A stretch of 64,000 bases of DNA, taken from positions 2,464,001-2,528,000 of the forward strand of contig CM000155.2 of the NCBI GenBank assembly GCA_000004695.1. Reading direction: 5' to 3'. Origin of the DNA: Dictyostelium discoideum. Taxonomy: Eukaryota. How positions within the stretch are numbered: the first letter of the stretch is position 1; every line of letters begins with the position of its first letter. Positions 1-64,000 of the stretch are shown here, piece after piece. A program made the position numbers and the translations under genes. The notes below the pieces were generated by a model. That model had not been told where the DNA came from, did no database searches, and saw nothing but the letters and a program-made list of their open reading frames with translations.

Positions 1-3000
1 GAAGCATTAGATAAAGAATACGATGAAAAAGTATACGCCGGTCATTACAATGATAAAATACGTGCAAAATACACATCACAATATAGTGGTAGAGATTTAC
101 CATACATTCACAGCACATTGGAGATGTTGACCAGTGGTAGAGCAATCGAAGAGAAAATGATATATCCAAAAAGTACATTTAAAATCGTAAAAGATAGACA
201 TGGAAAAGAGATATACGTGAAGACAAATAAAGAGGATCTAGATGATTTCCTTGGGAGTGGTAGAAAAGGAGCACAAGTAAATTTGGATAATATTAGATTT
301 GAGTTTGTACCAAAATACGAGCATGTACTTCATCCAGAAATCGCAAGATTATCCAAACCAAATCAACAACAATTCATTAGAATGGTGGAGACCATCTCTA
401 GAGTTTTCTCCCAACTCGATCAATATTTAGAGAATTATCGTGAACAATTCACAAACAATGAATTGACCTACTTTGAAACCGCTTTGAAAATTTTACGTGA
501 AGAGTATTTGACAAATCCAGAATTTAGAAAGTCATTCGCCAAAGATCAAGCCGCTGATGCCGCCGCTGCCGCTGCTACTTCCACTGCCGCTGCTAATTCC
601 TCCTCCTCACCCTCATCATCATCATCTATAATTGGTTTAACAGAGTCAGAAGTTCAACAAGCAAATAGAGATGTTGAAATTTTATTAACCAATTTATTAA
701 AGGATTTACATACTAAAAAGATGAAAGCAGGTATTAACTATGAGATTAAACGTTCAATGAAAAGTTTTACACTCACACCAGAGGACAGAGATATTATAGA
801 GGAGGGAGCCTATCAAGAGAATCCAGATGCCACCTATGATCAAGCTGCTGCCGATGCATTAGGCGAAGAAATCGATGAGATTGATCTCGAGATTTTCGAA
901 GATGATACATTGGAACGTGGTCGTTATTTAGAGTTTGATATGATGGCTTATCTCAAACAAATCGAATCCACTCAAGCAACACTCTACCTTCACTTAAAAT
1001 CACTTCCAACCGTAGAGGAGAGAAAAGCAGTGATCAAAGATTTCTCTCAATTTAAAAACATTAGAGATTCAATTAGAAATCAAAGATTCGTCACATCAAA
1101 AGAGTCTGGTCAATCATTGAATGATTTGATCACCTCTCATATGACATTCATGAACACTCATGAATCTATCGTTCAAAAATTAACAGAATTGGAAACAATC
1201 GTTGAAGATCCAGAAATGGTTCAAACTAAATTAAATCTTGTTGAAGCTATTAAATTAAATACAACTCTTTCACCATTGCAATTATTTGAAAAATATATTG
1301 CGCCAGGTGCATCAAGGGAAGATATTGCCATGGAATTTGGTGAAAAATTTGTTAACGATAAAAATAATGATAATAATGAAAGTCGTCAAGTTGAAATCGA
1401 TGAATTGGAGAGTTCAGAATTTAAAAATAAACTTGAACAATTAAAAGCAGCAAAACAAAAAGAAGAACCAAAAAAAGTTTTAAATCAATTAGAACAAGAA
1501 TTAGAGAATAAAGATAAAGAATCAGGTGAAGGTGCTGAAGTTGATGCTGCTGCTGATACTCAAGGTGTAATTGAATTACCATCAATTGATGAATTATCAA
1601 AATCACCAGAGTTAATTGGTTATTTGGAAGAGCTCAACCAAAACATTGGAAAGTCTAATTATCCAATGTATGAAAAACATAGAACCTATCTTTTAAGAGA
1701 ATTAGAGAGACTCAACGCCGATAGAGATGCCAAAGTAAACACATGGGAGTTTGGTTCACTCACTGAACAATTGAAACAACTTTTAATTAAAAATGGTGCC
1801 GCCTTTGAAGACCTTGGTAATAGATTCGATGAGTTGACCACAAACGTTGTCAATTCACCATTTTCCGCTAAATACCTTCCATTGACTCCAGAGGCATTGG
1901 TAGAGAAAGAGAAACAATTGGACAATCTCAAACAATTACTCGAGGCTAGAATTAAATCAAACTATACTTTAAAGAAGGGTGAGGAGGTTGAACAAATGAT
2001 TAGATTACGTGAAGGTATTCAAATGTTTAGAGAGATGGGTTTAGACACCGATATGGAACTCATTGAAAAGACTATCTTTGAAGATGGTGAGCTCGATACA
2101 CCAAGCGTCAATTCCATTAGAGAGTCTGATATCTTTGAGCCAGTTCAATTGATAAAATCCCTCTACAAATTAGGTCCACATAGATTCGAAAATGCCGTTC
2201 AAAGTCTCAAGAGATTACCATCCATGGTTTACTATTGTCAATACATTAACGATCGTTTCTTAAATACAAATGATACCTTTATCGCTCCACTCGATATCAA
2301 TGAGCCAACCTTTGAAAAATTCCCTCCACTTTTAAATTATAATGATGATTATGTCGAAGGTTTGGAGTATGCAATTCCAATTTTAAATTATGATGGTCCT
2401 AAAACACTTTTAAAATTAGGTACTGTTGAACATGAAGAACTTACCTTTGATCATGAAAAGGCAGGTGTTGAATTAGCAGATCAAGAAGAAGAAGAAGGAT
2501 TTTTTGATGTAGAAAAAATACAAGAAGAAATGAAAGGCCAAGAAAAAGAACAACACCAACAACAACATCAACAACAACAACAACAAGAGGAAGATGAAGA
2601 AGAATATGAAAAAGAAGGATATGAAGAGGAAGATGTAGAAGGACATGAGGAGGAAAAAACCACTAAAATTCTCGGACTTGATCCAGTAAGAAGGTTCGAT
2701 GAAGACTATGCTGAAGAATCAGAAATATTATCTCAATTTAGCAAGAAAAATAGAACCTTTTTAGGAGAAGGTAGTTTAAATCAATTGGGTGACGTTTATC
2801 AAGATCCACTCGAACTTATCCAAGATGATAATGTTGTTGACCCTGGTGATGTTCAATTATTCGATAAAAAGATCGACCAATTAATCTCTAGTAGAGAAGC
2901 GGCTAATATTGTCACAGAATCTGAAGTTCCTATTACTGATCCAACTCAATTTATTAAATATCATCCAAAAGCCAGAGGAGAATTGGTCAGTAAAGACGAT

Positions 3001-5724
3001 GAAGAATGGGTCGATAAAATGCAGCAAAAACTATCATCAGGCAATGAGAGGGATGACGACGAAGAATATGATTATGATGATTTTGCAGAGGTAGAAGATA
3101 AAGATCCAGTCAGCTTGGAGGAATACATGAAAATCGATGAAAAGCAAAATCAAATTTATGAAAAATACCACAGTTCACTTTCTCTTAATAAAATGAAAGT
3201 TCGTGAAGAATTCATTGATCAAATTCATCTCAATAGAATGAATCAAATATTAAATGGTAAAGATTATAAAAATGGTTTAATCAATTTGGATGAAATGATC
3301 AAAGAATCAATCGTTGAACAAAGACAAAAACAACAACAACCACCATTATCACCAGAAGATTTAAAACTATTAAAAGATGGTTTACGTGATGAATTTGAAT
3401 CCATTCAAAAAGATATTGATCAAGTTATCCTTGAAGCTAAAAATATTAATGAACTCTCTAAAATGATGGAATCTCTTAAAAAATCTGAACTTCTCCAAGC
3501 TGAAAAAGAAAGTAAACTTGAAGAAGAAGAAGATGACGAAGAAGAAGAAGAAGAAGAGGACAATCAAGAATTAGAACAACAAAAAGAAGAATATAGTCAA
3601 GAAGAAGAATACGATCAAGAAGAATATGAACAACAAGAAAAAGATATGGAAGATAACGAATCAAAACTTCAAAAAGAAATAAGTGATCAATTGGAACAAG
3701 AAGAACTTAAAGAAATAGAAGCTTTAAAAACGAAAAGAGATTTAATAGATGATGATGTAATCACACTCGAGAATAGATTTAGTGAATGGATAAATGCTGA
3801 TAATTTAGGTGTAAATGAAAATGAACTCAAAAAATTAGAAAGTAATATTAAAAATCCTGAAGAATTAAACTTTCCAGAATTGTTAGATGACCGAAAGATT
3901 ATAGTCAAAGATCCAAAATCAATCTTAAAAATGAAAGAAGGAGCACTCAAACAATTAAAAGATAATTGGAATAAAGATGTACTCGTGTTGGAAGCTGATG
4001 AATTAGTTAATCCAAAAACCGTAAGAGCAGAGGACACTGAATCTATCCCAGATGATCTTACTCTTACCGATGAAGATGATCAAAATTTAGATGTTGAAGA
4101 TGCTGGTGACGTTGATTTTGATGTTGAAGAAAATAAAACCGATACAAAACTATTCATCAAAGGTGATGATATCCTTGCTTCTCAAAAAGTCGTAGAAGAT
4201 CAAGATATTGATGTTCTCCTCAATAGAGATAACCATACTGAAGTTAGTGAAGACAAAGAAGAAGAAGATGATGATGATGATGATATAGATAACATTGGAA
4301 TCTCAAATTTGGATGAAAATTCCGGTTCAGCCATTGATGCCTTTAAAAATCCAATTTTATCTGTTTCAGAAGAATCAATTTCAGAATTCAAGCCACCATC
4401 AACATCAGAAGTTACCCGTACAGAATCTGAAACATTAACATTCACCTTGAAGGAATTAAGTGAATATGAAGAGGTGATTCATCAACGTAAACTTTTAAGA
4501 ATTTATCGTTCATTCCCAAACTTTGGTATTTCTGATGAGTCACAGTTCAAAACTGATGAACTCATTTACGATGAAGATGGTGATAACGATTTCGCTGATA
4601 AATTATTCCTCATGGAAGTTAATACACTCTTAAACAAAGGTAATATCATGGATCAAGCAAGCAGACCAATCTTTGAAAATCAAAATGATGATCGTTTCAA
4701 TAATGTTGGTGCAGATGAAAGATTGGCCCAAGAGATGGGTTATGACAAAGATGACCTTTACGATGAAGATGAATCCCAAATGACTGAAGTCGAACAAGTA
4801 TTGCCACAAGTTCCAAATTCCGAAAATGATATGGCAGCCGCAAGAGCCTTTGAACTTGAAATGCAAACTAAAGAAATTCAACAATGGCGTGACGTTCCTC
4901 GTCTTGAAAATGCAAAGATTGTCGATATCTCTCGTCATGTTAAAGTAACCACAGCCGGTCGTGTTCAATCTTTTTCAGTAACCATTTTCAATGGTGATGG
5001 TAATGGTACCGCTGGTATGGGTTATGGTAAAGGTGATAGTGCATCATCTGCCTTAAGAAGAGCTTTCAAAGATTCCGAAAGAAACGCCTTCAGTTTGGAT
5101 AGATACAACCATCTCACTCTTCCATCTGGTTTAGATTTCAAATATAGAAGTACCAAAGTTAAATTCATCAAGAGTAGACCAATGGATTTTATGGATCATC
5201 GTGGTATTAAACCAAGTCTCATCTTACCAACTATCGGTCTTCATGGTGTCACCTTTAGAACCTATGGTAAGAAAGATTGGAACTCTGTCTTATTAGCCAT
5301 CCAAAAATGTCTACCACATTATACAAATCCTCAAGAAGCTGCTCGTATCATGGGTAAGAAATTCGTAACTCCAAATAGAGAAAAAGCTCAAAACAAAACT
5401 CTTCATCAATTATTAAAATCTAAACTCGAAACCAGAAATAATGATCCTTACAATTTAGGTATGGTTAGTAAATTCCTCTTTGATGTCGAAGATAAACCAG
5501 ATATCAATGAAATTAAAGAACGTAGATATCAAGAAGAAATTGATCAATTATTCGAACGTTATCCAATCGCTCCTTCAACACCTTTCTTGGGTGATAATGT
5601 TGAAGATTTTAAATTTAAAGGTATTAATATTAATGGTAATGGTAATGGTAATGGTAATCGTAAACATATTGATAAAATGCATCAAAAAGGTAGAAAACAT
5701 GGACGTAATACAAGAAATTTATAA
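1..5724 (+). CDS. Mitochondrial ribosomal protein S5 (uS5m) homolog, 5'-partial. The frame is open from nt 1, so the gene starts upstream of the window. It has a long acidic low-complexity N-terminal extension.
   Basis: Continuous 5.7-kb ORF in frame 1 with no stop between nt 1 and the TAA at 5722-5724. The ORF track starts it at a TTG at 118, which is not a real start. The C-terminal region (about 4880-5300) carries the uS5 signature GRVQSFSVTIFNGDGNGTAGMGYGKGDSASSALRRAFKDS followed by LPTIGLHGVTF, which matches both S5 domains. The upstream part contains poly-Q, acidic and poly-N tracts. Confidence 0.6.
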   Translation, partial: EALDKEYDEKVYAGHYNDKIRAKYTSQYSGRDLPYIHSTLEMLTSGRAIEEKMIYPKSTFKIVKDRHGKEIYVKTNKEDLDDFLGSGRKGAQVNLDNIRFEFVPKYEHVLHPEIARLSKPNQQQFIRMVETISRVFSQLDQYLENYREQFTNNELTYFETALKILREEYLTNPEFRKSFAKDQAADAAAAAATSTAAANSSSSPSSSSSIIGLTESEVQQANRDVEILLTNLLKDLHTKKMKAGINYEIKRSMKSFTLTPEDRDIIEEGAYQENPDATYDQAAADALGEEIDEIDLEIFEDDTLERGRYLEFDMMAYLKQIESTQATLYLHLKSLPTVEERKAVIKDFSQFKNIRDSIRNQRFVTSKESGQSLNDLITSHMTFMNTHESIVQKLTELETIVEDPEMVQTKLNLVEAIKLNTTLSPLQLFEKYIAPGASREDIAMEFGEKFVNDKNNDNNESRQVEIDELESSEFKNKLEQLKAAKQKEEPKKVLNQLEQELENKDKESGEGAEVDAAADTQGVIELPSIDELSKSPELIGYLEELNQNIGKSNYPMYEKHRTYLLRELERLNADRDAKVNTWEFGSLTEQLKQLLIKNGAAFEDLGNRFDELTTNVVNSPFSAKYLPLTPEALVEKEKQLDNLKQLLEARIKSNYTLKKGEEVEQMIRLREGIQMFREMGLDTDMELIEKTIFEDGELDTPSVNSIRESDIFEPVQLIKSLYKLGPHRFENAVQSLKRLPSMVYYCQYINDRFLNTNDTFIAPLDINEPTFEKFPPLLNYNDDYVEGLEYAIPILNYDGPKTLLKLGTVEHEELTFDHEKAGVELADQEEEEGFFDVEKIQEEMKGQEKEQHQQQHQQQQQQEEDEEEYEKEGYEEEDVEGHEEEKTTKILGLDPVRRFDEDYAEESEILSQFSKKNRTFLGEGSLNQLGDVYQDPLELIQDDNVVDPGDVQLFDKKIDQLISSREAANIVTESEVPITDPTQFIKYHPKARGELVSKDDEEWVDKMQQKLSSGNERDDDEEYDYDDFAEVEDKDPVSLEEYMKIDEKQNQIYEKYHSSLSLNKMKVREEFIDQIHLNRMNQILNGKDYKNGLINLDEMIKESIVEQRQKQQQPPLSPEDLKLLKDGLRDEFESIQKDIDQVILEAKNINELSKMMESLKKSELLQAEKESKLEEEEDDEEEEEEEDNQELEQQKEEYSQEEEYDQEEYEQQEKDMEDNESKLQKEISDQLEQEELKEIEALKTKRDLIDDDVITLENRFSEWINADNLGVNENELKKLESNIKNPEELNFPELLDDRKIIVKDPKSILKMKEGALKQLKDNWNKDVLVLEADELVNPKTVRAEDTESIPDDLTLTDEDDQNLDVEDAGDVDFDVEENKTDTKLFIKGDDILASQKVVEDQDIDVLLNRDNHTEVSEDKEEEDDDDDDIDNIGISNLDENSGSAIDAFKNPILSVSEESISEFKPPSTSEVTRTESETLTFTLKELSEYEEVIHQRKLLRIYRSFPNFGISDESQFKTDELIYDEDGDNDFADKLFLMEVNTLLNKGNIMDQASRPIFENQNDDRFNNVGADERLAQEMGYDKDDLYDEDESQMTEVEQVLPQVPNSENDMAAARAFELEMQTKEIQQWRDVPRLENAKIVDISRHVKVTTAGRVQSFSVTIFNGDGNGTAGMGYGKGDSASSALRRAFKDSERNAFSLDRYNHLTLPSGLDFKYRSTKVKFIKSRPMDFMDHRGIKPSLILPTIGLHGVTFRTYGKKDWNSVLLAIQKCLPHYTNPQEAARIMGKKFVTPNREKAQNKTLHQLLKSKLETRNNDPYNLGMVSKFLFDVEDKPDINEIKERRYQEEIDQLFERYPIAPSTPFLGDNVEDFKFKGININGNGNGNGNRKHIDKMHQKGRKHGRNTRNL

Positions 5725-6029
5725 ATAAAAAAAAAAAAAAAATAATAATAATATAATTTAATTCATTTACTTCTTTTTTAAAAAAAAAAAAAATAATAAT
5801 ACAAACTCATATATTAAAAAAAAAAAAAAAAAACAATAATAAATAAAATCATTAATTAAAAAAAAAAAAAAAACCATTTAGTTTACACTTGTTATTTTGG
5901 AAAAAAAAAAAAACTTTCCCAAATCTTGAGTTTTACTTTTTTTTTTTTTTTATGTTTTTTTTTTTTTTAATTTTATATTTGTGTTTGTGTGTTATAAGAT
6001 TTAAAATTTTCATAAAAAATAATAATAAA

Positions 6030-6198
6030 ATGGAAGAGTTTCATAGAAGTTTTTGTGAGTACATGGAGAAAGAGCATCCTGGACATTGGCTAGATACGAT
6101 CTTGTATGGGGATATAAATAATAGGAATATTATCATTAATGAAGCTTTGGAAGAGATTTGGAGCCAGGAAATATATGATAGTATGCCACTATTATTGA

Positions 6199-6285
<87 letters not shown>

Positions 6286-6509
6286 GTAATAATAATAATA
6301 ATAATAATAATCATATTAATAATAATAATATTAATAATAATAATCATAATAATAATAATAATTCTAAAATTGGTAAAGTGAATGTTGATGTTGGTGAATT
6401 TTGTTTTGACAAATACTATAAATATTTAAACAATTTTGAAGAATCAAAAATAAATATATCAATAGTTAAACAGTTTGAATTCTATATTAAATGTGTTTAT
6501 TTTATTTAA
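6030..6509 (+). CDS. Small hypothetical protein of about 160 aa (MEEFHRSFCEYMEKEHPGHW...poly-N...KYLNNFEESKINISIVKQFEFYIKCVYF). It is a paralog of 9465..9824.
   Basis: The ATG at 6030 follows the A/T-rich leader. The track ORF 5889..6509 starts earlier in poly-F low complexity. The C-terminal 40 aa are about 75% identical to the 9465 gene. The 3' end lies inside a 64-bp perfect inverted repeat and the C-terminus is truncated relative to the paralog, so this may be a decaying copy. Confidence 0.35.
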
Positions 6510-6675
6510 TATTTTAAAAAAAAAAACCTGTTGGCTATATATATATATATGATAATTACTTAAAAATGATATTAAAATCTTCTTTTGAAAGTTCAAAAAA
6601 TCCGTGAAAATAATAAACACATTTAATATAGAATTCAAACTGTTTAACTATTGATATATTTATTTTTGATTCTTC
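6438..6675. repeat. Perfect 64-bp inverted repeat (arms 6438-6501 and 6612-6675) separated by a 110-bp AT-rich spacer.
   Basis: Arm 1 is gaagaatcaaaaataaatatatcaatagttaaacagtttgaattctatattaaatgtgtttatt. Arm 2 is its exact reverse complement. Imperfect similarity extends about 10 bp beyond each arm. Arm 1 encodes the C-terminus of the 6030..6509 ORF. Confidence 0.9.
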
Positions 6676-6679
6676 ATAA

Positions 6680-6685
6680 TTGTTG

Positions 6686-6726
<41 letters not shown>

Positions 6727-6973
6727 TGTTTTAAAATTTAAAAAATTCTATACAAATAAATTAGAATTTTATAAATGGGAAAGTTATATAGCTTGTAGAT
6801 ACCCAAAATATTTTTCATATTTTTATAAAACACCTCAAATTAATGATATTATTGATACAGTTGTAACAGATTTACTTTCAAAACCAAGTAAAGAATCTTT
6901 TAAATTTTTATTAGAATTTATTGAAAGTGTTAAAAGTTTTACATGTGCAGTATGTATGATTATATATATATAA
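6680..6973 (+). CDS. Open frame (...YKWESYIACRYPKYFSYFYKTPQINDIIDTVV...KFLLEFIESVKSF) paralogous to 9946..10140. It is a probable downstream exon of the small gene, or a 5' exon of the duplicated large gene.
   Basis: About 70% amino-acid identity with the frame at 9946-10140. Both are preceded by a long A-run and followed by a GTATGT immediately after a conserved TGT-ACA/GCA codon pair, so each is probably an internal exon. There is no convincing ATG of its own. The poly-K start given by the track is an artefact of the A-run. Confidence 0.3.
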
Positions 6974-7299
6974 TTTATATATTCAATAATTTTTTTTTAT
7001 TCATTTTTATTTAATTTAAATAATAATAATAACATTTTTTTTTTAATTTTATTATGTTATTATGTTTTATTTTTTTTAAAAGGAATTATCAAATAAAATT
7101 TTTAAAATTGTTATCAAAAATCATATGGTATTGGTAGTTATAATTTATTATTTATATAAATAATATTAACCGAAAAATTTAATTTAAGAAATGTTGGGAC
7201 TATTTATGATTTCATTATAAATATTACCAGTTTGGAGACTCTCAATAAAAAAAAAGATAAAGAATATATTGAAATTAAAAAATTTAATTAGGTTTTGTA

Positions 7300-8812
<1,513 letters not shown>

Positions 8813-9464
8813 ATAAAGGATCACCCAAACTAATTCTATTTTTAATATTAAAAGATTTTTATTACCAATAAAACCAATAAATAAAAAATAAAAAAAAAAA
8901 AAAAAAAATAAGATTTGTTTTAATTTATCACTAATTGTGTACCTCTTTAACTTTATTTATTTTTTTATAATTTTTTTAAAATTTATTTTAAATAAATAAA
9001 AAAAAAAAATTGTTGAAATTAATAATGGTTATTTAAAAGCAAAATTTTAATCATTTCCAATTAAAATTTTTTTTTATCTCTTTATTTATTTTCTATCCAT
9101 TTTTAATTTATCAAAATAAAATTCCAAATAAAAAAAAAAAAAGAAATATGTTTAAATTTAATTTTTAAATTACCAACCAAACAAGATTTTCAAATTAATA
9201 TTAATAAAATTATTATCAATTTTTGTTTAAATTTCTAAAATAAAATAAATTAATGTAATGTTATTAAATATAATTCAAAAATTTCCTAATGTATCTAAAT
9301 AAAAAAAAAAAAATAAAAAAATTATACACCTTTTTAATTTATTTTTGTTTTTATTTTTATTACACTTTTTTTTTATTTTTTTTTTGTTGTTTTTTCACAT
9401 TTTTTTTTTTGTTTTTTCATTTTCTTTTTTTCATTTTCTTAATTCCATTTTTTTAATTTCCACA

Positions 9465-9597
9465 ATGAATTTGGCTAATATCTTAGATAAAGCTTTAGAA
9501 GAGCTTCGGGAGAAGGAATTAACTGATAGTTTGACACAACACGTTAATAATAATAATACTAATAATATTATTAATAGTAATAATAATAATAATAATA

Positions 9598-9659
<62 letters not shown>

Positions 9660-9864
9660 TCTGTGGAGGAATTTAGTTTTAAAAAACATTCTAAATATTT
9701 AAACAATTTTGAAGAATCAAAAATAAATGGGTCAACAGTAAAACAGTTTGAATTCTTTATGAAAAGTGTTTATTTTCACGAATTTGAACTCTCAAAAGAA
9801 GATTTAAATATCGTTTTTAAGTAATTATCATATATACAGTTTTAAGTTTCAAATCAAATACTAA

Positions 9865-9910
<46 letters not shown>

Positions 9911-10140
9911 TATTTCAAAATTTAAAAAATTCTATACTAAAATAGGCTATTATAAATGGGAGAGTTATATAGCTTGTAGATATCCAAAATATTTTTCATA
10001 TTTTCATAAACCAACTCGAATTAATGATATTATAGATTCAATTGTAAAAGCTATATTGCTTTCAAAACCATGTAAAGGATCATATAAATTTTTATTAGAA
10101 TTTATTGAAAGTGTTAATGATTATATATGTACAGTATGTA
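9465..10140 (+). CDS. Small hypothetical gene (MNLANILDKALEELREKELTDSL...poly-N...KYLNNFEESKINGSTVKQFEFFMKSVYFHEFELSKEDLNIVF), with a probable second exon at 9946..about 10140.
   Basis: ATG at 9465, with the ORF running to 9824. A candidate phase-1 donor A|GTAATT lies at 9822/9823 and a matching acceptor AAAATAG|GC at 9945/9946. Together they join in frame to ...SYYKWESYIACRYPKYFSYFHKPTRINDIID...LEFIESVNDYICT. The second exon ends at a GTATGT donor near 10140 and may splice on into the 10343 ORF. That linkage is unresolved because the phases do not match at the candidate sites I found. Confidence 0.35.
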
Positions 10141-10342
10141 TAATACTTAACAACATTCACATACACACACACACCACTCTCTCTTCACTTTAATAATATT
10201 TTAACATATTTTATTTTTTTTTTTAAAAAATAAAAAAAAAAAATAAAAAAATAATAAGAAAGTTGCAGATAAAATTTATGCAATTATTTTAGATAATAAT
10301 TATGAAGTACTTGGTTTTGATCATTATAATTTATTTTTTATA

Positions 10343-11089
10343 TTGATAATAATAGCTGATAAAATTAGTGCAAATCCACAGGGTATTATAGGATATTTTA
10401 TTAATATTAGCATTTTAGAGATTCCTAATGAAAAAAAACATATGGAATATTTGTTAAAATTCAAAAATTTTATTGTCTATTATTACAAAAAAAATACACA
10501 AGAAGTTTTGAACCAAGAGTTATTTTCATTTCTTGCAGCATTTCATGGACCAGATTTACAAAAACAAAACCAACAATATTTATTAGATTTGGTTTATGAT
10601 ATTAAAAGTTTTCCAGGAAAAGAATACTTGGTTAAAGAACTACTTTCACATGGTTATTACGATTTATTTTTAATGGAATATGCAGAAACAAAAAAACCAG
10701 CTTTTCATTTCTTTTTGTTGAACCATTTACCATTTAATGAATTTCTCAATCTTTCAAAGAATTTCTATTATCATAGTTTTAGAAAATTTTTTAAGAGATC
10801 ACCACCATGGAATTCTGATGCATTCTTAAGAGCATTGTTTCATTCTAATCAGGTACTTTTAAATCCAACTAAAACTGAATACATTTTCAAAATGGTTGAA
10901 GCTTCAACATCTTTATCAACAAATAATATTAAATCATTATATGATGCAGCTTTTCAATTTTCATTAAAATCATCATCATCATCACATTTCTCATCTACTG
11001 TATCAACTTGTTCACCATCTTTATCACCAATATCAACTTTATTTAAATCACATAAATTTTTATCAGAATTATTTGATGAAACTCTATCA

Positions 11090-11130
<41 letters not shown>

Positions 11131-11297
11131 AGTAAAAAAATTATTCTTAACAAATAATTTAGAATTCTTTTTAAAAGTATTAACTATTGATAATATTGAT
11201 AAATATTTATTACAAATTTTTGGTAAAAATAAATTATTATCTTCAAAAATTTATATTGATAAAATCAATTCTAAATTTAATAGTAATAATAATAATG

Positions 11298-11350
<53 letters not shown>

Positions 11351-12936
11351 CAAAAATTTATAAATTATTTACCATTATCAACAGAATTTAAAGAAAGAAT
11401 TTTATATATGTTAAGTTGTGATAAATCAATTGCACAATTTCAAAGATTAAATATAGTTATGGTTTGCAAACATTTCTTTTCTACATTTAGTAAACTTATT
11501 AATAATTCAACGATTGTACCAATCATTTTAAGTTATAATCAATTTAGTAATCTTATTAGTAATTCATTTAAAAATTTTAGATCAAATTCAATGATTTCAT
11601 TTCAAAAAGTGAAATATTTAAAGATCTTTAACGATAGAATTCCAAAACTAACAAACACTGAAAAAATTGAAGAATCAAAATTATCATTAAGATCAAAACA
11701 ATTGAAAAATATATTATCACCACCACCACCACCAATGACAACTAAATTATTTACATCAACAATGTTAACCCATGAAAGTTTTTTTGGTTCAATCTATTTT
11801 TCAATTGACTTTTTCACTGGATTAGAAATTCTTGAAATTGATCAACTCATTGAATTTCATCAAGTTTTATTACTCAAATCACTAAAAAAGATAATATTAC
11901 ATCTTGAACAAAGTGAAGGTTCATCATTTGGTCCTGAAGATAAAGAGAAAATCGATCTTTTAGTAAATGGTGGTATTTTCAATGATTTTACAACTGATGG
12001 ATATATTGTTGAATTACATTTCAAACATTATAAAAATAAAAATCATGGTATAGATATGTCATTAGTGAAATCAGTTTCAATGGGATTATCGAAATTCTTT
12101 GATTTATTCGATGATGATATGGCATCAATACCAATACTTTATTTAGATTTAAATGATTCTCCAACAAGAAATTCACTAGAAACCTTTAAAAAATATTTAA
12201 AATCATCTCCAAAGAAATTATTATTAAATGAATTACATTTACATTTTTCAGTTCATAGTAGTAGCATAATAGGTAATAATAATAATAATAATAATAATAT
12301 TTTAAGTATTGAAAATATTTTAGAGAATTTCAAATCATTCAGTAAAATTCAAACATTATATTTCCATATTACATCCAATGAAATACCAATACCATCTAAA
12401 GTAACCATACAATCAGTTATTAAATCAACACTCGAATTTATTTTATCAAACTTCAAAATGGTCAACAAAGTTTTATTCATCGATGAATATGGTCTTCCAT
12501 TGAATATTGATTGGTATCATATTTTAAATATATTACCTAAAGTGAATATAAATACTTTTGATTTCATAGGGTTTCATATTGATAACCAACCTGATATCAC
12601 AAAGGCTATTGAAGGAAATAATAAAAATAATTTATCAATTAACCAACAACAAAAAGAACAACCAACAAAAACAACAACAACATCAACAAAAACAACAACA
12701 ATAACACCGACAGTAGCAGAAACAAAACAACCAAAAGCAGCAAAAACATCAGAAACAAGACAACCAACACCAATAAAAACAAAACAAACAACAACAACAC
12801 CAACACCAACACCAATAAAAACAACACCAACACCAACACCAACAACAACACCAACACCAACACCAACAACAAAAATACCAACACCAACACCAACAACCAC
12901 AAAAACAACAACAACACCAACACCAACAACAACACC

Positions 12937-12982
<46 letters not shown>

Positions 12983-13486
12983 CCAACACCAACAACAACA
13001 CCAACACCAACAACAACACCAACAACCTCAAAACAACCTCAAAAACCTAAAGAACAATCGCATGAAAACATTGCTTTTACAGATTTTTATGGTTTTAATG
13101 AAAAGAATAGTGAAAAAGATAGCGAAGATGAAGATGAAGATGAAGATGAAGATGAAGATGAAGATGAAGATGAAGATGAAGATGAAGATGATGAGGATAA
13201 GTTTTCGGATGATTGTAGTTCTGACTCATTTTATTTTAGAGAGTACTCTGATAAAAGAGAACTTGGTCAAACTGATGATGGACAATTCACTCCATCAAAA
13301 TATTCCAGAACGAGACATATGTATCATGGTGGTGGTGGTGATGATTCTGATGATTCTGATGATGGCTCAGACTCTGATGAAGCCGCTAACTTTTTTGCTC
13401 ATCAATTAGCAAGAGCTTCATTACATGGAATGTTGGGTGCTTTAGGTTTTCTTGATAATTCCGATAGTGACGATGATTCTGATTGA
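10343..13486 (+). CDS. Large hypothetical protein (at least 1047 aa) with poly-N tracts, a T/P-rich mucin-like repeat region (12650-13030), a (DE)n acidic run (13125-13200) and a conserved C-terminus (FYGFNEKNSEKD...DDCSSDSFYFREYSDKRELGQTDDGQF...LHGMLGALGFLD).
   Basis: 3.1-kb uninterrupted ORF. The frame is open upstream back to 10247 with no in-frame ATG, and the track start at 10343 is a TTG, so the true 5' end probably lies in upstream exons. The ACACCAACACCAACA repeats encode TPTPTT. I recognise no family. Confidence 0.6.
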
Positions 13487-14473
13487 TCAACCTATTCCAA
13501 TAAAAATAATCATCCAAATTAACTCTATTATTAAGATTACCAAAAAAACTAATAAAAAACAAATAAATAAATAAATAAATAAATAAAAATAAAATATAAA
13601 TAAAAAATAAAAAATATGTCTTTTTAATTCTGAAAGTTTGAAATTTTTAAATTTGTTTATATATTTTAGATTAAATAATTTATTTTATAGTTTGAAAATA
13701 AAATTAAATGATTAAATAATTTTTTTTTTTTTTTTTTTTTTAATATTTATTAATCAGTATTAAATAGATAAATATAATAATAAAATTGTAATTGATTGGA
13801 TGGTCGAAGGAGATAAGATTTGGAAGCACTGATTCCGGAATACAATATTGCAAGTTATTTTTCTTAATTAAATTATTTATTTATGGCAATTGTTTGGGGC
13901 TTTTAATTTTAGGCCGTTATACAATTGATTGCAGATTTTAATCATTAATTCCATTATGTTTCTATATGCGAAGTGTAATAAAATGTATTGCCTATATTTA
14001 CCAATAGAACAATAAAGAATATGTGTGAAATTTTAATTACTATTGTACACAAATATTAGTAGTAATAATATTATTAATTCTTTATTATTCCTTATATTTA
14101 TACTTTAACACTAATAATATTATATCTTTTACAAATTATGATTAAAACACCAATGATTTTTATTTATTTTAATTTGGCTTTTTATACTGAATTATTATTC
14201 TTAGAAGCCTGGGAAGGATTTAACGGCAATTTGTTATTCTGAGTAACTTCATTTCGGTTATAGATTGTATATGGAAATGGATCTTTGGAAAAAAACTTAT
14301 AATAATGATTCTATAATTAAAGCTGCTATTCGTTTGTGATTATTAAAGTTTGTGAATAGGTCGTAGTTTACATCTTTTATATTTATTAGAACTATAGGTG
14401 TAATTCTGTTTGTAAATTTATTTTTGGATTCAATATTTCTTTGATGTTGTCAATTTTTTAAAAGAAACTATCC

Positions 14474-14498
14474 AGGACATCGAACCTGCGATCTGATT
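14474..14498 (-). promoter_or_regulatory. Candidate external B box (ex-B) of the tRNA-Glu gene: a tRNA 3'-half-like fragment GGTTCGATGTCCTGGA about 30 bp downstream of the tRNA.
   Basis: The minus strand reads ...ATCGCAGGTTCGATGTCCTGGATAG. It carries a B-box-like GGTTCGAT core but no intact T-stem or acceptor. Many D. discoideum tRNA genes carry an extra B box 20-50 bp downstream. Confidence 0.4.
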
Positions 14499-14516
14499 AA
14501 TTTAGTTTGAAAAGAG

Positions 14517-14588
14517 CTCCCCATCCGGGAATCGAACCCGGGGTACCAGTGTGAGAGACTAGAGTGTTACCGACTACACCAATGAGGA
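14517..14588 (-). tRNA. tRNA-Glu (anticodon CUC).
   Basis: The minus strand reads TCCTCATTGGTGTAGTCGGTAACACTCTAGTCTCTCACACTGGTACCCCGGGTTCGATTCCCGGATGGGGAG. The 7-bp acceptor stem has one G-U pair. The D-arm is GTGT/ACAC. The anticodon stem is CTAGT/ACTGG with loop CTCTCAC. The T-arm is CCGGG-TTCGATT-CCCGG. The discriminator is G. Total length is 72 nt. Confidence 0.8.
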
Positions 14589-14760
14589 ATTGGATGAAAT
14601 TTGTAATAAAGTTCCTCTATAAAATTAATAGATAATAAATATGCATTCACATTACTAATTGTGTGACACACATTTAAATAATATAATAATAATAATACTG
14701 TCAACTCATTATAAATAATATAAATACTAAAGAATAATTTTATTAACAAAATTGGTAATT

Positions 14761-14833
14761 TAGAAACAATCTAAATTAAATAAAAAACCTCAATTTGTAA
14801 TGAAGGTTTTTTATTTAATTTAGATTGTTTCTA
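14761..14833. repeat. Perfect palindrome with 29-bp arms (tagaaacaatctaaattaaataaaaaacc / ggttttttatttaatttagattgtttcta) and a 15-nt loop.
   Basis: Arm 1 is 14761-14789, the loop tcaatttgtaatgaa is 14790-14804, and arm 2 is 14805-14833. It lies about 170 bp upstream of the tRNA-Glu 5' end, between the tRNA and the TRE remnants. Confidence 0.85.
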
Positions 14834-15132
14834 ACGATTAAAATGAGATATCTAAAGAAGCAACTAAAAATTGCGTTATTCGAAAAAAACAAACAACAAC
14901 AACAACAACAACAATCTCTTTTTTTGATTATTTCATTTTTCATATAAAAAGACATAAAACAAATAAATAAATAAAAAAAATAAACTATTTTAAAAAGCCA
15001 TCTTTTTACTTTATTGTAATTTATTATTTGTTTCGTTTTGAAAAAAAAAAATGAAAAAAATAATCAGATCGAAAAAAACAAACAACAACAACAATCTCTT
15101 TTTTTGATTATTTCATTTTTCATATAAAAAGA

Positions 15133-15168
<36 letters not shown>

Positions 15169-15459
15169 GAACCCAAGTTAATCAGAAAATTTCCAGATTT
15201 TTAACTTTTCAAAGTAAAATAAAAAAATTAGAAAGAAAATAAGATGAAAATTACAAACAACACCACAAATATTAAGCGACACAAATGCCTACGAAAAATA
15301 AGCGAAATTGTGAATAAAACTCAATTAAAAAAAAAACAATTCAAATACGTCATAAACATCAATCACGAACCAGACGATAAAATAAAAAAAGATTTAGAAA
15401 AAAGTTTGGACAAAAAAGATGTTTTAATCAAAAGTAATAATACAATTCAAAATTTGAAA

Positions 15460-15514
<55 letters not shown>

Positions 15515-15600
15515 CCCCTCTTTTAGAGACCCTGTAAAAAACTACAAATAAAATGAGATCTAGCATCTCAAGGAGAAGCAACTAATAATTGCGACTTCAT
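14832..15600 (+). mobile_element. Degenerate TRE5-A-like retrotransposon remnants upstream of tRNA-Glu. They comprise a solo 3'-module fragment (14832-14878), two A-modules (14879-15140), a B-module, the first 66 codons of ORF1 (from 15244) and a 3'-terminal module (15516-15597) without an A-tail.
   Basis: A-module sequence gatcgaaaaaaacaaacaacaacaacaatctctttttttgattatttcatttttcatataaaaag... occurs at 14879 and 15066. The B-module cctgagaacccaagttaatcagaaaatttccagatttttaactttt precedes ATG 15244 (MKITNNTTNIKRHKCL...). The ORF is broken at an A-run and joined to ggtaaacccctcttttagagaccctgtaaaaa...aaaatgagatctagcatctcaaggagaagcaactaataattgcg. Confidence 0.6.
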
Positions 15601-15675
15601 CTCTGATTTCTATTGAGATTAGTGATGAAGAATAAAAAAAAATCATTACAACATTTTTATTATTATTTTAAAAAA

Positions 15676-15748
15676 TGGAGAAGAAGGGTATCGATCCCTT
15701 TACCTCTCGCATGCTAAGCGAGCGCTCTACCATCTGAGCTACATCCCC
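15676..15748 (-). tRNA. tRNA-Ala (anticodon AGC).
   Basis: The minus strand reads GGGGATGTAGCTCAGATGGTAGAGCGCTCGCTTAGCATGCGAGAGGTAAAGGGATCGATACCCTTCTTCTCCA (73 nt). The anticodon loop is CTTAGCA, the D-loop is AGATGGTA and the T-arm is AAGGG-ATCGATA-CCCTT. There is one T-T mismatch at acceptor pair 6-67, which is why confidence stays below 0.8. Confidence 0.7.
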
Positions 15749-15864
15749 TTTGATGGAAAGTATTTTTTATTAGAAATACTCGTACGTTATTATCTGAGAT
15801 CGAAAAAAACAAACAACAACAACAATCTCTTTTTTTGATTATTTCATTTTTCATATAAAAAAGA

Positions 15865-15909
<45 letters not shown>

Positions 15910-15984
15910 GGAACCAAGTTAATTAGAAAATTTCCAGATTTTTAACTTTTTAAAGAAAAATAAAAAAGATAGAAAGAAAATAAA

Positions 15985-17319
15985 ATGAAAATCACAAACA
16001 ACACCACAAATATTAAGCAACACAAATGCCTACAAAAAATAAGCGAAATTGTGGATAAAACTCAATTAAAAAAAAAACAATTCAAATACGTCATAAACAT
16101 CAATCACGAACCAGACGATAAAATAAAAAAAGATTTAGAAAAAAGTTTGGACAAAAAAGATGTTTTAATCAAAAGTAATAATACATTCAAAATTCTCACA
16201 GACAGTATTAGTACAGTAATCTATTTTGTAAATATGTTTGATGCAGAATTAAAAGGACAATTTATAACCACTATAAGACCAAAAAATATGTATACAGATT
16301 TTGATTGGTATAAATCACTCACAGAAATAGAATGGGTAATAGAAAATGAAGGATGTAAACTAATTAAATCAGAAATTAAAGGCGAAACTCTAATTATCAA
16401 AACAGTGAAAAGAGTCGTAGAAGAATTTGACACTATCATTGAACTAGACAATCTAACATTAATTGGACACTCCAACAAAGGATGGAGAGATCAAACCTCA
16501 TTACCAGAAAATCAAGAAGAAAACAAAAATAAAAAACAATCAGATGAACAACAACCACAATCTACATCAGAACAAATACCAAAACAAGGAAAAAGAACAA
16601 TCATTATCCCACCAATCACATCCTCATCTAATGATAAAACATTTATGGCCCTAGATGATACAGCTCAAAAGGTAATAGATGCATCACTAGAAAACGTAGA
16701 TGAACTAACAAGAATAGAGAATGAGATCAATACACAATCGATAAACAATCAAGAAATTAAAACAAAATCAGAAAAACCTATCGAACCACCATCTCCATAC
16801 AATACACCAATAAAACAACACGGCGAAACAAAGAGACTAACAACGGAAGAAAAACTTAGAGAGGTAAATGATATCTTCGACTTCACCAGCCCAAACACTG
16901 ATGCAATAAGAAAAATAGAATTCCCACTTTCAATCCCTTCAAATCAATGGTTCTTCTCCTCTCCAATAAAACATATCATGAGTTTCAGCCCAACCTATGG
17001 TACACCATCGAAAATTATCGATTCACCAAGTAAATTGTTAAACACACCAAAAAACAAACAACAAGACAAAACAAACAGGACCAACAAAACACCAGTCAAA
17101 CCAAAATTGGGTGAATATGGACAAAAAAGCATAAAAACAAAAATGGATGAAGATATAGACAACTTCAACAAGGAAATTCTAAAACAAATCAGTAAATCAA
17201 AAAACCCCACAAACACACAAGACCAACAACACAATGAACAAAGTAAAGATCAGTTAGAAGACAAAATAAACCAGAAACTTCAAAAGGTAGATAAAAATCT
17301 ACCCCAAATAAAACTATAA
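15985..17319 (+). CDS. TRE5-A-like retrotransposon ORF1 protein (444 aa), intact.
   Basis: ATG immediately after the B-module. It is 99% identical (4 aa differences) to the copy at 18983..20317. Truncated 66-89-codon versions occur at 15244, 17699 and 20725. I recognise no conserved domain, as expected for ORF1 of this family. Confidence 0.7.
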   Translation: MKITNNTTNIKQHKCLQKISEIVDKTQLKKKQFKYVININHEPDDKIKKDLEKSLDKKDVLIKSNNTFKILTDSISTVIYFVNMFDAELKGQFITTIRPKNMYTDFDWYKSLTEIEWVIENEGCKLIKSEIKGETLIIKTVKRVVEEFDTIIELDNLTLIGHSNKGWRDQTSLPENQEENKNKKQSDEQQPQSTSEQIPKQGKRTIIIPPITSSSNDKTFMALDDTAQKVIDASLENVDELTRIENEINTQSINNQEIKTKSEKPIEPPSPYNTPIKQHGETKRLTTEEKLREVNDIFDFTSPNTDAIRKIEFPLSIPSNQWFFSSPIKHIMSFSPTYGTPSKIIDSPSKLLNTPKNKQQDKTNRTNKTPVKPKLGEYGQKSIKTKMDEDIDNFNKEILKQISKSKNPTNTQDQQHNEQSKDQLEDKINQKLQKVDKNLPQIKL

Positions 17320-17572
17320 AGAAAAACACAATAAGAATAGGTGTTTGGAACGTCCAAGGATCCAATACCATCCAATCTGCCAGCATAATAAACACCGTTT
17401 TAGACAACAACAAGCTGGACGCAGCACTTCTAACTGAAACAAATATAAAAACAAATAAAATTTACTCAATAAATCAACAATATAAAAACAAAATAACACA
17501 CCACGCACCAATTGATAAAACAGGACAAGGGGTGTCACAAATCATCATCAACACCCGCAATAGAACTTCCTA
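17300..17572 (+). pseudogene. 5'-terminal fragment of TRE5 ORF2 (APE-like endonuclease N-terminus), overlapping the ORF1 stop in the +1 frame and truncated after about 85 codons.
   Basis: ...KNTIRIGVWNVQGSNTIQSASIINTVLDNNKLDAALLTETNIKTNKIYSINQQYKNKITHHAPIDKTGQGVSQIIINTRNRTS*. The WNxxG...LxxETxI motif is characteristic of the L1/APE endonuclease domain. The RT domain is absent, as in the short TRE5-A.2-class copies. Confidence 0.55.
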
Positions 17573-17615
17573 AACATCTCAAAAAATACAATAATTCACT
17601 CAGTACTTTCTATAA

Positions 17616-17657
<42 letters not shown>

Positions 17658-17999
17658 CAAGTTAATCAGAAAAATAAAAAAGATAGAAAGAAAATAAAAT
17701 GAAAATCACAAACAACACCACAAATATTAAGCAACACAAATGCCTACAAAAAATAAGCGAAATTGTGGATAAAACTCAATTAAAAAAAAAACAATTCAAA
17801 TACGTCATAAACATCAATCACGAACCAGACGATAAAATAAAAAAAGATTTAGAAAAAAGTTTGGACAAAAAAGATGTTTTAATCAAAAAGACCCTGTAAA
17901 AAAAAAAAAAAAATAAAATGAGATCTAGCATCTCAAGGAGAAGCAAATAATAATTGCGTTATCCAATTCAAAAAAAAAAAAAGTACGTTATTATCTAGA

Positions 18000-18862
18000 G
18001 ATCGAAAAAAACAAACAACAACAACAATCTCTTTTTTTGATTATTTCATTTTTCATATAAAAAAGACTTAAAAAACAAATAAATAAATAAATAAACTATT
18101 TTAAAAAGCCATCTTTTTACTTTATTGTAATTTATTATTTGTTTCGTTTTGAGAATTTTGCGTAGCAAAATTTTCAAAAAAAAAGCAAAAAATAATCAGA
18201 TCGAAAAAAACAAACAACAACAACAATCTCTTTTTTTGATTATTTCATTTTTCATATAAAAAAGACTTAAAAAACAAATAAATAAATAAATAAACTATTT
18301 TAAAAAGCCATCTTTTTACTTTATTGTAATTTATTATTTGTTTCGTTTTGAGAATTTTGCGTAGCAAAATTTTCAAAAAAAAAGCAAAAAATAATCAGAT
18401 CGAAAAAAACAAACAACAACAACAATCTCTTTTTTTGATTATTTCATTTTTCATATAAAAAAGACTTAAAAAACAAATAAATAAATAAATAAACTATTTT
18501 AAAAAGCCATCTTTTTACTTTATTGTAATTTATTATTTGTTTCGTTTTGAGAATTTTGCGTAGCAAAATTTTCAAAAAAAAAGCAAAAAATAATCAGATC
18601 GAAAAAAACAAACAACAACAACAATCTCTTTTTTTGATTATTTCATTTTTCATATAAAAAAGACTTAAAAAACAAATAAATAAATAAATAAACTATTTTA
18701 AAAAGCCATCTTTTTACTTTATTGTAATTTATTATTTGTTTCGTTTTGAGAATTTTGCGTAGCAAAATTTTCAAAAAAAAAGCAAAAAATAATCAGATCG
18801 AAAAAAACAAACAACAACAACAATCTCTTTTTTTGATTATTTCATTTTTCATATAAAAAAGA

Positions 18863-18890
<28 letters not shown>
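18000..18890 (+). repeat. Tandem array of TRE5-A A-modules: four complete units of 199-200 bp (starts at 18000, 18198, 18398 and 18597) plus a partial fifth (18796-about 18868) ending in an A-run.
   Basis: Near-identical units gatcgaaaaaaacaaacaacaacaacaatctctttttttgattatttcatttttcatataaaaaagacttaaaaaacaaataaataaataaataaactattttaaaaagccatctttttactttattgtaatttattatttgtttcgttttgagaattttgcgtagcaaaattttcaaaaaaaaagcaaaaaataatca. The copy at 15797 has a single truncated unit. Confidence 0.85.
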
Positions 18891-18907
<17 letters not shown>

Positions 18908-18982
18908 GGAACCAAGTTAATTAGAAAATTTCCAGATTTTTAACTTTTTAAAGAAAAATAAAAAAGATAGAAAGAAAATAAA

Positions 18983-20317
18983 ATGAAAATCACAAACAAC
19001 ACCACAAATATTAAGCAACACAAATGCCTACAAAAAATAAGCGAAATTGTGGATAAAACTCAATTAAAAAAAAAACAATTCAAATACGTCATAAACATCA
19101 ATCACGAACCAGACGATAAAATAAAAAAAGATTTAGAAAAAAGTTTGGACAAAAAAGATGTTTTAATCAAAAGTAATAATACATTCAAAATTCTCACAGA
19201 CAGTATTAGTACAGTAATCTATTTTGTAAATATGTTTGATGCAGAATTAAAAGGACAATTTATAACCACTATAAGACCAAAAAATATGTATACAGATTTT
19301 GATTGGTATAAATCACTCACAGAAATAGAATGGGTAATAGAAAATGAAGGATGTAAACTAATTAAATCAGAAATTAAAGGCGAAACTCTAATTATCAAAA
19401 CAGTGAAAAGAGTCGTAGAAGAATTTGACACTATCATTGAACTAGACAATCTAACATTAATTGGACACTCCAACAAAGGATGGAGAGATCAAACCTCATT
19501 ACCAGAAAATCAAGAAGAAAACAAAAATAAAAAACAATCAGATGAACAACAACCACAATCTACATCAGAACAAATACCAAAACAAGGAAAAAGAACAATC
19601 ATTATCCCACCAATCACCTCCTCATCTAATGATAAAACATTTATGGCCCTAGATGATACAGCTCAAAAGGTAATAGAAGCATCACTAGAAAACGTAGATG
19701 AACTAACAAGAATAGAGAATGAGATCAATACACAATCGATAAACAATCAAGAAATTAAAACAAAATCAGAAAAACCTATCGAACCACCATCTCCATACAA
19801 TACACCAATAAAACAACACGGCGAAACAAAGGGACTAACAACGGAAGAAAAACTTAGAGAGGCAAATGATATCTTCGACTTCACCAGCCCAAACACTGAT
19901 GCAATAAGAAAAATAGAATTCCCACTTTCAATCCCTTCAAATCAATGGTTCTTCTCCTCTCCAATAAAACATATCATGAGTTTCAGCCCAACCTATGGTA
20001 CACCATCGAAAATTATCGATTCACCAAGTAAATTGTTAAACACACCAAAAAAGAAACAACAAGACAAAACAAACAAGACCAACAAAACACCAGTCAAACC
20101 AAAATTGGGTGAATATGGACAAAAAAGCATAAAAACAAAAATGGATGAAGATATAGACAACTTCAACAAGGAAATTCTAAAACAAATCAATAAATCAAAA
20201 AACCCCACAAACACACAAGACCAACAACACAATGAACAAAGTAAAGATCAGTTAGAAGACAAAATAAACCAGAAACTTCAAAAGGTAGATAAAAATCTAC
20301 CCCAAATAAAACTATAA
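18983..20317 (+). CDS. TRE5-A-like ORF1 protein (444 aa), second intact copy.
   Basis: It differs from 15985..17319 by four substitutions (D/E, R/G with V/A, NK/KK with R/K, S/N). It is followed by the same ORF2 5' fragment (20298-20570). Confidence 0.7.
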   Translation: MKITNNTTNIKQHKCLQKISEIVDKTQLKKKQFKYVININHEPDDKIKKDLEKSLDKKDVLIKSNNTFKILTDSISTVIYFVNMFDAELKGQFITTIRPKNMYTDFDWYKSLTEIEWVIENEGCKLIKSEIKGETLIIKTVKRVVEEFDTIIELDNLTLIGHSNKGWRDQTSLPENQEENKNKKQSDEQQPQSTSEQIPKQGKRTIIIPPITSSSNDKTFMALDDTAQKVIEASLENVDELTRIENEINTQSINNQEIKTKSEKPIEPPSPYNTPIKQHGETKGLTTEEKLREANDIFDFTSPNTDAIRKIEFPLSIPSNQWFFSSPIKHIMSFSPTYGTPSKIIDSPSKLLNTPKKKQQDKTNKTNKTPVKPKLGEYGQKSIKTKMDEDIDNFNKEILKQINKSKNPTNTQDQQHNEQSKDQLEDKINQKLQKVDKNLPQIKL

Positions 20318-20613
20318 AGAAAAACACAATAAGAATAGGTGTTTGGAACGTCCAAGGATCCAACACCATCCAATCTGCCAGCATAATAAACACCGTTTTA
20401 GACAACAACAAGCTGGACGCAGCACTTCTAACTGAAACAAATATAAAAACAAATAAAATTTACTCAATAAATCAACAATATAAAAACAAAATAACACACC
20501 ACGCACCAATTGATAAAACAGGACAAGGGGTGTCACAAATCATCATCAACACCCGCAATAGAACTTCCTAAACATCTCAAAAAATACAATAATTCACTCA
20601 GTACTTTCTATAA

Positions 20614-20683
<70 letters not shown>

Positions 20684-21000
20684 CAAGTTAATCAGAAAAA
20701 TAAAAAAGATAGAAAGAAAATAAAATGAAAATCACAAACAACACCACAAATATTAAGCAACACAAATGCCTACAAAAAATAAGCGAAATTGTGGATAAAA
20801 CTCAATTAAAAAAAAAACAATTCAAATACGTCATAAACATCAATCACGAACCAGACGATAAAATAAAAAAAGATTTAGAAAAAAGTTTGGACAAAAAAGA
20901 TGTTTTAATCAAAAAGACCCTGTAAAAAAAAAAAAAAAATAAAATGAGATCTAGCATCTCAAGGAGAAGCAAATAATAATTGCGTTATCCAATTCAAAAA

Positions 21001-21037
21001 AAAAAGTACGTTATTATCTACAATTCAAAATTCGAAA

Positions 21038-21077
<40 letters not shown>

Positions 21078-21290
21078 TAAACCAACCCCTCTTTTAGAGA
21101 CCCTGTAAAAAAAAAAAAATTAAAATAAAATAAAATGAGATCTAGCATCTCAAGGAGAAGCAAATAATAATTGCGTTATCCAATTCAAAAAAAAAAAGTA
21201 CGTTAATTTCTTATCTTTTCTCAAGGAGAAGCAACTAATAATTGCGTTATCCAATTCAAAAAAAAATTCTACGTTATTTCCAATCATGAA
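21001..21290 (+). mobile_element. Oldest, most distal TRE5 remnants. They are solo 3'-terminal modules with A-tails (21019-21075 internal fragment, 21085-21190 and 21205-21268), separated by diverged copies of the target-site repeat.
   Basis: ggtaaaccaacccctcttttagagaccctgtaaaaa(A)n...aaaatgagatctagcatctcaaggagaagcaaataataattgcgttatccaattc(A)n gtacgttaatttct...tctcaaggagaagcaactaataattgcgttatccaattc(A)n ttctacgttatttcc, then unique sequence from about 21285. Confidence 0.55.
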
Positions 21291-21588
21291 AAATCTGAAA
21301 TTTTTTAGCCACATTAGGAACTCATCTCTGATGAAAACCTATGTACAAGAACATTTAACTCATTACAGCTCATTCATTACAACTATATAAATTCAAATAA
21401 AACAATCAATAATAAAACTTATAAGAAACTAAATAAACTAGGACACACCTAAAATTGGGATTAAGATATTGAAAAAAAAAAAAAAAAAAAAACCCACTAT
21501 TATCATTACTCAAAAGGAATCTTCGATAATTTCTCACACATAATTTCCTTATCCAATTCCCCTTTTATTCTTTCATTTTAATTACATT

Positions 21589-21657
<69 letters not shown>

Positions 21658-21739
21658 ATACTAATAAAATTAAATTTTAATAATTAAAATTTTAAAACTT
21701 ATATTTAATTAAATTTTATTTTAAATTCGTATTCTAATT

Positions 21740-21821
21740 GTCGTAACAAATATAAAATTATAGAATAGAATGACTTAAATGAATTATACGTATTCTATAA
21801 TTTTATATTTGTAACGACAAA
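21740..21821. repeat. Perfect 30-bp inverted repeat (ttgtcgtaacaaatataaaattatagaata / tattctataattttatatttgtaacgacaa) with a 22-nt loop.
   Basis: Arms are 21740-21769 and 21792-21821. The loop reads gaatgacttaaatgaattatacg. It sits about 150 bp upstream of the ATG of the 7TM receptor gene. Confidence 0.85.
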
Positions 21822-21970
21822 TTTTTAAAAAAAATATCAAATTATCGATAAGTTTTTTTTTTTTTTTTTTGATTGTGAAACTTATCTAAAAGTCTGATTG
21901 TTTTTTTTTAAAAAAAAATCAATTTTTTTTTTTTTTTTTCATTTTAATATTTATATCCCAATTAAAAACA

Positions 21971-24900
21971 ATGAATAAAAATTTTCAACTAATTTTATTT
22001 ATCATTTTGATTAACTTAAAGTTTTTCATTGGTAATGTTAATTTTTTAAAAAATTGATTAAAAAAATTGAAAATATATTAATTTAAATTATTATTTTTAG
22101 ATGGATTAAAGGTTTTAAATTCAACATTAACATTAAAAGATGGGACAAATGTTTTCGGGGCTGTATTATATTTTGCAGTTATAGAGTTGGAACTTGATTC
22201 TTATATTTATAAATATGATGCATTGGCATGCCCAAATTATCAATGTTCAACAGTTAATACAACCAAAGATTGTTCATGTGATTATACAAATTTTAGTGAT
22301 TGCCCAAAGACAGCGAATCGAGATCCAAGCTGTTCAACATGCCCAATTCCAACCGTTGAGTATTGTCCATCAATTAATAATTGGGTTACAGTTGAAAAAG
22401 ATATCGATTACATCTTTGAAACCAATCAAACAATGTACCTACGTTACAAAGGAAATTCATCAATATGTGAAGGTATAATGGCAAGATCATATCCAATTAA
22501 AGGTTTTCATAATTTAAAAGGTGGATCATCACCATTAGAATATTTACAAAGAAGTCTATCCAATTATAGACCACAAATCTATGGTGTAATGAATTTATGC
22601 CCAAGTGATATTGATAGTTCAGGTATGAAATCATGGACCCAAGATACATTTTTTTTTACAATTAAACCATTTGGAAATACTGATGGAAGAAATGTAAGCC
22701 TTTCTTTTAGAATAACTTCAAAAGAGGTTTCAAGTGAACCAATTATTACCGATTCATGTACTTCTCCATTTCCAGCAACTCACAGATGTATTTATGATGG
22801 CGAATTTATAAATGAAAAAAGTGAAGCAAGTAGTTATCACTTTTTTGTTTTCAATGCAACAAAATCTGCAATCTATACTATAAGAGCACCACAATTTGAA
22901 CAACCTGTTAGAATTTATGCAAGTATTAATACTCAATACCCAAAGTTAAATGGTTATGGTAATGAAAGGGCAGAATATTCATCAATTGACGAATTTGAAA
23001 ATTCAATTACTATCTATTTAAACAAATCAACTATTTTATATATTTCAATTGAAATTACATATAAAACAAACTATAGTTTAAGTATTACATCTCAAGGATA
23101 TTACTTACCTGTTAATGTATCATCATTACCTCCCAAAGCTGGTGCATATGCTTTGGTAAAATCTTCACAAATAGATTTTGGAAAAGGAGTTACTTATGAT
23201 TGTGATTCTTGGGATACTTGTCAAAGGTTCTCAGTTAATTATCCATTCACTGATAGTAATCCATTGAATCCAATACCATCAGGACTCTATTCAATTCCAA
23301 ACTTTTATTTACCACCCTATCCATTGTTAGACTATGATGAAGAATTATTTTTAGCAAATCCTGTAAAACCAAAATCATTTACAATGTCAGTCCTAGTTGC
23401 CTATAAGTTAGGCAGCAATGCAGTTACAAATTTGGATTATTTAAGTGAAATATCTGCATCACTTGTTAGATTTAAATCAAATATCTTTGATCAAGATGGA
23501 AATGCAATAAATAATGTGGCATCTTTAACTCATTATGATTTACCATGCGATTATGAAGAGTTTTCAATAATTAATAATGCAATTTTAAAAGGAGATAAAC
23601 TATTATACGATGTCACCGATATTAATACTATCAATAGATATAGCTATATGTTAGACTCTTTAACAATTCGTAATAGTTGGATTGGATGTAATGCAAAAGC
23701 AAATTCATTATTTGAACTTAATTTTAAAATAACAAATTACACTATGATTATATGTGACAAAAATGCTTCAACACCAGAGTTTAATGAAGATCCTTGTTGT
23801 AATCCAAATCAAAAATACTTTCAATGTTGTAACCCAAAACCAAAAGAAGTAAATACTGTGGAATTAAGTGGTCTATCATATGAAACAATACAAAGTAAAT
23901 GTTCTTTTCCATCATGTACTGAATCAGTTTTATCACAATTTAATTCAACCTATGTAACTTTAGATTTTTGTGCACTTGATAATGGTATTTATGATCAACT
24001 AAGAACTAATTTAATACAAGTAGTAAGATCATGTAAAGAAAATTCTAGTCCAATTTGTATAAAAGATAGTGATTGTATTGACTACGCTGGTCCTGATGCA
24101 GTTTGTGATTTAATGGGTCATACTTGTATACCAAATTATAAATTTACAGATTATAAATATTTGAAATGTGTATTTAGTCAATTGGATCAAGTTACCACCT
24201 ACAATCTATTACACAAACCATTTTCATTTAATAGTAAAATCATTGATGAAATTTATGAAAAATATCAAAAACAAGATTGTATTACAGAGGGTACATTTTT
24301 ATCACAAAGACTACAATATCGTTGGGATTCAATTGATGCAAGACTTCAAGATCCAAATAAGTTTTATCCATCAAGTTATGGTTTAGATGATAGTCATCCA
24401 ATAATTCATGATACAATGTATGATAAATTATTTGATAATTTCAAAAGAACCTATTCTTGGTCCTATTTTGATTATTGCACAAATTTTTCAATTTGTCCAT
24501 GGGTATACCAAAATGATTATTACTATGGTTTTTCAAATGATCCAAACTCAAAACCAATAATGGATTATTGTAATCAAATTAGTGGTTTTTGTGGTGATTG
24601 TGCAAATGGTTTAAAAAGTTTTTGTAATACTTTTGGCTATAGTGATCAAAATATTTGTGAACAAACAGATTATTGTGTATTAGGTGGAAATTATTTAATG
24701 TCCCAATTGAATATGACACAACAACAATGTGAATCATATGGTATGTGTTCAGTTAATTGTGGTTATCAATGTTCATTTTCAAATCCAACAACCTATCAAT
24801 CAAATTGTTTTGTTTTAAATGTAAATCAAACTCAATGTACCTCAATGACATATACTTGGGATTCCAATTTATCCGCATGTATTGATACAATGGCAACTTC

Positions 24901-27208
24901 AAAATCTCAATGTACAAATCATCATTGGTTAAATTGTACAGAAAAACCAATCGATGAATGTACTGGACCATTTGGAACATTATTTAATTATTGTTCATTA
25001 CAACCAATTGTTTGTTCAACTAAAGAAGAATGTGAAAATGCAGGAGTTTGTTCAGATTCTTATTTCTTTAATCCAACCAATACTCAAGCCTATCCATTTA
25101 ATTTAGGAAAATGTGTACATGGCCATGAAACCTATAGACAATATCCTTCATGTGAATATAATATTGACGGATATATTGAAAATGATAGTCCAATGGGTTG
25201 TTTCTCTTATACTCCTCAAGTATTAACAAAATCAGATTGTGAATCATTGGGTTCAAATTATACATGGTGGCCACCTGCAACAAATAAAAAAGATTGTTTA
25301 AAGAATATGGGATGTAAAGTTTATGCAACAACTACTAAAACTGATATGTTACCATACAATATCATTTTTAATCAAATGAATCAAGATGAATGTTTAGGTT
25401 GTTATGGTTCTCAAAATGAATATACAAATAAATTTGAATGGACACCAGCAACTTGGTTACCAGCTGCATTAGTTAAAGGAAAATGGTATACACCAGATCC
25501 AATCACCAATCAATTTTGGACACCAATTAATAATTTAACAACAACACTTGATTATGGAAAACTTTATGATGATTTAGTTTTGGCAGTAGATTCTCATATG
25601 ACAGATCAAATTCGTTCATCATACTTTTGTAGAACTCAACGTTTTAGAGATAATTTAGATTCAATTGCATGTAGTTGTGCTGATACTGGTGGTTATCGTA
25701 ATTCAACATGTTTCAAGGATTCAGCATTGCTATTTGGTCAAGTGAAACCATGTTCATCAAAGTCTGAAACATTTAATTTCCCAAATGGTTATATTGAGAT
25801 TTCAAATTCATCAGTAGAGGTTGGTTGTGGTGATATGTTGATCTTTCAACTATCTAGAGAAATTTTCATTTCAACAGAAGGTCAATCATTCCCATCCAAT
25901 TTTGTATCATATCCAAAACCTGATAATTTTGGTTTATTTAATAATAATAGTGCAATTGTTGGTACAATCATTGGTGATGGGTTAACAATTGAATCGAAAT
26001 CAATCAATCGGATTTTATTATGTTTCCTTTATTCAGGTAATCCAGATGAAAAGAAATATCCAATTTTAGATTTTGGATGTCAAGATCAAGATACAGGTAT
26101 ACTTCATCCAATGGGATTAAATGTATTTATAGAAACTCAACAAAACCTTGATTTCCTTTGCTCAAATATAACTCATTTAGATTCAAAACAAAATTATTTC
26201 CCAATTAATCGTATTGGTAATGAAGATTGGAGAAATGTTGAAAAGAAATATTTTGATCAAAAAACACTTGGACTACTTTATACATTGGCAGCAATTTATT
26301 TGGTGGTTTTAGTATATGGATTCTATCAATTGATAATAGTTGCAATTATTAGATTTAAAAAAATAATTCATAGATTTGAATTGGTTCATTTGTTATTGTT
26401 TATGATTTTTGTATTCCTTTTGGTTAGAACCATTTATTTCTTTTTATTACCAAGTGGAAAACTTTCAAATAGTGCAGTTGCAGATTATATTTTAGTGGTT
26501 TTACCAACATTCTTTTATTTCAGTTGTTTCACAATCATTATTGTTCTTTGGTATGTTATTGTAGTATTGGTATTAAAGAATAATTCAGCATCAAATTTTT
26601 CCAATAGATTATTCTCAATGGTTGGTTTGGTTAATTTTATAATCTATTTATTATTGGTTGCCATTGTTTTAGTATTCCAATATACCAAAGATTCACCACA
26701 TGAATTTTGTGGTTCCAGAATTATTTTCCATGTATCTACAAATAAAAGTCAAAAAACAGTCTCCATACTTTATGCGGTTATTCAAGCTGTAATTTCTTTA
26801 GTGCTCGGTGTTGCATTCATTTATTTAGGCGGTAGTCTTTATAGAGCAATGAGAGCCGCAAGTCAAGGTGCTAAAAAAGGAGGTTTAGATATAAAGAAAG
26901 CTCACTCTAGAGAATTAAAAATATTTTTATTAACTACAATTTGTAGTACTGGTTTCTTACTTCATTGTTTATTCATTATCATTTTAGTTGCATTAAATGA
27001 ACCTTCAATAGTTTTCAGTTTTATTGGTTTAATAATTACTGAAATAATACCTTCAATAACAATTCTATATTGTTATGATCAAAGAACTAGTTTATCATTA
27101 GATATCACTTTATCTTCAAAATCTTCAAAATCTTTTTCATCAACTGATACAAAATTACAAACTGTTTCTGAAACAATTACTTTTAGTCAAAATTTATCTT
27201 CAGAATAG
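21971..27208 (+). CDS. Seven-transmembrane receptor-like protein with an extracellular region of about 1360 aa that is rich in Cys and N-glycosylation sites. Proposed model is join(21971..22031, 22101..27208).
   Basis: Exon 1 encodes the signal peptide MNKNFQLILFIILINLKFFI and ends in a phase-1 donor G|GTAATG. The acceptor is TTTTTAG|AT at 22100/22101. The main ORF is open from 22082, and the track start at 22187 is a TTG. The C-terminal 400 aa contain seven hydrophobic helices (LLYTLAAIYLVVLVYGFYQLIIVAII ... IVFSFIGLIITEIIPSITILYCY) followed by a Ser-rich tail. The ectodomain carries many CxxC and CxC clusters and NxS/T sites. I see no GPS, PBP or Frizzled-CRD motif, so the family is unassigned. 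Confidence 0.6.
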
Positions 27209-27222
27209 TTAATTAATTAATT

Positions 27223-27254
<32 letters not shown>

Positions 27255-27650
27255 TCTATTAATAGTAATAATAATTATAATTATAATTGTAATAATAAAA
27301 AAAAATATCTTGTATTTTTAATAAATTTATTATTTTTTTCTTTTTTTATAATTAATCAATTATCTGTATCTGTCTTATGTTTTTTTTTTTTTTTTCAAAT
27401 TTCAGGTTTATTTTTTATTTTTTATTTTTTATTTTTTATTTTTTATTTTTTTTTTTAAATTTTTTTATTTTTTAATTATTTATTCTGCAGACATCTGTTT
27501 TTTTTTATTTTTATGATCACAAAAAAAAAAAACCAAAAAAAATAAAGGTTACCACTCTTTTTTATTTTTTTTTTTTCAATTTTTTATGATTTTTTTTTAC
27601 TTTCATTTCCATCAAAAAATTAAAAAAAAAATAACGATACTTATTCCAAA

Positions 27651-27843
27651 ATGAGTGAAACGGATATCATTGAAACTATTAATCAATTAGTATCAAAAGA
27701 ATTTTTAGATATTAATGATATAAATGAATTAATAGATCAAATTAAACAATTAAATTTTGATACTGCTTTAAATCAAATATCAAATAATAATTATCATTTA
27801 ATTAAATTATTATGTAATGAAGCTAAAAAAGTAAAATAATAAT

Positions 27844-27907
<64 letters not shown>

Positions 27908-28318
27908 TAATAATAATAATAATAGTAATTCTATTTTTAAATATTTACAATAAAACTAATTTAAAAAAATAATAATAAATAAATAATAAATAAAAAATAA
28001 TAAAAGAGTATTGATTCAAATTTAGTTACAGAAATTATTAAATTTATAAATGTTATCGCAAATGAAGATAAAAATATAGTTTCAATTTTAATTGAAATGG
28101 AATCGTTTAATTGGATAATACCAAACTGTTTTATAGTTGAAGAGACACTTTCTATTAATTACCTTACAACTTTAAATTTAATATTTTCAAACTTTGATAA
28201 TTTACCAAAAAAAGAACTTTTAAAATTAGATGATTCATTCTTGGATTCATTAATTGAATTAGCATTACAATTTAAAGATTATTATGAAACAAATTTTATT
28301 CATTCATTATATTATACA

Positions 28319-28377
<59 letters not shown>

Positions 28378-29008
28378 CAAAAAAATAATAAATAATAAAT
28401 GAAAATAATAATAAATAATTTTTATTAATTTTTCAATTTAAAAATTTTAAAAGTTTGGATATCAAAAGAATATAATTAGTGATGGATATTCACCATTGAT
28501 ATTAAAATTATATTCAATTAAAGAAGCACCAGAGATTGGACCAGAAATGATATCATTATTAAATAGAAGTAATTTAGAGTATAATATGTTACCACAATGT
28601 TTATCATTAATAAATGATTTATTCACATATAGTACAGAACATGAAATACCATGTTTCTTTTTCACATTAGATATTAAAGTTTTAATTGATATAATAATTA
28701 GGGAAATTAATAATTTAGACGAATTAGATCCATCAAGATGGCAATTTTTAGAGGTATTAAGTACAATCATTGATCATAGTGAATATTCTTCTCCAAATTT
28801 TAATAATGATAGTAAAGATAATAATAATAATCAAAACAATAATTATAATGATGAAGAAATAATATCATTTTATAAAATTGATGATATTAAAAATGTTTTA
28901 TCTATATTAAATGAAGATAGAAATTCTGAAAAAGATCCACAATCATCAATCTTATCAAAATCAATTTTAAAAAAATTAAATAAATTACAACAACAAAAAA
29001 AAAGATAA
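27651..29008 (+). CDS. Hypothetical protein of about 350 aa in three exons: join(27651..27830, 28007..28321, 28454..29008).
   Basis: Exon 1 reads MSETDIIETINQLVSKEFLD...NEAKK and ends at AAAAAA|GTAAAA (phase 0). Exon 2 (SIDSNLVTEIIKFINVIANEDKNIVSILIEMESFNWIIPNCFIVEE...YYTM) follows the acceptor AAAAG| at 28006 and ends at ATG|GTAAGA (28321/28322). Exon 3 starts at 28454 (or the alternative AG at 28469) and reads FGYQKNIISDGYSPLILKLYSIKEAPEIG...NKLQQQKKR*. I recognise no domain. Confidence 0.45.
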
Positions 29009-29171
29009 TTAAATAATAAAATTATGACTAAAAAAAAAAGATGGAAAATTTGTTTTTTTTTTTTTATTTTTTTTTTTATTTATTTATTTTTAATAGATAT
29101 AATGATACATTTAAAAAAAGAGATGAGTCAAATTATTTAATTTTTTTTTTTTTTTTTTTGATTATTATTAT

Positions 29172-29217
<46 letters not shown>

Positions 29218-29283
29218 TAATATTATTTTTAAATAGAAAATAATTCTATTTTAATTATTATTATTGTTTATAATTTTATAATT

Positions 29284-31171
29284 TTATAATTTAACAATTG
29301 GACTTAAACTATTTGAACTATTACTATTATTGTTACTACTTGAACCAGTAATATTATTTGAATCTCTATTTGAATTATTTAATTCTCTGGCACTACCTAA
29401 ATTGATTGAACTTGAAGAACCAGTAGTACCAATTAAACTTGGTTGATAAACACCAGCCAAAGGACTATTGACTTGAGATTGTAAAGATTCGGACAATAGA
29501 TTCAAATCGTATTCAGAGTATTTTGGTAATTTGTTTACAAAGGTAGCAACTTGATGAACGATTTGAAGATTGTAAGGGAATTGATAATGACCAATCTTTG
29601 AGAGGATTTCATAGAGATTTTGTCTCTTTGTGAAATTGATTAAATTGTTCATATTTGAAGGTTGATCTCTTTCGATTTGAGCAAAGTCCTCACGAATAAT
29701 ATCGATCCAAGGAACGCAAGCTGGTTGAGATCTAGCCAAAGCTTCACGATACAATTTGTAATTATCAATTTTTGAGAATAACATCTCATGATCGGCAATG
29801 ATTTCACGATGACGTGGTGTGAATAAATCTGGACGCGATAAAAGTAATGGATGTTGAAGACCTTGAAGTACTGAATGTAAAGTTTGGAAATTATTCAATT
29901 GTCTAAGACATTCGGTTGTCTTTATGAATTTATCCAACATTTTCATTTTGTTCTTTTTATCACGACTTTCATTTAGTACGGTATGGACGATCCAACGTGA
30001 AACATCGGTGGCACGATTAACAAATGTCATAAGATTTGGAGAGGTGGCCATATTATATTGAAACTCACCATAGCCAATTACACGTACCATAAACTCTGGT
30101 GGTGGAATGGCACCAAACAATTTCGATTCTACAAGTGTCATTTGTCTTGCAATTTCCAACTCATCGATATGAGCCAAAGTAAGTTGAGGTGAGAAAATAT
30201 TCTTTGGTACTTTTGGTTCGGGTGGTGGTTCACTGTAGGGTCTAACATCCTCATGTTGAAGTTTCTTTTTAAGTTCTCTCAATTTCTTAATGTTTGAATT
30301 ACCATCACGAGTCAATGAACCATCGATGAAATTATTGAGTGTGGCAACCAAAACCGAAGAGGTCGGACCTGCATTGAAATCCCATGGACATTTATCTACC
30401 CAATATTTCAATACATCAACAACACGTTGACGAACTGGTTCAACCACTTCACTCTTATATTTTGGTTCGTTTGCATTTGAATTTGGTACTTGATAACGTT
30501 GAATCAATTTCTTTAACAATTTCTCAGATGTTGTGAATGATGAATGAGTGTAGAGGAAAACCTTGAGGAAATTTGGATCGAATGCTTTCTCCTTTGGTGC
30601 GAGATAATGAATCAATTTATTGAATGTTGCCGCTTTGATTTGAACTTTATTATTATCGGTTTCAACTTTTCTAATATTTCTATTGTTATCTTCACCCTCC
30701 TCCCAAACGTTGATATCCTCTTCCTCGTCGAAATGACGATAGTCGTGATAGAGATGATCTACCACTGCCACCTCTGGATCATTACCTTCCTCTTTGGAGA
30801 ATAGTGATAAATCTGTATCGAAAACATTCTTATTTCTTAAACGTGGTTTAACTAAACGTAACAATGAAACCAAACGACTCTCTCCAGATTCAGTTGGTTG
30901 ATGTAATACACCAGACTCTTTTTGAATGGCTGCAATCACTTTATGATATGTATTTCTCTCCAAATATTCCATAATTAATTGAAGTACAAATTGATGTGAC
31001 AATGCTAATCTATTCTCTGAAAATGATGGTGTTGCCAAAGTTTTTGCAAATGATTTACTACCTGTAAATGCTAATGTCTTTTCTCTTAATTCTAAAATTT
31101 CTGGATGTTTTTTCATTAATGATGCTTCCCATAATTCTTTTGGTATATTTTGAACTCTATTTGATTCATAA

Positions 31172-31217
<46 letters not shown>

Positions 31218-31531
31218 ATTAATAAATAATTTAAATATAATTTCCTATTTAATATATATATTTATATTTATATTAACTTACCATCTTGATAATCTTCTTC
31301 AAATTCATCTTTACCAAATGAGAAATAATCAAATGAATTATCTGTACAACCACCCCAAAATAATATAGAATTTCCTTTAACAACTGATGAATGTGAAATA
31401 CGATTTTGGACAATTGTTGATGATGATATTTTAAAACATTTCTTTTGATCTAAAATTTAAGAAATAAAAATACATAAAAAAAAATAAAAAAAAGGTTAAT
31501 TATTATTTATGTTTTATTATATTTATTTATA

Positions 31532-31616
<85 letters not shown>

Positions 31617-32167
31617 TATTATAAATATTTAATAACTTACATAAATCATATTCATAAATTTCTAAATTTTGAGAAGTTTGTGATTTTGAACTACCACCAG
31701 AAATGAAAATACTATCTTGAAAGAGTACAGCGGAATGATCGGAACGTGGTGTCATTGAGGAACCTTCGAATTGAATTGATTTCCAAGAATTACTTGCCCA
31801 AGTATAACAATGAACTATATCCTCAACTTGATTCGATTGTTGATCTTGACCACCAAATACATACATATTACCTTTGTGCATTGTTGCTGTATGATGTGTT
31901 CTTGGTGATGGTGGACATGTTGACAAGACTTGACTCCATTGTTTAGTATCTAAATTTAATGAAAAAATATCATTGTTTACTGTTTGTTGTTTGGTTGTTT
32001 GGTCACATGAAATACCACCAAATACAATCATATGTCCACTCTCTACAACTGCTGTATGACCATATCTTGGTGATGGTTTAGTACCTTCTGTTTGAACTTC
32101 TGACCATGTTTGTGTATCTTTTTTTTTAAAAATAAATGAAAAATTAATATATAATAAACATAAAATT

Positions 32168-32210
<43 letters not shown>

Positions 32211-32417
32211 TTTTTAATACATACCGAAAGAAAATACATAAATATCATTCTTTGGACCAGATGGACTATAACCACCAAATATATACATTGAATTATTATA
32301 TAATACACCAGTATGTCTAGTTCTAATTGATGGTGCACTACCAAATGTGAGTATAGTCCATGCTTTAATAGCTATTATTAAAAATAAAAAAGAAAAAGTA
32401 TATTAATAAATATTAAC

Positions 32418-32463
<46 letters not shown>

Positions 32464-32846
32464 CGAGAGAGTGCCATAAAAAATACATACCAAATTGAAA
32501 AGTATAAAAATCATTTGTATAAGAACCATCAGGTAATGTACCACCAAATAAATAGAAACCATCATCTCCAACACAATATGTATGATTATTATGTGGTAAG
32601 ATATCAGCACTATTATTTCTTAAACCATTACCATTATATATATTACCATTCTTTGTATTCGGATCCACTGTAACTGTACCACCACTTGCAATTGAATCCT
32701 CTGAATACAATAATGATTCTGCTGTTGGTGATGATGATGATGATATTAATGATGATGATGGTGGTGGTGATGAATTCTCTGTATTTGGTAATGAACTACC
32801 ACTAAATTGTGCTAATGTTGTACTAGTTCTAATTGGTCCACCATCT

Positions 32847-32878
<32 letters not shown>

Positions 32879-33275
32879 TTAGTAATTAATTCTCTCTATT
32901 TCTCTCTCTTTCTTTTAAAAACATACTTTTAATATTACTTGATGATTGTGAAAGTGGTGAAGATTTATTGATTGTATTACCACCACTATTGTTTAGGAAT
33001 GATACTGATGATTTATTAGAAATGCTATTGTTTAGTAAGGAGGTTTGATGAGGTATATTTGTATTATTATTATTATTTTCTGGTGTTAATAATGGTGACA
33101 TCCCTGGTGATGGAATTGGTGATGTAGTTGCTGGTGATACAGATGGTGAATTATTGGTTGAGTTTACATTTGGTGATGCTGGTGTACTTGTTGATGGTGA
33201 TGGTTGATTTGATTTTGGTGGTGGAGGTGGTACCTTGTTTAATAAGGATGTTTTAAATTTTAACTTATCTGTCAT
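29284..33275 (-). CDS. Kelch-repeat RasGEF (LisH motif, RasGEF N-terminal domain and Cdc25-homology domain), about 1127 aa. Model: complement join(33275..32927, 32844..32491, 32371..32225, 32117..31641, 31449..31282, 31172..29284).
   Basis: Exons 2-5 encode kelch blades (GDDGFYLFGGTLPDGSYTNDFYTF, VLYNNSMYIFGGYSPSGPKNDIYVF, GHTAVVESGHMIVFGG, HTATMHKGNMYVFGG, HSAVLFQDSIFISGG, NSILFWGG). Exon 6 encodes QFVLQLIMEYLERNTYHKVIAAI (LisH-like), KVQIKAATFNKLIHYL (RasGEF-N) and IDELEIARQMTLVESKLFGAIPPPEF plus downstream Cdc25-homology motifs. All five introns open with GTATGT or GTAAGT, end in AG and are phase 1. Frames were checked against the track ORFs at 32886, 32378, 31612 and 29284. Confidence 0.75.
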
Positions 33276-33292
33276 TTTGAATTTATTATTAC

Positions 33293-33365
<73 letters not shown>

Positions 33366-33598
33366 TTAAATATCGTTTTGAATTTTTTTTTTTGTATAAT
33401 AATTTTTTTTTTTTTTTTTTTTGCCTGTCTCTTATTTTTTTTTTTTTTTTTTTTTATTACACTTTTTTTATTATTATTATTATTATTAATATTATTTTTT
33501 TTTTTAAAAAAAAAAAAAATTCTATAGTTTATTATTTATTATTATTACAAATATATTGGTATGTTTTGAACCAATTGATGTTGGTAAGTGTTTTTTTT

Positions 33599-33640
<42 letters not shown>

Positions 33641-33884
33641 GATTTTTAAAAAGATATTTATTTTATTTTAATTTTTAATTTTTTTTATTTTATTTTTTTT
33701 TTTTTTTTTTTTGCACGCGCATGTAAAAAAAAAAAAAAAAAAAGTTGAAAAAAAAAAAAAAATATGTGTTGGAAAAAAAAAAAATAAAATAAAATAAAAA
33801 AAAAAAAAAAATCGAAAAAAAAAGAAATTGTTTTGTTGTGTTTTTATTTTTGTTTTTTATTGTTAAATTTTTTTTTTTTTTTTT

Positions 33885-34904
33885 CTAAAGTCTTATTGTG
33901 GCCATCGAGATGGTTTGTTTTAAAAATGAAATATCATTCCATAATTCTTTGAAATTTAAATTATTATTATCATTATTATTAAATCTTTCTTTTATTCTTT
34001 TTTCATAATTTATTAATTGTAATGGTTCATTTTCTTTTTGATTATTATTATTACTATTATTTTCCAGAAAATTTAAATTTAATGGAAAAGTGAAAGCACA
34101 TACTCTTTGAATTGATTGAATTTTTAATATATCATTATTAAAAGGTTTATTTAATTGAACTTCAACTTTTATTAAATCAATTCCACATAAATTATTATTT
34201 TCTAAATCTTGTTGGTTAACATTTTCATAATTAATTAAACCACAATTTTTGAAATTACCACTATTACAATAAATTATTGGATATTCACATAACCAACCTG
34301 ACAAAATTGGAAAATAAATATTTTTTAAATTTAATTCATTTGAAAATTCATTTAAATTAAAATTAAAATTTAAATTATCATTATTATTATTTAATTTTAA
34401 AATTGAAATTAAATTTAATAATAAATTTTTATGTAATGATAAATTATCATTACAAATTATTGGTGAGGAATTATGTAAACTGACATCAATGAATAAATAA
34501 TTTGAAAATGAATTATTTATATCAATTTCTGATCTATCAATTAATGATTTATTATTAATTAAAAAGAATAAAAAATCATCTAAATAAATTAATTTTATAT
34601 TTGATAATTGGGGTAGGATTTTAATTAATATGGGATTGGATTTTATGTGATTTAAAAATTCACATAATTCTTTCCATTCTGGAACATTGTAATCTATTAA
34701 TACTGCACTTCTAATTTCATTACAAAGTAATAAAATATCATTAAAAAATTGGATCCAACTAGACTGATTTGTAAAACAATTCCATTCATTTTTAAATTTT
34801 TTATCACCGTTGAATATAATATCACATTTTCTAAATTCTTTTGGTGATAATAATTTTTTTATTATTTCTAAATTATTATTATTATCATTATTTATTGTTG
34901 CCAT
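33885..34904 (-). CDS. Hypothetical Asn-rich protein of 339 aa.
   Basis: Single ORF with an ATG at 34904 (MATINNDNNNNLEIIKKLLSPKEF...). There are no stops and codon usage is typical AT-rich. I recognise no domain. Confidence 0.5.
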   Translation of the reverse strand: MATINNDNNNNLEIIKKLLSPKEFRKCDIIFNGDKKFKNEWNCFTNQSSWIQFFNDILLLCNEIRSAVLIDYNVPEWKELCEFLNHIKSNPILIKILPQLSNIKLIYLDDFLFFLINNKSLIDRSEIDINNSFSNYLFIDVSLHNSSPIICNDNLSLHKNLLLNLISILKLNNNNDNLNFNFNLNEFSNELNLKNIYFPILSGWLCEYPIIYCNSGNFKNCGLINYENVNQQDLENNNLCGIDLIKVEVQLNKPFNNDILKIQSIQRVCAFTFPLNLNFLENNSNNNNQKENEPLQLINYEKRIKERFNNNDNNNLNFKELWNDISFLKQTISMATIRL

Positions 34905-35403
34905 TGTTTTTTGTCAAAAAAAAAAAAAAAAAAAAAAAAAAATAAAAAATAAAAAATAAAGAAAAAAAAAAAAAAACGAACGAAATAAATTTTTTTTTTT
35001 TTTTTTATTATTCTCTTTATTTCTAAAACCAGCCCATTTTTATTTCTTTTTTTTTTTTTTCTAATTTAAGTAAGAAATTAATTATTTAATATATTTTATA
35101 TAAAATAATAGATTTGAAAAAAAAAAAAAATAATAATATTAAAAAAAATAGAATGATTATATTCAATTTTTTTATGTTCTATATCATTTTGTGTATTTTT
35201 GAGTACTCTATTTGTCTATATTAAATCCATATATTAAAAAATAATACAATCAGATAATCGCTTTGCAAAAAAAAAAAAAGAATAATAAAAAAAAAAAAAA
35301 TGAAAATATTTTTTTTTTTCAATTTTAATTTGGTGAAGTCTCAATTTTTTCTTATTTTTTTTTTTTAATCAAATTTTAAATTAAAATTTTTTTTTTTTTT
35401 GAA

Positions 35404-35435
<32 letters not shown>

Positions 35436-35531
35436 TTTTATTTTTGATTTTTTATTATTTTTTTTCAATTTTAATTTATATTTAGAATCTTTGAAATACA
35501 AATAAAAAAAAAAAAAAAAAAAAAAAAAACT

Positions 35532-36440
35532 ATGACAGATACAACAACTACAACCACTACAGATGCAAATAAATTAGTATTAGAAAAGAGTGCAAATAGC
35601 TCAGGTTTAGAAGTTGATCTTCATCCATTGGTTTTAATTAATATTAGTGATCACTTTACACGTACAAAAGTTCAAAGTAATTATCAAGATAATTGTAGAG
35701 TAATTGGTGTTATTCTTGGTGTACAAAATGGTAGAAATGTTGAAATTTGCAACTCTTTTGAAATGGTTTATGCAACTGTTGATAAACAATTAGTTTTGGA
35801 TATTGAATATTTAAGAAAGAAATATGAACAATGTAAATAATCTAATTAAATAATTATAAATAATAATAATAATAACAACAATAACAATATCATTCATGTT
35901 ATTATGCATTTTTATTATTTTTTTTTATAAAAAAAAAAAAAAGTATAAAAAACACTAACCAAAGAAAAAAAAAAAAAAATTGTGAAAATACAGTCAAAAA
36001 AGTATTTCCATTATATGATTTATTAGGTTGGTACTCAACTGGTAGCCAAGTTTCAAAGGATGATATTTTATTACACAAACAAGTAGGTTTTGACCTATTT
36101 TTTTTTTTAAAAAAAAAAAAAATTTAGAATTAAATAATTAATTTACAATTTTATTATTATTATTTTTATTATTATTATTAAAATTATAATTTTAGATTTC
36201 AGAACATAATGAAAGTCCACTTTATTTAATGTTGGATACAGATTCACCAAAGAGTAAAGATTTACCAGTTATTATTTATGAATCAGAGTTACATATTGTA
36301 AATGATGAACCAACTACAATATTTGTTAAAACTCCATACAAAATCCAAACTGGTGAAGCTGAAAGAATTGGTGTAAATCATATTGCTAAAGTAACTCCTT
36401 CTGGTAGTGAAGGTTCTGGTTGTAAGTTTTAATTTTTTTG

Positions 36441-36474
<34 letters not shown>

Positions 36475-36883
36475 GTTAATAACTTTTTTTCAATTTATTT
36501 TTTAATTATATTATTATTATTTAAAAATTCAAAACTCAAAAAAAAAATATATATATAAAGTAACAAGCCATTTATTCACAATGCATAATGCTATTTCAAT
36601 GTTAAATATTCGTGTCAAAGCCCTTAGTGATTATTTGCAAGCAGTTAAAGAGAAAAGATTACCATATGAACAAAATATTTTAAGAAAAGCCTCAAGTTTA
36701 TGCAATCAATTACCAACTATTGATACTCATGATTTTAAAAAATCTTATTTACAAGAATACAATGATGTTTTATTAGTTACTTATCTTGCCTCAATCACTA
36801 AAACCTCTGCTTCTCTCAATGATACCATCGATAAATATTTAGTTTCAAATGAAAAACAATCAAAGAGAAGATTTTACCAATAA
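35532..36883 (+). CDS. csn6: COP9 signalosome complex subunit 6 (MPN-domain protein), 312 aa. Model: join(35532..35832, 35994..36082, 36196..36421, 36561..36883).
   Basis: Collinear with metazoan CSN6 over the whole length: VDLHPLVLINISDHFTR...VIGVILGVQNGRNVEICNSFE (MPN); YEQFKKVFPLYDLLGWYSTG...DDILLHKQ; ISEHNESPLYLMLDT...IYESEL; GEAERIGVNHIAKVTPSGSEGSG; LFTMHNAISMLNIRVKALSDYLQAVKE...LPYEQNILRKASSLCNQLP...ITKT. Donors are T|GTAAAT, CAA|GTAGGT and T|GTAAGT. Every exon junction restores the conserved alignment (EQ-FK; HKQ-ISE). Confidence 0.8.
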
Positions 36884-37240
36884 ATTGTAGAAAATAAATA
36901 AAATAAAAAAAATAAAAAAAAAATAAAAAAAAAACTGAAATAAAATGTAAACTTTTTTTAAAAAATAATTTACATTTTAAATGTTTAAAATAAAAAAAAT
37001 TATTTAAAATTAAATTAAAAAATTAAAAAAAATTAAAATAATCCTTTTTTTCATCATGTTTTTTAACGCATTTTTTTTTTTAATTTTTTTTTAATTTTTT
37101 TTAATTTTTTAATTTTACATTGCACCAAAACGTTGGGCAGGGGTTTTTTTTTTTTTTGAAAATATTTAAATCAACTTTTTGAAAAAAAATTTTTAAGAAT
37201 TTTTTTTTTTTTTTTTTTTTTTTTTCCCCCCCCCCAAAGG

Positions 37241-37282
<42 letters not shown>

Positions 37283-37319
37283 TATAAATAAAATTGTATT
37301 TATATATACAATCCATAAA

Positions 37320-42713
<5,394 letters not shown>

Positions 42714-42784
42714 AATAAATAAAAACGATATACATATTTATAAATTTTAAATTTTTATTATTCTTTTTTTTTTTTTTTACAATA

Positions 42785-43399
42785 TTATCTACTTCTACTA
42801 CTACTTCTACTTCTACTTTTATTATAATTTATACTTCTTGAACGACCTCTATCAATAGACTTTTTTTCACTACTTCTACTTCGACTTCTACTATTTTCTC
42901 TTTTATTTACTTTATATTTATTTGATTTTTCATTATCTTCATCTTTACTACTACTTTTGTCACTCTTATTTTTTCTTCTTTTTGATGACCTTTTTCTGTG
43001 TTTTGAGTCTCTATCGGACTCACTACTGCTATCAGAATCACTACTGCTACTATCACTACTATCACTGTCGCTACTATCACTACTATCACTGTCACTACTA
43101 TCACTACTATCACTACTACTATCACTATCATCATCAGAAGAGGAATAAGATTTTCTTCTTTTCTTTTTCTTTGATAGTATTTTCTTTAATTTTTTATCTT
43201 TTAATTTCTTTTCCTTTTCATCATTATCTTTTGTTGAACCTTTTTGATATGAATTTAATGTTTTTTCTAAAAGCTTTTTATCATTTAAAAGTGCCGTTCT
43301 TGTTGGTCTTGATACATATAATGGTTTGGATTTACATTCAAATGATAAATGGCCAAATTGTAAACATTTTTGGCAGGGTCTTGAATTATTTTTGTTCAT
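42785..43399 (-). CDS. CCHC zinc-knuckle protein with an SR/RS- and (SD)n-rich tail (ZCCHC10-like), 204 aa.
   Basis: MNKNNSRPCQKCLQFGHLSFECKSKP contains a CX2CX4HX4C knuckle. It is followed by KKLK-rich, SSDDDSDSS...-rich and RSRSRS-rich low complexity. It is convergent with the Tag gene, with a 71-bp gap. Confidence 0.6.
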   Translation of the reverse strand: MNKNNSRPCQKCLQFGHLSFECKSKPLYVSRPTRTALLNDKKLLEKTLNSYQKGSTKDNDEKEKKLKDKKLKKILSKKKKRRKSYSSSDDDSDSSSDSSDSSDSDSSDSSDSDSSDSSSSDSDSSSESDRDSKHRKRSSKRRKNKSDKSSSKDEDNEKSNKYKVNKRENSRSRSRSSEKKSIDRGRSRSINYNKSRSRSSSRSR

Positions 43400-43867
43400 C
43401 TGATTGTTTAACTATTCTTTGGATTTCTATGAAGAAAAAAAAAAAAACAAGAAACCTATTTTTAAATTTTGAAATTAATTATTGGAATAAAAAAATAAAA
43501 AAAATAAAAAAAATAAAAAAAATAAAAAAAATAAGTGAAAAAAATAAGTGAAAAAAAAAAAATGAAAATAAACTAATATTTTCACTTTGACAAAGATTTT
43601 TATTTATATCTTTTTTTTTTTTTTTTTTTTTTTTTTATATATGAATTAAATACAATTTGTACAAAAAAGTTTATTTATTTTTTTTTTTTTTCTTTTTTTG
43701 TTGATATTAAAAAAAAAGTTTAAACGATTGAATTTGAGGGGGAGGGGGAGATATAATAATTAATTGGTAATAATTAATTACCAATAAAAAAGGATAAGCG
43801 CATATTTAAAAATGTTATTGAGAATATTGATTGAAGTTGTTGAAAAGTTTATACATTATTATTACTA

Positions 43868-43913
<46 letters not shown>

Positions 43914-44061
43914 TTTTTTTTTTTTTTTTTTGCTTAATATATGATTGATTATTATTATTATTATTATTTGAATTTTTTTTTGATTTTTTTTTTTTTTTTA
44001 CAAAATTCGGTAAAGATGTGAAAATAAAGAATCGGAAATTTTTTAAAATGTAATCGAGGAA

Positions 44062-44748
44062 TTAATTGCCAATACATTTAGTACCAGTTAAATTAATTCC
44101 ATTTCTCATTTTAAAGTTTTCCAACCAACCACTACTAGCCTTGAAAGTGTTATTATTTAATTGTTTTGATAAATCGAGAGCAAACTTTTTAATGGTTTCA
44201 CCGCTAACCATTTCACCATTAGCACGAGCTTGATTAATTTTTTCAATTATTAAATTTTCTTGTTCAATTGAGAAGGAGGCTTTTGGACCTTTGTGTAATT
44301 TCTTTAAATTCTTTTTACCAAAACTTCTATATTTATCAATGTTTGAAATCCAACGAGAAATAATACTACGAGAGATATGATATTTCTTTACAACATGATT
44401 CATACCAAACTTATTTTTCTCTTCAAGAATTTCCAACTTTTTATACACCTCATATGATTTTCTTGGTTTCTTACCATTAATAGCGGCAGCACTAACTCTT
44501 TTACTCACTTTACCACTATTTGTAATTTGGTTATTAATATTATTATTATTATTATTATTAAATTCACTACCACTACAAATTGGTGAATTTGGAACTTGCA
44601 TCATTGGGCTACTTGGTTCATCTCTTCTTGATGAACAATCATCACTATCATATTCACTATCATCATCTGAAAAATTATTATTGTTATTATTATTATTGTT
44701 ATTATTATTATTATTATTATAATTATTATTATTATTATAATCAATAAA

Positions 44749-44796
<48 letters not shown>

Positions 44797-45321
44797 AAAA
44801 ATATTATTATTAAAATTATTATTATTTGAGGATGGAACTTTAACTGGTGAAGAAGAAACTATTGGTGAATGAACTGGAGTTGTTTGAGTTGAATAATAAT
44901 AATTTGGAGAGGTACTTGTTGGAGATGATGGTGATGATGGTGTTTTGGTTTTTAAGCTTGCAATTGTATTTATAATGGTTTCATCTGATGTATCTTCAAT
45001 AAGTGATGATTGATCTGAATTATTATAGGATTGAATATACATATTTACATTATTAAAACTACTATTTAAACTATTATTTTTAATTGAAACTCTTGAAATT
45101 TTATTGAAATTATTATGATTATTATTATTATTATTATTAAAATTATTATTATTAAAATTATTAAAATTATTATTATTATTATTATTATTATTATTTGTAT
45201 TGTTATCTGAAATATTTATTATTTGTATTAATGGTGTTGTTGTTGTTGTTGTTGTTGTTGTAGTTGGTGTTGGTAATGTAATTGGTTTTGAAATATTATT
45301 TAAAATATAATGTAATTCCAT
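44062..45321 (-). CDS. Poly-N-rich protein with C-terminal psq-type and CENP-B-type HTH DNA-binding domains (pogo/Tigger-derived DNA-binding module), 419 aa.
   Basis: The C-terminal 150 aa read KRVSAAAINGKKPRKSYEVYKKLEILEEKNKFGMNHVVKKYHISRSIISRWISNIDKYRSFGKK...KGPKASFSIEQENLIIEKINQARANGEMVSGETIKKFALDLSKQ...FKASSGWLENFKMRNGI. This matches the CENP-B N-terminal and HTH_Tc5 patterns (two helix-turn-helix units, GWxxxFxxR). The N-terminus is low-complexity N/T/S-rich. Confidence 0.5.
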
Positions 45322-46603
45322 TTTTTTTTTTTTTATTTTTTTTTTTTTTTTTTTATTTATTTATATACTATTAATTATTATTATTGAAAAATTATTTTAT
45401 GTGTAAAAATTATTACTATTTATTATTTATTGTGTATGAAAAAGAATTATCTGAATGATAAAATTATTTTTTTTTTTTGAATTGTTTTTTTTTTTATATT
45501 TTGTAAAAGGTAAAAAAAAATAAAAATTAAAAAAATAAAAATTAATTTAATTGAAAATTTGAAAATGTAGACTCTGAAAAAATTGAGAAAAGGGAAAAAA
45601 AAAAATAAAAAAAAAATTAATATAAAATTATTTAATATTTGAAAAGGTAATGTTGAAGTGGAATAATTTTTTTTTTTTTTAAAATAAAATTAAATTAATT
45701 AAAATAAAAAAAAAACTGAAAATAATGTTTTTATATAAATGATGGATGAAATAAAATTTGTTGTTTTAGGACAAAAAAAAAAAGAATTTTAAAAAAAAAA
45801 AAATAAAAATAAATTTATAAAATTAAAAAAAATAAAAAAAAATAAATTAAAAAATCAAAATTAAATTTTTTTTTTTTTTGTTTTTTTTAATTTCATTCCA
45901 AAAACAAAAGAATTTATTTCGATGAATTGGTTTCGAGCAAGAAAAAAAAAAATTTTAGGTGTGAAAAAACAGTGTTGAGAAATCTTTAGAAAAAAATTGC
46001 ATGTGCATGATTGTGTGGTGTAAAAATGTGGGATTTTTTTTTGAATTAACCCGCTCATTCACAGAGTTTTCGATTAATTTTATTTTTTTTTGATGCAAAC
46101 GAAAAAAAAAAATAAAAAAAAAATAAAAATAAAAATAAATTTAAATTAAAAAAAAAGATTGTTTGGCGAGCTCGCCGATGCGTGTTTTTTTTTTGGGGTT
46201 TTTTTTTTTTTTTATAAGTATTTTTAATTTTATGCAAAGGAGCTTACTCTTATTTTTAAAAATAGTAATTTTTTTAAAAATTTGAGAAATATAAATAATA
46301 AAAAAAAATTATACAATTTTAACAAAGATTTTTTTATTTTTTTTTTATTTTTTTTTTATTTTTATTTTTTTTTGACAATGCAAATTTAACAAATCATTTT
46401 TTATGTTGGTTTTTTACAGTCAATATTATGACTGTATTAATGATTTTTTTTAATTTTTTTTTTTAATTTTTTTTAATTTTATTTTTTATTTTTAATTTTT
46501 TTTTTTTTTTTTTTTTTTTTTTTGTGTAAACAACAATTTTTTGAAAAAATAATCACGATGGCAAAAAAAAATTTATGAAATCGAATGATATTTTTTTTTT
46601 TTT

Positions 46604-46642
<39 letters not shown>

Positions 46643-46864
46643 GTTTAAGAAAGACTTCAATTTCGAAGAACTTGTGTAATAAAGATATTTTTTTTTTTTT
46701 TTTGGGATAGGGTACCAAATCTTTATTATTTTTATTATTTATTATTTTTTATTTTTTTTTTGGGGAGGTGAAAAAAAAAAAAAAAAAAATTGAAAGAAAA
46801 GAGAAAAAAAAAAATAAAAAAAAAAAATTTTTTTACAATTTCTGATGGAAAGAGATAAAAAAAG

Positions 46865-46930
<66 letters not shown>

Positions 46931-46943
46931 CTATTAATTGTTT

Positions 46944-47019
<76 letters not shown>

Positions 47020-47662
47020 ATTTAAGGAATAAAACAACATCAATTGCGTGTTGTTATTGCAGTTGTCATAAATTCTACAATAAACATATTTTTTTTATTT
47101 TTTTTTTTATTTTATCTGTACAAGAGTTGGTTGCTATGTTGTGTGGTGTTTAATTATGTGTCACTTTACATTGTTTTTTTTTTTTTTTTTTTTAATATTA
47201 TTTATTGTTATTTGATTTCCTATTGTAATTTTTATTGTGTCAAATAAAAATAGATATTACAAAGGTTTTTTTTTTTTTTTTTTTTTTTATAAAAAAAAAA
47301 GAAATTACTTACTTTAAAAAAAAAAAAATAAAAATAAAAATAAAAATTAAAAATAAAAAAAAAATAATAATAATAATAATAACAACAATATATAAACGGT
47401 TCCAGTAAAAACATTGATTTTTTTATTTTTTTATTTTTTTTTTTTTAATAGTGTGTGATTCTATTATTAGAACCAATGGTTCATATTTTTTTTTTTTTTT
47501 TTTATATTATAGGTGGGGGTAGATAAAATAAATTCCATTAGGTGATAGTTATTGTGGGTGAGTGGGTGTTATAGTGTGTGATAATTGTGAAGTTATATAT
47601 GGCGATGATGGAAATAGTGTTCGCTCCATACAAAAATTAAAATAATAATAATTATTATTATC

Positions 47663-47696
<34 letters not shown>

Positions 47697-47723
47697 CATC
47701 AAGAGAAGAGTTTGTTAAAATTT

Positions 47724-47757
<34 letters not shown>

Positions 47758-47869
47758 TTTACTTACAATGAAAGCGTAGATTGTTGTATTACTTTGTAGA
47801 ATATGTTGCAAAAAAAAATGAAATATATTTTTTTTTTTTTTAAGCTCTATTAGTCAGACTTAAAATTAA

Positions 47870-47908
<39 letters not shown>

Positions 47909-47958
47909 AATTAAAATAAATAAAATAAAATAATTAAATAATTTAATAAATAGATTAA

Positions 47959-48009
<51 letters not shown>

Positions 48010-48010
48010 A
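47870..48010. repeat. (AAAT)n microsatellite of about 30 units in two blocks.
   Basis: The sequence aataaataaataaataaataaataaataaataaa occurs at 47870-47910 and again at 47958-48010. Confidence 0.9.
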
Positions 48011-49436
48011 AATTAATTAATAAATAAGTGGATTGGAAATTATTGTGGTATTAGATTTTTTTTTTTTTTTATAGTATTTTTGTTGACGTTGAAAAAATAA
48101 ATGTGTTATTATTAAAAAATATTTATTTTATTATTTTGTTTTTTTTTTTTTTTTGAAAGAATTTGAGAATATTAATAGATATTATTAAATATAGAATTTG
48201 TTGATTTTATTTTTTTTTTATTTTTTTTTTTATTGGGTGGAGTAGTGATATTGTGGAGTAGTTATATTTAATGTTTTTTTTTTTTTTTTTTTTTTTTTTT
48301 TTGATTGTGTGGTGCAAAGAATTTTTTTCTTATAATTTGGTGTTGGATAAATTAATAAATAAAATAAATAATTTTTTTTGTTTTTTTTTTTTGGTTGCTT
48401 AAATAATTTTTGTTTTTAGATTAATGGTTTGTTTGTTGGTTTTAAAGAGAAAAAAAAAAAAAAAAAAATCAAATTTATTAATATTTTTTTTTTTTTTTTT
48501 TAAATATACAAATAATTTAATAAAATAATAAATAAATAAAAAAAAATAATAATAAATAAAAAAAAAAAAAATATGTCTATTTAAATAAATATTAATTTTT
48601 TTTATTTTTTATTTTTTTTTTTTAATAAATTAAATTTGGGTAATTGGGTGTTGATAATATTATACTCATGACTAAAATAATAACATGAGTGAAAAGAAAG
48701 AAACTGCGATGGTGATGATGATGAGGAAAAATAATATTATGGTGTGGGTGAGTGGGTGTGTGGGGTTTTAAAAAAAAAAAAAAAAAGTATGTGCGATACA
48801 TACAATGTTGAGTTTATAAACTCAAAAAAAACAACACAACAACAATAAAAACAACACCATTAACAACAACAACAACAACAACAAAAACAACAAAAACAAC
48901 AACAACAAAAACAACAACAACAAAAACAAAAATAAGAATAATAATAACAATAATAAAATTTTAACAATAACAAGCAGCAACAAAAAAAATAACACCCACA
49001 CACCAACCACATACACACTACTGCAACAATAGATAGATATGGAAAGAATATGAAGGTAACTTTAGAACCAAAATTTTAAATGCATCAACAATGTCGATAT
49101 ATATCAAAATTAAGTGAAATTTTTGTGTTGACACAAGAAAATGAATGAAAGTAAAAACCACTCGCACAATAACAAAAAAATAAAAATAAAATAATAAAAA
49201 AAATAAAAAAATAATAAAACAAAAATAAACACACACACCCACACACCCACCACGGTGTTATTGTGAAGTGATGAATGATTCAATATAATACAAACTCTAT
49301 TTTTATAGTTCCTTTATGAAACAAATGTGTGGTGAATTTTTTTTTTTTATTATTTTTATTTTTTTTTTGTTATTCTATTAATATTTTTTATTATATTAAT
49401 AGTGGGCGATATATTATGAAAGGGGTTTTTCTTTTA

Positions 49437-49502
<66 letters not shown>

Positions 49503-50490
49503 CAACCAAAATAATAATAATAATAAAAAAACACAATAGTAATAAAAAAAAAAACAATAGGAAAATAATAAAAAATTAAGTGATTTTATAATTATTATTG
49601 GTATTATTAAATTAATTAATATTTTTCATTACATTTGTTTTAAACCTACTACTTTTACCGCTACCGTTTTTTTTTTTTTTTTTTTTTTATTTTTAAAATA
49701 TTTCGCGATATAAAATTTGTTACTACTAATTTTTTGGGGCAAGATATAAAAATAGAATATTATTATTATTTTTATTGTCAAGTAAAAAAAAAAAATTATT
49801 ATTAATAATAAAAATAATAATAATAATATAAAATAAAAAATTTAAATTAAATAAAATAAAAATCAAATTAAATAAAATAAATGTTTAAAATTAGGATATT
49901 TTACTAGGATTTATTTTTTTATTTTTTTATTTATTTATTTATTTTTTTTTTTTTTTTTGAAAGAGTGAGAGAGATAAAGAATGATAGAGAGTGAGAGATA
50001 TGTATGTGTGTTGTGCAAATAAAAATTTATTTTTAATTTTTTATTATTGAAATATAATATATGATGATGATGGTGATGAAGATGATGATGAATATGATGA
50101 ATTTTATTTGTATGACTATAAATATGATGCTATGGAGAATAAAATTTTATATAGTTACCAAAAATAGATTTTAATAAATTAATATTTGACTTTCTTATTG
50201 TTATTTTATAATAGTTGTTAAATTTATATTTTTTTTATATAATTATTATTATTTTTTTTTTTTTTAATTTATTTTATTTTTTATATATATATATAATTTT
50301 TATATTTTTTCCAAAGGATCCTTTGGAATGGGCGAATTTATTTATTTATTTTGAATTAGTTAGTTTATTGGTAGTTTGAGATTTTTTTATTTTTTTATAT
50401 TTTATTTTTTTAAAGTGAGACCATTGAAAATTATTGTGTTTGGTCAGGTTATTGGGTTAGTGTGTTTGTGAGTGAGTGAGCTTGTGATTT

Positions 50491-50526
<36 letters not shown>

Positions 50527-52468
50527 TATATTATTATTATTATTTGAAAAACTTAGAGGAGAGAGAGAGAGAGATATTAATTTAAATTTAATTAATTAAA
50601 ATGAAAAAAGTTTTTTTTTATTATTTTAATTTATATCTTTTTTTTCTTTAAAAATTTATTTTTAATTCTTTAATTAATTATTTTTATTATTATTTTTTTA
50701 TTATAAATTTAATTTTATTGATAGTTTGAATTTATTTCTTAATATTTTACTAAACTATTATTTTATTAGATTTATAGTGTTATGTATAATGTGATGAAAA
50801 GCCAGTACTTTTAGTATTTTTTTTTAATAAAAGTTCTATTTTTGTGTTGATTAATCAAGGAATTAGATTTATAGATAAAATAATAAATGGCGTTTTTTTT
50901 AAATTATTTGTTTTTTTTTAAAATTAAGTATATAAGAAACCAATTTTTAAATTAATAAAAATAAATAAATAAATAAAAAAAAAATTAAAATTTAAATAAC
51001 CATGATTATAGTTGTAAAATTTTAGGTGATTTCAATTCAGTTTATACTATTTTTGATTCTATAATTATTGTTTATCGTAAGAACGTGGTGGTGTTTGTAT
51101 AAGTAAAAATACTTGGAAAAAGGTGTTATATATTTAATTAAAAAAAAAACAAAAATAATTAAAATAAATAAAAATTTAAAAATACAAGTGTCAGGTAGTG
51201 GTGGTGGGGGGTGGTAATAATTATGTACACAGTTGACGTTGACTCAAATGAAGAAAGGAAAAAAAATAATCAATATAAATTATATATACATATATAATTT
51301 TGTTTTTTTACAAAACAAATTTGTTTTTGAGTAATTTTTAAGAATGGGGTGAGTACCTTATTTAAAGAATTATAAATATATAATTAAAATATATATATAT
51401 ATTTTTTTTTTTTAAAAAAAAAATAGATTATCTCATAATGTTTAGATAGTAAAATACAAAAAACAAAAAAAATATTTAAAAAAGCCTTTATACACATTGT
51501 TAATCCCAGTGTGTGTGTGTTTATATGTGTTAATTATTATGATGATAATAATTATAAATATTATGTTCACATATTTTAATTGAATATTTACAAATATTCC
51601 TATTTAAAAATAGATTTGCTTTAATTTTTATTGACTTTTTTTTTTCTTTATTATTTTACAAGGTGATTTGGCGTCATTGTGAGTTTTTTCACCTTGTTAA
51701 ATTTATATCAACACTAATCAATTTGTGTGTGGTAAAAGATTGTGTGGAAAAAAAATAGAAATTTGATTTTTTTATTATGTATTTATTTAAGTTTTTTTTT
51801 AAATTTTTTTTTTTTTTTTTTTAAAAACAACACACCCATACCACTAAAAATGATATATCTAATGATTTTTTTGTTGAATTTTATTCAGCTAATAGAAGAA
51901 ATCCTTTTTTTTTTTTTTTTTATTAAAAATTATTTCAAATAATGGTTTACTTGTATTTGATATACAAATTCCTTCCATTTTTATCTTAATAGATCAATAG
52001 AAAATAATAATAAAATTTGACATTTAAAAAAAAAAAAAAAAAAAAAATTATTTATAAATATATATTTGATTTAATTGGTGATTTAATAAAAAAAATATAT
52101 ATTTATCAATAACAAACTCCAGCTTTATTTTGTAATTGGCCTTTTTTTAAAATTTAAGTGAATTTCTGTATGTGTGAATAAAATTATGAAAAACAGAGTG
52201 AATGAGGGTATTTATATAATGAAAAACAAACACACTCACACACCTAAACAATTTTTACACTCTCGAAATATTGTGTTGTGGTTAAATCATATTGTTTTGT
52301 TTGATTTTTTTTATTTTAGAAAACCGTTAAAATTATTTTTATTTTATATTACCTTTTATTCCACTCTTTATATATATGAGTTTTATTTGGGTGTACACGA
52401 GTATGTGATATGATGGGAAATCAATTGATTATTCTAATAGTGGTTTTCCAATTTTTTTTTTTTTTTTT

Positions 52469-52511
<43 letters not shown>

Positions 52512-53022
52512 ATTAAATTTATATATATCCACTGATATTGTTTTATCTTTTATTTTAAAATTGCGCCATACAAACAAAAAGAAAATAAATAATTAAATCT
52601 AAATACCAACCAACTAACACATTTTATTACAAACCTTTTTTTTTTTATTTTTTCGAAATTATTAACAATTTAAGGTTTTAAATCTCTTTTTTATTCCATG
52701 ACATAATTTATGTTTTTCAATAATTTAATGTTGATAAAACTGTTAATCAGCGATTTAAAAATAAAAATAAAAATAATGTTGATTATTGGGATTCCAATAA
52801 AATTTTAATAATAAATTTAAAGGAATTCAATATTTTTTATTTTTTTTATTTTTATTATTATTTTTAATTTTTTTATTAGAAAATATTTATGTATCAGTTT
52901 ACAAATATTAAAAATTTATTTATTATTATTATTATTATTTTCATTATTATTTTTATTATCATTATTATTAATATTATAATTTTTTTTTTTTTTTTTTTTT
53001 GTTTTTTTTTGTTTTATTTTAT

Positions 53023-56139
<3,117 letters not shown>

Positions 56140-56282
56140 TTTATGTGTGGAAGAAAAAAAAGAAAAAAGAAAAATAAAATTTAAAAAAAAAAAAATGAAA
56201 AAAAGAAAAAAGATTTTTTTTTTTATTTATTTTTTATTTTTTTATTTTATTTTTTTTTTTAAATAAAAATAATTTTTAAAAT

Positions 56283-57716
56283 TTATTCATAATAATAACA
56301 AAATGAATCGAAAATATAAAATGATTTTTTATAAATTATACCAAATTGATTTGAGGCTTTTGTTCTCATTGTGATTACTATACCATGAGATTTTTGAACA
56401 GAGGTAGCAATTAATTGAATTGATGGTTGTCCTAATTCAACATCATAGCATTGAATGGAAGCTGTTGAGGCTAGATGTTTATCTAAACGAATGAAACTTG
56501 GTTCTTCAGTTAACAATTTCGATTCTGGTAATAATTGTAACATTCTACCAATGACATCATTACTATATTCATTTAGCCTAATAATACCTGCTGATGAGAT
56601 ATCTTCAACTGCAATTCTTACACAGTATGGTAAATCATTAGTATTCTTGGTTGTATCTTTGAATGATATCATTTCACCATTTGGTTTAATTGATGCGAGT
56701 TCAAATGATTTTGGTATATTTAAATTATAGCCAACCATTAAATTATCGAATATATCATAAGGTAATGGTGATCTTGCTTTTAGTATATGTCCACTTGTTA
56801 CACCTAAATAATTGATTAGTCTATCGAATACTTTAACATAGTAAGCTTTATCTCCATTTGGTACTCTAAATGATAATCTTATCCATTGATCGAATTGGAA
56901 TAAAACATCTCTACCATTGTCACTATCATACTGTTTGGCTACAACCACTAACTTTTTACCATTACCATCACGATAATTCAAATTGATTTGAATGTCTTTG
57001 CATTCATCACCTAAACTACCATCATTTGTAAATTCACTATCACTTTTTGTAATACTAAATACTAAACCTCCATCAAGCACCACCTTTTCATCCTTATAAA
57101 TATGTTGTATATCTCCATTAATTTTCTTTGACCAATCTTTTGGGTAAAAATACTCTAAATATATTTCATTTGAATTTGATGTTGATGACGATGACGATGA
57201 TGATAATAATAATGAATTCATTGATAATTGTAAAAATTTATAACCTTTACATTTAAATAGATTAAAAGAACTAATTGCATGATCGTGAACATATAAATGT
57301 TGTTGAAAGAATTCGTCTGCTTTTGATGTATATGAAATTATATAGGCATGACCTTGATCGAAAAAGAAGGATTGTTTGGATTTCATATGATCATTTGGTA
57401 AGTAATAAATAATTGAACGACCATTATATTTGCCACCAATTAATTCGTCAGAGAAACTTGATGGTTTTGCACCAACTCTTAATATTTCACCCATTATCAT
57501 TTGTTGAAACTGATCAACTTTCACCAATGATGTATCCCTTGAAAACATTGATAAATCTATAATTTGAATATTGAATGAAGGATAAGTTAATTCTTCTTTT
57601 TCTTTAAATCCAACTACAAAAAATGAATTATCTGTTTTTATCCAATTACTCGGATAATCACATGAAAAACCATAAATTTGTGATTCATATGTTGAAAATG
57701 TTATAATTTCTTCCAT
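56283..57716 (-). CDS. Hypothetical protein of 477 aa.
   Basis: Single ORF with an ATG at 57716 (MEEIITFSTYESQIYGFSCDYPSNWIK...). Composition is moderately complex, with a poly-S/D linker. I recognise no family. It lies 140 bp upstream of cog4 on the same strand. Confidence 0.5.
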   Translation of the reverse strand: MEEIITFSTYESQIYGFSCDYPSNWIKTDNSFFVVGFKEKEELTYPSFNIQIIDLSMFSRDTSLVKVDQFQQMIMGEILRVGAKPSSFSDELIGGKYNGRSIIYYLPNDHMKSKQSFFFDQGHAYIISYTSKADEFFQQHLYVHDHAISSFNLFKCKGYKFLQLSMNSLLLSSSSSSSTSNSNEIYLEYFYPKDWSKKINGDIQHIYKDEKVVLDGGLVFSITKSDSEFTNDGSLGDECKDIQINLNYRDGNGKKLVVVAKQYDSDNGRDVLFQFDQWIRLSFRVPNGDKAYYVKVFDRLINYLGVTSGHILKARSPLPYDIFDNLMVGYNLNIPKSFELASIKPNGEMISFKDTTKNTNDLPYCVRIAVEDISSAGIIRLNEYSNDVIGRMLQLLPESKLLTEEPSFIRLDKHLASTASIQCYDVELGQPSIQLIATSVQKSHGIVITMRTKASNQFGIIYKKSFYIFDSFCYYYE

Positions 57717-58190
57717 TATCTGTTTTTTTAAATTATTTTTTAAAAAATAAAAAAAAAAAGAAATAGTTTGGGTTTTGAATTCGGTGAAAAAAAAAAAAAA
57801 AAAGAAAAAAAATTAAAAAAAATAATTTTGAAAAAATAAAAAAAAAACCAAATTTAAGTAAAACTTTGAGATTAAAATAAAAAATAATTTATTTTTCTTA
57901 AATTATATATTGTTTTTGAATTTTTTATTAATTTATTATTTATACCTCATACCCAATTTATATTTATAATTAAAAAATTATAATAAATTTTTTTAAAAAA
58001 AAATATTAAAAAAATAAAATAAAAAAGATTTTTTTTTTTTTTTTTTTTTTCTTTTTCCTATTTTTTTTTTTTTTGTTTTTTTTTTTGTTTTTTTTTTTTT
58101 TTTTTTTTAATTGTTGTCGAGACACATTATATTATATTATTAATTTAAATTACACCATATAAAATATTATATTTATATATAATAAACAAT

Positions 58191-58975
58191 ATGTATAATA
58201 ATAATGGTTTTCATGAAGAAACAAATATAGATGAATCACAATTTACAGTTGAAAAAGTTGAAACAGTATTAAAATCACTCTATTTCCCTCAAAATAATGA
58301 TTATAGTGCTTTACCACAAATTCAACAGTGGTTAATACAATTTCAAAAATCATTTTCGTCTTGGAGTATTGCGCCATTGTTATTAATGTCAAATGTAATT
58401 ATTTAGTTTTTTATTTTATTTTATTTTAATTATTATATAATAAAAAAATATATATACAGATTATACTGACAATACTATAATATAATTATAATATTATAAT
58501 AAAAAAAAAAAAAAAGATTAAAGAAATCCAATATTTTGGAGCATCAACAATAGAGAATAAAATTAAAAATAATTGGTTATCATTAAGTCAAGATATGAAA
58601 AAGGAATTTTTAGATAATTTATTATTATTTTTAAAAACACAAATTACAAAATGTTCAACAGTAGTTATCACAAGATTGTGTTTAGCAGTATCAGTCATAG
58701 CTTGCCATTCAACAACTGATCTATGGGCTAACCCAATTTTGGATGTATTACAACTTAGTTTTCAAGATATTAATAATTTAGATTGTTTCAATCCAAATCT
58801 TGTTAATTTAACATTGGAACTTTTAACTATATTCCCTGAAGAATTAACAAATGCAGATTATATAACACAAGAAAAAAGGTATTATTATCTATCAGTTTTT
58901 ATTTACTATTTATATACATTTAAAAAAAAAAAAAAAAAAAGAAATGATAATTGTGTTTTTATTAACATTTTTAAA

Positions 58976-59021
<46 letters not shown>

Positions 59022-61805
59022 TCTAGAAATAAAGTAGGTTTACAATTTAATAAACATAATTCTAAAGTATTTGAAATACTTTGTAAGATAATGTCATTAC
59101 CACAAAATCAACAAACTTTAATATTTATGAAATCATCATTAAAATGTTTTAAAAGTTGGATTTTATTTGATTGTTCACCAAGGTATGTTTTTTTTTTTTT
59201 TTTTTATTATTATTAAATAAATTTATTAATAATTTTTATTTTTTTTTATTTAGGGAATATTTAATTGATAGTGATTTAATTTTAAAATGTTTTGAAGCAG
59301 TTTCAAATAATCCAAAATTAGTTGAAGATTTTTTAATGGTTTTAGATGAAATGTTTACATTTATGGGTGGAAAGATATTTAGAAGTTATACATCGGCATT
59401 TAGTTTGGTTTTAAGTAGAATTTTGATGATTTTTCCATCATTTTACATTTTAGCATTACAAGAAGAGAATCAAATCTTTAATCAAATCTTTTTATTATTT
59501 TCACATATAGCAGAGAATCATATTAAAACCTTATTAAAGAATCCTGAACTTTCAAATAACTTTTTTAAAGCATTAATACAAATGGCATTAAAAGGTGATT
59601 TTGAAACATGTGAACTTTTATCACCTGTTATTACAGAGATTGCAGCTTTACACGAACTTCATTCAACATCATCAACAACAGAAGCAACAACAACTACAAT
59701 AGCAACAACAACTACACCAACAACAACATCTGATTGTGATATTAGTGGATGGTATCAATATTTAGGGGAAATGGTTGAAGTATTTAGATTGAAATCAATG
59801 TATCCATTGGATAAGGATATTTCAGACCTCTACGAAGAGGATGCTGAGAAATTCTTTGCATTTAGAGTTATAGCAGGTGATAGTGTATTAGAGGTGTACA
59901 ATATATTGGAGGGTAAAATATTACAACAACTACTCAATAGTCTTTGGTCGGATATTCAATCTTTCCCAACTACCAAATGTTGGCAATCTATTGAAGCAAC
60001 CATCTATCTATTAAGTTGTCTATCAGAGAGTATAACAGAGGATACAGAATTTGTACCACAACTATTCTCAATTTTAGGTCAATTACCAATTCAATCGACA
60101 CCACTCATTAAAAGTACAATGACTTTGGCAGGTAACTATTCAAATCTAATCGATAAAAGTACAATATTCCTTGAGAAGATTGTAAAAGATTTCTTCCCAG
60201 CTTTTGAAAATCCAGATTTAAAATCAGTTGCAAGTCAATCTTTCCTTTCAATCTCTAAAAATTCAAAATGTGCTTCAATACTTTCAAATAGTATTACTCA
60301 ATTAATTTCTTTATGTGCTCCAATTTTATCAAATAATGTAAAAAAAAAAAAATTATTATTTTTTTTTTTTAATTAAAAAAAATACAATTTAAACTAATTA
60401 ATTATATTAATATATATATAGAATAAAATTTTAGATGACCCATCAAATTTTAATATTTTAGAAGCTTTATTATACATTATATCAACATTACCATCAGATT
60501 CTCAAGTTTTAAATTATTCAACTCAATTACTTTATCCATTCATACTTTTTATTAAAAATTATTATACAAATCAACTGCAACAACAGCAACAACAACAACA
60601 GCAACAACAAACTGAATTACGATTATTATTATCATCAATTAATCTATTAACAAAATTCTGTAAAATATATGACGATGAGCAAGTTAATGAATATGGAACA
60701 ACGCAACAAGAAAATAATAATAATAATAACAATAATAATAATAACAATAATAATAATAATAACAATAATAATAATAATAATAATAATAATATTAAACCAG
60801 TTTTTGAAATTATTAACAATATAATACCGATTTATGGAGAGTTATTAAGTTTAAATACGTTAGAGAGTTCAATTATCGAAGCGATTAGTATATTTTATAA
60901 AAAAGCGATAATGATAAATAATAACCATCAAAATATAACAAATATACCAGAAATTAATAGGCAACTTACATTAGCATTTTTAAAACATAAACCATTAAGT
61001 TTAGTATTAAGTACACTTTCAATCTCAATAGTTAATTTACCAAAAGAACAACATTTAGATTTTTTAGCAGATTCATTATCCTCTATCTCTTCTAAAATGA
61101 TTCAAATTTGGAGCGAAAAATCAAATCAAAATAATAAAAAGAATAATAAAAAAATAAATAATAATATTGATATTGATAATGATAATGAAAATAATAATAA
61201 TAATAATCAAATTCAATTTGAAAATAATGAATTAAATGAATTTAAAAATTTAAAAATTTCAATTTATCCAGATATAACAAAGGAATATTTTACAATGATT
61301 ACACAGTATATAAGGTATAATGCTGTATCAATTCCTCAAGGAGTTATATCACATTTGTTTAGTATCATTTTAGTAAACATTACAAAGATACATGATAAAG
61401 TTACAGCACGTGCTTGCTTTTCATTTATGGCTTTGATAATCACAAAATCAAAAGAAATGAAAAGTCAAATCAAATGGGAACCACTATTAAATGAAATCAA
61501 TGGTTGGTTAAGTATTCATGGTGAACTATTTATTAAACAAATACTTTATTCCGCTGGTGGTGGTATACCAAGAAGTGTTGTACAATTTATTTCAGAGGTT
61601 ATAGCATCTTTAGTATCTTCGTATCCTGATGTATTTAGAATTAGTGCACTCAAATGTTTATCAGTTGATGGTTTCCCTTCAAGTAATATAACAAAAGAAC
61701 AAAAAGAGAAATTTTTAAATTCTTTAATGTTGTATAGATCAAAGAAATTACCTTTAAAAATTGTTACTGATTTTTCTTTAGTTTCTTTAGGTATTGCAAC
61801 AAATC

Positions 61806-61810
<5 letters not shown>
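58191..61810 (+). CDS. Importin-beta family karyopherin, importin-13-like, about 1064 aa. Model: join(58191..58394, 58517..58878, 59027..59182, 59254..60337, 60422..61810).
   Basis: The splice of exons 1-2 restores the importin N-terminal domain: ...ALPQIQQWLIQFQKSFSSWSIAPLLLMSN-IKEIQYFGASTIENKIKNNWLSLSQDMKKEFLDNLLLFL. Compare the IPO13 motif PEIQYFGASALHIKISRYW. Donors are AAT|GTAATT, AG|GTATTA, AG|GTATGT and AAT|GTAAAA. Phases 0, 2, 2 and 0 are mutually consistent. Exon 5 contains in-frame poly-Q and poly-N tracts. The remainder is helical HEAT-like repeats. Confidence 0.7.
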
Positions 61811-61860
<50 letters not shown>

Positions 61861-62232
61861 TACATATAAAAAAAAAAAAAAAAAACAATATAATAAAATA
61901 AAAAATCAATTAAATCAAATAAAAAAAAAAAATTAAATAAAAAAGATAAATAAATAAAAAAAAAAATAAAAAATATTGTAACGATATAATACAATATCTA
62001 CCTGTTTTTATTTTATATCTCTCTTCGTCTCCCTTCAAATAATTTTGTTCTCGAGATCCCAACAATATCTCAATAAATTGAAACGATAAATTTGGTTTGA
62101 ATTTTGTTTTTTTTTTTTTTAATTGGATAGAAAAAAAAAAAAAGAAAAAAAAAAGGAATGAATTTATCAAAAATGATAGATTTATCTTTATTAAAAAAAG
62201 TATTGTGGAACATTGCCAATTTTGATCTTTCC

Positions 62233-62263
<31 letters not shown>

Positions 62264-62721
62264 ATTCATAATAATAAACTGAAATTGGTGTCTTTTCAAT
62301 TTAAAAAAGATAATGAATTGTTGTGATGAGCCATATTTGTAAATAAAAAAGATTTAAAATGGTTGTTGGGGGTATTTTTTAGTTTTTTTTTTTTATTTTT
62401 TCTTCAGATTTAAAATAATAAGATTATATTGTGATTGTATTGACGTCGACGTTATTTTGAAAAAAAAAAAAAAGTTTAAACTTGTTATTATTGATGAGAT
62501 ATTTTTTGTCAAATTAATAACATAATTAAAGTATTAAAAATAATTTTAAAAAGATAAAAATATTAAAAAAAATAAAAAAATAAAAAAACAAATAAAAAAA
62601 AAACATATAAATAGAGAGAAATGAAATTAATTTATTCATTAAAAAGTAAAAATTATTTATTTATAAAAAATCTAAATTTAAATAATTCAATAAAAAAAAA
62701 AAAAAAAAAAAAGTATAATAA

Positions 62722-62995
62722 ATGACAATTACAAGTAAGTTTTATATAAAAAATATATTAAATAATTTTATAATTAATTATTAAAAAAAATAAAAAAATA
62801 AATATAATAATAGGATCAATTTCATCGTTTAGCGGAATGACTTCCCCTCAAACAAACTCCAACCAACAAATTGTTTCAGATGTTGTTAATAACAACACAA
62901 AAAGAAATTCTATCCAATCAAAAAATGGTGTTTCTGAGACTTCTACTAAATTTGGTGATGTTACAGATAGTTCCCAACCATGTTCAATATTATGA
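62722..62995 (+). CDS. Candidate small two-exon gene encoding a 64-aa S/T/N-rich peptide. Model: join(62722..62734, 62814..62995).
   Basis: ATGACAATTACAA|GTAAGT is a perfect donor. A 79-nt AT-rich intron ends ATAATAG|. The second exon is distinctly GC-richer than its surroundings and open for 60 codons (RSISSFSGMTSPQTNSNQQIVSDVVNNNTKRNSIQSKNGVSETSTKFGDVTDSSQPCSIL*). Confidence 0.3.
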
Positions 62996-63389
62996 AAACA
63001 TATTTAAAAAATATATCGATGTAAGAAAAAAAAAAAAAAAAAAAAAATATTTGTAAATATAAACAATAATAAACTATTTAATTGATGATCATATTATTTT
63101 ATTTATTTTTATTATGATAATTTGAGAAAACAAAAATATGGAAAATTTTTCAAAGATTTTTTTTTTTTTAATAATTATTATTTATTTTTATTTTTTTAAT
63201 CAGTATTATTTATTTATTTATTTTTTATTTTTTTAAATCATTTTACTTTTTTCAATTCTATAAAAATAAAATAAAATAAAATAAAATAAAATAAAATAAA
63301 ATGAAATTTTATTATTATTTTTTCCAAATTTTAGGAATATATTTAGTAATTTGTCAAAACAAAAAAAGGTTCAATTTAAATTCTTAATT

Positions 63390-63420
<31 letters not shown>

Positions 63421-63427
<7 letters not shown>

Positions 63428-64000
63428 GTATAACGAATTCTTGATGGTTGATATTGTAAAGTATAATCAATTCTTAATTTTAATTGATGAGCAAATTCAA
63501 TTGGTAAGAAAGGATTTCTAAGAAAAGCTCTACCAAACATTATTAAATCTGAACTATTTGATTCTAGGATTGATTCAGCTTCACTAGCAGTTGTAATTAA
63601 ACCAACAGAGGAAACTAATAATTTACCAGAACGTTTTAAAATTGATTGTTTAATTTCATGAGAGAATGGTACTTGGTATAATGGTTTTGAAGTAATCTTT
63701 TGTTTACTATTATTACCACCAGTTGAAACATCAATTAAATCAACATCTAATGATTCTAAAATTTCTGCTAATTTAATTGAATCATTTAAATCCCAACCAT
63801 TTTCATTCTCTACCCATTCATCAGCAGATATTCTAACAGCTAGTGGTTTTTCAGTTGACCAAACTGAACGAACTGATTTAACGATTTCAATTAGTAATTT
63901 AATTCTACCATCGAATGAACCACCACCATAAATATCGGTACGTTTATTTGAAGTTGATGAAAGGAATTGATTGATTAAGTAACCGTGAGCGGCATGGATT
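63421..64000 (-). CDS. Old Yellow Enzyme family NAD(P)H:flavin oxidoreductase, 3'-terminal 193 codons. The gene continues beyond the window end.
   Basis: The minus strand reads ...[61 protein letters not shown]...LIMFGRAFLRNPFLP...* (stop TAA at 63421-63423). HGAHGYL, NxRTDxYGGS and AVRxS are diagnostic OYE/OPR motifs. A poly-T tract lies at 63373-63420. Confidence 0.7.

What the first reader, a model, noticed from the sequence alone, without database searches (positions are those of the whole stretch)
6438..6675. Perfect 64-bp inverted repeat overlapping the 3' end of a coding region
Two arms identical over 64 of 64 bp in inverted orientation with a 110-bp spacer are not expected by chance in any genome. 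Arm 1 is the last 21 codons of the 6030..6509 ORF. The paralogous copy at 9700-9790 has no such inverted partner. The structure is therefore a recent inverted duplication of a gene 3' end. It can form a long hairpin in a read-through transcript and may feed the RNAi pathway or silence the paralog family, or it may be a cruciform-prone fragile site.
Basis: seen in the sequence. Interest (0 to 1): 0.55.

Follow-up and report, generated by a model that had tools for sequence, protein, structure and literature searches.

The report
Small inversion scar in a dead gene
The perfect inverted repeat is real, but it is the scar of one small flip-and-copy mutation that helped kill a duplicated Dictyostelium gene; nothing shows that it has a function.

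Summary
Window 6437-6501 and 6612-6676 are a perfect 65-bp inverted repeat with a 110-bp spacer, and the match is 72/73 over 6429-6501 / 6612-6684. The window is Dictyostelium discoideum AX4 chromosome 6.

Arm 1 is not a true gene 3' end. It lies inside exon 1 of a decayed tandem paralog, here called copy A (6030-8911). The intact neighbour, gene B (9465-13486), encodes 1269 aa.

Read on the minus strand, arm 2 plus the spacer encode the missing end of exon 1, followed by the intron-1 splice donor. Two related assemblies carry copy A in the un-inverted, un-duplicated state, and in one of them it is an intact 1173-aa gene.

One switch-and-return operation on that ancestral sequence (four-point type 3-1-2-4) reproduces AX4 at about 91% identity, against 69-74% for a linear alignment. 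It reproduces both junctions, with 4-nt and 2-nt microhomologies and a 12-bp deletion.

An independently assembled genome of the same lineage has the identical structure, so this is not an assembly artefact.

The hairpin potential (-99.5 kcal/mol) follows automatically from the repeat. No annotated D. discoideum miRNA precursor contains stem sequence. Small-RNA reads and transcription could not be tested. This is an ordinary mutation of a known kind in a pseudogene, and interest is low.

The parts
6030..6509 (+). Truncated exon-1 ORF of pseudogene copy A. The last two codons (F, I) and the stop TAA at 6507-6509 are read from inverted intron sequence.
6429..6501 (+). Arm 1, called segment R here: the original 73-bp copy, in place, encoding NNFEESKINISIVKQFEFYIKCVY. 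The perfect part is 6437-6501.
6498..6501 (.). Junction 1 (switch point 1 to 2). The 4-nt microhomology TATT is shared by the end of R and the reverse complement of the intron.
6502..6559 (-). Inverted 5' part of intron 1. On the minus strand it reads gtaattatcatatatatatatatagccaacagg(t)n aaaatattaaataa, with the donor GT at 6559-6558.
6560..6611 (-). Inverted end of exon 1. On the minus strand it encodes ..YFHGFFELSKEDFNIIFK, collinear with gene B and with the orthologs.
6612..6684 (-). Arm 2: the new, inverted copy of R. It carries one derived base at 6677, the partner of 6436. The perfect part is 6612-6676.
6683..6684 (.). Junction 2 (switch point 3 to 4), with a 2-nt microhomology TT. Twelve bp of ancestral intron (CTAATCCTATTT) are missing here.
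6685..6723 (+). Retained 3' part of intron 1: GTAT, a run of 35 A, and the acceptor AG at 6722-6723.
6724..6949 (+). Exon 2 remnant of copy A, homologous to gene B exon 2 (9908-10133).
6950..8911 (+). The rest of pseudogene copy A: in-frame stops, frame changes, and loss of the codons matching ortholog residues about 485-872. The fragments annotated as DDB_G0293092 (7952-8560) and DDB_G0293094 (8630-8785) lie here.
9465..13486 (+). Intact paralog gene B (exons 9465-9820, 9908-10133, 10259-13486; 1269 aa). It serves as the in-window reference for the un-rearranged exon 1 / intron 1 arrangement.

Best explanation
The inverted repeat is the footprint of a single local rearrangement in a dying tandem gene duplicate of Dictyostelium discoideum.

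The ancestral order was: exon 1 containing segment R (73 bp), then the last 52 nt of exon 1, then the splice donor and intron 1, then exon 2.

In the AX4 lineage, copying ran to the end of R (point 1). It then jumped about 114 bp ahead onto the complementary strand inside intron 1 (point 2, 4-nt microhomology TATT). It copied backwards through the 5' intron, the exon-1 end and R itself to the start of R (point 3). It then jumped back to the original template 12 bp beyond point 2 (point 4, 2-nt microhomology TT).

The product is R, then an inverted [5' intron + exon-1 end], then an inverted R, then the 3' intron and exon 2. [quoted passage not shown]

Shown here:
- the ancestral state, from two orthologs and one paralog;
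- the exact junctions;
- that one such operation reproduces the AX4 sequence;
- that the event is specific to the AX4 lineage;
- that it destroys exon 1 and the splice donor;
- that the host copy is a pseudogene.

Inferred:
- that the physical mechanism was a replicative template switch rather than breakage and rejoining;
- that the repeat has no function, its hairpin-forming ability being a by-product.
For: (1) The reverse complement of spacer plus arm 2 is collinear with gene B, through the end of exon 1 and the donor gtaattatcat.

(2) The syntenic orthologs of copy A in GCA_054859355.1 (L002) and GCA_054859385.1 (L003) have one copy of R, in the uninverted order. In L002, copy A is an intact 1173-aa gene.

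(3) blastn aligns window 6498-6684 to L002 10460-10274 on the minus strand, between plus-strand flanks.

(4) I applied the four points 10274 / 10346 / 10460 / 10473 to L002. This gives 418/457 (91.5%) identity to AX4 6329-6790, against 343/461 (74.4%) for the linear alignment. Both junctions are reproduced base for base. With L003 the figures are 320/350 against 244/354.

(5) Both arms share the AX4-derived T at 6467, where L002, L003 and gene B all have A. The only difference between the arms (6436 / 6677) is derived in arm 2. The duplication therefore happened within the AX4 lineage and recently.

(6) Compared with the intact ortholog, copy A also has stops, three frame changes and a loss of about 390 codons.

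(7) An independent assembly carries the same structure.

(8) The event type and its outcome match the published four-point model (PMC5453318).
Against: [quoted passage not shown]

In a genome with 23% G+C, microhomologies of 4 and 2 nt are not far from chance.

One event cannot tell a replicative switch from a staggered break rejoined by end joining.

Lack of function is an argument from absence. I had no small-RNA or RNA-seq reads.

The two outgroup assemblies are labelled D. discoideum but are only about 87% identical to AX4 here. No close natural isolate was available to show polymorphism within the species.
Confidence: 0.82

Rival explanations
1. The structural outcome is the same but the mechanism differs. 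The 183-bp segment was excised by two double-strand breaks. The left break was staggered by 73 nt and filled in, so both sides kept R. The segment was then religated in reverse by end joining. This is the staggered-break model proposed for Drosophila inversions.
For: Inverted duplications at inversion breakpoints are the hallmark of that model (Ranz et al. 2007, PMC1885836; found). Short microhomologies and a 12-bp loss at the other junction also fit end joining.
Against: Only one breakpoint is duplicated. The model was built for inversions of kilobase to megabase size. A 73-nt stagger next to a blunt or resected break 114 bp away needs more coincidences than one switch-and-return. The derived base 8 nt from junction 2 in the new arm fits error-prone copying, but it could equally be a later point mutation.
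Confidence: 0.15
2. The repeat is, or is becoming, a functional hairpin-RNA locus. Copy A is still transcribed from its old promoter, the 73-bp stem is diced into 21-nt RNAs, and those from arm 2 guide an Argonaute to gene B mRNA.
For: RNA from either strand folds into a continuous stem (-99.5 / -100.8 kcal/mol, z about -18.8). Seven stem 21-mers (starts 6429-6435) match gene B exactly in arm 1, and thirteen more differ at only 2 positions. The region upstream of copy A aligns with the ortholog in one block at 87%. Long, near-perfect hairpins are discussed as young miRNAs in Amoebozoa (PMC11014262). Template switching is a documented source of new miRNA hairpins in primates (PMC10710096).
Against: No Rfam family matches. 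No annotated D. discoideum miRNA precursor in Liao 2018 or Edelbroek 2024 contains any 9-mer tile of the stem, and no chromosome-6 (NC_007092) entry appears in the held text of the latter. The structure is absent from both related lineages, so nothing shows conservation. The host gene carries many other disabling lesions, as expected under neutral decay. Transcription is unknown.
Confidence: 0.07
3. It is an assembly or cloning artefact: a fold-back chimera in the reference.
For: Perfect inverted repeats can arise from chimeric clones or reads.
Against: The second assembly, GCA_054883475.1, has the identical 311 bp across the structure but differs in a neighbouring homopolymer length, so it was built independently. 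Both junctions rejoin genuine flanking sequence (intron 3' end and exon 2), which a fold-back chimera would not do.
Confidence: 0.02
4. The arms are terminal inverted repeats of a small transposon, or arm 2 is a fragment of paralog B inserted backwards.
For: Short inverted repeats flanking about 100 bp resemble a MITE at first glance. Gene B is 86.5% identical to arm 2 plus spacer.
Against: Arm and spacer sequences are the gene's own exon and intron, 93% identical to the ortholog of copy A and 100% identical to arm 1, against 86.5% to gene B. There are only two copies in the window. There is no target-site duplication, and the spacer is simply the inverted local sequence.
Confidence: 0.01

Closest known systems
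Short-range template-switch mutation, four-point model type '3-1-2-4' (mirror '1-3-4-2'); Loytynoja and Goldman 2017, Genome Res (PMC5453318)
   Same: [quoted passage not shown] The switch points lie in the order 3 < 1 < 2 < 4. [quoted passage not shown]
   Different: [quoted passage not shown] The event is in an amoebozoan, inside a gene, and it removes a splice donor. The replicative mechanism itself is inferred, not shown.
Inversions with inverted duplications at the breakpoints, formed by staggered breaks (Ranz et al. 2007, PLoS Biol, PMC1885836)
   Same: The inverted segment carries a duplicated breakpoint sequence in inverted orientation.
   Different: Here the scale is 183 bp rather than kilobases to megabases. 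Only one breakpoint is duplicated, and the other has a 12-bp deletion.
New miRNA or hairpin-RNA genes born from an inverted duplication of a target gene, or from template switching. Sources: Monttinen et al. 2023, PNAS (PMC10710096); the plant inverted-duplication model of Allen et al. 2004 and the Drosophila hpRNA loci, both cited from my own knowledge.
   Same: There is a perfect hairpin made from coding sequence of a gene that has a near-identical paralog. It sits in a unit that was once transcribed.
   Different: There is no evidence of small RNAs, of transcription or of conservation. The stem is 73 bp and the loop 110 nt, unlike mature miRNA precursors. It is not among annotated D. discoideum miRNAs.
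Quasi-palindrome correction (classic Ripley template switching in bacteria)
   Same: A strand switch produces perfect complementarity.
   Different: The classic model needs a pre-existing imperfect repeat. The ancestral sequences here have no second arm at all.

Membership tests
Template-switch mutation, four-point type 3-1-2-4 | The derived sequence is reproduced by ancestral left part + reverse complement of one nearby ancestral fragment + ancestral right part. | tested here: met
   The model built from L002 gives 91.5% identity against 74.4% linear. From L003 it gives 320/350 against 244/354. Junctions are exact.
Template-switch mutation, four-point type 3-1-2-4 | The switch points lie in the order 3 < 1 < 2 < 4 on the ancestral sequence. 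| tested here: met
   L002 coordinates are 10274 (3), 10346 (1), 10460 (2) and 10473 (4).
Template-switch mutation, four-point type 3-1-2-4 | [quoted passage not shown] | tested here: met
Template-switch mutation, four-point type 3-1-2-4 | It arises in one step during DNA replication. | not testable with these tools
   Only the end product is visible. Break-and-rejoin gives the same product.
Staggered-break inversion with breakpoint duplications | Inverted duplications of breakpoint sequence flank the inverted segment. | tested here: inconclusive
   A duplication (73 bp) is present at the left breakpoint only. The right breakpoint has a 12-bp deletion.
miRNA / hairpin-RNA gene | The transcript folds into a stable stem-loop. 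| tested here: met
   -99.5 and -100.8 kcal/mol, z about -18.8. This follows trivially from the repeat.
miRNA / hairpin-RNA gene | Discrete small RNAs of about 21 nt map to the stem arms. | not testable with these tools
   No read data were available. The stem is absent from the annotated precursor lists and from Rfam.
miRNA / hairpin-RNA gene | The hairpin is conserved in related genomes. | tested here: not met
   Neither L002 nor L003 has the second arm.
Transposon terminal inverted repeats / MITE | Multiple copies, target-site duplication, and internal sequence unrelated to the insertion site. | tested here: not met
   There are two arm copies only. The arms and spacer are the gene's own exon and intron.
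Cruciform-prone palindrome / fragile site | A very short or absent spacer between long, identical arms. | tested here: not met
   The spacer is 110 bp. The structure is stable in two assemblies. The threshold for instability comes from my own knowledge and was not tested here.

The most novel reading that the evidence does not exclude
The pseudogene is still transcribed, and the newly made 73-bp hairpin is diced into 21-nt RNAs that dampen the intact paralog, gene B. This would be an amoebozoan hairpin-RNA or proto-miRNA locus caught at birth. It would have been created in one step by a template switch on the coding sequence of its own target.
Probability: 0.06. Interest if true: 0.6.

Novelty: new member of a known kind. 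Interest (0 to 1): 0.22.

Why it matters
Practically, the finding corrects the annotation. ORF 6030-6509, DDB_G0293092 and DDB_G0293094 are pieces of one pseudogene, and the ORF's stop codon was created by a rearrangement.

It is also an unusually clean and unusually long (183-bp) example of an inversion plus inverted duplication, with both junctions and the ancestral state resolved. It shows that this class of mutation occurs in Dictyostelium and can disable a gene in one step.

It would matter more only if the hairpin proved to yield small RNAs against the surviving paralog.

Tried and rejected
- Rfam, at a permissive E-value over 5000-10500, gave only two chance-level hits elsewhere.
- Pfam on gene B found no family.
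- A word-indexed homolog search with a reconstructed ancestral exon 1b-2 peptide found nothing. The same tool with gene B exon 3 found the two orthologous assemblies.
- phmmer against 1.84 billion representatives found only an ortholog fragment and one weak hit, so the gene is an orphan and there is no wider paralog family.
- Exact-product look-ups for DDB_G0293092 and three ORFs around the repeat found no further contigs, so no further assemblies or strains could be sampled.
- Identifiers of the three new assemblies are not in the paper library, so their strain or species identity is unknown.
- DDB_G0293090 appears in a Dictyostelium microprocessor paper. This turned out to be the upstream S5-domain gene, listed as a dsRBD-containing protein, and is unrelated to the repeat.
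- Tiling the stem with 9- to 11-mers against the supplementary miRNA tables of Liao 2018 and Edelbroek 2024 gave no hit. The one 9-mer match was in an unrelated hairpin.
- I rejected a transposon, insertion of a gene B fragment, and an assembly artefact, for the reasons given under the rival explanations.

Full report
**Observation**

The maximal perfect run is 65 bp (6437-6501 / 6612-6676) with a 110-bp spacer. Homology runs out to 6429 / 6684, giving 72/73 with one mismatch at 6436 / 6677.

A 43-mer from the arm occurs only at these two sites, and none of 100 shuffles produced a match. This is the only complex-sequence, high-identity inverted repeat in the window. The rest are poly-A / poly-T matches of 70-86%. 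The window has 23.4% G+C.

**Where we are**

ORF 7952-8560 is exactly XP_629316 / DDB_G0293092 of Dictyostelium discoideum AX4, on a 3.60-Mb record that I take to be chromosome 6. ORF 8630-8785 is DDB_G0293094. The upstream 1868-aa ORF belongs to DDB_G0293090, an S5-domain protein.

**Anatomy**

Region 6030-8911 (copy A) is a tandem paralog of 9465-13599 (gene B). Gene B has three exons (9465-9820, 9908-10133, 10259-13486) and encodes an uninterrupted 1269-aa protein. It has no Pfam domain. It has essentially no relatives among 1.84 billion representative proteins.

Copy A aligns to gene B only in pieces that lie in different frames. It has in-frame stops and a large internal gap.

The key point is what the minus strand of spacer plus arm 2 says. 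Read from 6684 down to 6560, it encodes NNYEESKINISIVKQFEFYIKCVYYFHGFFELSKEDFNIIFK. This is followed at 6559 by gtaattatcatatata. That is the end of exon 1 and the intron-1 donor, just as in gene B (...VYFHEFELSKEDLNIVFK | gtaattatcatatata).

On the plus strand, homology to gene B stops at 6501. The ORF then reads two more codons and a TAA (6507-6509) from sequence that is the reverse complement of the intron. So arm 1 is not a genuine 3' end. The 110-bp spacer is itself an inverted piece of the gene.

After arm 2, the plus strand resumes with the 3' end of intron 1 (GTAT, a run of 35 A, acceptor AG at 6722-6723) and then exon 2 from 6724.

**Ancestral state from other genomes**

A homolog search with gene B exon 3 found two proteins from other assemblies labelled D. 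discoideum. Their loci are syntenic with the window: the S5-domain gene, then copy A, then gene B, then a THH1/TOM1-3 domain gene (the window's own THH1/TOM1-3 gene is identified). They are only about 87% identical to AX4 at the DNA level.

In L002 (GCA_054859355.1), copy A is an intact 1173-aa gene. In L003 (GCA_054859385.1) it is called as two genes of 579 and 534 aa. Both carry a single copy of R, followed in the normal orientation by the exon-1 end, the donor, and an intron reading ...AAATAAAATA CTAATCCTATTT GTATAAAA...AG.

blastn places window 6498-6684 on L002 10460-10274 in minus orientation, between plus-strand flanks.

**Reconstruction**

I took L002 as the ancestor and joined three pieces:
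- the sequence up to 10346 (point 1, the end of R);
- the reverse complement of 10274-10456. This is the 2-to-3 fragment; points 3 and 2 are 10274 and 10460, and the last 4 nt overlap the end of R as the microhomology TATT;
- the sequence from 10473 onward (point 4).

The result matches AX4 6329-6790 at 418/457 (91.5%). Both junctions are reproduced base for base. The ordinary linear alignment gives 343/461 (74.4%). The same operation on L003 gives 320/350 against 244/354.

The junctions have 4-nt (TATT, 6498-6501) and 2-nt (TT, 6683-6684) microhomologies. Twelve bp of intron (CTAATCCTATTT) are lost between points 2 and 4.

In the four-point terminology of Loytynoja and Goldman (PMC5453318) this is event type 3-1-2-4. 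[quoted passage not shown] Here the copied fragment is 183 bp, much longer than the events that paper addresses.

**Age and lineage**

Both arms carry T at 6467, where L002, L003 and gene B all have A. The duplication therefore happened after that AX4-lineage substitution. The single inter-arm difference is derived in arm 2, because arm 1, both orthologs and gene B agree. It lies 8 nt from junction 2.

One difference in 73 sites, set against about 8.5% divergence from L002 in the same stretch, puts the event in roughly the last sixth of the time since that split. It is younger still if the mismatch arose during the event. This estimate is an inference and is very rough.

**Not an artefact**

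A further assembly, GCA_054883475.1 (L001), has no mismatches to the window over 12.8 kb and differs only at four indels. It contains both arms and is exactly identical across 6380-6690. It has 28 rather than 35 A in the run after arm 2, so it was assembled independently.

It is evidently the same strain lineage, however. Polymorphism among natural isolates remains untested.

**Status of the host gene**

Against the intact ortholog P0004, AX4 copy A retains these pieces:
- residues 1-116, in the plus orientation;
- residues 92-133, inverted;
- residues 133-275, an alignment block with four stops (it also runs through the intron-2 remnant);
- residues 298-323 and 377-484, in two other frames;
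- residues 873-1172, with one stop.

Residues about 485-872 are gone. Copy A is a pseudogene. The genes annotated as DDB_G0293092 and DDB_G0293094 are fragments of its last exon.

**Consequences and function**

The rearrangement removes the last 17 codons of exon 1 and the splice donor from the sense strand. It creates a stop two codons after the junction. By itself it is a null mutation.

RNA from either strand would fold into an uninterrupted stem of about 73 bp (-99.5 and -100.8 kcal/mol, z about -18.8). As DNA the value is -72.7 kcal/mol. All of this follows automatically from the repeat.

Some stem 21-mers match gene B perfectly (starts 6429-6435 in arm 1) or with 2 mismatches (starts 6459-6471). 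Silencing of gene B is therefore conceivable. Nothing supports it:
- There is no Rfam hit.
- No precursor in the supplementary miRNA tables of Liao 2018 (PMC6161686) or Edelbroek 2024 (PMC11014262) contains any 9-mer tile of the stem. There is no chromosome-6 (NC_007092) entry in the held text of the latter.
- The hairpin is absent from both related lineages.

miRNA annotation criteria exclude loci that give heterogeneous siRNAs, so this does not rule out siRNA production. Only read mapping can settle that.

A cruciform or fragile-site role is unlikely with a 110-bp spacer. This rests on my own knowledge of spacer effects in yeast inverted-repeat instability. The structure is also identical in two assemblies.

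**Mechanism**

The structural claim is one event combining inversion, a 73-bp inverted duplication and a 12-bp deletion. It is well supported.

Whether the event was a replicative switch-and-return or a staggered break rejoined by end joining cannot be decided from one case. The second option follows the Drosophila model of Ranz et al. 2007 (PMC1885836).

I favour the template switch for three reasons. It needs a single process, the duplication is at only one breakpoint, and the scale is local. The microhomologies are short for such an AT-rich genome and carry little weight.

**Verdict**

It misreads the anatomy, because this is not a 3' end, the spacer is inverted, and the host is a pseudogene.

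This is a new, well-resolved example of a known kind of mutation. Interest is low unless small RNAs are found.

Noticed in passing
window 7952-8560 and 8630-8785: The AX4 genes DDB_G0293092 (202 aa) and DDB_G0293094 (51 aa), both annotated as 'hypothetical protein', are fragments of the last exon of pseudogene copy A. The ortholog in GCA_054859355.1 is one intact 1173-aa gene.
   Followed up: yes
L002 (GCA_054859355.1) and L003 (GCA_054859385.1), whole loci: These two assemblies are labelled Dictyostelium discoideum. In this syntenic region, coding sequence included, they are only about 87% identical to AX4, and they also differ from each other. That is far more than I would expect within one species, so they may be cryptic or mislabelled species. 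Their identifiers are not in the paper library.
   Followed up: partly
window 15985-17319 and 18983-20317: Two tandem 444-aa ORFs are 99% identical (438/444) and have no Pfam domain. This is a very recent tandem duplication 7-10 kb downstream of the A/B pair, so the region seems prone to duplication.
   Followed up: partly
window 6200-6365 versus L002 about 10160-10200: The (AAT)n tract that encodes poly-Asn in copy A exon 1 is greatly expanded in AX4 (about 50 Asn codons). The orthologs have about 10.
   Followed up: no
window 6686-6722 versus L001 about 4742-4770: The intronic poly-A run directly after arm 2 is 35 A in the window and 28 A in the second assembly of the same lineage. This is either a homopolymer sequencing error or genuine instability.
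   Followed up: no
window 118-5724: The upstream neighbour DDB_G0293090 is a very large protein (about 2000 aa) with a ribosomal S5 domain. A Dictyostelium microprocessor paper lists it among dsRBD-containing proteins. Its position next to a hairpin-forming locus is coincidental.
   Followed up: partly
window 37320-42713: There is a subtilase (Peptidase_S8) fused to ABC-transporter transmembrane and ATPase domains, split over two ORFs. From my own knowledge, this architecture resembles the Dictyostelium Tag (TagA-D) proteins.
   Followed up: no
window 44062-45321 (-): A 419-aa ORF has a Tc5-transposase HTH DNA-binding domain. Asn-codon-rich low-complexity sequence around 44505-44826 cross-matches the copy A repeats. 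It may be a transposon remnant or a domesticated gene.
   Followed up: no

Follow-up and report, generated by a model that had tools for sequence, protein, structure and literature searches.

TRE5-A (formerly DRE), a tRNA-gene-targeted non-LTR retrotransposon of Dictyostelium discoideum, has the architecture AB-ORF1/ORF2-BC, in which the B-module occurs twice and contains the ORF1 start, and its published 3' end is the C-module, 134-137 bp in length (PMC3159450). In the non-autonomous TRE5-A.2 (AB-ORF1-BC), 72 bp are deleted at BC, and C is reduced to its 3' 87 bp (PMC3159450). The 3'-terminal ~54 nt of the C-module fold as a stem-loop that the element machinery needs; the mutated bases were C38 and A35 in stem I and C26 and T15 in stem III, and disruption of stem I abolished retrotransposition (PMC3159450). 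Hallmarks of TRE5-A insertions are a distance of 47 +/- 3 bp from a tRNA gene, TSDs, extra 5' nucleotides, 5' deletions and TRE-TRE tandems (PMC5391098, PMC3159450, PMC5911963). Beyond the element itself, the closest described systems are the C-module of TRE5-C, 5'-truncated LINE insertions that arise by target-primed reverse transcription, such as those of human L1 and the 5'-deleted TRE5-A insertions recovered with TRE-trap and TRE5-Absr, and SINEs that share the tail of a partner LINE, such as eel UnaSINE with UnaL2.

We analysed a window of 64,000 nucleotides (GCA_000004695.1, contig CM000155.2, positions 2,464,001 to 2,528,000 of the forward strand), in which the first-pass annotation had noticed a recurrent A-tailed motif of ~60 bp. 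The recurrence is real: searching the window for the 55-60 nt motif AAAATGAGATCTAGCATCTCAAGGAGAAGCAA, we found exact plus-strand matches at 15550, 17915, 20941 and 21132, with no matches in 100 shuffles and none expected by chance. The 3' half of the motif, GGAGAAGCAA[A/C]TAATAATTGCGTTATCCAATTC, is present at 17937, 20963, 21154 and 21225, and GACCCTGTAAAA(A)n stands 5' of the motif at 15528, 17890, 20916 and 21099. Four complete 3' ends are followed by oligo(A) of 13 (E1), 10 (E2), 11 (E3) and 9 nt (E4), and the copy at 15550-15593 in E0 ends after ...TAATAATTGCG and has no A-tail.

Table 1. Coordinates of the tRNA genes, elements, solo tails and TSD copies at the locus.
Feature	Position	Strand	Evidence
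tRNA-Glu(CTC)	14516..14588	-	ARAGORN; Rfam tRNA 55.6 bits
TRE5-C-type C-module tail, degenerate, ~42 nt	14839..14880	+	42/42 aligned bases match TRE5-C tail
E0, old diverged ORF-less TRE5-A remnant	14880..15593	+	blastn, landmarks, alignment
tRNA-Ala(AGC), target of four stacked insertions	15676..15748	-	ARAGORN; Rfam tRNA 58.1 bits
TSD copy 1 GTACGTTATTATCT	15782..15795	.	exact 14-mer
E1, TRE5-A.2 copy	15796..17982	+	blastn; BC join 17876
TSD copy 2	17983..17996	.	exact 14-mer
E2, TRE5-A.2 copy	17997..21005	+	landmarks, blastn
TSD copy 3	21006..21019	.	exact 14-mer
E3, solo tail, 169 nt + A11	21020..21197	+	blastn, alignment, TSD flanks
TSD copy 4 GTACGTTAATTTCT, 2 mismatches	21198..21211	.	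14-mer search
E4, solo tail, 38 nt + A9	21220..21266	+	blastn

What recurs is the canonical C-module that forms the untranslated 3' terminus of TRE5-A, as one of the readings offered earlier, the element's true 3' module, had it (PMC3159450). It is placed after the 3' B-module and before oligo(A) in E1 and E2 and in the full-length TRE5-A.1 elements of two other loci (L002, L003), and likewise after a B-module in E0, the 3' end of which is cut. A.1-type copies have a module of ~137 nt and A.2 copies one of ~81-87 nt, and alignment to the L002 A.1 BC region indicated that the long (A.1-type) form is retained in E3, E0 and L007-312. When 17915-17969 is numbered backwards from its 3' end, the bases at the positions mutated in the published work agree (C38, A35, C26 and T15), and all four lie inside stems of the predicted fold (MFE -11.3 kcal/mol, z = -2.87). 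Oligo(dA) runs are found within the C-modules at 15452-15509, 21040-21076 and 21106-21119; the TRE5-A C-module is described as a weak antisense promoter to which CbfA binds in vitro at oligo(dA) tracts. In placement, length classes, stem bases, predicted 3' hairpin and internal oligo(dA) runs, the module agrees with the published one without substantive difference, and two variants, GCAAA and GCAAC, are present. The alternative posed earlier, a canonical C-module that never occurs independently, applies in its first half only, as the sequence also occurs without an element body.

What looks like ORF1 beside the module is the 3' B-module, which repeats the 5' B-module and with it the ORF1 start. 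A codon-66 join had been reported for three copies; the join, GTTTTAATCAAAAAGACCCTG, is present in two of them, at 17876 (E1) and 20902 (E2), and the third, at 15421 (E0), is of the other type (codon ~75). In the alignment to the L002 A.1 BC region, E1 and E2 lack ~71-72 nt at the BC join and have 81 nt of C left. The codon-66 join in E1 and E2 is the published 72-bp BC deletion of TRE5-A.2, and the codon-75 join in E0 is the intact TRE5-A.1-type junction. Since the joins are those of the 3' B-module in its two known forms, the template switching onto a short 3' RNA that they had suggested falls away. The 66-aa and 89-aa "ORF1-like" frames within the 3' B-modules do not represent genes.

We aligned the elements at tRNA-Ala(AGC) by blastn with a full-length TRE5-A.1 (L002 12031-17869) as reference. 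E1 consists of a partial A, B, ORF1 (15985-17319), an ORF2 stub, 3' B (17656-17889), an 81-nt C (17889-17969) and A13, and aligned to reference positions 401-2160, 5294-5670 and 5740-5839. E2 consists of four full A-modules and one partial, B, ORF1 (18983-20317), an ORF2 stub, 3' B (20682-20915), C (20915-20995) and A10, and the two elements together cover 1-2160, 5294-5670 and 5740-5839. They differ at 9/2172 positions, and the E2 ORF1 protein is also encoded at 9 other places in GCA_054883475.1. E3, flanked by TSD copies 3 and 4, is a complete A.1-type C-module with its 5' truncation in the last bases of the 3' B-module (reference 5678-5838); E4 starts within stem I of the hairpin, at C38, and lacks half of that stem (reference 5789-5836), and it shares the older GCAAC variant with E0. 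The two solo copies noticed at first pass are present, with a correction to the first, which spans a 169-nt complete module and not the motif alone.

The TSD GTACGTTATTATCT precedes each element and stands after each A-tail, with three exact 14-mers and one copy with two mismatches where ~0.5 matches are expected by chance. TSD identity is 14/14 for E1, 14/14 for E2 and 12/14 for E3; for E4 it is approximate only and needs indels, the relic TSD-like flank being TTCTACGTTATTTCC at 21267-21281. An 8-nt stretch, TATCTTTT, lies at 21212-21219, after TSD copy 4. As in TRE5-A generally, the window element lies upstream of the tRNA gene in opposite orientation, with the 5' end of E1 48 bp from the 5' end of tRNA-Ala(AGC), and older copies are displaced outward. 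At the same locus in a second assembly, GCA_054883475.1 (L006), E1 is absent and a single TSD is followed by E2, E3 and E4, the proximal element again being 48 bp away. E3, E4, E0 and the TRE5-C-type tail are base-for-base identical in this independent chromosome-scale assembly, and the number of A-module starts differs between the two (5 vs 22). Because E1 differs in presence between the assemblies, it is a marker of recent TRE5-A.2 activity.

On the other side of tRNA-Ala, E0 is built of an A-module plus a partial A, a single B-module and a C-module of the A.1 type (~15446-15593), without an ORF; by blastn it is 88-91% identical to TRE5-A.1 over reference 210-798 and 5363-5816. A degenerate copy of the motif had been placed at 14832-14878. 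Such a copy exists, slightly shifted (Table 1), and it is closer to TRE5-C than to TRE5-A: compared with the TRE5-C tail at L011 6886-6939 it has no mismatch in 42 aligned bases (89% identity counting gaps), against 78% for TRE5-A, and it shares GAAGCAACTAAAAATTGCGTTATTC exactly with TRE5-C tails (L011, L010), from which it differs by small stem I deletions and by the absence of the last 5 nt and the A-tail. Between the C-module cores of TRE5-A and TRE5-C, 45/55 bases (82%) are the same here (3' core, L011 tail), and 78% has been published. The tail is fused straight to the E0 A-module with a 2-nt TC overlap, and neither an A-tail nor a TSD was found between them; this is the only direct junction of a TRE5-C tail and a TRE5-A A-module among 13 loci. 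The nearest pol III gene is tRNA-Glu(CTC), and remnant and tail lie ~250-290 bp upstream of it, outside the range of 37-211 bp reported for the reference genome (PMC5391098).

To compare solo tails elsewhere, we examined 12 other loci, a sample that is biased because it was fetched via ORF1 or ORF2 protein. As the first-pass annotation had proposed checking for, body-less copies with TSDs do occur near tRNA genes: we found 10 further solo tails of ~18-128 nt with varying 5' ends and TSDs. Two of these (L004, L012) are lone tails 46-50 bp upstream of tRNA-Ser with no other TRE5-A there. In L004, a 7-nt filler at the 5' junction, ATCCAAT, equals the C-module's own 3' end. The 12 solo tails in all have lengths of ~18, 26, 33, 35, 38, 40, 60, 60, 84, 105, 128 and 169 nt. 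Tandems sharing one TSD are found at L002, L003, L007, L008 and L010; in L003, copies of 5626, 2525, 961 and 128 nt are followed by tails of ~60, 26, 18 and 40 nt. By alignment, solo copies bear diagnostic variants of body-containing subfamilies: GCAAC with AACTACAAAT is common to E0 and L003-128 (GCAAC occurs in E4 too), and GGTAAACCAACCCC to E3, L007-312 and L008-511.

Sequence identity, architecture, TSDs, tRNA distances, the E1 polymorphism and the same pattern at other loci, all observed directly, make us confident that the module is the TRE5-A C-module and that the solo copies are extreme 5' truncations stacked at one tRNA gene. Very short 5'-truncated copies of this kind are ordinary for TRE5-A. 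The terminal stem-loop is required by the element machinery to start target-primed reverse transcription. For the solo copies, reverse transcription would have been primed at the 3' oligo(A) of a TRE5-A RNA and halted after 169 or 38 nt, and the short cDNA then joined to the target; such abortive reverse transcription is the probable cause of their shortness. The region 15782-21281 would thus record at least four successive TRE5-A insertions, all made at a single site 48 bp upstream of tRNA-Ala(AGC); every cDNA would have entered on the tRNA side of the copies already there and have duplicated the same 14 bp again. The order from youngest, nearest the tRNA gene, to oldest would be E1, E2, E3 and E4, and stacking at a single 14-bp target would recur because the tRNA gene dictates the target. 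A fixed 3' end and a variable 5' end, the latter sometimes with filler nucleotides at its junction, are shared with other 5'-truncated LINE insertions, as are A-tails and TSDs, though truncation here is extreme, down to 18-38 nt. Counting against this explanation are the imperfect TSD pairs of the two oldest copies (E3, E4), the distance of E0 and its TRE5-C-type tail from tRNA-Glu with a junction lacking tail and TSD, and the abundance of short tails, 12 against 13 ORF1-bearing copies. The biased sample holds only 3 intermediate truncations, a skew for which simple random termination does not account.

The hitchhiker suggested at first pass would be a short, SINE-like, non-autonomous transcript with the C-module hairpin at its end, copied in trans by the TRE5-A ORF2 protein; each solo copy would then represent that RNA in full length. 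As a 3' recognition signal, the last 87 nt with the hairpin are indeed enough, and mobilisation in trans is known for TRE5-A.2 (PMC3159450); solo tails are also numerous in the sampled loci, with A-tails and TSDs at tRNA genes, and in UnaSINE/UnaL2 a short copy with the partner LINE's 3' stem-loop is likewise mobilised by LINE machinery. However, the module has no pol III-promoter head, unit length or independent lineage, and so lacks what defines a SINE. The 12 solo tails share no common 5' end, and they carry the same variants as contemporaneous body-containing copies. Our pol III promoter scan of the module found no B box even at 2 mismatches and no credible A box, and an Rfam search returned only the two tRNA genes and no family for the module. 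In E4 and the tails shorter than it, stem I, the stem whose disruption is not tolerated, is incomplete or absent; furthermore, the only known C-module promoter fires antisense, and elements without ORF1 lose 99.5% of activity (PMC3159450). We consider such an RNA very unlikely; the varied 5' ends, which come with TSDs, therefore mark the extreme 5' truncation series that had also been put forward, each member with its own A-tail at the canonical position upstream of the tRNA gene.

Just as improbable is that the solo copies are remnants of full-length copies in the tandem, the bodies having been deleted when repeated modules recombined or slipped during replication, as in solo-LTR formation. 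Tandem TRE5-A copies contain long direct repeats, the number of A-module starts differs between assemblies, and ORF-less A-B-C copies (E0; L008 11996-12518) resemble products of B-B recombination or B-module template switching. Homologous recombination, however, would leave complete modules and not arbitrarily cut tails directly abutting a TSD, each tail has its own TSD and an A-run of different length, and lone tails stand at tRNA genes without other TRE5-A. The disagreement over A-module count and E1 means that at least one assembly or strain differs in this repeat, which would suit an assembly artefact in which mis-joined repeat reads made spurious short copies; with the solo tails and the E0 region identical in an independent assembly and the same kind of tail array at many loci, we give this almost no weight. 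There is a small chance that some solo tails arose by inter-element switching and not as independent insertions: cDNA synthesis, having come to the 5' end of a first TRE5 RNA, would have continued on the 3' hairpin region of another. The junction of the TRE5-C-type tail with the nearly complete 5' end of E0 and the L004 filler would fit such a switch. A related, tentative idea is that the 12 vs 3 skew between very short tails and intermediate truncations stems from a discrete abortive step immediately after the hairpin.

For annotation, the TRE5-A tandem at tRNA-Ala comprises two TRE5-A.2 copies and two extreme 5'-truncated tails, and the adjoining older A-B-C remnant carries a TRE5-C-type tail. 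Solo-tail arrays are an insertion history of single tRNA genes and could be used to date the waves of TRE5-A subfamilies.

The window is AT-rich, and the 32-mer AAAATGAGATCTAGCATCTCAAGGAGAAGCAA matched it exactly at 15550, 17915, 20941, and 21132, while 0/100 shuffled sequences contained a match. The 3′ continuation of this 32-mer, GGAGAAGCAA[A/C]TAATAATTGCGTTATCCAATTC, was found at 17937, 20963, 21154, and 21225, and A-runs of 13, 10, 11, and 9 nt followed these four complete motif ends; the copy at 15550-15593 ended after ...TAATAATTGCG without a tail. Four motif copies were preceded by GACCCTGTAAAA(A)n. Given these exact matches and the shuffled controls, the first-pass annotation described the recurrent module accurately, apart from three corrections. 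The join at codon 66 of ORF1 is real but occurs in two copies (17876 and 20902), not three; the solo copy at 21132 is real but belongs to a longer, 169-nt unit at 21020-21186; and the degenerate copy is present, at 14839-14880, but is of the TRE5-C type.

This recurrent module is the canonical C-module of TRE5-A and is already known. Full-length TRE5-A.1 has the structure AB-ORF1/ORF2-BC, with a 200-bp A-module, a 290-bp B-module that carries the start of ORF1 and has a second copy in the 3′ UTR, and a terminal C-module of 134-137 bp; TRE5-A.2 is a non-autonomous AB-ORF1-BC derivative that has lost a large part of ORF2 as well as 72 bp of the BC sequence, so that the 3′ 87 bp of C remain (PMC3159450). 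Our reference was a full-length TRE5-A.1 copy of 5828 nt taken from a different D. discoideum assembly (comparison locus L002, 12031-17869); it is flanked by the target-site duplication (TSD) GATTAATCACCAAT. E1 and E2, two copies stacked upstream of tRNA-Ala(AGC), aligned to reference positions 1-2160, 5294-5670, and 5740-5839 with a body identity of ~98%, which is the TRE5-A.2 architecture. In a multiple alignment of BC regions, E1 and E2 lacked AAGTAATAATACAATTCAAAATTCGAAAC-(A)n-GTAAACTAACCCCTCTTTTAG (~71-72 nt), which was retained in the old remnant E0, the solo tail E3, the 312-nt copy of locus L007, and the 511-nt copy of locus L008; what was read as a codon-66 join is hence the BC deletion of TRE5-A.2, located inside the 3′ B-module. 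The join previously placed at codon 75 via an A-run is an intact TRE5-A.1-type BC junction. The differing ORF1 joins, earlier taken to suggest template switching, are thus explained by the known A.1 and A.2 BC structures (PMC3159450), and the 66-aa and 89-aa ORFs are the ORF1 start repeated in the 3′ B-module. Separately, the 3′ B-modules of both TRE5-A.2 copies (17656-17700 and 20682-20726) carry an additional 29-nt deletion (TTTCCAGATTTTTAACTTTTTAAAGAA...) relative to their own 5′ B-modules and to the TRE5-A.1 3′ B-module.

The bases mutated in published work are C38 and A35 in stem I and C26 and T15 in stem III, numbered from the 3′ end (PMC3159450). Counting back from 17969 yielded exactly these four bases, all within predicted stems of a C-module fold with a predicted energy of -11.3 kcal/mol (z = -2.87). 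The C-module core was 82% identical to a TRE5-C tail (locus L011, 6886-6939); the published identity of the TRE5-A and TRE5-C C-modules is 78%.

TRE5-A inserts upstream of tRNA genes, at a distance of 47 ± 3 bp and in the opposite orientation, with TSDs, extra 5′-junction nucleotides, and 5′ deletions as further hallmarks; renewed targeting of a tRNA gene that already has an insertion produces TRE-TRE tandems (PMC5391098, PMC3159450, PMC5911963). The array of E1, E2, and the solo tails E3 and E4 at tRNA-Ala matches this signature. E1 starts 48 bp from the tRNA-Ala 5′ end and is directed away from the tRNA. The 14-mer GTACGTTATTATCT, for which ~0.5 matches are expected by chance, lies directly before E1 (15782), at the E1/E2 boundary (17983), and at the E2/E3 boundary (21006), with a 2-mismatch copy at the E3/E4 boundary (21198); the TTCTACGTTATTTCC that follows the A9 tail of E4 is a decayed version of the same 14-bp site. 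E3 corresponds to reference positions 5678-5838 and begins within the final bases of the 3′ B-module; E4 corresponds to 5789-5836 and begins at C38, halfway through stem I. With a tail and a TSD of their own, the solo copies are thus separate insertions and would differ only by the extent that reverse transcription reached.

In such a stack, the copy nearest the tRNA would be expected to be the youngest. The counterpart of this locus in a second assembly (L006, GCA_054883475.1) agrees with this expectation: E1 is absent, and a single TSD (L006 5612-5626) leads straight into E2. Either the insertion is polymorphic or the strain of the window acquired it recently. E3, E4, E0, and the degenerate copy show no differences between the window and L006. 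E1 and E2 differ from each other at 9/2172 aligned positions, while the older GCAAC variant is found in E4 and E0, and AACTACAAAT is also present in E0. Within the A-module array of E2, we counted 5 module starts in the window (18000-18995) but 22 in L006 (5626-9900); either the copy number of the 199-bp promoter module truly varies or the repeat was collapsed in one assembly.

Features of the window and of the comparison loci (positions are relative to the window or to the named locus)
Feature	Locus	Position	Strand	Length (nt)	Description
tRNA-Glu(CTC) gene	window	14516-14588	minus		
TRE5-C-type tail	window	14839-14880		42	joined to base 5 of E0 A-module
E0	window	14880-15593			A-module, partial A, one B-module, A.1-type C-module; no ORF body
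tRNA-Ala(AGC) gene	window	15676-15748	minus		
E1	window	15796-17982			
E2	window	17997-21005			
Copies	L002				TRE5-A.2 and TRE5-A.1
Copies	L003			5626, 2525, 961, 128	at tRNA-Thr(CGU); then degenerate tails of ~60, 26, 18, 40 nt
Lone tail	L004	13821-13918		84	upstream of tRNA-Ser(GCU)
Copies	L007			3770, 312	
Copies	L008				ORF1-bearing copy and 511-nt ORF-less A-B-C copy
Copies	L010				TRE5-C element, then ~105-nt TRE5-A tail; one TSD common to both
Lone tail	L012	2539-2620	minus	~60	

To the left of tRNA-Ala, E0 is an older copy with 88-91% identity to the reference and without its last ~11 nt and tail. The two ORF-less A-B-C copies, E0 (714 nt) and that of L008 (11996-12518, 511 nt, TSDs intact), share the same architecture with a single B-module and may have arisen when the 5′ and 3′ B-modules recombined or when the template was switched from one to the other. 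The junction of the TRE5-C-type tail with E0 (window 14869-14900) reads GCGTTAT followed by TCGAAAAAAAC, without an A-tail or TSD; it is identical at L006 4713-4744 and is the only tailless C-module/A-module junction in 13 loci. Either a local deletion or a reverse-transcriptase template jump could account for the junction at 14880. This composite lies 250-290 bp from tRNA-Glu, which exceeds the distance of 37-211 bp given for TRE5-A copies in the genome (PMC5391098).

E0, cut at its 3′ end, is separated from the tRNA-Ala 3′ end by 82 bp of unique DNA (15594-15675). This spacer contains a short inverted repeat (CTTCATC...GATGAAG) and then A9, and it matched nothing else in the window or in the 13 loci. 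Its uniqueness and an orientation unlike that of TRE3 led us to reject it as a further element's tail, for instance that of TRE3. The spacer at 14589-14838 was likewise rejected as a repeat, having low-complexity matches only. Within it, between tRNA-Glu and the TRE5-C-type tail, is a near-perfect inverted repeat of 75-79 nt (14759-14837, 90.7% complementary); its sub-threshold Rfam match to mir-559 (39.7 bits versus a cut-off of 95) is regarded as a chance match to an AT-rich hairpin.

We retrieved 12 loci beyond the window (L001-L012) using E2 ORF1 and two ORF2 homologues, giving 13 loci and ~270 kb, a protein-retrieved sample that approximates a genome-wide census of the 60-mer and is biased because its loci were picked through a TRE5 protein. 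Leaving out L006, the loci and window held 13 ORF1-bearing copies, 2 ORF-less A-B-C copies, 3 partial copies (312, 961, and ~1155 nt), and 12 solo tails of ≤170 nt. In this protein-selected, biased sample of 13 loci, body-less copies are common and are found at tRNA genes with TSDs, which answers the question raised by the first-pass annotation. The pattern of the window recurs across the sample. All L003 copies and tails are separated by the TSD GTTTTGTAATTAAA. At L003 12003-13400, at least 6 successive short TRE5-A insertions (961, 128, ~60, 26, 18, and 40 nt) lie distal to the two long copies, with the same TSD upstream of tRNA-Thr(CGU). The 5′ boundary of the ORF1-bearing copy of L008 is uncertain, the nearest TSD-like match having two mismatches.

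Lone TSD-flanked tails also lie 46-50 bp upstream of tRNA-Ser genes without other TRE5-A (L004, L012). In L004 (13809-13835), 7 filler bases, ATCCAAT, separate the TSD from the 5′ end of the tail and equal the C-module's own 3′ end (ATCCAATTC). Two further tails of ~33-35 nt with the common flank TTTAAATATTGCAAAG (L012 11427-11534) lie 650 bp past a full-length TRE5-A.1, with no nearby tRNA gene or Rfam family (the Rfam scan of 10780-11700 was empty).

The suggestion that the solo tails are a SINE-like RNA mobilised by the TRE5 machinery is not supported. Tail lengths of ~18, 26, 33, 35, 38, 40, 60, 60, 84, 105, 128, and 169 nt give no common 5′ end, no pol III box was found, and each tail carries variants of body-containing copies. 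Several tails lack stem I, disruption of which abolished retrotransposition, and the sole promoter known in the C-module is antisense (PMC3159450); Rfam finds no family except tRNAs. It is also unlikely that bodies were deleted by recombination, which would be expected to leave whole modules, as opposed to the arbitrary 5′ ends abutting the TSD that we observed. Misassembly is ruled out by the second, independent assembly. Whether the 5′ ends of the tails cluster at the hairpin base was also considered; 4/12 tails measure 33-40 nt, too few for such a claim. In sum, the solo copies are insertions with extreme 5′ truncation within a tandem targeted to a tRNA gene.

Follow-up and report, generated by a model that had tools for sequence, protein, structure and literature searches.

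Probable serial integration of four TRE5-A elements upstream of the tRNA-Ala(AGC) gene AlaAGC-14 of Dictyostelium discoideum

The closest described counterparts of the region analyzed here are TRE5-A.2/TRE5-A.1 (formerly DRE) and the TRE-TRE tandems (Spaller et al. 2017, PMC5391098; Barth et al. 2022, PMC9012585). Such tandems at already occupied tRNA genes were described by Winckler's group: the 5' end of TRE5-A always points toward the 5' end of the tRNA gene, 80% of the TRE5-A insertions lie within 47 ± 3 bp, and new copies were gained by 91 of the 98 tRNA genes that were occupied (PMC5391098). For AlaAGC-14, de novo TRE5-A(bsr) insertions are represented by 4, 2030 and 359 mapped reads in three libraries (PMC5391098). 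New copies are flanked by duplications of 10–16 bp, including one copy above an existing TRE5-A.2 (PMC9012585), and endogenous TRE5-A elements have the layout AB-ORF1/ORF2-BC and typically carry an extra G at the 5' junction (PMC3159450). A parallel to yeast Ty3 and Ty1 at tRNA genes has also been drawn (PMC5006619).

The window, that is, the whole 64-kb stretch analyzed, belongs to chromosome 6 of D. discoideum AX4; a match to Table S2 of PMC5391098, where AlaAGC-14 is listed at 2479676-2479748, gives an offset to chromosome coordinates of +2,464,000. Upstream of this gene lies, very probably, a TRE-TRE tandem of four independent insertions (E1 to E4) of TRE5-A, a non-LTR retrotransposon. Copies of the target-site duplication (T0 to T4) alternate with the elements in the order, starting from the tRNA gene, T0, E1, T1, E2, T2, E3, T3, E4, T4 (Table 1). 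Stacking at AlaAGC-14 is ordinary, already published TRE5-A behavior and not new. The 5' end of E1 faces the 5' end of the tRNA gene. The distance from tRNA +1 (15748) to the last base of T0 (15795) is 47 bp, and therefore the first base of E1 (15796) is at −48, in agreement with the 48 bp given in the original prediction.

Table 1. Features of the array upstream of AlaAGC-14 and of the neighboring remnant (positions in the window)
Feature	Position	Strand	Basis or remark
tRNA-Glu(CTC) gene	14516-14588	-	tRNA gene of E0
E0, separate TRE5-A remnant (context)	14841-15593	+	belongs to neighboring tRNA-Glu(CTC) gene
tRNA-Ala(AGC) = AlaAGC-14, Pol III target gene	15676-15748	-	ARAGORN; Rfam RF00005, 58.1 bits
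Spacer, 33 bp, tRNA +1 to duplicated target (−1 to −33)	15749-15781	+	direct reading
T0, tRNA-proximal 14-bp duplication copy GTACGTTATTATCT (−34 to −47)	15782-15795	+	exact match
E1, TRE5-A.2-type element, 2.19 kb	15796-17982	+	module map
E1, 5' part: extra G; terminal partial A-module; A-run	15796; 15797-15868; 15869-15905	+	
E1, middle: 5' B-module; ORF1 15985-17319 (444 aa); ORF2 remnant 17320-17613; A-run		+	
E1, 3' part: 3' B-module; C-module; A13 tail	17656-17888; 17889-17969; 17970-17982	+	
T1, second exact copy; E1 distal duplication and part of E2 proximal duplication	17983-17996	+	
E2, TRE5-A.2 element, 3.0 kb	17998-21005	+	module map
E2, 5' part: extra G 17998; 4.5 tandem 199-bp A-modules 17999-18891; A-run; 5' B-module		+	
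E2, middle: ORF1 18983-20317; ORF2 remnant 20318-20611; A70 run		+	
E2, 3' part: 3' B-module 20682-20914; C-module 20915-20995; A10 tail		+	
T2, third exact duplication copy	21006-21019	+	exact match
E3, 5'-truncated TRE5-A 3' end, 178 bp	21020-21197	+	alignment
T3, diverged copy gtacgttaatttct, 2 differences vs T0-T2	21198-21211	+	approximate match
E4, last 38 nt of C-module and A9 tail, 47 bp	21220-21266	+	extent of its own duplication putative
T4, outermost and most diverged copy ctacgttatttcc	21269-21281	+	sequence reading

The 14-mer shared by T0, T1 and T2 has exactly these three matches in the window, and no match occurred in 100 of 100 dinucleotide-preserving shuffled windows. The predicted identity of the boundary repeats persisted on realignment, although the coordinates proposed for them (15783-96, 17984-97 and 21001-14) were off by 1, 1 and 5 bp, respectively. 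T3 is the sole additional match with at most two mismatches. The core TACGTTA occurs seven times in the window, five of them exactly at the five junctions. Every duplication copy, including the two distal ones that had rightly been described as diverged, either comes right after a C-module with its poly(A) tail or occupies positions −34 to −47 of the tRNA gene. Between T2 and T3, 2 of the 14 positions differ, while the body of E3 is nearly unchanged (Fisher p about 0.01–0.05); age-dependent decay alone may not account fully for the diverged duplications.

The module architecture (199-bp A-module, B-module at both the 5' and 3' ends, C-module and poly(A)) matches the published layout. E1 and E2 are non-autonomous, ORF2-deleted TRE5-A.2 copies. 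Full-length relatives code for reverse transcriptase (RVT_1, E = 2.5e-33), and the 444-aa ORF1 matched no Pfam family. Both elements start with a G and continue with module position 1 (agatcg), which is consistent with full cDNA copying of capped transcripts. The A-modules of E2 form a tandem repeat with 99% matches (period 199, 4.5 copies; tandem-repeat finder), and E1 has no complete A-module (0.5 unit). The ORF1 of E2, P0001, is the common TRE5-A.2 ORF1 and is carried by at least nine other loci; that of E1 is P0002 (EAL60923.1, DDB_G0293142; no differences), recorded once only, in AX4. The 5' truncation had been described as increasing outward. This is the case from E2 through E3 to E4, but E1 has a shorter 5' end than E2 and breaks the trend; because of this, and because truncation occurs at insertion, the trend is not evidence of age.

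The E1+E2 and E3+E4 pairs could also be products of DNA-level tandem duplication of an element plus its duplication copy, via unequal sister-chromatid exchange or slippage. Indeed, the bodies of E1 and E2 are 99.6% identical and have the deletions in ORF2 and at the B/C junction in common, and a 71-bp repeat in 1.9 copies, covering the E3 tail plus T3 and E4 plus T4, was detected by the tandem-repeat finder. However, 9 of 9 TRE5-A.2 copies at unrelated loci carry both deletions, which therefore mark the subfamily and not the AlaAGC-14 locus. Furthermore, E1 and E2 differ by eight body substitutions and one at an A-run boundary, and at all six substitutions that alter an ORF1 residue, which are subfamily alleles, E1 has the residue of the compared TRE5-A.1 copies. 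The two elements are also unequal in their 5' junctions (G vs. aG), A-modules (0.5 vs. 4.5), poly(A) tails (13 vs. 10 A) and internal A-runs. E3 and E4 differ in both C-module allele and truncation point, and an 8-nt filler, tatctttt (21212-21219), directly after T3 breaks the supposed repeat unit. The blocks are not mutual copies including their flanks, the pattern that had been named as the mark of tandem duplication; these differences already largely refute such an origin, which we regard as extremely unlikely.

E3 consists of the last 3' B-module bases, an A-run, a full-length-type B/C junction, the C-module and an A11 tail, and outside homopolymers shows 0–2 differences from the 3' tails of TRE5-A.1 copies and from fragments at four other loci (L002, L003, L007 and L008). 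E4 is the most distal and presumably oldest insertion and has its C-module allele, gcaaCtaat, in common only with E0. In the latter, a fragment of a C-module is joined to 1.5 A-modules, a B-module and a C-module truncated at its 3' end, and both full ORFs and poly(A) are lacking.

The same locus in an independent, long-read assembly of a near-isogenic D. discoideum strain (GCA_054883475.1; L006) in effect provides the long-read check across the array that had been suggested. The flanks of the array show no substitutions in 5.6 kb on the left and one in 9.3 kb on the right; the 33-bp spacer and the single-copy, unique flank that adjoins T4 (from 21282) are the same, as is E0 except for A-run lengths. 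The E2-E3-E4 part is present in L006, and exactly E1 plus one duplication copy is missing. L006 reads tRNA - ctc GTACGTTATTATCT a gagatcg (E2), so that the junction of E2 itself (tatct a gagatcg) is kept, and E2 is flanked there by a 15-bp duplication, gtacgttattatcta, the 15th base of which is base 17997 (a) in AX4. The L006 junction is precisely the one predicted for the site before insertion of E1. Most probably, E1 arrived recently, in the AX3/AX4 laboratory lineage.

Alternatively, E1 could be ancestral and have been precisely deleted in the long-read strain by recombination between T0 and T1, in which case its absence from L006 would be uninformative on the insertion order. Because of its six TRE5-A.1-type residues, the ORF1 of E1 looks like an earlier TRE5-A.2 lineage than that of E2, which sits uneasily with E1 being youngest by position; moreover, no source copy with this ORF1 is on record in either assembly. 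However, the deletion would have to fall within the 14-bp duplication, and L006 keeps the 5' junction of E2 (a + G + agatcg), not that of E1; homologous exchange inside the 2.2-kb bodies would be far likelier and would leave the junction of E1. The positional integration rule also forbids an older E1 proximal to a younger E2, and laboratory strains frequently acquire fresh TRE5-A insertions, which have been documented at AlaAGC-14. Deletion of E1 is accordingly very improbable.

Some room is left for E1 being an artefact of the 2005 Sanger AX4 assembly, built from other TRE5-A reads at a locus that consists of E2-E3-E4 only, because its ORF1 combines TRE5-A.2 and TRE5-A.1 alleles in a unique mosaic and E1 is absent from the independent assembly. 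Several more ORF1 haplotypes with AX4 accessions only are mosaics too, and P0002 and P0005 are absent from the gene-position index, in which all D. discoideum places come from the new assembly. E2 has 4.5 A-modules in AX4, as a collapsed repeat would give, and 21.5 identical ones in L006, so that the locus either is misrepresented in at least one assembly or is changing quickly. Against an artefact, the T1 junction (C-module, A13, GTACGTTATTATCT, a, gagatcg A-module) is unobtainable by mis-joining an L006-type locus, because the shared sequence there is only 15 bp; the T0 junction differs by one base from L006 (tatct-g vs. tatct-ag), as a separate insertion predicts; and the window contains no N gaps. 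We consider an artefact unlikely; it would be limited to E1 and would leave the E2/E3/E4 stack and the mechanism unaffected.

Stacks with locus-specific repeated duplications are also present at tRNA-Val, tRNA-Thr and tRNA-Gly genes. At seven tRNA genes, the duplications extend from −32/−36 to −45/−50 and share no sequence. L002 has three copies of gattaatcaccaat, L003 two of gttttgtaatttaa followed by three of gttttgtaattaaa, and L007 three of tatatataatttt; in L008, an array in a locus without a detected tRNA gene, its own duplication is repeated after two poly(A) tails.

Serial integration at one Pol III-defined position, with older copies displaced outward, as originally proposed, is supported and is the best-supported reading. 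According to the literature, the TFIIIC/TFIIIB complex on the tRNA gene places the TRE5-A pre-integration complex, with TFIIIB subunits bound by the ORF1 protein, and full-length TRE5-A.1 would supply the ORF2 endonuclease and reverse transcriptase in trans to the ORF2-deleted E1 and E2. The junctions suggest a bottom-strand nick at about −33/−34, with cDNA synthesis presumably primed on the poly(A) end, and a top-strand nick at about −47/−48; filling in the 14–15 nt stagger would duplicate GTACGTTATTATCT(A). Because the insertion point is set relative to the tRNA gene and not by sequence, and the proximal duplication copy always stays beside the tRNA gene, each event would re-duplicate the same bases and land between the tRNA gene and the previous element. 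This would leave a copy of the duplication at each boundary and place the oldest element farthest from the tRNA gene. The probable arrival order is E4, E3, E2, E1, with E3 and E4 as 5'-truncated copies and E1 apparently entering the 15-bp duplication of E2 one base inside.

Compared with published TRE5-A, nothing at AlaAGC-14 is different in kind, and all tested features match: the host, the A, B and C modules with an A-module of ~200 bp and a duplicated B-module, the 444-aa ORF1, the ORF2-deleted variant, the location ~47 bp upstream of the tRNA gene in 5' end to 5' end orientation, the extra 5' G and the poly(A) tail. The duplications of 14–15 bp are inside the published range of 10–16 bp, and, as in TRE-TRE tandems, stacking occurs without insertion into the resident copy. 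Specific to this locus are the four stacked events and the presence in the AX4 reference, but not in the near-isogenic long-read assembly, of E1, which lacks a complete A-module and whose ORF1 haplotype is intermediate and unique. Yeast Ty3 and Ty1 likewise target Pol III complexes (TFIIIB) upstream of tRNA genes and reuse the same genes, which results in clusters of elements and fragments. Unlike TRE5-A, however, they are LTR elements that use an integrase, generate a 5-bp duplication and lack target-primed reverse transcription, poly(A) tails and 5' truncation; the insertion site is the transcription start for Ty3 and a wider periodic window for Ty1, and old copies usually decay to solo LTRs, not ordered head-to-tail stacks. 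HeT-A/TART of Drosophila telomeres and the R-elements of rDNA are site-specific non-LTR elements with head-to-tail arrays, where, as in TRE5-A, repeated target-primed reverse transcription at one kind of site yields ordered, often 5'-truncated copies whose order reflects arrival. HeT-A/TART, however, are added to the chromosome end without a duplication, and R1/R2, which recognize a DNA sequence present in every rDNA unit, do not stack at a single site. For TRE5-A, the site is set by the distance to a protein complex bound at the tRNA gene, so that the same duplication is regenerated in each event.

Upstream of the tRNA-Ala(AGC) gene lie four TRE5-A elements (E1 to E4, counted outward from the tRNA gene) separated by copies of a target-site duplication (T0 to T4). 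The window is AT-rich (23% G+C), contains no N runs, and harbors two tRNA genes whose spacing and lengths agree with those that Spaller et al. 2017 (PMC5391098, Table S2) give for GluCUC-3 (2478517-2478588) and AlaAGC-14 (2479676-2479748) on AX4 chromosome 6. Therefore, the chromosome 6 coordinate equals the window coordinate plus 2,464,000. As a cross-check of this placement, the two ORF1 proteins of the region are the AX4 entries EAL60923.1 (DDB_G0293142) and EAL60924.1, whose accession numbers are consecutive.

Features of the tRNA genes and of the TRE5-A array (window positions)
Feature	Position	Strand	Remarks
tRNA-Glu(CTC)	14516-14588	minus	ARAGORN, Rfam
tRNA-Ala(AGC)	15676-15748	minus	ARAGORN, Rfam
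E1	15796-17982	plus (sense)	preceded by T0, followed by T1
E1 ORF1	15985-17319	plus	protein haplotype P0002
E1 3' B-module with start of ORF1	17656-17888		
E2	17998-21005	plus (sense)	followed by T2
E2 3' B-module with start of ORF1	20682-20914		
E3	21020-21197	plus (sense)	followed by T3, then 8-nt filler
E4	21220-21266	plus (sense)	followed by tt, T4 and unique flank

All four elements lie to the right of the tRNA gene, and their 5' ends face the 5' end of that gene. The same orientation was found at seven comparison loci (L001-L007) and is the published rule for TRE5-A (PMC5391098). The published module layout, AB-ORF1/ORF2-BC, comprises an A-module of ~200 bp, a B-module of ~290 bp in both the 5' and the 3' UTR, and a 3' C-module (PMC3159450). 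E1 and E2 show this layout: the B-module holds the start of ORF1 and recurs in the 3' UTR, followed by the C-module and poly(A). All four elements carry a C-module with poly(A) at the 3' end, with tails of A13 (E1), A10 (E2), A11 (E3), and A9 (E4). What is left of E3 is a 5'-truncated tail, its 3' end being of the full-length type. E4 retains only the final 38 nt of the C-module plus the A9 tail, and its C-module allele is otherwise found only in E0, a TRE5-A remnant close to tRNA-Glu(CTC).

At its 5' end, E2 carries 4.5 tandem A-module units of 199 bp (17999-18891), and the A-module content of E1 is limited to the terminal partial module, the one found in every copy. Both elements begin with a G followed by agatcg (module position 1), whereas the internal module junctions read c-agatcg and lack that G. 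An extra 5' G is a known trait of complete TRE5-A 5' junctions and has been ascribed to the RNA cap (PMC3159450). Thus, the hallmarks of target-primed reverse transcription (TPRT) are all present, that is, poly(A), duplications of 14-15 bp, 5' truncation (E3 and E4), and the extra 5' G (E1 and E2). Duplications of 10-16 bp flank new TRE5-A copies (Barth et al. 2022, PMC9012585). The original prediction described distal copies as increasingly 5'-truncated, but E1 breaks this trend, and a rule that older copies are more truncated lacks mechanistic meaning.

The G plus agatcg start is shared by many full-length copies (window 15796-15797 and 17998-17999; L002 12032, L003 3806, L005 9620), and E1 starts at position 1 of the last, partial A-module. 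We suggest that every A-module boundary is able to act as a transcription start. The A-modules constitute the TRE5-A promoter module, and E1 may be without a promoter because it did not inherit a complete A-module.

E0 (14841-15593), the remnant belonging to tRNA-Glu(CTC), is separated by 82 bp from the tRNA-Ala 3' end and starts ~250-290 bp from tRNA-Glu, beyond the usual 47-bp window, with ~200 bp of unique sequence in between. In it, a C-module fragment, itself diverged, has been fused, with neither poly(A) nor a duplication, to 1.5 A-modules followed by a B-module and by a second C-module that is cut at ...aataattgcg and likewise lacks poly(A). A 36-nt inverted repeat (14760-14834; 94% complementary, 3-nt loop) lies between tRNA-Glu and E0, with no match elsewhere in the fetched loci and no covering Rfam family. 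No other repeat family was found in the segment 14589-14840, in the 82 bp downstream of tRNA-Ala, or in the right flank of the array, where all matches were to L006 or to low-complexity sequence. Upstream of the tRNA cluster, a coding sequence contains long in-frame trinucleotide repeats, ACA/CCA followed by GAT/GAA (12628-13200), and this gene has a diverged partial copy at ~7976-8911 (75-85% identity).

The duplication sequence GTACGTTATTATCT has exactly three exact matches in the 64 kb, at 15782-95 (T0), 17983-96 (T1), and 21006-19 (T2), and none in any of 100 dinucleotide-preserving shuffles of the window. The predicted 14-bp repeat at the element boundaries is thus borne out by three exact copies, although its proposed coordinates were off by 1, 1, and 5 bp. 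There are 47 bases from the tRNA-Ala +1 to the end of T0, and therefore the first element base is at -48; in the published window, TRE5-A integrates about 47+/-3 bp upstream of tRNA genes or other A/B-box Pol III genes (PMC5391098). Diverged distal copies of the duplication, as had been proposed, are also present. gtacgttaatttct at 21198 (T3) is the sole other match in the window with up to two mismatches, and ctacgttatttcc at 21269 (T4) has diverged further. The heptamer TACGTTA is present seven times in the window, and five of these occurrences fall at the five array junctions.

T3 differs from T2 at 2 of 14 positions, compared with 0-2 differences in the ~120 positions of the E3 body. This contrast is borderline, with a Fisher p of 0.012 to 0.05 that varies with the counting of A-run differences, and therefore no claim is drawn from it. 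If the duplication did diverge faster than the adjacent element bodies, the target window could, as a weaker additional proposal, be locally mutagenic through repeated nicking. T3 could also be reconciled with T2 by a duplication of 19 bp and a subsequent loss of 5 bp, which is no more parsimonious than two substitutions.

E1 and E2 lack ORF2 except for a 294-nt remnant. In both, the first 237 nt after ORF1 adjoin the 58 nt that immediately precede the 3' B-module; these parts are ~3.1 kb apart in the full-length TRE5-A.1 copies of L002 and L003. An internal deletion of ORF2, with retention of ORF1 and the UTR modules and a length of ~2.2-3 kb, defines TRE5-A.2 (PMC5391098). Thus, E1 and E2 are TRE5-A.2 elements. 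Their full-length relatives in L002 and L003 (ORF1 98.5% identical) encode a 1047-aa ORF2 with an RVT_1 domain (E = 2.5e-33), and no endonuclease family was detected in this protein at Pfam E <= 0.01. The ORF1 proteins of E1 and E2 equal AX4 entries annotated merely as hypothetical proteins; the identification as TRE5-A is based on architecture, host, and target position.

A DNA-level tandem duplication would be indicated if the blocks were copies of one another including their flanks. This is not the case, as E1 and E2 differ in the number of A-modules, the tail (A13 vs. A10), an internal A-run (42 vs. 70), the base or bases following the duplication (g vs. a-g), and by eight substitutions in the body plus one at an A-run boundary. 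The substitutions are non-random; at all six that change an ORF1 residue, E1 has the residue of the compared TRE5-A.1 copies. The TRE5-A.2 structure is also present in nine copies at unrelated tRNA genes, and therefore the structure common to E1 and E2 is not specific to this locus. Furthermore, E1 lies between the tRNA gene and a resident, uninterrupted E2 and is flanked by T0 and T1, the features of a TRE-TRE tandem. Taken together, the results support the interpretation of serial integration at one position set by the tRNA gene.

An exact look-up of the E2 ORF1 returned nine loci, all from a second D. discoideum assembly, GCA_054883475.1. One of these, L006, is the locus of the window itself, with no substitutions in 5.6 kb left of the array and one in 9.3 kb to the right, the remaining differences being homopolymer lengths. 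L006 contains E0, E2, E3, T3, E4, and T4, and E1 is absent. Reading from tRNA-Ala, its sequence is ...aatactc GTACGTTATTATCT a gagatcg..., that is, the junction of E2 itself with a single duplication copy, and E2 is flanked there by a 15-bp duplication, gtacgttattatcta. The AX4 state thus equals the L006 state plus E1 with its 14-bp duplication, which lies one base inside the duplication of E2 and leaves E2 untouched. The pair is a classical filled-site versus empty-site proof, and L006 supplies the long-read comparison proposed originally: the same locus without E1 and with an intact E2 junction. The near-identical flanks indicate that the L006 strain is another NC4-derived laboratory strain. 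A nanopore plus Illumina assembly of AX2-214 was published in 2025 (PMC12745789), and the L006 assembly is probably this one.

The two assemblies also disagree on the A-modules of E2, with 4.5 units in AX4 and 21.5 in L006 (5628-9905), all identical and 199 bp long, reflecting either a collapse in the Sanger assembly or quick expansion or contraction of the array. Other copies in the long-read assembly have ~1.5 to 9 units (L001, L007). The sole substitution in the E2 body is synonymous, at 19618 (ORF1 nt 636), with C in AX4 and A in L006; A is present in all other TRE5-A.2 copies, the TRE5-A.1 allele being C. Outside E1 and the A-modules, the differences between 10157-30402 and L006 are nearly all in the lengths of A/T runs (up to 25 bases), likely sequencing-technology noise rather than biology.

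We lean towards the interpretation that E1 retrotransposed de novo in the AX3/AX4 laboratory lineage once this had diverged from the long-read strain, and that it was derived from a rare TRE5-A.2 sub-lineage with transcription starting at the last partial A-module. A precise deletion of E1 in the long-read strain is less likely because L006 keeps the junction of E2 and not that of E1. That E1 is an artefact of the AX4 assembly is improbable, yet we retain a small chance of it, given its mosaic ORF1 on record only once (P0002), the lack of a source copy in the gene-position index and among ORF1 protein records, and the disagreement over the E2 A-modules. However, neither the T1 junction (C-module, A13, duplication, A-module) nor the one-base difference at T0 could be obtained by mis-joining an L006-type locus.

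Exact look-ups of the E1 ORF1, of P0002, and of the related haplotype P0005 in the gene-position index gave no matches; this index apparently lacks AX4 gene positions, since every D. discoideum place that it returned came from the new assembly. The diagnostic ORF1 alleles of E1 are D232, R284, V294, N357, R365, and S403, in combination with I97 and F148. The AX4-annotated TRE5-A ORF1 proteins (P0002-P0015) form a mosaic haplotype series intermediate between TRE5-A.1 and TRE5-A.2. For eight of the listed haplotypes, only AX4 accessions are given, and P0005 has four such accessions. The series may represent recombinant lineages, chimeric Sanger consensus sequences, or homogenization of the new assembly during polishing. 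Several AX4-only haplotypes are mosaic, and P0002 and P0005 lack an exact match; the transposon copies in one or both assemblies may therefore be unreliable at the SNP level. Template switching between TRE5-A.1 and TRE5-A.2 RNAs would require about four switches to yield the ORF1 of E1, and an intermediate lineage, running from the TRE5-A.1 type via the P0005 type and the E1 type to modern TRE5-A.2, fits better. E1 therefore looks like a member of an older sub-lineage despite its proximal place.

Across seven tRNA genes, the duplication extends from -32/-36 to -45/-50, with the 5' junction at -45 to -50, and the duplicated sequences share nothing. Therefore, the nick sites are set by the distance from the tRNA gene. 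Similar stacks, each repeating a duplication of its own, were found at L002 (three copies of gattaatcaccaat), L007 (three copies of tatatataatttt), and L003, where gttttgtaatttaa at T0 and once more is followed by three copies of gttttgtaattaaa. The stepwise pattern of L003 is expected if mutations arise in the tRNA-proximal duplication between events and are passed on to later insertions. In L008, where no tRNA gene was detected, cttctgtgaaat follows two successive poly(A) tails.

Judging from the junction geometry at tRNA-Ala, the bottom-strand nick would lie at -33/-34, the point at which the poly(A) end joins, and the top-strand nick at -47/-48, the joining point of the element 5' end. According to the literature, TFIIIB and the ORF1 protein take part in targeting, and TRE5-A.1 supplies the ORF2 function in trans. 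A protein complex on the tRNA gene acts as a ruler, making targeting position-specific and not sequence-specific, so that each successive insertion produces the same duplication anew and the copies form an ordered stack. If E1 did arise de novo, AlaAGC-14 would be a natural before/after pair for integration at an occupied tRNA gene, with nick positions reused base-for-base at -33/-34, and at -47/-48 compared with -48/-49 for E2.

The locus illustrates position-specific retrotransposon targeting with textbook clarity. In practical terms, the comparison shows that the AX4 reference and the long-read assembly are structurally discrepant in E1 and in the A-modules of E2 (4.5 versus 21.5), and caution is due for the ORF1 haplotypes of reference transposon copies. 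Stacking itself is established for TRE5-A: new tagged copies were found at 91 of 98 already occupied tRNA genes, with 4, 2030, and 359 mapped reads of new copies at AlaAGC-14 (Spaller et al. 2017, PMC5391098), and a nanopore read in which a resident TRE5-A.2 has gained a new copy above it has been described (Barth et al. 2022, PMC9012585). TRE-TRE stacking, including that at occupied tRNA genes and the hits at AlaAGC-14, is thus already published and no new biology; the original prediction correctly read, in the reference genome, a phenomenon that is already known, to which the presence or absence of E1 between two near-isogenic assemblies adds the sole modestly new point.

Follow-up and report, generated by a model that had tools for sequence, protein, structure and literature searches.

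In a 64,000-nucleotide window of the Dictyostelium discoideum genome (assembly GCA_000004695.1, contig CM000155.2, positions 2,464,001 to 2,528,000 of the forward strand), a tandem array of 199-bp units was identified that very probably corresponds to the An stretch in the 5' untranslated region (UTR) of TRE5-A (formerly DRE), a non-LTR retrotransposon, in its non-autonomous form TRE5-A.2. Such arrays are already known as the An region of DRE/TRE5-A, and this one does not constitute a new kind of element. What may be new is all quantitative: the number of full units ranges from 0 to 21 among the TRE5-A copies, the units are identical within a subfamily, and one and the same insertion carries four full units in one assembly and 21 in another. 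Positions given below without a locus name are those of the window; the element features lie on its plus strand, and the tRNA genes on its minus strand.

Tandem Repeats Finder (TRF) delimited the array at 17999..18891 as 4.5 copies of a 199-bp unit (99% matches, score 1751). The final ~26 bases of this span are the beginning of a run of 38 adenines and do not belong to the unit. Splitting the sequence on a unit anchor yielded full units at 18000, 18199, 18398 and 18597, that is, 4 x 199 bp that are mutually 100% identical; in the TRF phase, in which the unit starts with AGATCGAAAAAAAC, these four complete units occupy 17999..18794. The fifth unit is partial. It consists of the first ~70 bp (18795..18865), hereafter X, ends in ...CATATAAAAAAGACTT, and is common to all TRE5-A copies examined. 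The array totals 4.35 units (17999-18865) and is followed by the poly(A) tract A38 (18866..18903), which opens the B-module; the 3' copy of the B-module likewise has poly(A) ahead of it. Pieces of the unit of 59 and 68 bases gave 7 and 4 matches in the window compared with 0 in 100 shuffles, which excludes chance and confirms that the array is real. The tandem array of the original prediction and its 199-bp period were thereby confirmed by TRF and by the anchor split, whereas the proposed five copies are reduced to 4.35 units.

The array forms the 5' part of the element E2 (17997..21005), which comprises the A-array, A38, a 5' B-module (18904..19172), ORF1 (18983-20317), a remnant of ORF2 (to 20611), A70, a 3' B-module (20682-20915), a C-module (20916-20995) and A10. 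The 5' B-module contains the start of ORF1 at 18983, and its second copy was placed at 20682-20914. In a BLAST comparison of the two B regions (18852-19171 versus 20614-20914) the identity was 89% with one indel of ~29 bp. In E2 and in the adjacent element E1, described below, the B-module measures ~270 bp and the C-module ~80 bp, and ORF1 encodes 444 amino acids. The ORF2 remnant of both elements is a ~270-bp start of ORF2 fused to the last ~60 nt of ORF2, and comparison with the full-length copy L022 identifies it as the product of an internal deletion. Multicopy proteins of D. discoideum AX4 match the ORF1 protein of E2 at 99-100% identity, and it is equal to a sequence whose entries include EAL60924; together with the exact match of the E1 ORF1 given below, this places the window on chromosome 6 of the AX4 reference. 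In the databases, the matching ORF1 proteins are named 'hypothetical protein' only. Sister copies with the ORF1 variant P0009 have a downstream ORF2 of 1047 amino acids with a PF00078 (RVT_1) domain.

The published structure of the non-autonomous TRE5-A.2 is AB-ORF1-BC, where A is a 200-bp module with a plus-strand Pol II promoter, B is a ~290-bp module that defines the start of ORF1 and is duplicated at the 3' end, and C is the 3' module (PMC3159450). The order found in E2, A-B-ORF1-(ORF2 remnant)-B-C-oligoA, agrees with this structure. E2 also shows the other traits of TRE5-A.2, namely insertion upstream of a tRNA gene, a duplicated B-module together with the ORF2 deletion and oligo(A), and a TRE5-A ORF1. 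The identification of the unit as the TRE5-A 5' A-module, as originally predicted, is therefore supported by its size, its 5'-terminal position, the AB-ORF1-BC architecture and the insertion upstream of a tRNA gene; the promoter role of the unit, assigned from this size, position and architecture, is putative.

The very A+T-rich genome of D. discoideum contains many simple repeats, and in principle the array could have nothing to do with the promoter module of a retrotransposon and be a minisatellite of the host or a set of separate truncated insertions piled up. We consider such an origin highly improbable. The array begins exactly at the 5' junction of E2 after the target-site duplication (TSD), and it ends in a junction of X, poly(A) and B that is conserved in 14 of 14 copies. 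Furthermore, neither internal TSDs nor poly(A) tails occur within the array, and the 199-bp unit is confined to the 5' ends of TRE5-A elements in the window and in 28 other loci. Both the host minisatellite and nested insertions were rejected on the exact 5' junction, the conserved 3' junction and the lack of internal TSDs.

The insertion site is next to a tRNA-Ala(AGC) gene, found by ARAGORN at 15676..15748, the 5' end of which (15748) faces the TRE5-A elements. The same program placed a tRNA-Glu(CTC) gene at 14516-14588. Between the tRNA-Ala gene and the first element there are 47 nt (15749-15795), and the A end of the element is proximal to the gene; TRE5-A is known to integrate ~48-50 bp from a tRNA gene (PMC3159450). 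The TSD is the 14-mer GTACGTTATTATCT, which was read from the sequence in three copies: at 15782..15795 ahead of the element E1, at 17983..17996 between E1 and E2, and at 21006..21019 after E2. E1 (15796..17982) is also a TRE5-A.2 element and is composed of a 70-bp partial A unit (15798-15868), A37, a 5' B-module, ORF1 (15985-17319), an ORF2 remnant (to 17613), A42, a 3' B-module (to 17889), a C-module (17890-17969) and A13. It is 98.3% identical to E2 over 2.2 kb. The single unit that had been ascribed to this sister copy at 15797 is an overestimate, as only the first ~70 bp (0.35 unit) are present before A37.

Tandems of TRE elements at one tRNA gene are typical (PMC5391098), and E1 would represent a second TRE5-A.2 that hit the tRNA-Ala site of E2 and produced such a tandem. 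As in the published cases, E1, E2 and older remnants are arranged head to tail and reuse one 14-bp target. The TRE-TRE tandems concern whole elements, unlike the 199-bp array, and the tandem at the tRNA-Ala gene accounts for the second, 'sister' 5' end located 2.2 kb upstream of the array. Behind E2, the 3' ends of older, 5'-truncated TRE5-A elements are stacked at 21020..21270, where TRF reports a 71-bp period. C-module ends were recognized at 21098-21196 and 21219-21266, each followed by a decayed copy of the target, GTACGTTA... The stacked C-module ends and decayed targets indicate at least four successive insertions at the tRNA-Ala gene.

Two further observations concern the interval between the tRNA-Glu and tRNA-Ala genes. 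An older, ORF-less A-B-C relic at 14880..15595 has the pattern XYX (95% identity; Y is the part of the unit that follows X). It is made up of one A unit, altered by additional CAA repeats and by a deletion, and of the 70-bp partial unit, followed by A29, B and C. Its B-module runs straight into poly(A) and C, like the 3' end of full-length copies, and the relic is found in both assemblies (in L015 from 4735). Its structure suggests a 'solo' product left by the recombination of a 5' B-module with a 3' B-module. The preceding ~240 bp (14637-14879), which begin ~48 bp upstream of the tRNA-Glu gene, have no TRE5-A match; they contain a ~40-bp inverted repeat (14748-14836) and a degenerate C-module-like end (14843-14879) that abuts the A unit.

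For the analysis of unit number in other TRE5-A copies, we collected 28 loci of the assembly GCA_054883475.1 by exact-protein matches and used BLAST to count the two parts of the unit, X (taken as its initial 66 bp) and Y (the remainder). Approximately 18 distinct TRE5-A.1 and TRE5-A.2 copies located by 15 different tRNA genes carry 0, 1, 2, 3, 7, 8, 10, 19 or 21 full units. Among the TRE5-A.2 copies, 21 full units were counted in L015, eight in each of L010 and L016, two in L011a, two plus a truncated third in L012b, one in each of L013, L014 and L018, and none in L017, which is truncated. The TRE5-A.1 copies counted are full-length and have an ORF2 with RVT_1; they carry 19 full units in L029, ten in L023, seven in L027, at least five in L026, where the end of the locus cuts the array, three in each of L022 and L024, and one in L028, and two additional copies have two and one. 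The distance between the start of the arrays and the tRNA-His, Val, Thr, Ser, Gly, Tyr, Lys or Asn gene is 46-59 bp.

All of the ~18 surveyed copies possess one B-module per A-array. The A/B junctions are identical in 14 of 14 copies and consist of the 70-bp partial unit, a run of A26-A42, and CCTGGGAACC... This constancy indicates that the partial unit is inherited and is not an accident of E2. The layout of the TRE5-A 5' UTR can thus be written as X(YX)n-poly(A)-B, where XY is the 199-bp unit, X is its first ~70 bp, and n is 4 in the window. These results change the original prediction in two respects. First, the array of the window was presented as one of which nothing like it was known; the A-array is variable (0-21 full units), and the window array is not rare, since 2, 3, 7, 8, 10, 19 or 21 full units are common in the copies of GCA_054883475.1. 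Second, the unit boundaries, which were suggested as possibly coinciding with the A/B module junction, do not coincide with it, because the A region ends 70 bp into a unit in all 14 junctions.

In every array, the units are identical within a subfamily. The TRE5-A.1 unit is distinguished from the TRE5-A.2 unit by three fixed differences: it has A8 for A7 at position 6, T101C, and A8 for A9 near the 3' end. Elements with 0 substitutions between their 2.1-kb bodies carry n = 1, 8 and 21, thus n changes much faster than point mutations accumulate.

The same insertion as in the window could be compared between the two assemblies. GCA_054883475.1 is probably the Nanopore and Illumina assembly of strain AX2-214 described in PMC12745789, as its near-identity to AX4 suggests. 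On either side of the array, its locus L015 aligns colinearly with the window (L015 1-5724 with 10157-15894, and L015 9013-21335 with 17999-30402); the flanks show 0 substitutions in 5.6 kb and 1 in 9.4 kb, and all but one of the remaining differences are homopolymer lengths. At this locus there is a single TRE5-A.2, located 50 bp upstream of the tRNA-Ala gene, with an array of 21.5 units (5628-9905, 4.28 kb), and E1 is absent. E2 is colinear with L015 9013-12013, and one substitution separates the two 2.1-kb bodies. The TSD and the 5' junction, TSD+AGAGATCG, are shared by the two elements, while the junction of E1 is TSD+GAGATCG. Based on this shared junction and the single substitution in the body, the L015 element is E2.

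The 21.5 units of L015 imply that the window array is not an expansion artefact. An assembly artefact had been considered as a possible refutation of the original prediction; for expansion this concern is ruled out, and for collapse it is justified, given 21.5 units in L015 versus 4.35 in the window. The count of four in the window is either a collapse in the Sanger reference or a real difference that arose in situ between laboratory lineages. According to the first explanation, the AX4 Sanger reference collapsed an array of ~21 identical 199-bp repeats to four, the array itself being real, and we give this somewhat less than an even chance. The ortholog in an independent assembly of the long-read era has 21.5 units, and its flanks differ by 0-1 substitutions in 15 kb; with 100% identity among them, the four window units cannot be counted by reads shorter than 1 kb; and the AX4 reference is given as having 8x coverage (PMC12745789). 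On the other hand, AX2 and AX4 parted decades ago and differ at this locus by the whole element E1, whose own 5' junction and unique ORF1 demonstrate that real structural change occurs here; moreover, the very different array lengths of elements with identical bodies indicate that n changes biologically.

The second explanation, that the A-array is a hypervariable promoter minisatellite that has changed its length in place within decades of culture (4 units in AX4 and 21 in AX2), is put forward only tentatively. The locus would supply direct evidence of such change in place only if the four units are not a collapse. If the explanation is true, the transcriptional output of individual TRE5-A copies, and perhaps that of adjacent tRNA genes, would differ between laboratory strains; selection at the level of the element would favour additional promoter units, and recombination would counteract it by removing units. 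In any case, the AX4 reference may under-represent the length of the TRE5-A promoter arrays, or at least differ from AX2, which calls for caution with the reference assembly. This is relevant to the measurement of TRE5-A transcription, to the design of A-module reporters, and to read mapping at tRNA-linked loci.

E1 is more likely a real insertion of the AX4 lineage than a mis-assembly. Its ORF1 is identical to EAL60923/DDB_G0293142 and is unique in the protein collection searched, and 6-9 private substitutions set its body apart from the other TRE5-A.2 bodies in the comparison. A pure mis-assembly was judged unlikely, since both the TSD+GAGATCG junction and these substitutions are unlike E2 and all other copies. 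The likely source of E1 is an unsampled master copy, from which it arose as a lineage-specific insertion.

The unit junctions (...AATAATCA|GATCG) are seamless, with no bases added or lost in more than 100 junctions, a pattern that speaks for unequal homologous exchange or replication slippage rather than for end-to-end template jumping. We propose that n would shift at the DNA level by homology-driven unequal sister-chromatid exchange or by replication slippage, and the identity of the units would explain why n changes readily. The array would then behave as a minisatellite of promoter monomers. By analogy with the monomer array of mouse L1, additional units would multiply the promoter and factor-binding sites.

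Transmission of the array by retrotransposition can also be envisaged. Complete elements begin with (G)AGATCG, which corresponds to the unit boundary plus an extra G, and PMC3159450 describes a cap-derived G of this kind for endogenous TRE5-A. Judging from this start and the extra G, transcription would begin at the first base of the unit; the whole array would then be copied into RNA and be heritable by retrotransposition. Two independent insertions, L010 at a tRNA-His gene and L016 at a tRNA-Gly gene, both have exactly n = 8 and both start at the unit boundary. This coincidence hints that n can also simply be inherited via RNA, and it does not distinguish an origin of the arrays at the DNA level from one at the level of reverse transcription (RT).

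An RT-level origin would mean that the TRE5-A reverse transcriptase made the array by switching templates or slipping on the repeated 5' end, and that the array arrived at the tRNA-Ala gene already amplified. The exact eight units shared by the tRNA-His and tRNA-Gly insertions show that arrays are at least transmitted through RNA, and template jumping is known for non-LTR reverse transcriptases, as cited in PMC3159450. Nevertheless, we regard amplification during reverse transcription as unlikely. The seamless junctions fit homologous exchange better than end-to-end jumping, and, provided that both assemblies are correct, n at this one insertion is not the same in the two strains, a difference that no RT event can produce. 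A change of n at the DNA level, with additional inheritance via RNA, is our preferred reading.

The arrangement described here has counterparts in known systems. Marschalek et al. (1992, Mol Cell Biol 12:229) reportedly described a DRE 5' end in which a single B module comes after one A module or several (AnB), and Schumann et al. (1994, Mol Cell Biol 14:3074) are said to have dealt with the A-module promoter of DRE/TRE5-A. The window array shares with this description the organism, the ~200-bp 5' module, the order of A-modules followed by one B-module (here four full units and one partial unit), and the location ~50 bp upstream of tRNA genes. Nothing essential is different; the additions are the fixed 70-bp end of the array and the three quantitative points named at the outset. 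A search of full-text literature on A-modules, which did not cover the original DRE/TRE5-A papers, revealed no discussion of module number.

The 5' UTR of the mouse LINE-1 element contains a variable number of tandem ~200-bp monomers (A, Tf and Gf types) that carry the sense promoter. The 5'-most monomer is usually truncated, a non-monomeric tether lies ahead of ORF1, and promoter strength depends on the number of monomers. Similar to mouse L1, TRE5-A is a non-LTR element with a variable number of tandem ~200-bp units in its 5' UTR; the analogy is functional only, the two arrays being presumably unrelated in sequence. In contrast to mouse L1, most TRE5-A copies have a complete 5'-most unit, which begins at the presumed start of transcription, whereas truncation affects the 3'-most unit, at a fixed site. 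By this analogy, TRE5-A may join mouse L1 as a second and independent case of a LINE-like element whose promoter consists of tandem monomers.

No 199-bp array was detected at the ORF1 homologue that is closest outside D. discoideum (66% identity; L019 4050-5400 of D. cf. discoideum, GCA_054859235.1), which is a single example. The 5' region there is more G+C-rich and includes a tRNA-like stretch at ~4790-4860 without an ARAGORN call. An unusual arrangement, a tandem of element bodies, was observed in D. discoideum at L025/L026 (GCA_054883475.1, CM142511.1, ~3.02-3.04 Mb), where at least three TRE5-A.1 ORF1/ORF2 pairs are arranged head to tail, with ~120 bp from an ORF2 stop to the next ORF1 start and no A units in between.

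Finally, in both TRE5-A.1 and TRE5-A.2 the stop codon of ORF2 is followed directly by a long poly(A) tract and then by the B- and C-modules (17614-17655 in E1, 20612-20681 in E2, and ~10770-10815 in L022). The B- and C-modules look like material that was added to an older polyadenylated 3' end; the 5' B-module is also preceded by poly(A). A 3'-transduction idea for the C-module is mentioned in PMC4559204, and the order of poly(A) followed by B and C is consistent with it.

Follow-up and report, generated by a model that had tools for sequence, protein, structure and literature searches.

A giant Dictyostelium discoideum protein carries a THH1/TOM1/TOM3-type seven-helix domain beneath a large cysteine-rich ectodomain

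Here we show that DDB_G0293176 of Dictyostelium discoideum belongs to a hitherto undescribed protein family that spans the Amoebozoa and whose members, about 1,700 amino acids long, share a fixed module order. The seven-helix domain is of the known TOM1 type; what is new is the huge uncatalogued Cys-rich outer domain common to the whole amoeba gene family. The protein is a domain-level member of PF06454 with a novel architecture, because it carries 1,385 extra extracellular residues. The initial annotation, made from the DNA alone, proposed an adhesion or sensing receptor, and DDB_G0293176 is a reasonable candidate for such a role.

The gene was located at positions 21971-27208 on the plus strand of the window, the 64,000-nucleotide stretch of DNA that was analysed; all features below lie on this strand. 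It consists of two exons with a 5,169-nt CDS encoding 1,722 aa. Exon 1 (21971-22031), read from the sequence, contains the start codon and the signal peptide (aa 1-20, MNKNFQLILFIILINLKFFI), which was recognised by the hydrophobic segment at aa 4-20. An AT-rich GT..AG intron of 69 nt (22032-22100) and exon 2 (22101-27208, stop codon included) follow. With the intron removed, the reading frame is restored and the product matches the deposited database protein KAM9944427.1 exactly. The AX4 record of DDB_G0293176 (XP_629322.1), annotated as "hypothetical" in D. discoideum, is identical over 1,692 aa. This record is marked 'partial' and lacks the last 30 aa, which accounts for the length of about 1,690 aa given initially; that value fits the partial record, but the full length is 1,722 aa. 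The gene is not a chance ORF, because a frame of 1,673 codons stays open in DNA of about 28% GC, its orthologues share 82-96% identity, and about 50 cysteines are invariant in the family alignment of 28 sequences. BLAST within the 64-kb window found neither internal repeats nor a paralogue.

The protein is built from the signal peptide, the 1,385-aa ectodomain, seven TM helices with helix 8, and a Ser/Thr-rich tail. The ectodomain holds 70 of the 75 cysteines and about 25 of the 30 NxS/T sequons for N-glycosylation, in agreement with the large Cys-rich and NxS/T-rich N-terminal region (about 1360 aa) described at first. In the hydropathy plot, the signal segment stands out at the N-terminus and seven further hydrophobic stretches fall within aa 1407-1680, and the AlphaFold2 model contains seven TM helices plus helix 8, which verifies the seven C-terminal helices. 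Basic residues, as read from the sequence, concentrate in the predicted cytoplasmic loops (RFKKIIHR in ICL1 and 8 K/R in ICL3). The predicted topology is most likely N-out and C-in.

Residues 1407-1692 (26258-27115) form the seven TM helices and helix 8 in the canonical 7TM bundle topology of the GPCR fold, and by profile match this part belongs to the THH1/TOM1/TOM3 family (PF06454). The match scored 35.6 bits against a gathering cut-off of 25 (E 8.6e-9) and spans aa 1396-1679 and profile positions 5-257 of 273 (253/273). The same profile was matched by 24 of the 28 relatives, with a best E of 6.4e-14. Conservation of the protein peaks in the TM region, with 47% identity across the family and 96% among orthologues. 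R1463 and E1668 are invariant in 56 sequences; the bundle contains an invariant buried Arg (TM2) and Glu (TM7) pair, and other conserved polar residues are found in its outer half. Direct reading of the sequence shows none of the class A microswitches DRY, CWxP, and NPxxY. The cytoplasmic tail comprises aa 1693-1722 and the stop codon (27116-27208) and was assigned from its composition and model A. Ser and Thr make up 47% of the 38 residues past the TM profile. Similarly, tails rich in Ser/Thr (mostly 0.20-0.60) occur in nearly all family members, with no conservation of the tail sequence. The tail is modelled as disordered, since its pLDDT is below 50.

The ectodomain matched no Pfam family at E<=10. 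Nine ectodomain chunks searched against Pfam gave nothing credible (Alpha-amylase_C, E 0.08; GUB_WAK_bind, E 0.5), and PDB sequence searches with the protein and with the family profile returned only noise (E>0.7). The earlier statement that no motif could be assigned is therefore correct for the ectodomain, whereas the 7TM part does have an assignable family. Likewise, the ectodomain is unclassified with respect to Pfam, but structure prediction resolves it into tandem jelly rolls and a juxtamembrane helix with a 13-strand sandwich. The folds described here are predicted models with pLDDT 83-85.

At the N-terminus, aa 22-112 (22103-22375) are predicted by model B and Cys conservation to form a three-stranded beta unit followed by a small Cys knot. 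The 8 cysteines of the knot are nearly invariant across the family, and the pLDDT of this region is mostly about 76-95, with 66 in the last ten-residue block. Residues 113-362 (22376-23125) are predicted from Foldseek and the model B strands to form tandem jelly-roll beta-sandwiches (aa 113-232 and 250-362). The top Foldseek matches of the distal ectodomain were the ColG collagen-binding s3a-s3b domains (E 2.5e-7), the SID-1/SIDT1/2 ectodomain (about 1e-6), botulinum HA70, and PCPE-1 CUB1-2; the roughly 250-300 aligned columns were placed on aa 113-362 by way of the strand map. These proteins share the tandem jelly-roll pair (E 2.5e-7 to 1e-4), but the likeness is at the fold level alone, with 7-12% identity, and ligand specificity is not transferable. 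A weak homology links the two jelly rolls (hhalign 54%, E 1e-4), and one family member gave a weak Pfam PPC match. Module M1 (aa 363-565; 23126-23734) combines a third beta-rich domain with three helices C-terminal to it in model B, and it is kept as a unit in distant relatives. The Cys-rich core (aa 566-1130; 23735-25429), with modules C1-C3 and 45 cysteines, was delimited by Cys counts and model B. It appears as a disulphide-stapled helical region followed by small helix-plus-hairpin modules, with the recurring motif TxxxCExxGxC, mostly high pLDDT (80-95), and cysteines invariant in the family. No PDB structure matched the core among the best 50 Foldseek matches.

Two modules connect the core to the membrane. 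Module P1 (aa 1131-1240; 25430-25759), assigned from model A and conservation, is a Trp-rich segment with near-invariant W1134, W1139, and W1149, and a 42-residue helix (aa 1172-1213) that carries invariant Cys. Module P2 (aa 1241-1400; 25760-26239) is a 13-strand beta-sandwich in model A, with pLDDT about 90. Its final strand, KQNYFPINR (aa 1383-1391), lies about 15 residues ahead of TM1, and C1328 and C1374 are invariant in 56 sequences. The predicted P2 sandwich is GAIN-B-like or GOLD-like. When the sandwich was included, the best PDB match in Foldseek was CD97 GAIN+7TM (E 6e-7, 515 columns, TM-score 0.30). CD97 GAIN alone reached E 6e-3, and WLS (sandwich+7TM) took ranks 2-4 with E about 5e-4. 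A GAIN-like reading of P2 would lean on TM-scores of about 0.3, and WLS matches it too.

About 30 full-length homologues across Dictyostelia share one fixed module order at 25-45% identity. The order is signal peptide, Cys knot, two jelly rolls, beta/helical module, Cys-rich core (about 45 Cys), long helix, 13-strand sandwich abutting TM1, 7TM with helix 8, and Ser/Thr-rich tail. D. purpureum has at least 7 paralogues, other members were found in Protostelium and Stygamoeba, and an ancyromonad carries parts of the ectodomain. This distribution overturns the initial suggestion of a lineage-specific protein, as the multigene family extends throughout Dictyostelia and into other Amoebozoa. The family was uncovered solely by exhaustive HMMER search; three word-indexed homologue searches gave 3, 1, and 4 matches among the best 8,000 candidates, which were dominated by low-complexity sequences. 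Other relatives carry the ectodomain cassette on a single TM anchor, as type-I proteins with a short basic tail, or have a GPI-like end. A Magnetococcales protein, P0158, was rejected as a homologue; it is a PPC-repeat protein with a pairwise BLAST E of 0.76 to the query and is at most a jelly-roll echo.

The explanation we favour, with about even confidence, is that DDB_G0293176 acts as a non-cleaved, adhesion-GPCR-like membrane sensor. The ligand of the distal jelly rolls would be a macromolecule, for example a glycan, matrix, or a bacterial-surface or secreted protein; all N-terminal fold matches (ColG CBD, SID-1, HA70, and CUB) are ligand-binding tandem sandwiches. The rigid, disulphide-stapled stalk may then pass the binding or a pulling force to the juxtamembrane sandwich, which is predicted to sit on the extracellular face of the helix bundle. 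The bundle, with its Arg (TM2) and Glu (TM7) pair, would rearrange, and this rearrangement could be read at the basic intracellular loops by a heterotrimeric G protein or some other cytoplasmic transducer. The Ser/Thr-rich tail may serve phosphorylation-dependent desensitisation or trafficking. The sole experimental lead is a REMI insertion in DDB_G0293176: the colony was aprA-like, and the mutant was insensitive to gradients of AprA (PMC9073555). A part played by the protein in AprA chemorepulsion and in dispersal from the colony edge is so far unvalidated; the authors of that screen stated that the phenotype may come from other mutations (PMC9073555). Also counting against the sensor reading, the GPCR status of the TOM1 family is disputed, with a 2026 preprint putting TOM proteins outside the GPCR clade (10.64898/2026.03.02.708220), and the class A microswitches are absent.

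A possible but clearly less probable explanation is that the protein is a non-signalling cargo escort or scaffold of the Golgi, endolysosomal, or contractile-vacuole membranes, with its giant domain in the lumen, similar to plant TOM1 or GOLD-7TM proteins. TOM1 is the only sequence family matched, and the seven-helix domain is common to DDB_G0293176 and plant THH1/TOM1/TOM3 by the family HMM. The plant proteins, among them the tobamovirus multiplication factor TOM1 of Arabidopsis, lack an ectodomain and consist of the 7TM domain alone (about 290 aa), whereas DDB_G0293176 adds a signal peptide and the 1,385 extracellular residues. Plant TOM1 resides at the tonoplast and endomembrane and interacts with the tobamovirus replicase, TOM2A, and ARL8. 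The literature found on PF06454 covers plants only. The characterised members are endomembrane host factors, as reported for TOM1 (PMC3234234). WLS is among the top four fold matches, and a beta-sandwich directly before TM1 on a GPCR-like bundle is also the layout of GOST proteins (Wntless, TMEM87A, GPR180, and Hi-GOLD; PMC9711517, PMC11605061). However, DDB_G0293176 differs from GOST proteins in its 13-strand sandwich and in more than 1,200 further residues N-terminal to it, and Pfam gave no match at E<=10 to a GOLD domain or to any GOST family, Lung_7-TM_R, GpcrRhopsn4, and Wntless among them. The large ectodomain with jelly rolls of the ligand-binding type and the Ser/Thr-rich tail are also more surface-receptor-like, and the cassette on single-pass type-I proteins with short basic tails is a typical surface-receptor format.

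It is unlikely, but worth weighing, that DDB_G0293176 works mostly as a surface glycoprotein of adhesive or structural function where the cell touches its substrate, other cells, or prey, with the seven helices chiefly as an anchor. Its ectodomain is large, rigid, disulphide-rich, and glycosylatable, and the ligands of its fold relatives are collagen, carbohydrate, or RNA polymers. Relatives in which a single TM or a GPI-like end carries this ectodomain indicate that it can function without the 7TM part. However, no part of the family is better conserved than the TM bundle, which contains invariant buried polar residues, and this would not be expected of a mere anchor. An anchor role has been proposed for other multi-pass Dictyostelium adhesion proteins.

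It is very improbable that the protein is a genuine homologue of adhesion GPCRs that cleaves itself in a GAIN domain and works by a tethered agonist (Stachel). Adhesion GPCRs such as CD97/ADGRE5 and latrophilin show the same layout of multi-module ectodomain, helix or helices, 13-strand sandwich, and GPCR-fold bundle, and CD97 supplied the fold matches given above. GAIN consists of subdomain A, a six-helix bundle, and subdomain B, a twisted 13-strand sandwich with its final strand running into TM1 (PMC3321182). The P2 sandwich has the same number of strands as subdomain B, but only the single 42-residue helix precedes it in place of the six helices. By family comparison, a GPS lookalike, 'THLD' (aa 1378-1381; 26171-26182), lies at the turn between the last two strands, and an invariant Cys stands six residues before its Leu. 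The residue after HL is D in D. discoideum, and D. citrinum and D. dimigraforme have A or G there; none of these is a cleavage nucleophile, and HL is absent from all family members outside the D. discoideum-group orthologues. The GPS motif, defined by two Trp, CxC, two disulphides, and an HL with T, S, or C after it, is itself absent: the CxC pair and both Trp are missing, only one Cys is nearby, and Pfam gave no GPS or GAIN match. The 7TM part also comes from a different sequence family (PF06454), with no 7tm_2 match at E<=10. Finally, it is scarcely credible that the protein is a channel or transporter, or that two genes were artefactually fused; the leads are one insignificant ABC-permease sequence match (E 1.2) and the proposal that some 7TM relatives such as TMEM87A are channels.

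We tentatively suggest, as a rather doubtful reading, that P1-P2 is an ancient non-cleaving GAIN relative or an independent invention on a TOM1-type bundle, and that the Cys-rich cassette of about 1,000 residues is a new pan-protist module. If so, the adhesion-receptor design would not be a holozoan speciality, as a second, unrelated 7TM family in Amoebozoa would have it. The cassette (M1-C1...P1-P2) would be mountable on a 7TM or a single-pass anchor, and plant TOM1 proteins might descend from genuine surface receptors. A second, independent adhesion-GPCR body plan would help to ask whether cleavage, the tethered agonist, and force sensing are essential. For the TOM1 family, which had been known solely for its part as a host factor of plant viruses, the architecture found here suggests that its bundle is used in a receptor-like way. 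The appearance of DDB_G0293176 in the AprA chemorepulsion screen (PMC9073555) is of interest as pathway components beyond GrlH are sought.

Dictyostelium is a reference organism for chemotaxis and GPCR signalling outside animals. Its described GPCRs (cAR/Crl, Grl, Fsl/Fsc, LrlA, and GPR107/ITR-like) likewise have seven helices, an N-out orientation, and sometimes large ectodomains. None of the signatures Dicty_CAR, 7tm_3 with ANF/PBP, Frizzled with Fz CRD, or 7tm_2 was detected at E<=10 in DDB_G0293176 or its 28 relatives. This supports the initial placement of the protein outside cAR/Crl, Grl, Fsl, and LrlA, and the reported lack of PBP, Frizzled CRD, and GPS. The proposed HMM search of GpcrRhopsn4, GAIN, and the Pfam 7tm families returned PF06454 but not 7tm_2, 7tm_3, GpcrRhopsn4, Lung_7-TM_R, GAIN, or GPS. 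Class A lipid and prostanoid GPCRs (DP1, GPR6, GPR3, CB2, and TXA2R) differ as well, with 8-14% identity and no Pfam 7tm_1 match. A 2023 dictyostelid GPCR census picked proteins by six InterPro class signatures and mentions neither TOM1/THH1/PF06454 nor DDB_G0293176. As this giant GPCR-fold family is absent from published Dictyostelium GPCR inventories, the receptor repertoire is incomplete. The RSF ('Remi-sans-famille') GPCRs, weakly linked to TOM1, were considered and rejected as counterparts; they lack an ectodomain, and between TM6 and TM7 they have an additional helix with the motif NxLQxxMNxL. The TM6-TM7 loop of DDB_G0293176 is four residues long, NEPS.

The coordinates given in the initial annotation for the giant protein, 21971-27208, are exact; the gene, DDB_G0293176, lies on the forward strand and is composed of two exons. 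Exon 1 (21971-22031, 61 nt) starts with the ATG at 21971 and encodes a hydrophobic signal segment. It is followed by an AT-rich GT..AG intron of 69 nt (22032-22100) and by exon 2 (22101-27208), which is open without interruption to the stop codon at 27206-27208. The spliced product of 1,722 aa contains 75 Cys and 30 NxS/T sequons, in agreement with the dozens of Cys pairs and many such sites first noticed. The D. discoideum protein KAM9944427.1 matches it exactly. The AX4 record XP_629322.1 is also identical, but it is labeled as partial and is 30 residues shorter at its end. The missing aa 1693-1722 (27116-27205) are present here and in newer D. discoideum assemblies. The AX4 reference gene model thus misses the 3' end of the gene, which explains the initial length of about 1,690 aa, which matches the AX4 record and falls short of the full product. 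The GC content is 27-31% within the gene versus about 14% in the flanks, and the orthologues are 86% (D. citrinum) and 82% (D. dimigraforme) identical. DDB_G0293176 is a real gene under constraint.

Word-indexed homologue searches were almost blind to this family. An exhaustive HMMER search with aa 197-1396 as the query found 163 proteins at E<=1e-3, 35 of them at E<=1e-30. Nine consecutive segments were each built into an HMM and mapped onto all the matches. About 30 proteins of 1,600-1,870 aa share the modules and their order, N1-N2-M1-C1-C2-C3-P1-P2-TM. At least seven paralogues were found in D. purpureum, and further members in Polysphondylium violaceum, Heterostelium album, Cavenderia fasciculata, and Synstelium polycarpum. 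With about 30 full-length homologues in Dictyostelia, plus more distant members in Protostelium nocturnum and Stygamoeba regulata, the protein is not lineage-specific as had been suggested. A protein of the ancyromonad Fabomonas tropica carries two of the ectodomain modules. The D. firmibasis match P0009 (KAK5582521.1, 3,464 aa) contains the full nine-module architecture twice in succession, almost certainly because gene prediction joined two tandem paralogues into one; this implies tandem arrays of the family in group-4 dictyostelids. About 50 Cys are invariant in the 28-sequence alignment.

Seven C-terminal helices, as initially counted, were found by hydropathy within aa 1407-1680 and by AlphaFold2. 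In the AlphaFold2 model of aa 1131-1722 (56-sequence alignment, mean pLDDT 82.6, pTM 0.75), a short helix 8 and a disordered tail come after the seven long helices. Lys and Arg are concentrated in the predicted cytoplasmic loops, and Cys and sequons lie on the opposite side, which supports a predicted N-out, C-in topology. The only invariant non-Cys residues in the 56-sequence alignment are R1463 (TM2), P1489 (TM3), Y1578 (TM5), and E1668 (TM7), suggesting a conserved buried polar network in the bundle. Pfam assigned the 7TM region to PF06454 (THH1/TOM1/TOM3; 35.6 bits versus a curated cut-off of 25), and no other 7TM family appeared even at E<=10. PF06454 was matched in 24 of the 28 full-length members, and other Pfam families in none. 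The initial view that no family could be assigned therefore stands for the ectodomain and falls for the 7TM region.

Pfam matched the ectodomain neither at full length nor in nine pieces, and none of its models matched across the 28 relatives; a PDB sequence search with the family profile also found nothing. The model of aa 22-1130, built from a 54-sequence alignment, is confident (mean pLDDT 85.4, pTM 0.74). In the PDB, every fold match to it is a pair of jelly-roll sandwiches, namely the collagen-binding s3a-s3b tandem of ColG (E 2.5e-7) and the ectodomain of SID-1/SIDT1/SIDT2 (E ~1e-6), along with botulinum HA70 domain 3, PCPE-1 CUB1-CUB2, and neuropilin a1a2. The strand map suggests that the pair lies at aa 113-362. 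Its members show weak homology to one another (hhalign 54%, E 1e-4), and one relative has a weak Pfam PPC match. The model next shows a third module rich in beta strands, which also has three helices (aa 363-565), and then a predicted disulphide-stapled, mostly helical region. After it comes a series of small helix-hairpin Cys modules in which the motif TxxxCExxGxC recurs. This Cys-rich core is covered by none of the 50 best PDB fold matches, and the description as unclassified holds for it.

Before the bundle, the model shows a Trp-rich segment, a helix of 42 residues (aa 1172-1213), and then a sandwich of 13 strands (aa 1230-1391, pLDDT ~90); TM1 starts about 15 residues beyond the last strand. 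With this part included, plain GPCRs (E ~3e-3) were not the top Foldseek matches; inactive CD97 GAIN+7TM (E 6e-7, 515 columns), the sandwich and 7TM of Wntless (E ~5e-4), and the isolated CD97 GAIN domain (E 6e-3, 174 columns) were found. By definition, GAIN subdomain B is a twisted 13-strand sandwich and subdomain A has six helices (PMC3321182). The modeled resemblance to GAIN is real in layout and strand count, with 13 strands placed before TM1 in both. However, it is incomplete, because a single helix stands where GAIN has six, the TM-scores are only about 0.3, and the GPS motif is absent.

DDB_G0293176 is mentioned in only one paper, a REMI screen (PMC9073555). One of the 17 mutants sequenced there, all of which formed aprA-like colonies and showed no directional bias in an AprA gradient, had an insertion in this gene; its authors cautioned that second-site mutations are possible. 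The I-TASSER similarity to NompC quoted there is not supported by the present results. Put together from the anatomy, a non-cleaved adhesion-GPCR-like sensor would be the most likely mechanism. At a presumed surface location, the distal jelly rolls may bind a macromolecular ligand, and the rigid disulphide-rich stalk and juxtamembrane sandwich would couple binding to the GPCR-fold bundle. For transduction and desensitisation, the protein may use its basic loops and S/T-rich tail (47% S+T here, and S/T-rich in nearly the whole family). Such a sensor could be linked to chemorepulsion.

The strongest alternative is an endomembrane scaffold or cargo escort, resembling TOM1, whose family the bundle matches, or Wntless. 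An adhesion glycoprotein with the bundle as its anchor ranks second. About 20 matches of 1,100-1,460 aa (a few of 2,000-2,560) have the order M1-C1-(C3)-P1-P2 without the TM profile. Each is a complete protein that has a signal peptide and ends either in a single C-terminal TM with a short basic tail or in a terminal hydrophobic stretch. The Cys-rich cassette thus forms an extracellular unit of its own, which has been combined with different anchors. Conservation is highest in the TM region, where the mean identity to family members is 47%, versus 24-35% for the ectodomain modules. P0053, P0072, P0074, P0077, P0083, P0087, P0104, P0112, and other matches from Logan and JGI assemblies are type-I or GPI-like proteins with the cassette (M1-C1-C3-P1-P2), and those scanned had no Pfam domains. 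A true autoproteolytic adhesion GPCR is unlikely. The lack of a GPS stated initially was confirmed: the candidate 'THLD' between the last two strands was rejected, having Asp (Ala/Gly in the sister species) at the nucleophile position, and such a site occurs in no family member other than D. discoideum and the sister species. A transporter or fusion artefact is very unlikely. Neither observation named in advance as counting against the receptor was made: seven helices were found, and the C-terminal region has no transporter match.

The 7TM assignment is not new, since relatives already carry the automatic database label 'THH1/TOM1/TOM3 domain-containing'. No paper was found that describes the amoebozoan members as one large family sharing a conserved ectodomain of 1,400 aa, their adhesion-GPCR-like layout, or the single-pass relatives; the PF06454/DUF1084 literature found concerns plants exclusively. 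The 2023 dictyostelid GPCR census, selected by six InterPro class signatures, mentions neither TOM1 nor DDB_G0293176 and reports neither GAIN nor extra N-terminal domains in amoebozoan family 2 receptors. In the 2025 survey of GPCRs in relatives of animals, TOM1 appears only as a weak structural neighbour of the RSF family, which differs from the present one.

Two tandem copies of a segment of about 2.2 kb (15797-17997 and 18795-21020), 98.2% identical at the DNA level, lie directly upstream of DDB_G0293176. Each copy carries a K/Q/N-rich ORF of 444 aa (15985..17319 and 18983..20317, 98.6% identical), and Pfam found no domain in the latter. Two adjoining forward-strand ORFs at 37320-42713 probably belong to one gene that an intron interrupts: the first (37320..41216) encodes a subtilase domain and an ABC transmembrane region, the second (41394..42713) an ABC ATPase. 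This unusual protease-ABC-transporter architecture is presumably that of the Dictyostelium Tag proteins. The next gene downstream of DDB_G0293176, on the opposite strand (29284-31116), encodes a RasGEF (RasGEF_N + RasGEF, E 1e-35). The AprA pathway includes Ras signalling (PMC9073555); such adjacency says little in a eukaryote. The intergenic region upstream of DDB_G0293176 contains long poly-T/poly-A runs (21840-21940) and an inverted repeat at about 21730-21820, 'gtattctaattgtcgtaacaaatataaaatt...aattttatatttgtaacgacaaat'.

Follow-up and report, generated by a model that had tools for sequence, protein, structure and literature searches.

A motif-dense 7.7-kb spacer of Dictyostelium discoideum that looks like a developmental control region in the 5′ flank of a CENPB-type HTH gene

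The spacer at positions 45322-53022 of a 64-kb stretch of chromosome 6 of Dictyostelium discoideum AX4 (the whole stretch analyzed, hereafter the window) is interpreted, with a probability of about 0.6, as a large domain of non-coding, cis-regulatory DNA that flanks, on the 5′ side, a conserved gene for a CENPB-type HTH protein (the HTH gene). The spacer (~7.7 kb, 15.9% GC) extends from the ATG of the HTH gene to the stop codon of cog4, forming the 5′ flank of the former and the 3′ flank of the latter, and the HTH gene is its likely target. Because GBF-type motifs are densely packed in it, the same packing is found at the corresponding position in the distantly related Polysphondylium violaceum, and long non-coding RNAs (lncRNAs) very probably lie in it, the spacer looks, as judged from its sequence, like an unusually large developmental control region of the G-box/CAE class and not like junk. 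The window contained exact matches to DDB_G0293092, DDB_G0293142, DDB_G0293178, and DDB_G0293108, and DDB_G numbering placed it at roughly 2.45-2.53 Mb of chromosome 6. The features are listed in Table 1.

Table 1. Elements of the spacer, flanking genes, and candidate lncRNA positions (window coordinates; lncRNA positions are inferred)
Feature	Position	Strand	Remarks
HTH gene, 419-aa ORF	44062-45321	-	HTH_Tnp_Tc5, E=3e-14 (CENPB-type)
Motif-free, very AT-rich proximal 690 bp	45322-46011	-	Upstream of HTH-gene ATG
DDB_G3969939 lncRNA	45810-46505	+	chr6:2509810-2510505; divergent from HTH gene
TGTGTGGTG copy 1	46012-46020	+	Reads CACCACACA on HTH-gene sense strand; G-box/CAE closest to gene
TGTGTGGTG copy 2	47140-47148	+	
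DDB_G3970253 lncRNA, 4161 nt	47281-51442	+	chr6:2511281-2515442
GGTGGGGGT and bipartite G-box GTGGGTGAGTGGGTGT	47512-47569	+	16-mer copy 1; pair of half-sites separated by 10 nt
GTTGACGTTGA, ACGT-core word, copy 1 of 2	48082-48092	+	Copy 2 at 51232-51242
TTGGGTGGAG half-site and TGTGTGGTG copy 3	48234-48314	+	
DDB_G3969975 lncRNA, 1094 nt	48590-49684	-	chr6:2512590-2513684; would span A/C-rich block
Degenerate bipartite box TTGGGTAATTGGGTGT; 16-mer copy 2	48636-48765	+	Extended copy 2 is GGTGTGGGTGAGTGGGTGTGTGGGG, with 6 overlapping half-sites
(AAC)n / ACAACAACAACAAAA microsatellite	48830-48994	+	Much of A/C-rich block
Two opposite-orientation CA-rich elements	48992-49253	-	CACCCACACACCAACCAC at 48993, CACACACACCCACACACCCACCAC at 49230
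TGTGTGGTG copy 4	49326-49334	+	
GTGTGTTGTG half-site	50005-50015	+	
GGGTTAGTGTGTTTGTGAGTGAGTGAGCTTGTG island	50454-50486	+	(GAGT)n-like; outside strict half-site consensus
GGTAGTGGTGGTGGGGGGTGG (4 half-sites), then GTTGACGTTGA copy 2	51194-51242	+	
Distal group	51510-51838	.	(GT)5 at 51510; TTTGTGTGTGG...ATTGTGTGG at 51724-51747; CAACACACCCATACC at 51830, opposite orientation
Final two half-sites	52238-52394	.	CTCACACACC at 52238, TTGGGTGT at 52388
cog4 last exon	53023-53619	-	COG4_C, E=1e-36

Matches to the GBF half-site consensus, (T/G)G(T/G)G(T/G)G(T/G), derived from the published GBF response element (PMC2257962), were counted throughout the window. Although the spacer occupies 12% of the window, it held 44 of the 72 matches (5.7 per kb, vs. 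0.5 per kb in the remainder), and dinucleotide shuffles of the spacer gave 2.4 ± 1.6 (maximum, 10 among 300 shuffles). The 44 matches were grouped into 18 clusters spread over 6.4 kb, four of which (47553-47569, 48741-48765, 49229-49251, and 51724-51747) had at least two non-overlapping half-sites, whereas elsewhere in the non-coding DNA of the window each spacer had approximately 0-1 clusters, and G/C skew was absent. The recurring words TGTGTGGTG (four copies vs. 0.09 expected, separated by 1128, 1166, and 1020 bp) and bipartite GTGGGTGNGTGGGTGT were absent from the rest of the 64 kb, and when up to 3 mismatches were allowed, the bipartite 16-mer had nine matches, all within the spacer (0.03 expected). 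Spacing of the islands was irregular overall (CV, 0.91); the spacer may owe its growth to tandem duplication of a ~1.1-1.2-kb module, from which the motifs alone survived.

The GT/CA-rich islands described in a first-pass annotation of this DNA were recovered. The 16-mer GTGGGTGAGTGGGTGT, reported there as occurring twice, was located at 47554 and 48744, on the plus strand only; the flanks of the two copies of this exact G-rich word (16-17 nt) could not be aligned, which indicates that the motif itself was retained. The other islands were present within a few bases of their reported positions (CACACACCCACACACCCACCACGGTG at 49232, GGGTTAGTG...CTTGTG at 50454, and GGTAGTGGTGGTGGGGGGTGG at 51194), and the A/C-rich block (48790-49300) was composed of 56% A, 18% C, and 8% G, partly as (AAC)n microsatellite. 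The proposed resemblance to G-box/CAE motifs is supported by the published GBF consensus and the strong enrichment, except for the island at 50454, which misses the strict half-site consensus. Several of the islands resemble microsatellites ((GT)n, (GGT)n, or (GAGT)n), and an origin by slippage is possible.

The nearest half-site was found ~690 bp from the HTH-gene ATG and most were 1.8-7 kb away, farther than the few hundred bp from the start site expected of a GBF-regulated promoter. We know of no documented regulatory element acting from up to 7 kb from its promoter in the compact Dictyostelium genome.

In P. violaceum, the only comparison species in which cog4 and the HTH gene are syntenic, the gene order was the same as in D. 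discoideum, namely COG4, a 3.1-kb gene-free spacer, and the HTH gene. Within its 20.7-kb locus, 45 of 59 half-sites, forming 21 clusters, were concentrated in 4 kb (6001-10000, comprising the 3.1-kb spacer and the last cog4 introns), at a density of 11.3 per kb vs. 0.84 per kb outside; shuffles of the 4 kb gave 5.4 ± 2.4. The layout also agreed, with about 690 bp of AT-rich DNA upstream of the HTH gene followed by CA-rich clusters, and in both species the DNA adjoining the gene was C/A-rich on the HTH-gene sense strand. Both spacers were enriched in the words GTGTGGTG, GTGTGGT, and GGGTGTG, which were (nearly) absent outside the spacers. The two spacers had no alignable sequence, no common ORF, and no conserved structure block, and tblastx yielded low-complexity matches only. 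Retention of density, vocabulary, and polarity without alignment is what turnover of binding sites would be expected to leave under selection, and such conserved packing is the signature of a putative conserved cis-regulatory domain.

These comparisons also bear on the idea that the spacer is neutral, expanded low-complexity DNA in which slippage produced functionless microsatellite-like GT/CA islands. Much of the spacer is indeed homopolymer or microsatellite (A161, T80, (AAAT)40, (AAT)45, (AAC)34), several islands are simple repeats such as (GT)5, (GGT)n, and (GAGT)n, sequence-level conservation with P. violaceum is lacking, and polymorphism showed no detectable constraint, in a strain comparison without power (16 substitutions, 0 in motif clusters vs. 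0.5 expected). However, other spacers of the window have neither the clusters nor the skew, the exact G-rich word occurs twice between non-alignable flanks, and the recurrence of enrichment, vocabulary, and polarity at the syntenic P. violaceum position makes independent neutral accumulation improbable. We therefore regard this explanation as distinctly improbable.

The first-pass annotation had proposed a large developmental control region for either flanking gene. The CENP-B-like gene was supported by the syntenic P. violaceum packing and its polarity. For cog4 the proposal did not hold, since the spacer lies 3′ of this gene and Heterostelium album had no such cluster downstream of cog4, so that the cluster is not a cog4 feature. 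In Tieghemostelium lacteum, the promoter of the HTH-gene orthologue was compact (577 bp); its only intergenic CA element lay ~250 bp from the transcript start, and its motif content exceeded that of shuffles only marginally; the large cluster is thus not required for the HTH gene across Dictyostelia.

The spacer had been described as about 7.7 kb free of convincing protein-coding genes, with low-complexity pseudo-ORFs only, in a genome whose intergenic regions are typically under 1 kb. ORF, codon-usage, and second-strain annotation data agreed with the former, and the published average of about 700 bp (PMC5295588) with the latter. The only ORF of at least 80 aa was a poly-Phe artefact, every ORF of at least 45 aa was of low complexity, and no stop-free stretch of at least 25 codons had window-like codon usage, the best being an (ATG/GAT)n-type repeat. 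A second strain assembly (GCA_054883475.1) carried the spacer at 99.2% identity, which rules out an assembly artefact, and its independent annotation contained no gene call within the corresponding 7.6 kb. An unannotated multi-exon or small-protein gene would be compatible with RefSeq numbering, which from XP_629326 (DUF4504 gene) to XP_629333 (PsbP-like gene) allows six models where five genes are evident, and with the precedent of the sigN family of small, developmentally regulated proteins with G-box promoters (PMC2257962). We consider it highly improbable in view of the ORF and codon-usage results, the low-complexity tblastx matches, the zero calls in two independent annotations, and the absence of the ORFs tested from protein and gene-call collections. 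Known structured ncRNA families (Class I RNAs, snoRNAs, snRNAs, and DUSE-driven genes) were rejected as candidates: Rfam and tRNA searches of the spacer gave no match (best Rfam score, snoR28, E=0.89, under the gathering score), and DUSE-like words (CCCAYAA, ~60 nt upstream test) numbered 5 in the window vs. 12.7 expected, the sole one inside the spacer being a G-box reversed.

A heterochromatic or transposon-derived block, also suggested earlier, is hardly credible. The spacer is long and AT-rich, and the C-terminal CENPB-type/HTH_Tnp_Tc5 DNA-binding domain of the flanking HTH gene is of transposase (Tc5/pogo) ancestry. However, this gene is a single host gene conserved across genera (77-78% identity of the domain in P. 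violaceum and T. lacteum), and the spacer was devoid of ORF remnants of transposase, RT, or gag, of LTR, TIR, or satellite structures, and of similarity to the TRE5-A copies of the same window; its repeats were A/T homopolymers and microsatellites only.

Three intergenic lncRNA models have been catalogued at chr6:2,509,810-2,515,442 (PMC5295588 File S4/S6). To accommodate all three, at least 5.6 kb of gene-free DNA is required, which in the window only 45322-53022 provides; we are therefore rather confident that they map to the spacer, and the earlier suggestion that it hosts a non-coding RNA is very probably right. Their positions in Table 1 assume a window offset of 2,464,000, which equals 77 x 32,000 and falls among the offsets that would fit, and the position of DDB_G3969939 shifts by up to +1580 or -488 bp over the allowed offsets. 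At these positions, DDB_G3970253 would begin where a T25 run stops, this run following a TATA-like AAATAAAAATAG, and a G-box would lie ~140 bp upstream; the GC content of the models would be 16-21% vs. 10-17% for the uncovered parts, compared with published values of 17% for lncRNAs and 13% for silent spacer (PMC5295588). A boundary/mappability test did not tell the candidate placements apart.

The region 45322-48770 contained 368 G vs. 129 C, whereas other spacers of the window had near-zero asymmetry; the excess was larger than the contribution of the boxes alone and would fit a strand-specific constraint. The only segment of the spacer with C>G was 48771-49260 (G 36, C 88). This kb-scale asymmetry, together with the lncRNA models, two of which lie on the strand opposite the HTH gene, and the enrichment of lncRNA genes at large-scale chromatin loop anchors in D. 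discoideum (PMC11754127), would suit an autonomous lncRNA locus, made up primarily of one or more non-coding RNA genes. These would include a GU-rich transcript of 4.2 kb from the plus strand and one from the minus strand that overlaps it, the G-boxes would act as promoters of these RNAs or as RNA-level motifs, and the HTH gene would not be a target. We regard this as possible but unlikely, since no Rfam family and no sequence or structure block conserved with P. violaceum was found, typical Dictyostelium lncRNAs are very scarce (median, 1 RPKM; PMC5295588), the placement of the models in the spacer is probable and not certain, and a promoter-linked role would equally account for the polarity conserved with respect to the HTH gene.

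In the preferred reading, a cis-regulatory domain of the HTH gene, the spacer would act as a homotypic cluster of ~18 G-box/CA-rich-element sites across 6.4 kb, to which a GT/CA-box-binding developmental transcription factor would bind once induced. Once occupied, the sites would activate the HTH gene and also the production of non-coding transcripts starting inside the domain, which are very probably the three lncRNAs of the catalogue. Among candidate binders GBF ranks first, with binding, timing, and transcriptional effect all presumed, and DimB or another factor could bind the putative sites in its place. The binding protein, developmental expression, controlled gene or genes, and exact lncRNA placement are what we infer in this scheme. 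A bolder version, which we hold to be quite unlikely, is a conserved multi-kb enhancer-cluster and lncRNA hub, in which the ~18 GBF-type sites nucleate a developmental transcription hub. If true, no earlier locus-control-like element would be on record for Dictyostelia, and conservation of this one would reach back to the split of the group 4 and violaceum lineages; it would exert a long-range effect on the HTH gene and possibly on neighbours (such as the Tag-family protease/ABC-transporter gene), yield a 4-kb GU-rich lncRNA bearing the same motifs, and might anchor the large-scale lncRNA-associated chromatin loops of D. discoideum.

Among known systems, the spacer resembles intergenic lncRNA loci of D. 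discoideum (PMC5295588) in being wholly intergenic, without an ORF, and of higher GC content than silent spacer. It differs in the length of its candidate 4.2-kb model (median of such loci, 628 nt) and in having three overlapping or adjacent candidate models in one gap, and a link of such loci to a dense, evolutionarily conserved motif cluster was previously undescribed. CCCCAC-type words are the DimB (bZIP) sites of the ecmA and pspA promoters (PMC3253789), and several islands (those at 47513, 48760, and 51205) contain GTGGGG/CCCCAC, but most islands are of the GTGTGG/GTGGGTG type, and DimB sites are described as single or paired and not as arrays (PMC3253789).

Many copies of one site type over kilobases are also seen in animal homotypic site clusters and locus-control-like regions, and, as in animal enhancer clusters, position and content are conserved where the sequence is non-alignable; internal non-coding transcription, a property of such clusters, is very probable for the spacer. 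Unlike animals with such clusters, Dictyostelium has ~0.7-kb spacers. To our knowledge, no distal enhancers have been documented in Dictyostelium.

GBF-dependent G-box/CAE promoters of post-aggregative Dictyostelium genes (cotC/SP60, cprB, and the sigN family) have in common with the spacer paired half-sites in either orientation, an upstream region that is CA-rich when read on the sense strand of the gene, and, in cotC, with its multiple GBF sites (PMC3253789), and sigN (PMC2257962), several sites each. In characterised GBF promoters, ~2-4 sites lie no more than a few hundred bp from the start site, whereas the spacer, a putative member of this class by its motifs and linked to an uncharacterised HTH protein, has ~18 clusters over 6.4 kb, the nearest being ~690 bp from the ATG.

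The region considered here, a gene-free spacer of 7.7 kb at 45322-53022 of the window from chromosome 6 of Dictyostelium discoideum AX4, is bounded by the ATG of the HTH gene and the stop codon of cog4, and therefore forms the 5′ flank of the former and the 3′ flank of the latter. We read it, with a probability of about 0.6, as a large cis-regulatory domain that is non-coding and lies on the 5′ side of the HTH gene. The region is non-coding, enriched in recurring motif words and strand-asymmetric, and its position, density, polarity and vocabulary are kept in Polysphondylium violaceum. DDB_G0293092, DDB_G0293142, DDB_G0293178 and DDB_G0293108 were located in the window by exact protein matches (AX4 chromosome 6, 3,602,379 bp). 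The product of the HTH gene is a conserved, uncatalogued and putatively DNA-binding protein; CENPB is placed among the families 'not in Dictyostelia' in the dictyostelid transcription-factor census (Table 1), and the Psq list of that census contains Ppal genes only (PMC6873476).

DDB_G identifiers are not positional here, DDB_G0293108 (PsbP-like, 56283-57716) lying 22 kb beyond DDB_G0293178 (33885-34904); RefSeq XP numbers apparently are, and the interval from the DUF4504 gene to the PsbP-like gene has room for one AX4 model beyond the five evident genes. Genes for tRNA-Glu(CUC) and tRNA-Ala(AGC) adjoin a 444-aa ORF that is present as a tandem pair (14516-20317) and has at least 17 near-identical family members genome-wide; we take this arrangement to be typical of tRNA-targeted TRE5-type retrotransposons. 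The neighbouring 1752-aa gene (37320-42713, plus strand) encodes a fusion of a subtilase (Peptidase_S8) with an ABC transporter (ABC_membrane and ABC_tran). Developmental proteins of the Tag (tight-aggregate) type in Dictyostelium have this domain arrangement, which makes the gene a candidate tag gene, and a T10-C10-A40 tract (37216-37280) lies about 95 bp upstream of its ATG. Its identification as DDB_G0293184 was rejected, as that gene carries a kinase annotation. Assignment of DDB_G0293186 (+6.3 log2 in multicellular stages) and DDB_G0293188 (-2.8) (PMC8094536) as the flanking genes of the region was abandoned, because DDB_G numbers are non-positional and the 1752-aa neighbour is not DDB_G0293184. 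In a GtaC ChIP-seq/RNA-seq study, cog4 (DDB_G0267960) appears in one gene list of supplementary file 3 (PMC4506546).

Features of the region and its surroundings (window coordinates; lncRNA positions are predicted at an offset of 2,464,000)
Feature	Position	Strand	Details
444-aa ORF, tandem copies	15985-17319 and 18983-20317		multi-copy family member
HTH gene	44062-45321	-	419-aa ORF; C-terminal CENPB-type/HTH_Tnp_Tc5 DNA-binding domain, E=3e-14
cog4 last exon	53023-53619	-	COG4_C, E=1e-36; stop codon is the far boundary of the region
TGTGTGGTG copies	46012, 47140, 48306, 49326	+	exact word
GTTGACGTTGA (11-mer)	48082-48092 and 51232-51242	+	two exact copies, both in the region
Segment	45322-48770		G 368, C 129
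Segment	48771-49260		G 36, C 88; C>G block breaking the G>C asymmetry
Segment	49261-51800		G 287, C 118
DDB_G3969939	45810-46505	+	chr6 2,509,810-2,510,505
DDB_G3970253	47281-51442	+	chr6 2,511,281-2,515,442; 4161 nt
DDB_G3969975	48590-49684	-	chr6 2,512,590-2,513,684

The GC content of the region is 15.9%, and at 7.7 kb it is much longer than the average Dictyostelium spacer, which measures about 700 bp (PMC5295588). Its sole ORF of at least 80 aa was a poly-Phe read-through of an A-tract, ORFs of at least 45 aa were low-complexity without exception, and none of the stop-free stretches of at least 25 codons resembled the window's genes in codon usage. The spacer is present at 99.2% identity in a second strain (GCA_054883475.1), whose independent assembly and annotation contain no gene calls there; the two assemblies differ at too few positions for polymorphism to serve as a test of constraint. 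The ORF, codon-usage and second-strain checks thus bear out the first-pass annotation, which had seen no convincing protein gene in about 7.7 kb, and a protein-coding gene hidden in the region is very improbable, a coding signal not having been found. No D. discoideum RNA-seq (Logan) contigs are on record via the region's small ORFs; such contigs exist for one of the neighbouring genes. No tRNA was detected in a scan of the region. A C/D-box-snoRNA-like match to snoR28 (50087-50146, plus strand; 24 bits vs a gathering score of 45, E=0.89) sits within an (ATG/GAT)n-like repeat and is most likely due to chance. The repeat finder returned A/T low-complexity families only. A heterochromatic block had been offered as one explanation of the region; neither features of that kind nor those of a transposon block were found, and this reading is scarcely credible.

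Sites were scored with the response element published for GBF, (T/G)G(T/G)G(T/G)G(T/G) (PMC2257962), referred to here as the half-site. Of the window's 72 matches, 44 fall in the region, which makes up 12% of the 64 kb (5.7 per kb vs 0.5 per kb in the rest of the window), compared with 2.4±1.6 and a maximum of 10 in 300 dinucleotide-preserving shuffles, and the matches form 18 clusters spanning 46012-52394. The proposed resemblance of the islands to GBF-type G-box/CAE motifs therefore holds, and all four motifs quoted in the first-pass annotation were recovered within a few bases of their reported positions. Among them, the 16-mer GTGGGTGAGTGGGTGT occurs exactly twice (47554 and 48744); the flanks of the two copies do not align, so that the pair is not what is left of a recent duplication. 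Further words are confined to the region: TGTGTGGTG occurs four times, always on the plus strand (0.09 expected), and the bipartite box GTGGGTGNGTGGGTGT matches nine times with up to three mismatches (0.03 expected). For GTTGACGTTGA, the expectation across the whole window is 0.5 matches when one mismatch is allowed. The ACGT core of GTTGACGTTGA is bZIP/CRE-like, and GAACCAATGGTTC, a perfect 13-nt palindrome with a CCAAT core (47470-47482), lies about 70 bp upstream of the first copy of the 16-mer.

Spacing of the clusters is irregular overall (CV 0.91). Copies of TGTGTGGTG are near-evenly spaced (1128, 1166 and 1020 bp; P about 0.004, post hoc), and the 16-mer lies at similar distances, 414 and 438 bp, within the second and third of the successive units anchored on this word. 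An old tandem module of about 1.1-1.2 kb may possibly lie behind this spacing; the units have only motifs in common, and the lag spectrum shows no dominant period. The plus strand is markedly richer in G than in C over 45322-51800, whereas the window's other spacers show near-zero skew, with the exception of 43400-44061. The latter spacer, just past the HTH gene, has a skew of +0.44. The asymmetry of the region exceeds the contribution of the G-boxes alone. It is interrupted by a single C>G block (48771-49260). The A/C-rich block noted at the outset is confirmed by base composition (56% A, 18% C, 8% G); about a third of it is an (AAC)n microsatellite.

For cross-species comparison, P. violaceum, Tieghemostelium lacteum and Heterostelium album were used, as homology searches returned no proteins from the genus Dictyostelium. 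P. violaceum and T. lacteum retain the HTH domain at 78% and 77% identity, respectively, which marks the gene as a conserved host gene rather than a transposon in decay. Gene order is preserved in P. violaceum (COG4, a gene-free spacer of 3.1 kb and the HTH gene, all on the same strand), and the spacer together with the last two cog4 introns holds 45 of the 59 half-sites of the 20.7-kb locus (5.4±2.4 in shuffles; 11.3 per kb vs 0.84 per kb), arranged in 21 clusters. In both species the sense strand of the HTH gene is C/A-rich in the adjoining 2-3 kb, and about 690 bp immediately 5′ of the HTH-gene ATG is AT-rich and motif-free. Among over-represented words, GTGTGGTG has four copies in each species and none outside; GTGTGGT and GGGTGTG show a similar pattern. 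The two spacers share no alignable sequence, no common ORF and no informative k-mer blocks beyond (GT)n. The last two cog4 introns of P. violaceum (6120-6236 and 6368-6772 of the locus sequence L004) are full of G-box/CA-rich words, so that the motif domain reaches into the cog4 gene body in this species; one of these introns interrupts what is an unbroken exon in D. discoideum.

The sites have thus kept their type, density, polarity and position although the sequence around them cannot be aligned, a pattern of the kind that binding-site turnover under selection produces. Neutral low-complexity expansion would instead require independent accumulation in the same spacer of two genera, which is improbable; the P. 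violaceum result and the contrast with the window's other spacers both speak against it, and we regard it as unlikely. In T. lacteum the HTH gene is not adjacent to cog4, and RNA-seq contigs of the HTH gene begin 68 nt upstream of its ATG. Its 577-bp promoter contains a single CA element in intergenic DNA, located about 250 bp from where the transcript starts and only marginally above shuffles. Since three of the five upstream matches fall within the 3′ part of the adjacent gene's coding sequence, T. lacteum was downgraded as support for a cluster travelling with the HTH gene. No motif cluster follows cog4 in H. album. These two species mark the large array as a feature of the D. discoideum/P. 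violaceum lineage, associated with the HTH-gene side and not with cog4. Of the two genes for which a control region had been envisaged, the HTH gene is accordingly favoured by the P. violaceum packing, and cog4 is disfavoured by H. album.

Three intergenic lncRNA models lie close together on chromosome 6 in the catalogue of Rosengarten et al. (Files S4 and S6), with no further lncRNAs at 2.18-2.60 Mb (PMC5295588). The models are wholly intergenic by the catalogue's rules (PMC5295588), so that the gap holding them must be free of genes over 5.6 kb or more, and the region is the one gap in the window able to do so. The window's gene identifiers (0293092-0293178) fall between DDB_G0293054 (2,404,735) and DDB_G0293310 (2,747,762), which places the window at roughly 2.45-2.53 Mb, and the offsets (chr6 coordinate minus window position) that fit the models to the region span 2 kb and include 2,464,000, a multiple of 32,000 (77 x 32,000). 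On these three grounds the catalogued lncRNAs very probably belong to the region. The earlier idea of a non-coding RNA host survives in this form; no Rfam family scored above its gathering threshold in the region. At an offset of 2,464,000 the models have a GC content of 16-21%, vs 10-17% in the uncovered parts, and the 4.2-kb lncRNA would start where a T25 run ends, with a TATA-like element before it and a G-box about 140 bp upstream. A GC-skew argument for placing the minus-strand lncRNA was dropped, because the window's ORFs show no consistent sense-strand skew. That the region is an autonomous lncRNA locus, with the G-boxes as its own promoters, overlaps with the cis-regulatory reading and is a possible but considerably less probable account.

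Under the cis-regulatory reading, the homotypic array of G-box/CA-rich elements would be occupied by a developmental GT/CA-box factor, which would thereby activate transcription both of the HTH gene and of lncRNAs starting within the array; bound factor, developmental timing, target gene(s) and lncRNA placement are parts of the scheme that we infer. GBF is the best candidate, since the sites match its consensus and the cotC promoter provides a precedent for multiple GBF sites (PMC3253789). Words of the CCCCAC type are DimB sites too (PMC3253789).

The array extends over 6 kb, is built from a single developmental site type and has kept its position and content in a second genus; the region is probably the source of one of the organism's longest lncRNAs. 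To our knowledge, Dictyostelium gene regulation has been studied almost exclusively on compact promoters of up to 2 kb; the region is thus a concrete case in which the enhancers of a compact protist genome may act at a distance or in clusters and in which regulation may be linked to lncRNAs, and the CENPB-type HTH protein is flagged as a likely developmentally controlled, putative DNA-binding factor. Among known classes, GBF-dependent G-box/CAE promoters come closest: the region shares site type, paired half-sites and enrichment with them, but most of its sites are 1.8-7 kb away, unlike the usual proximity to the start site. The description also fits intergenic lncRNA loci, and the layout is similar to that of animal homotypic site clusters. 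We would place the region in the G-box/CAE regulatory class, as a member of unusual size and not as a new kind of element.
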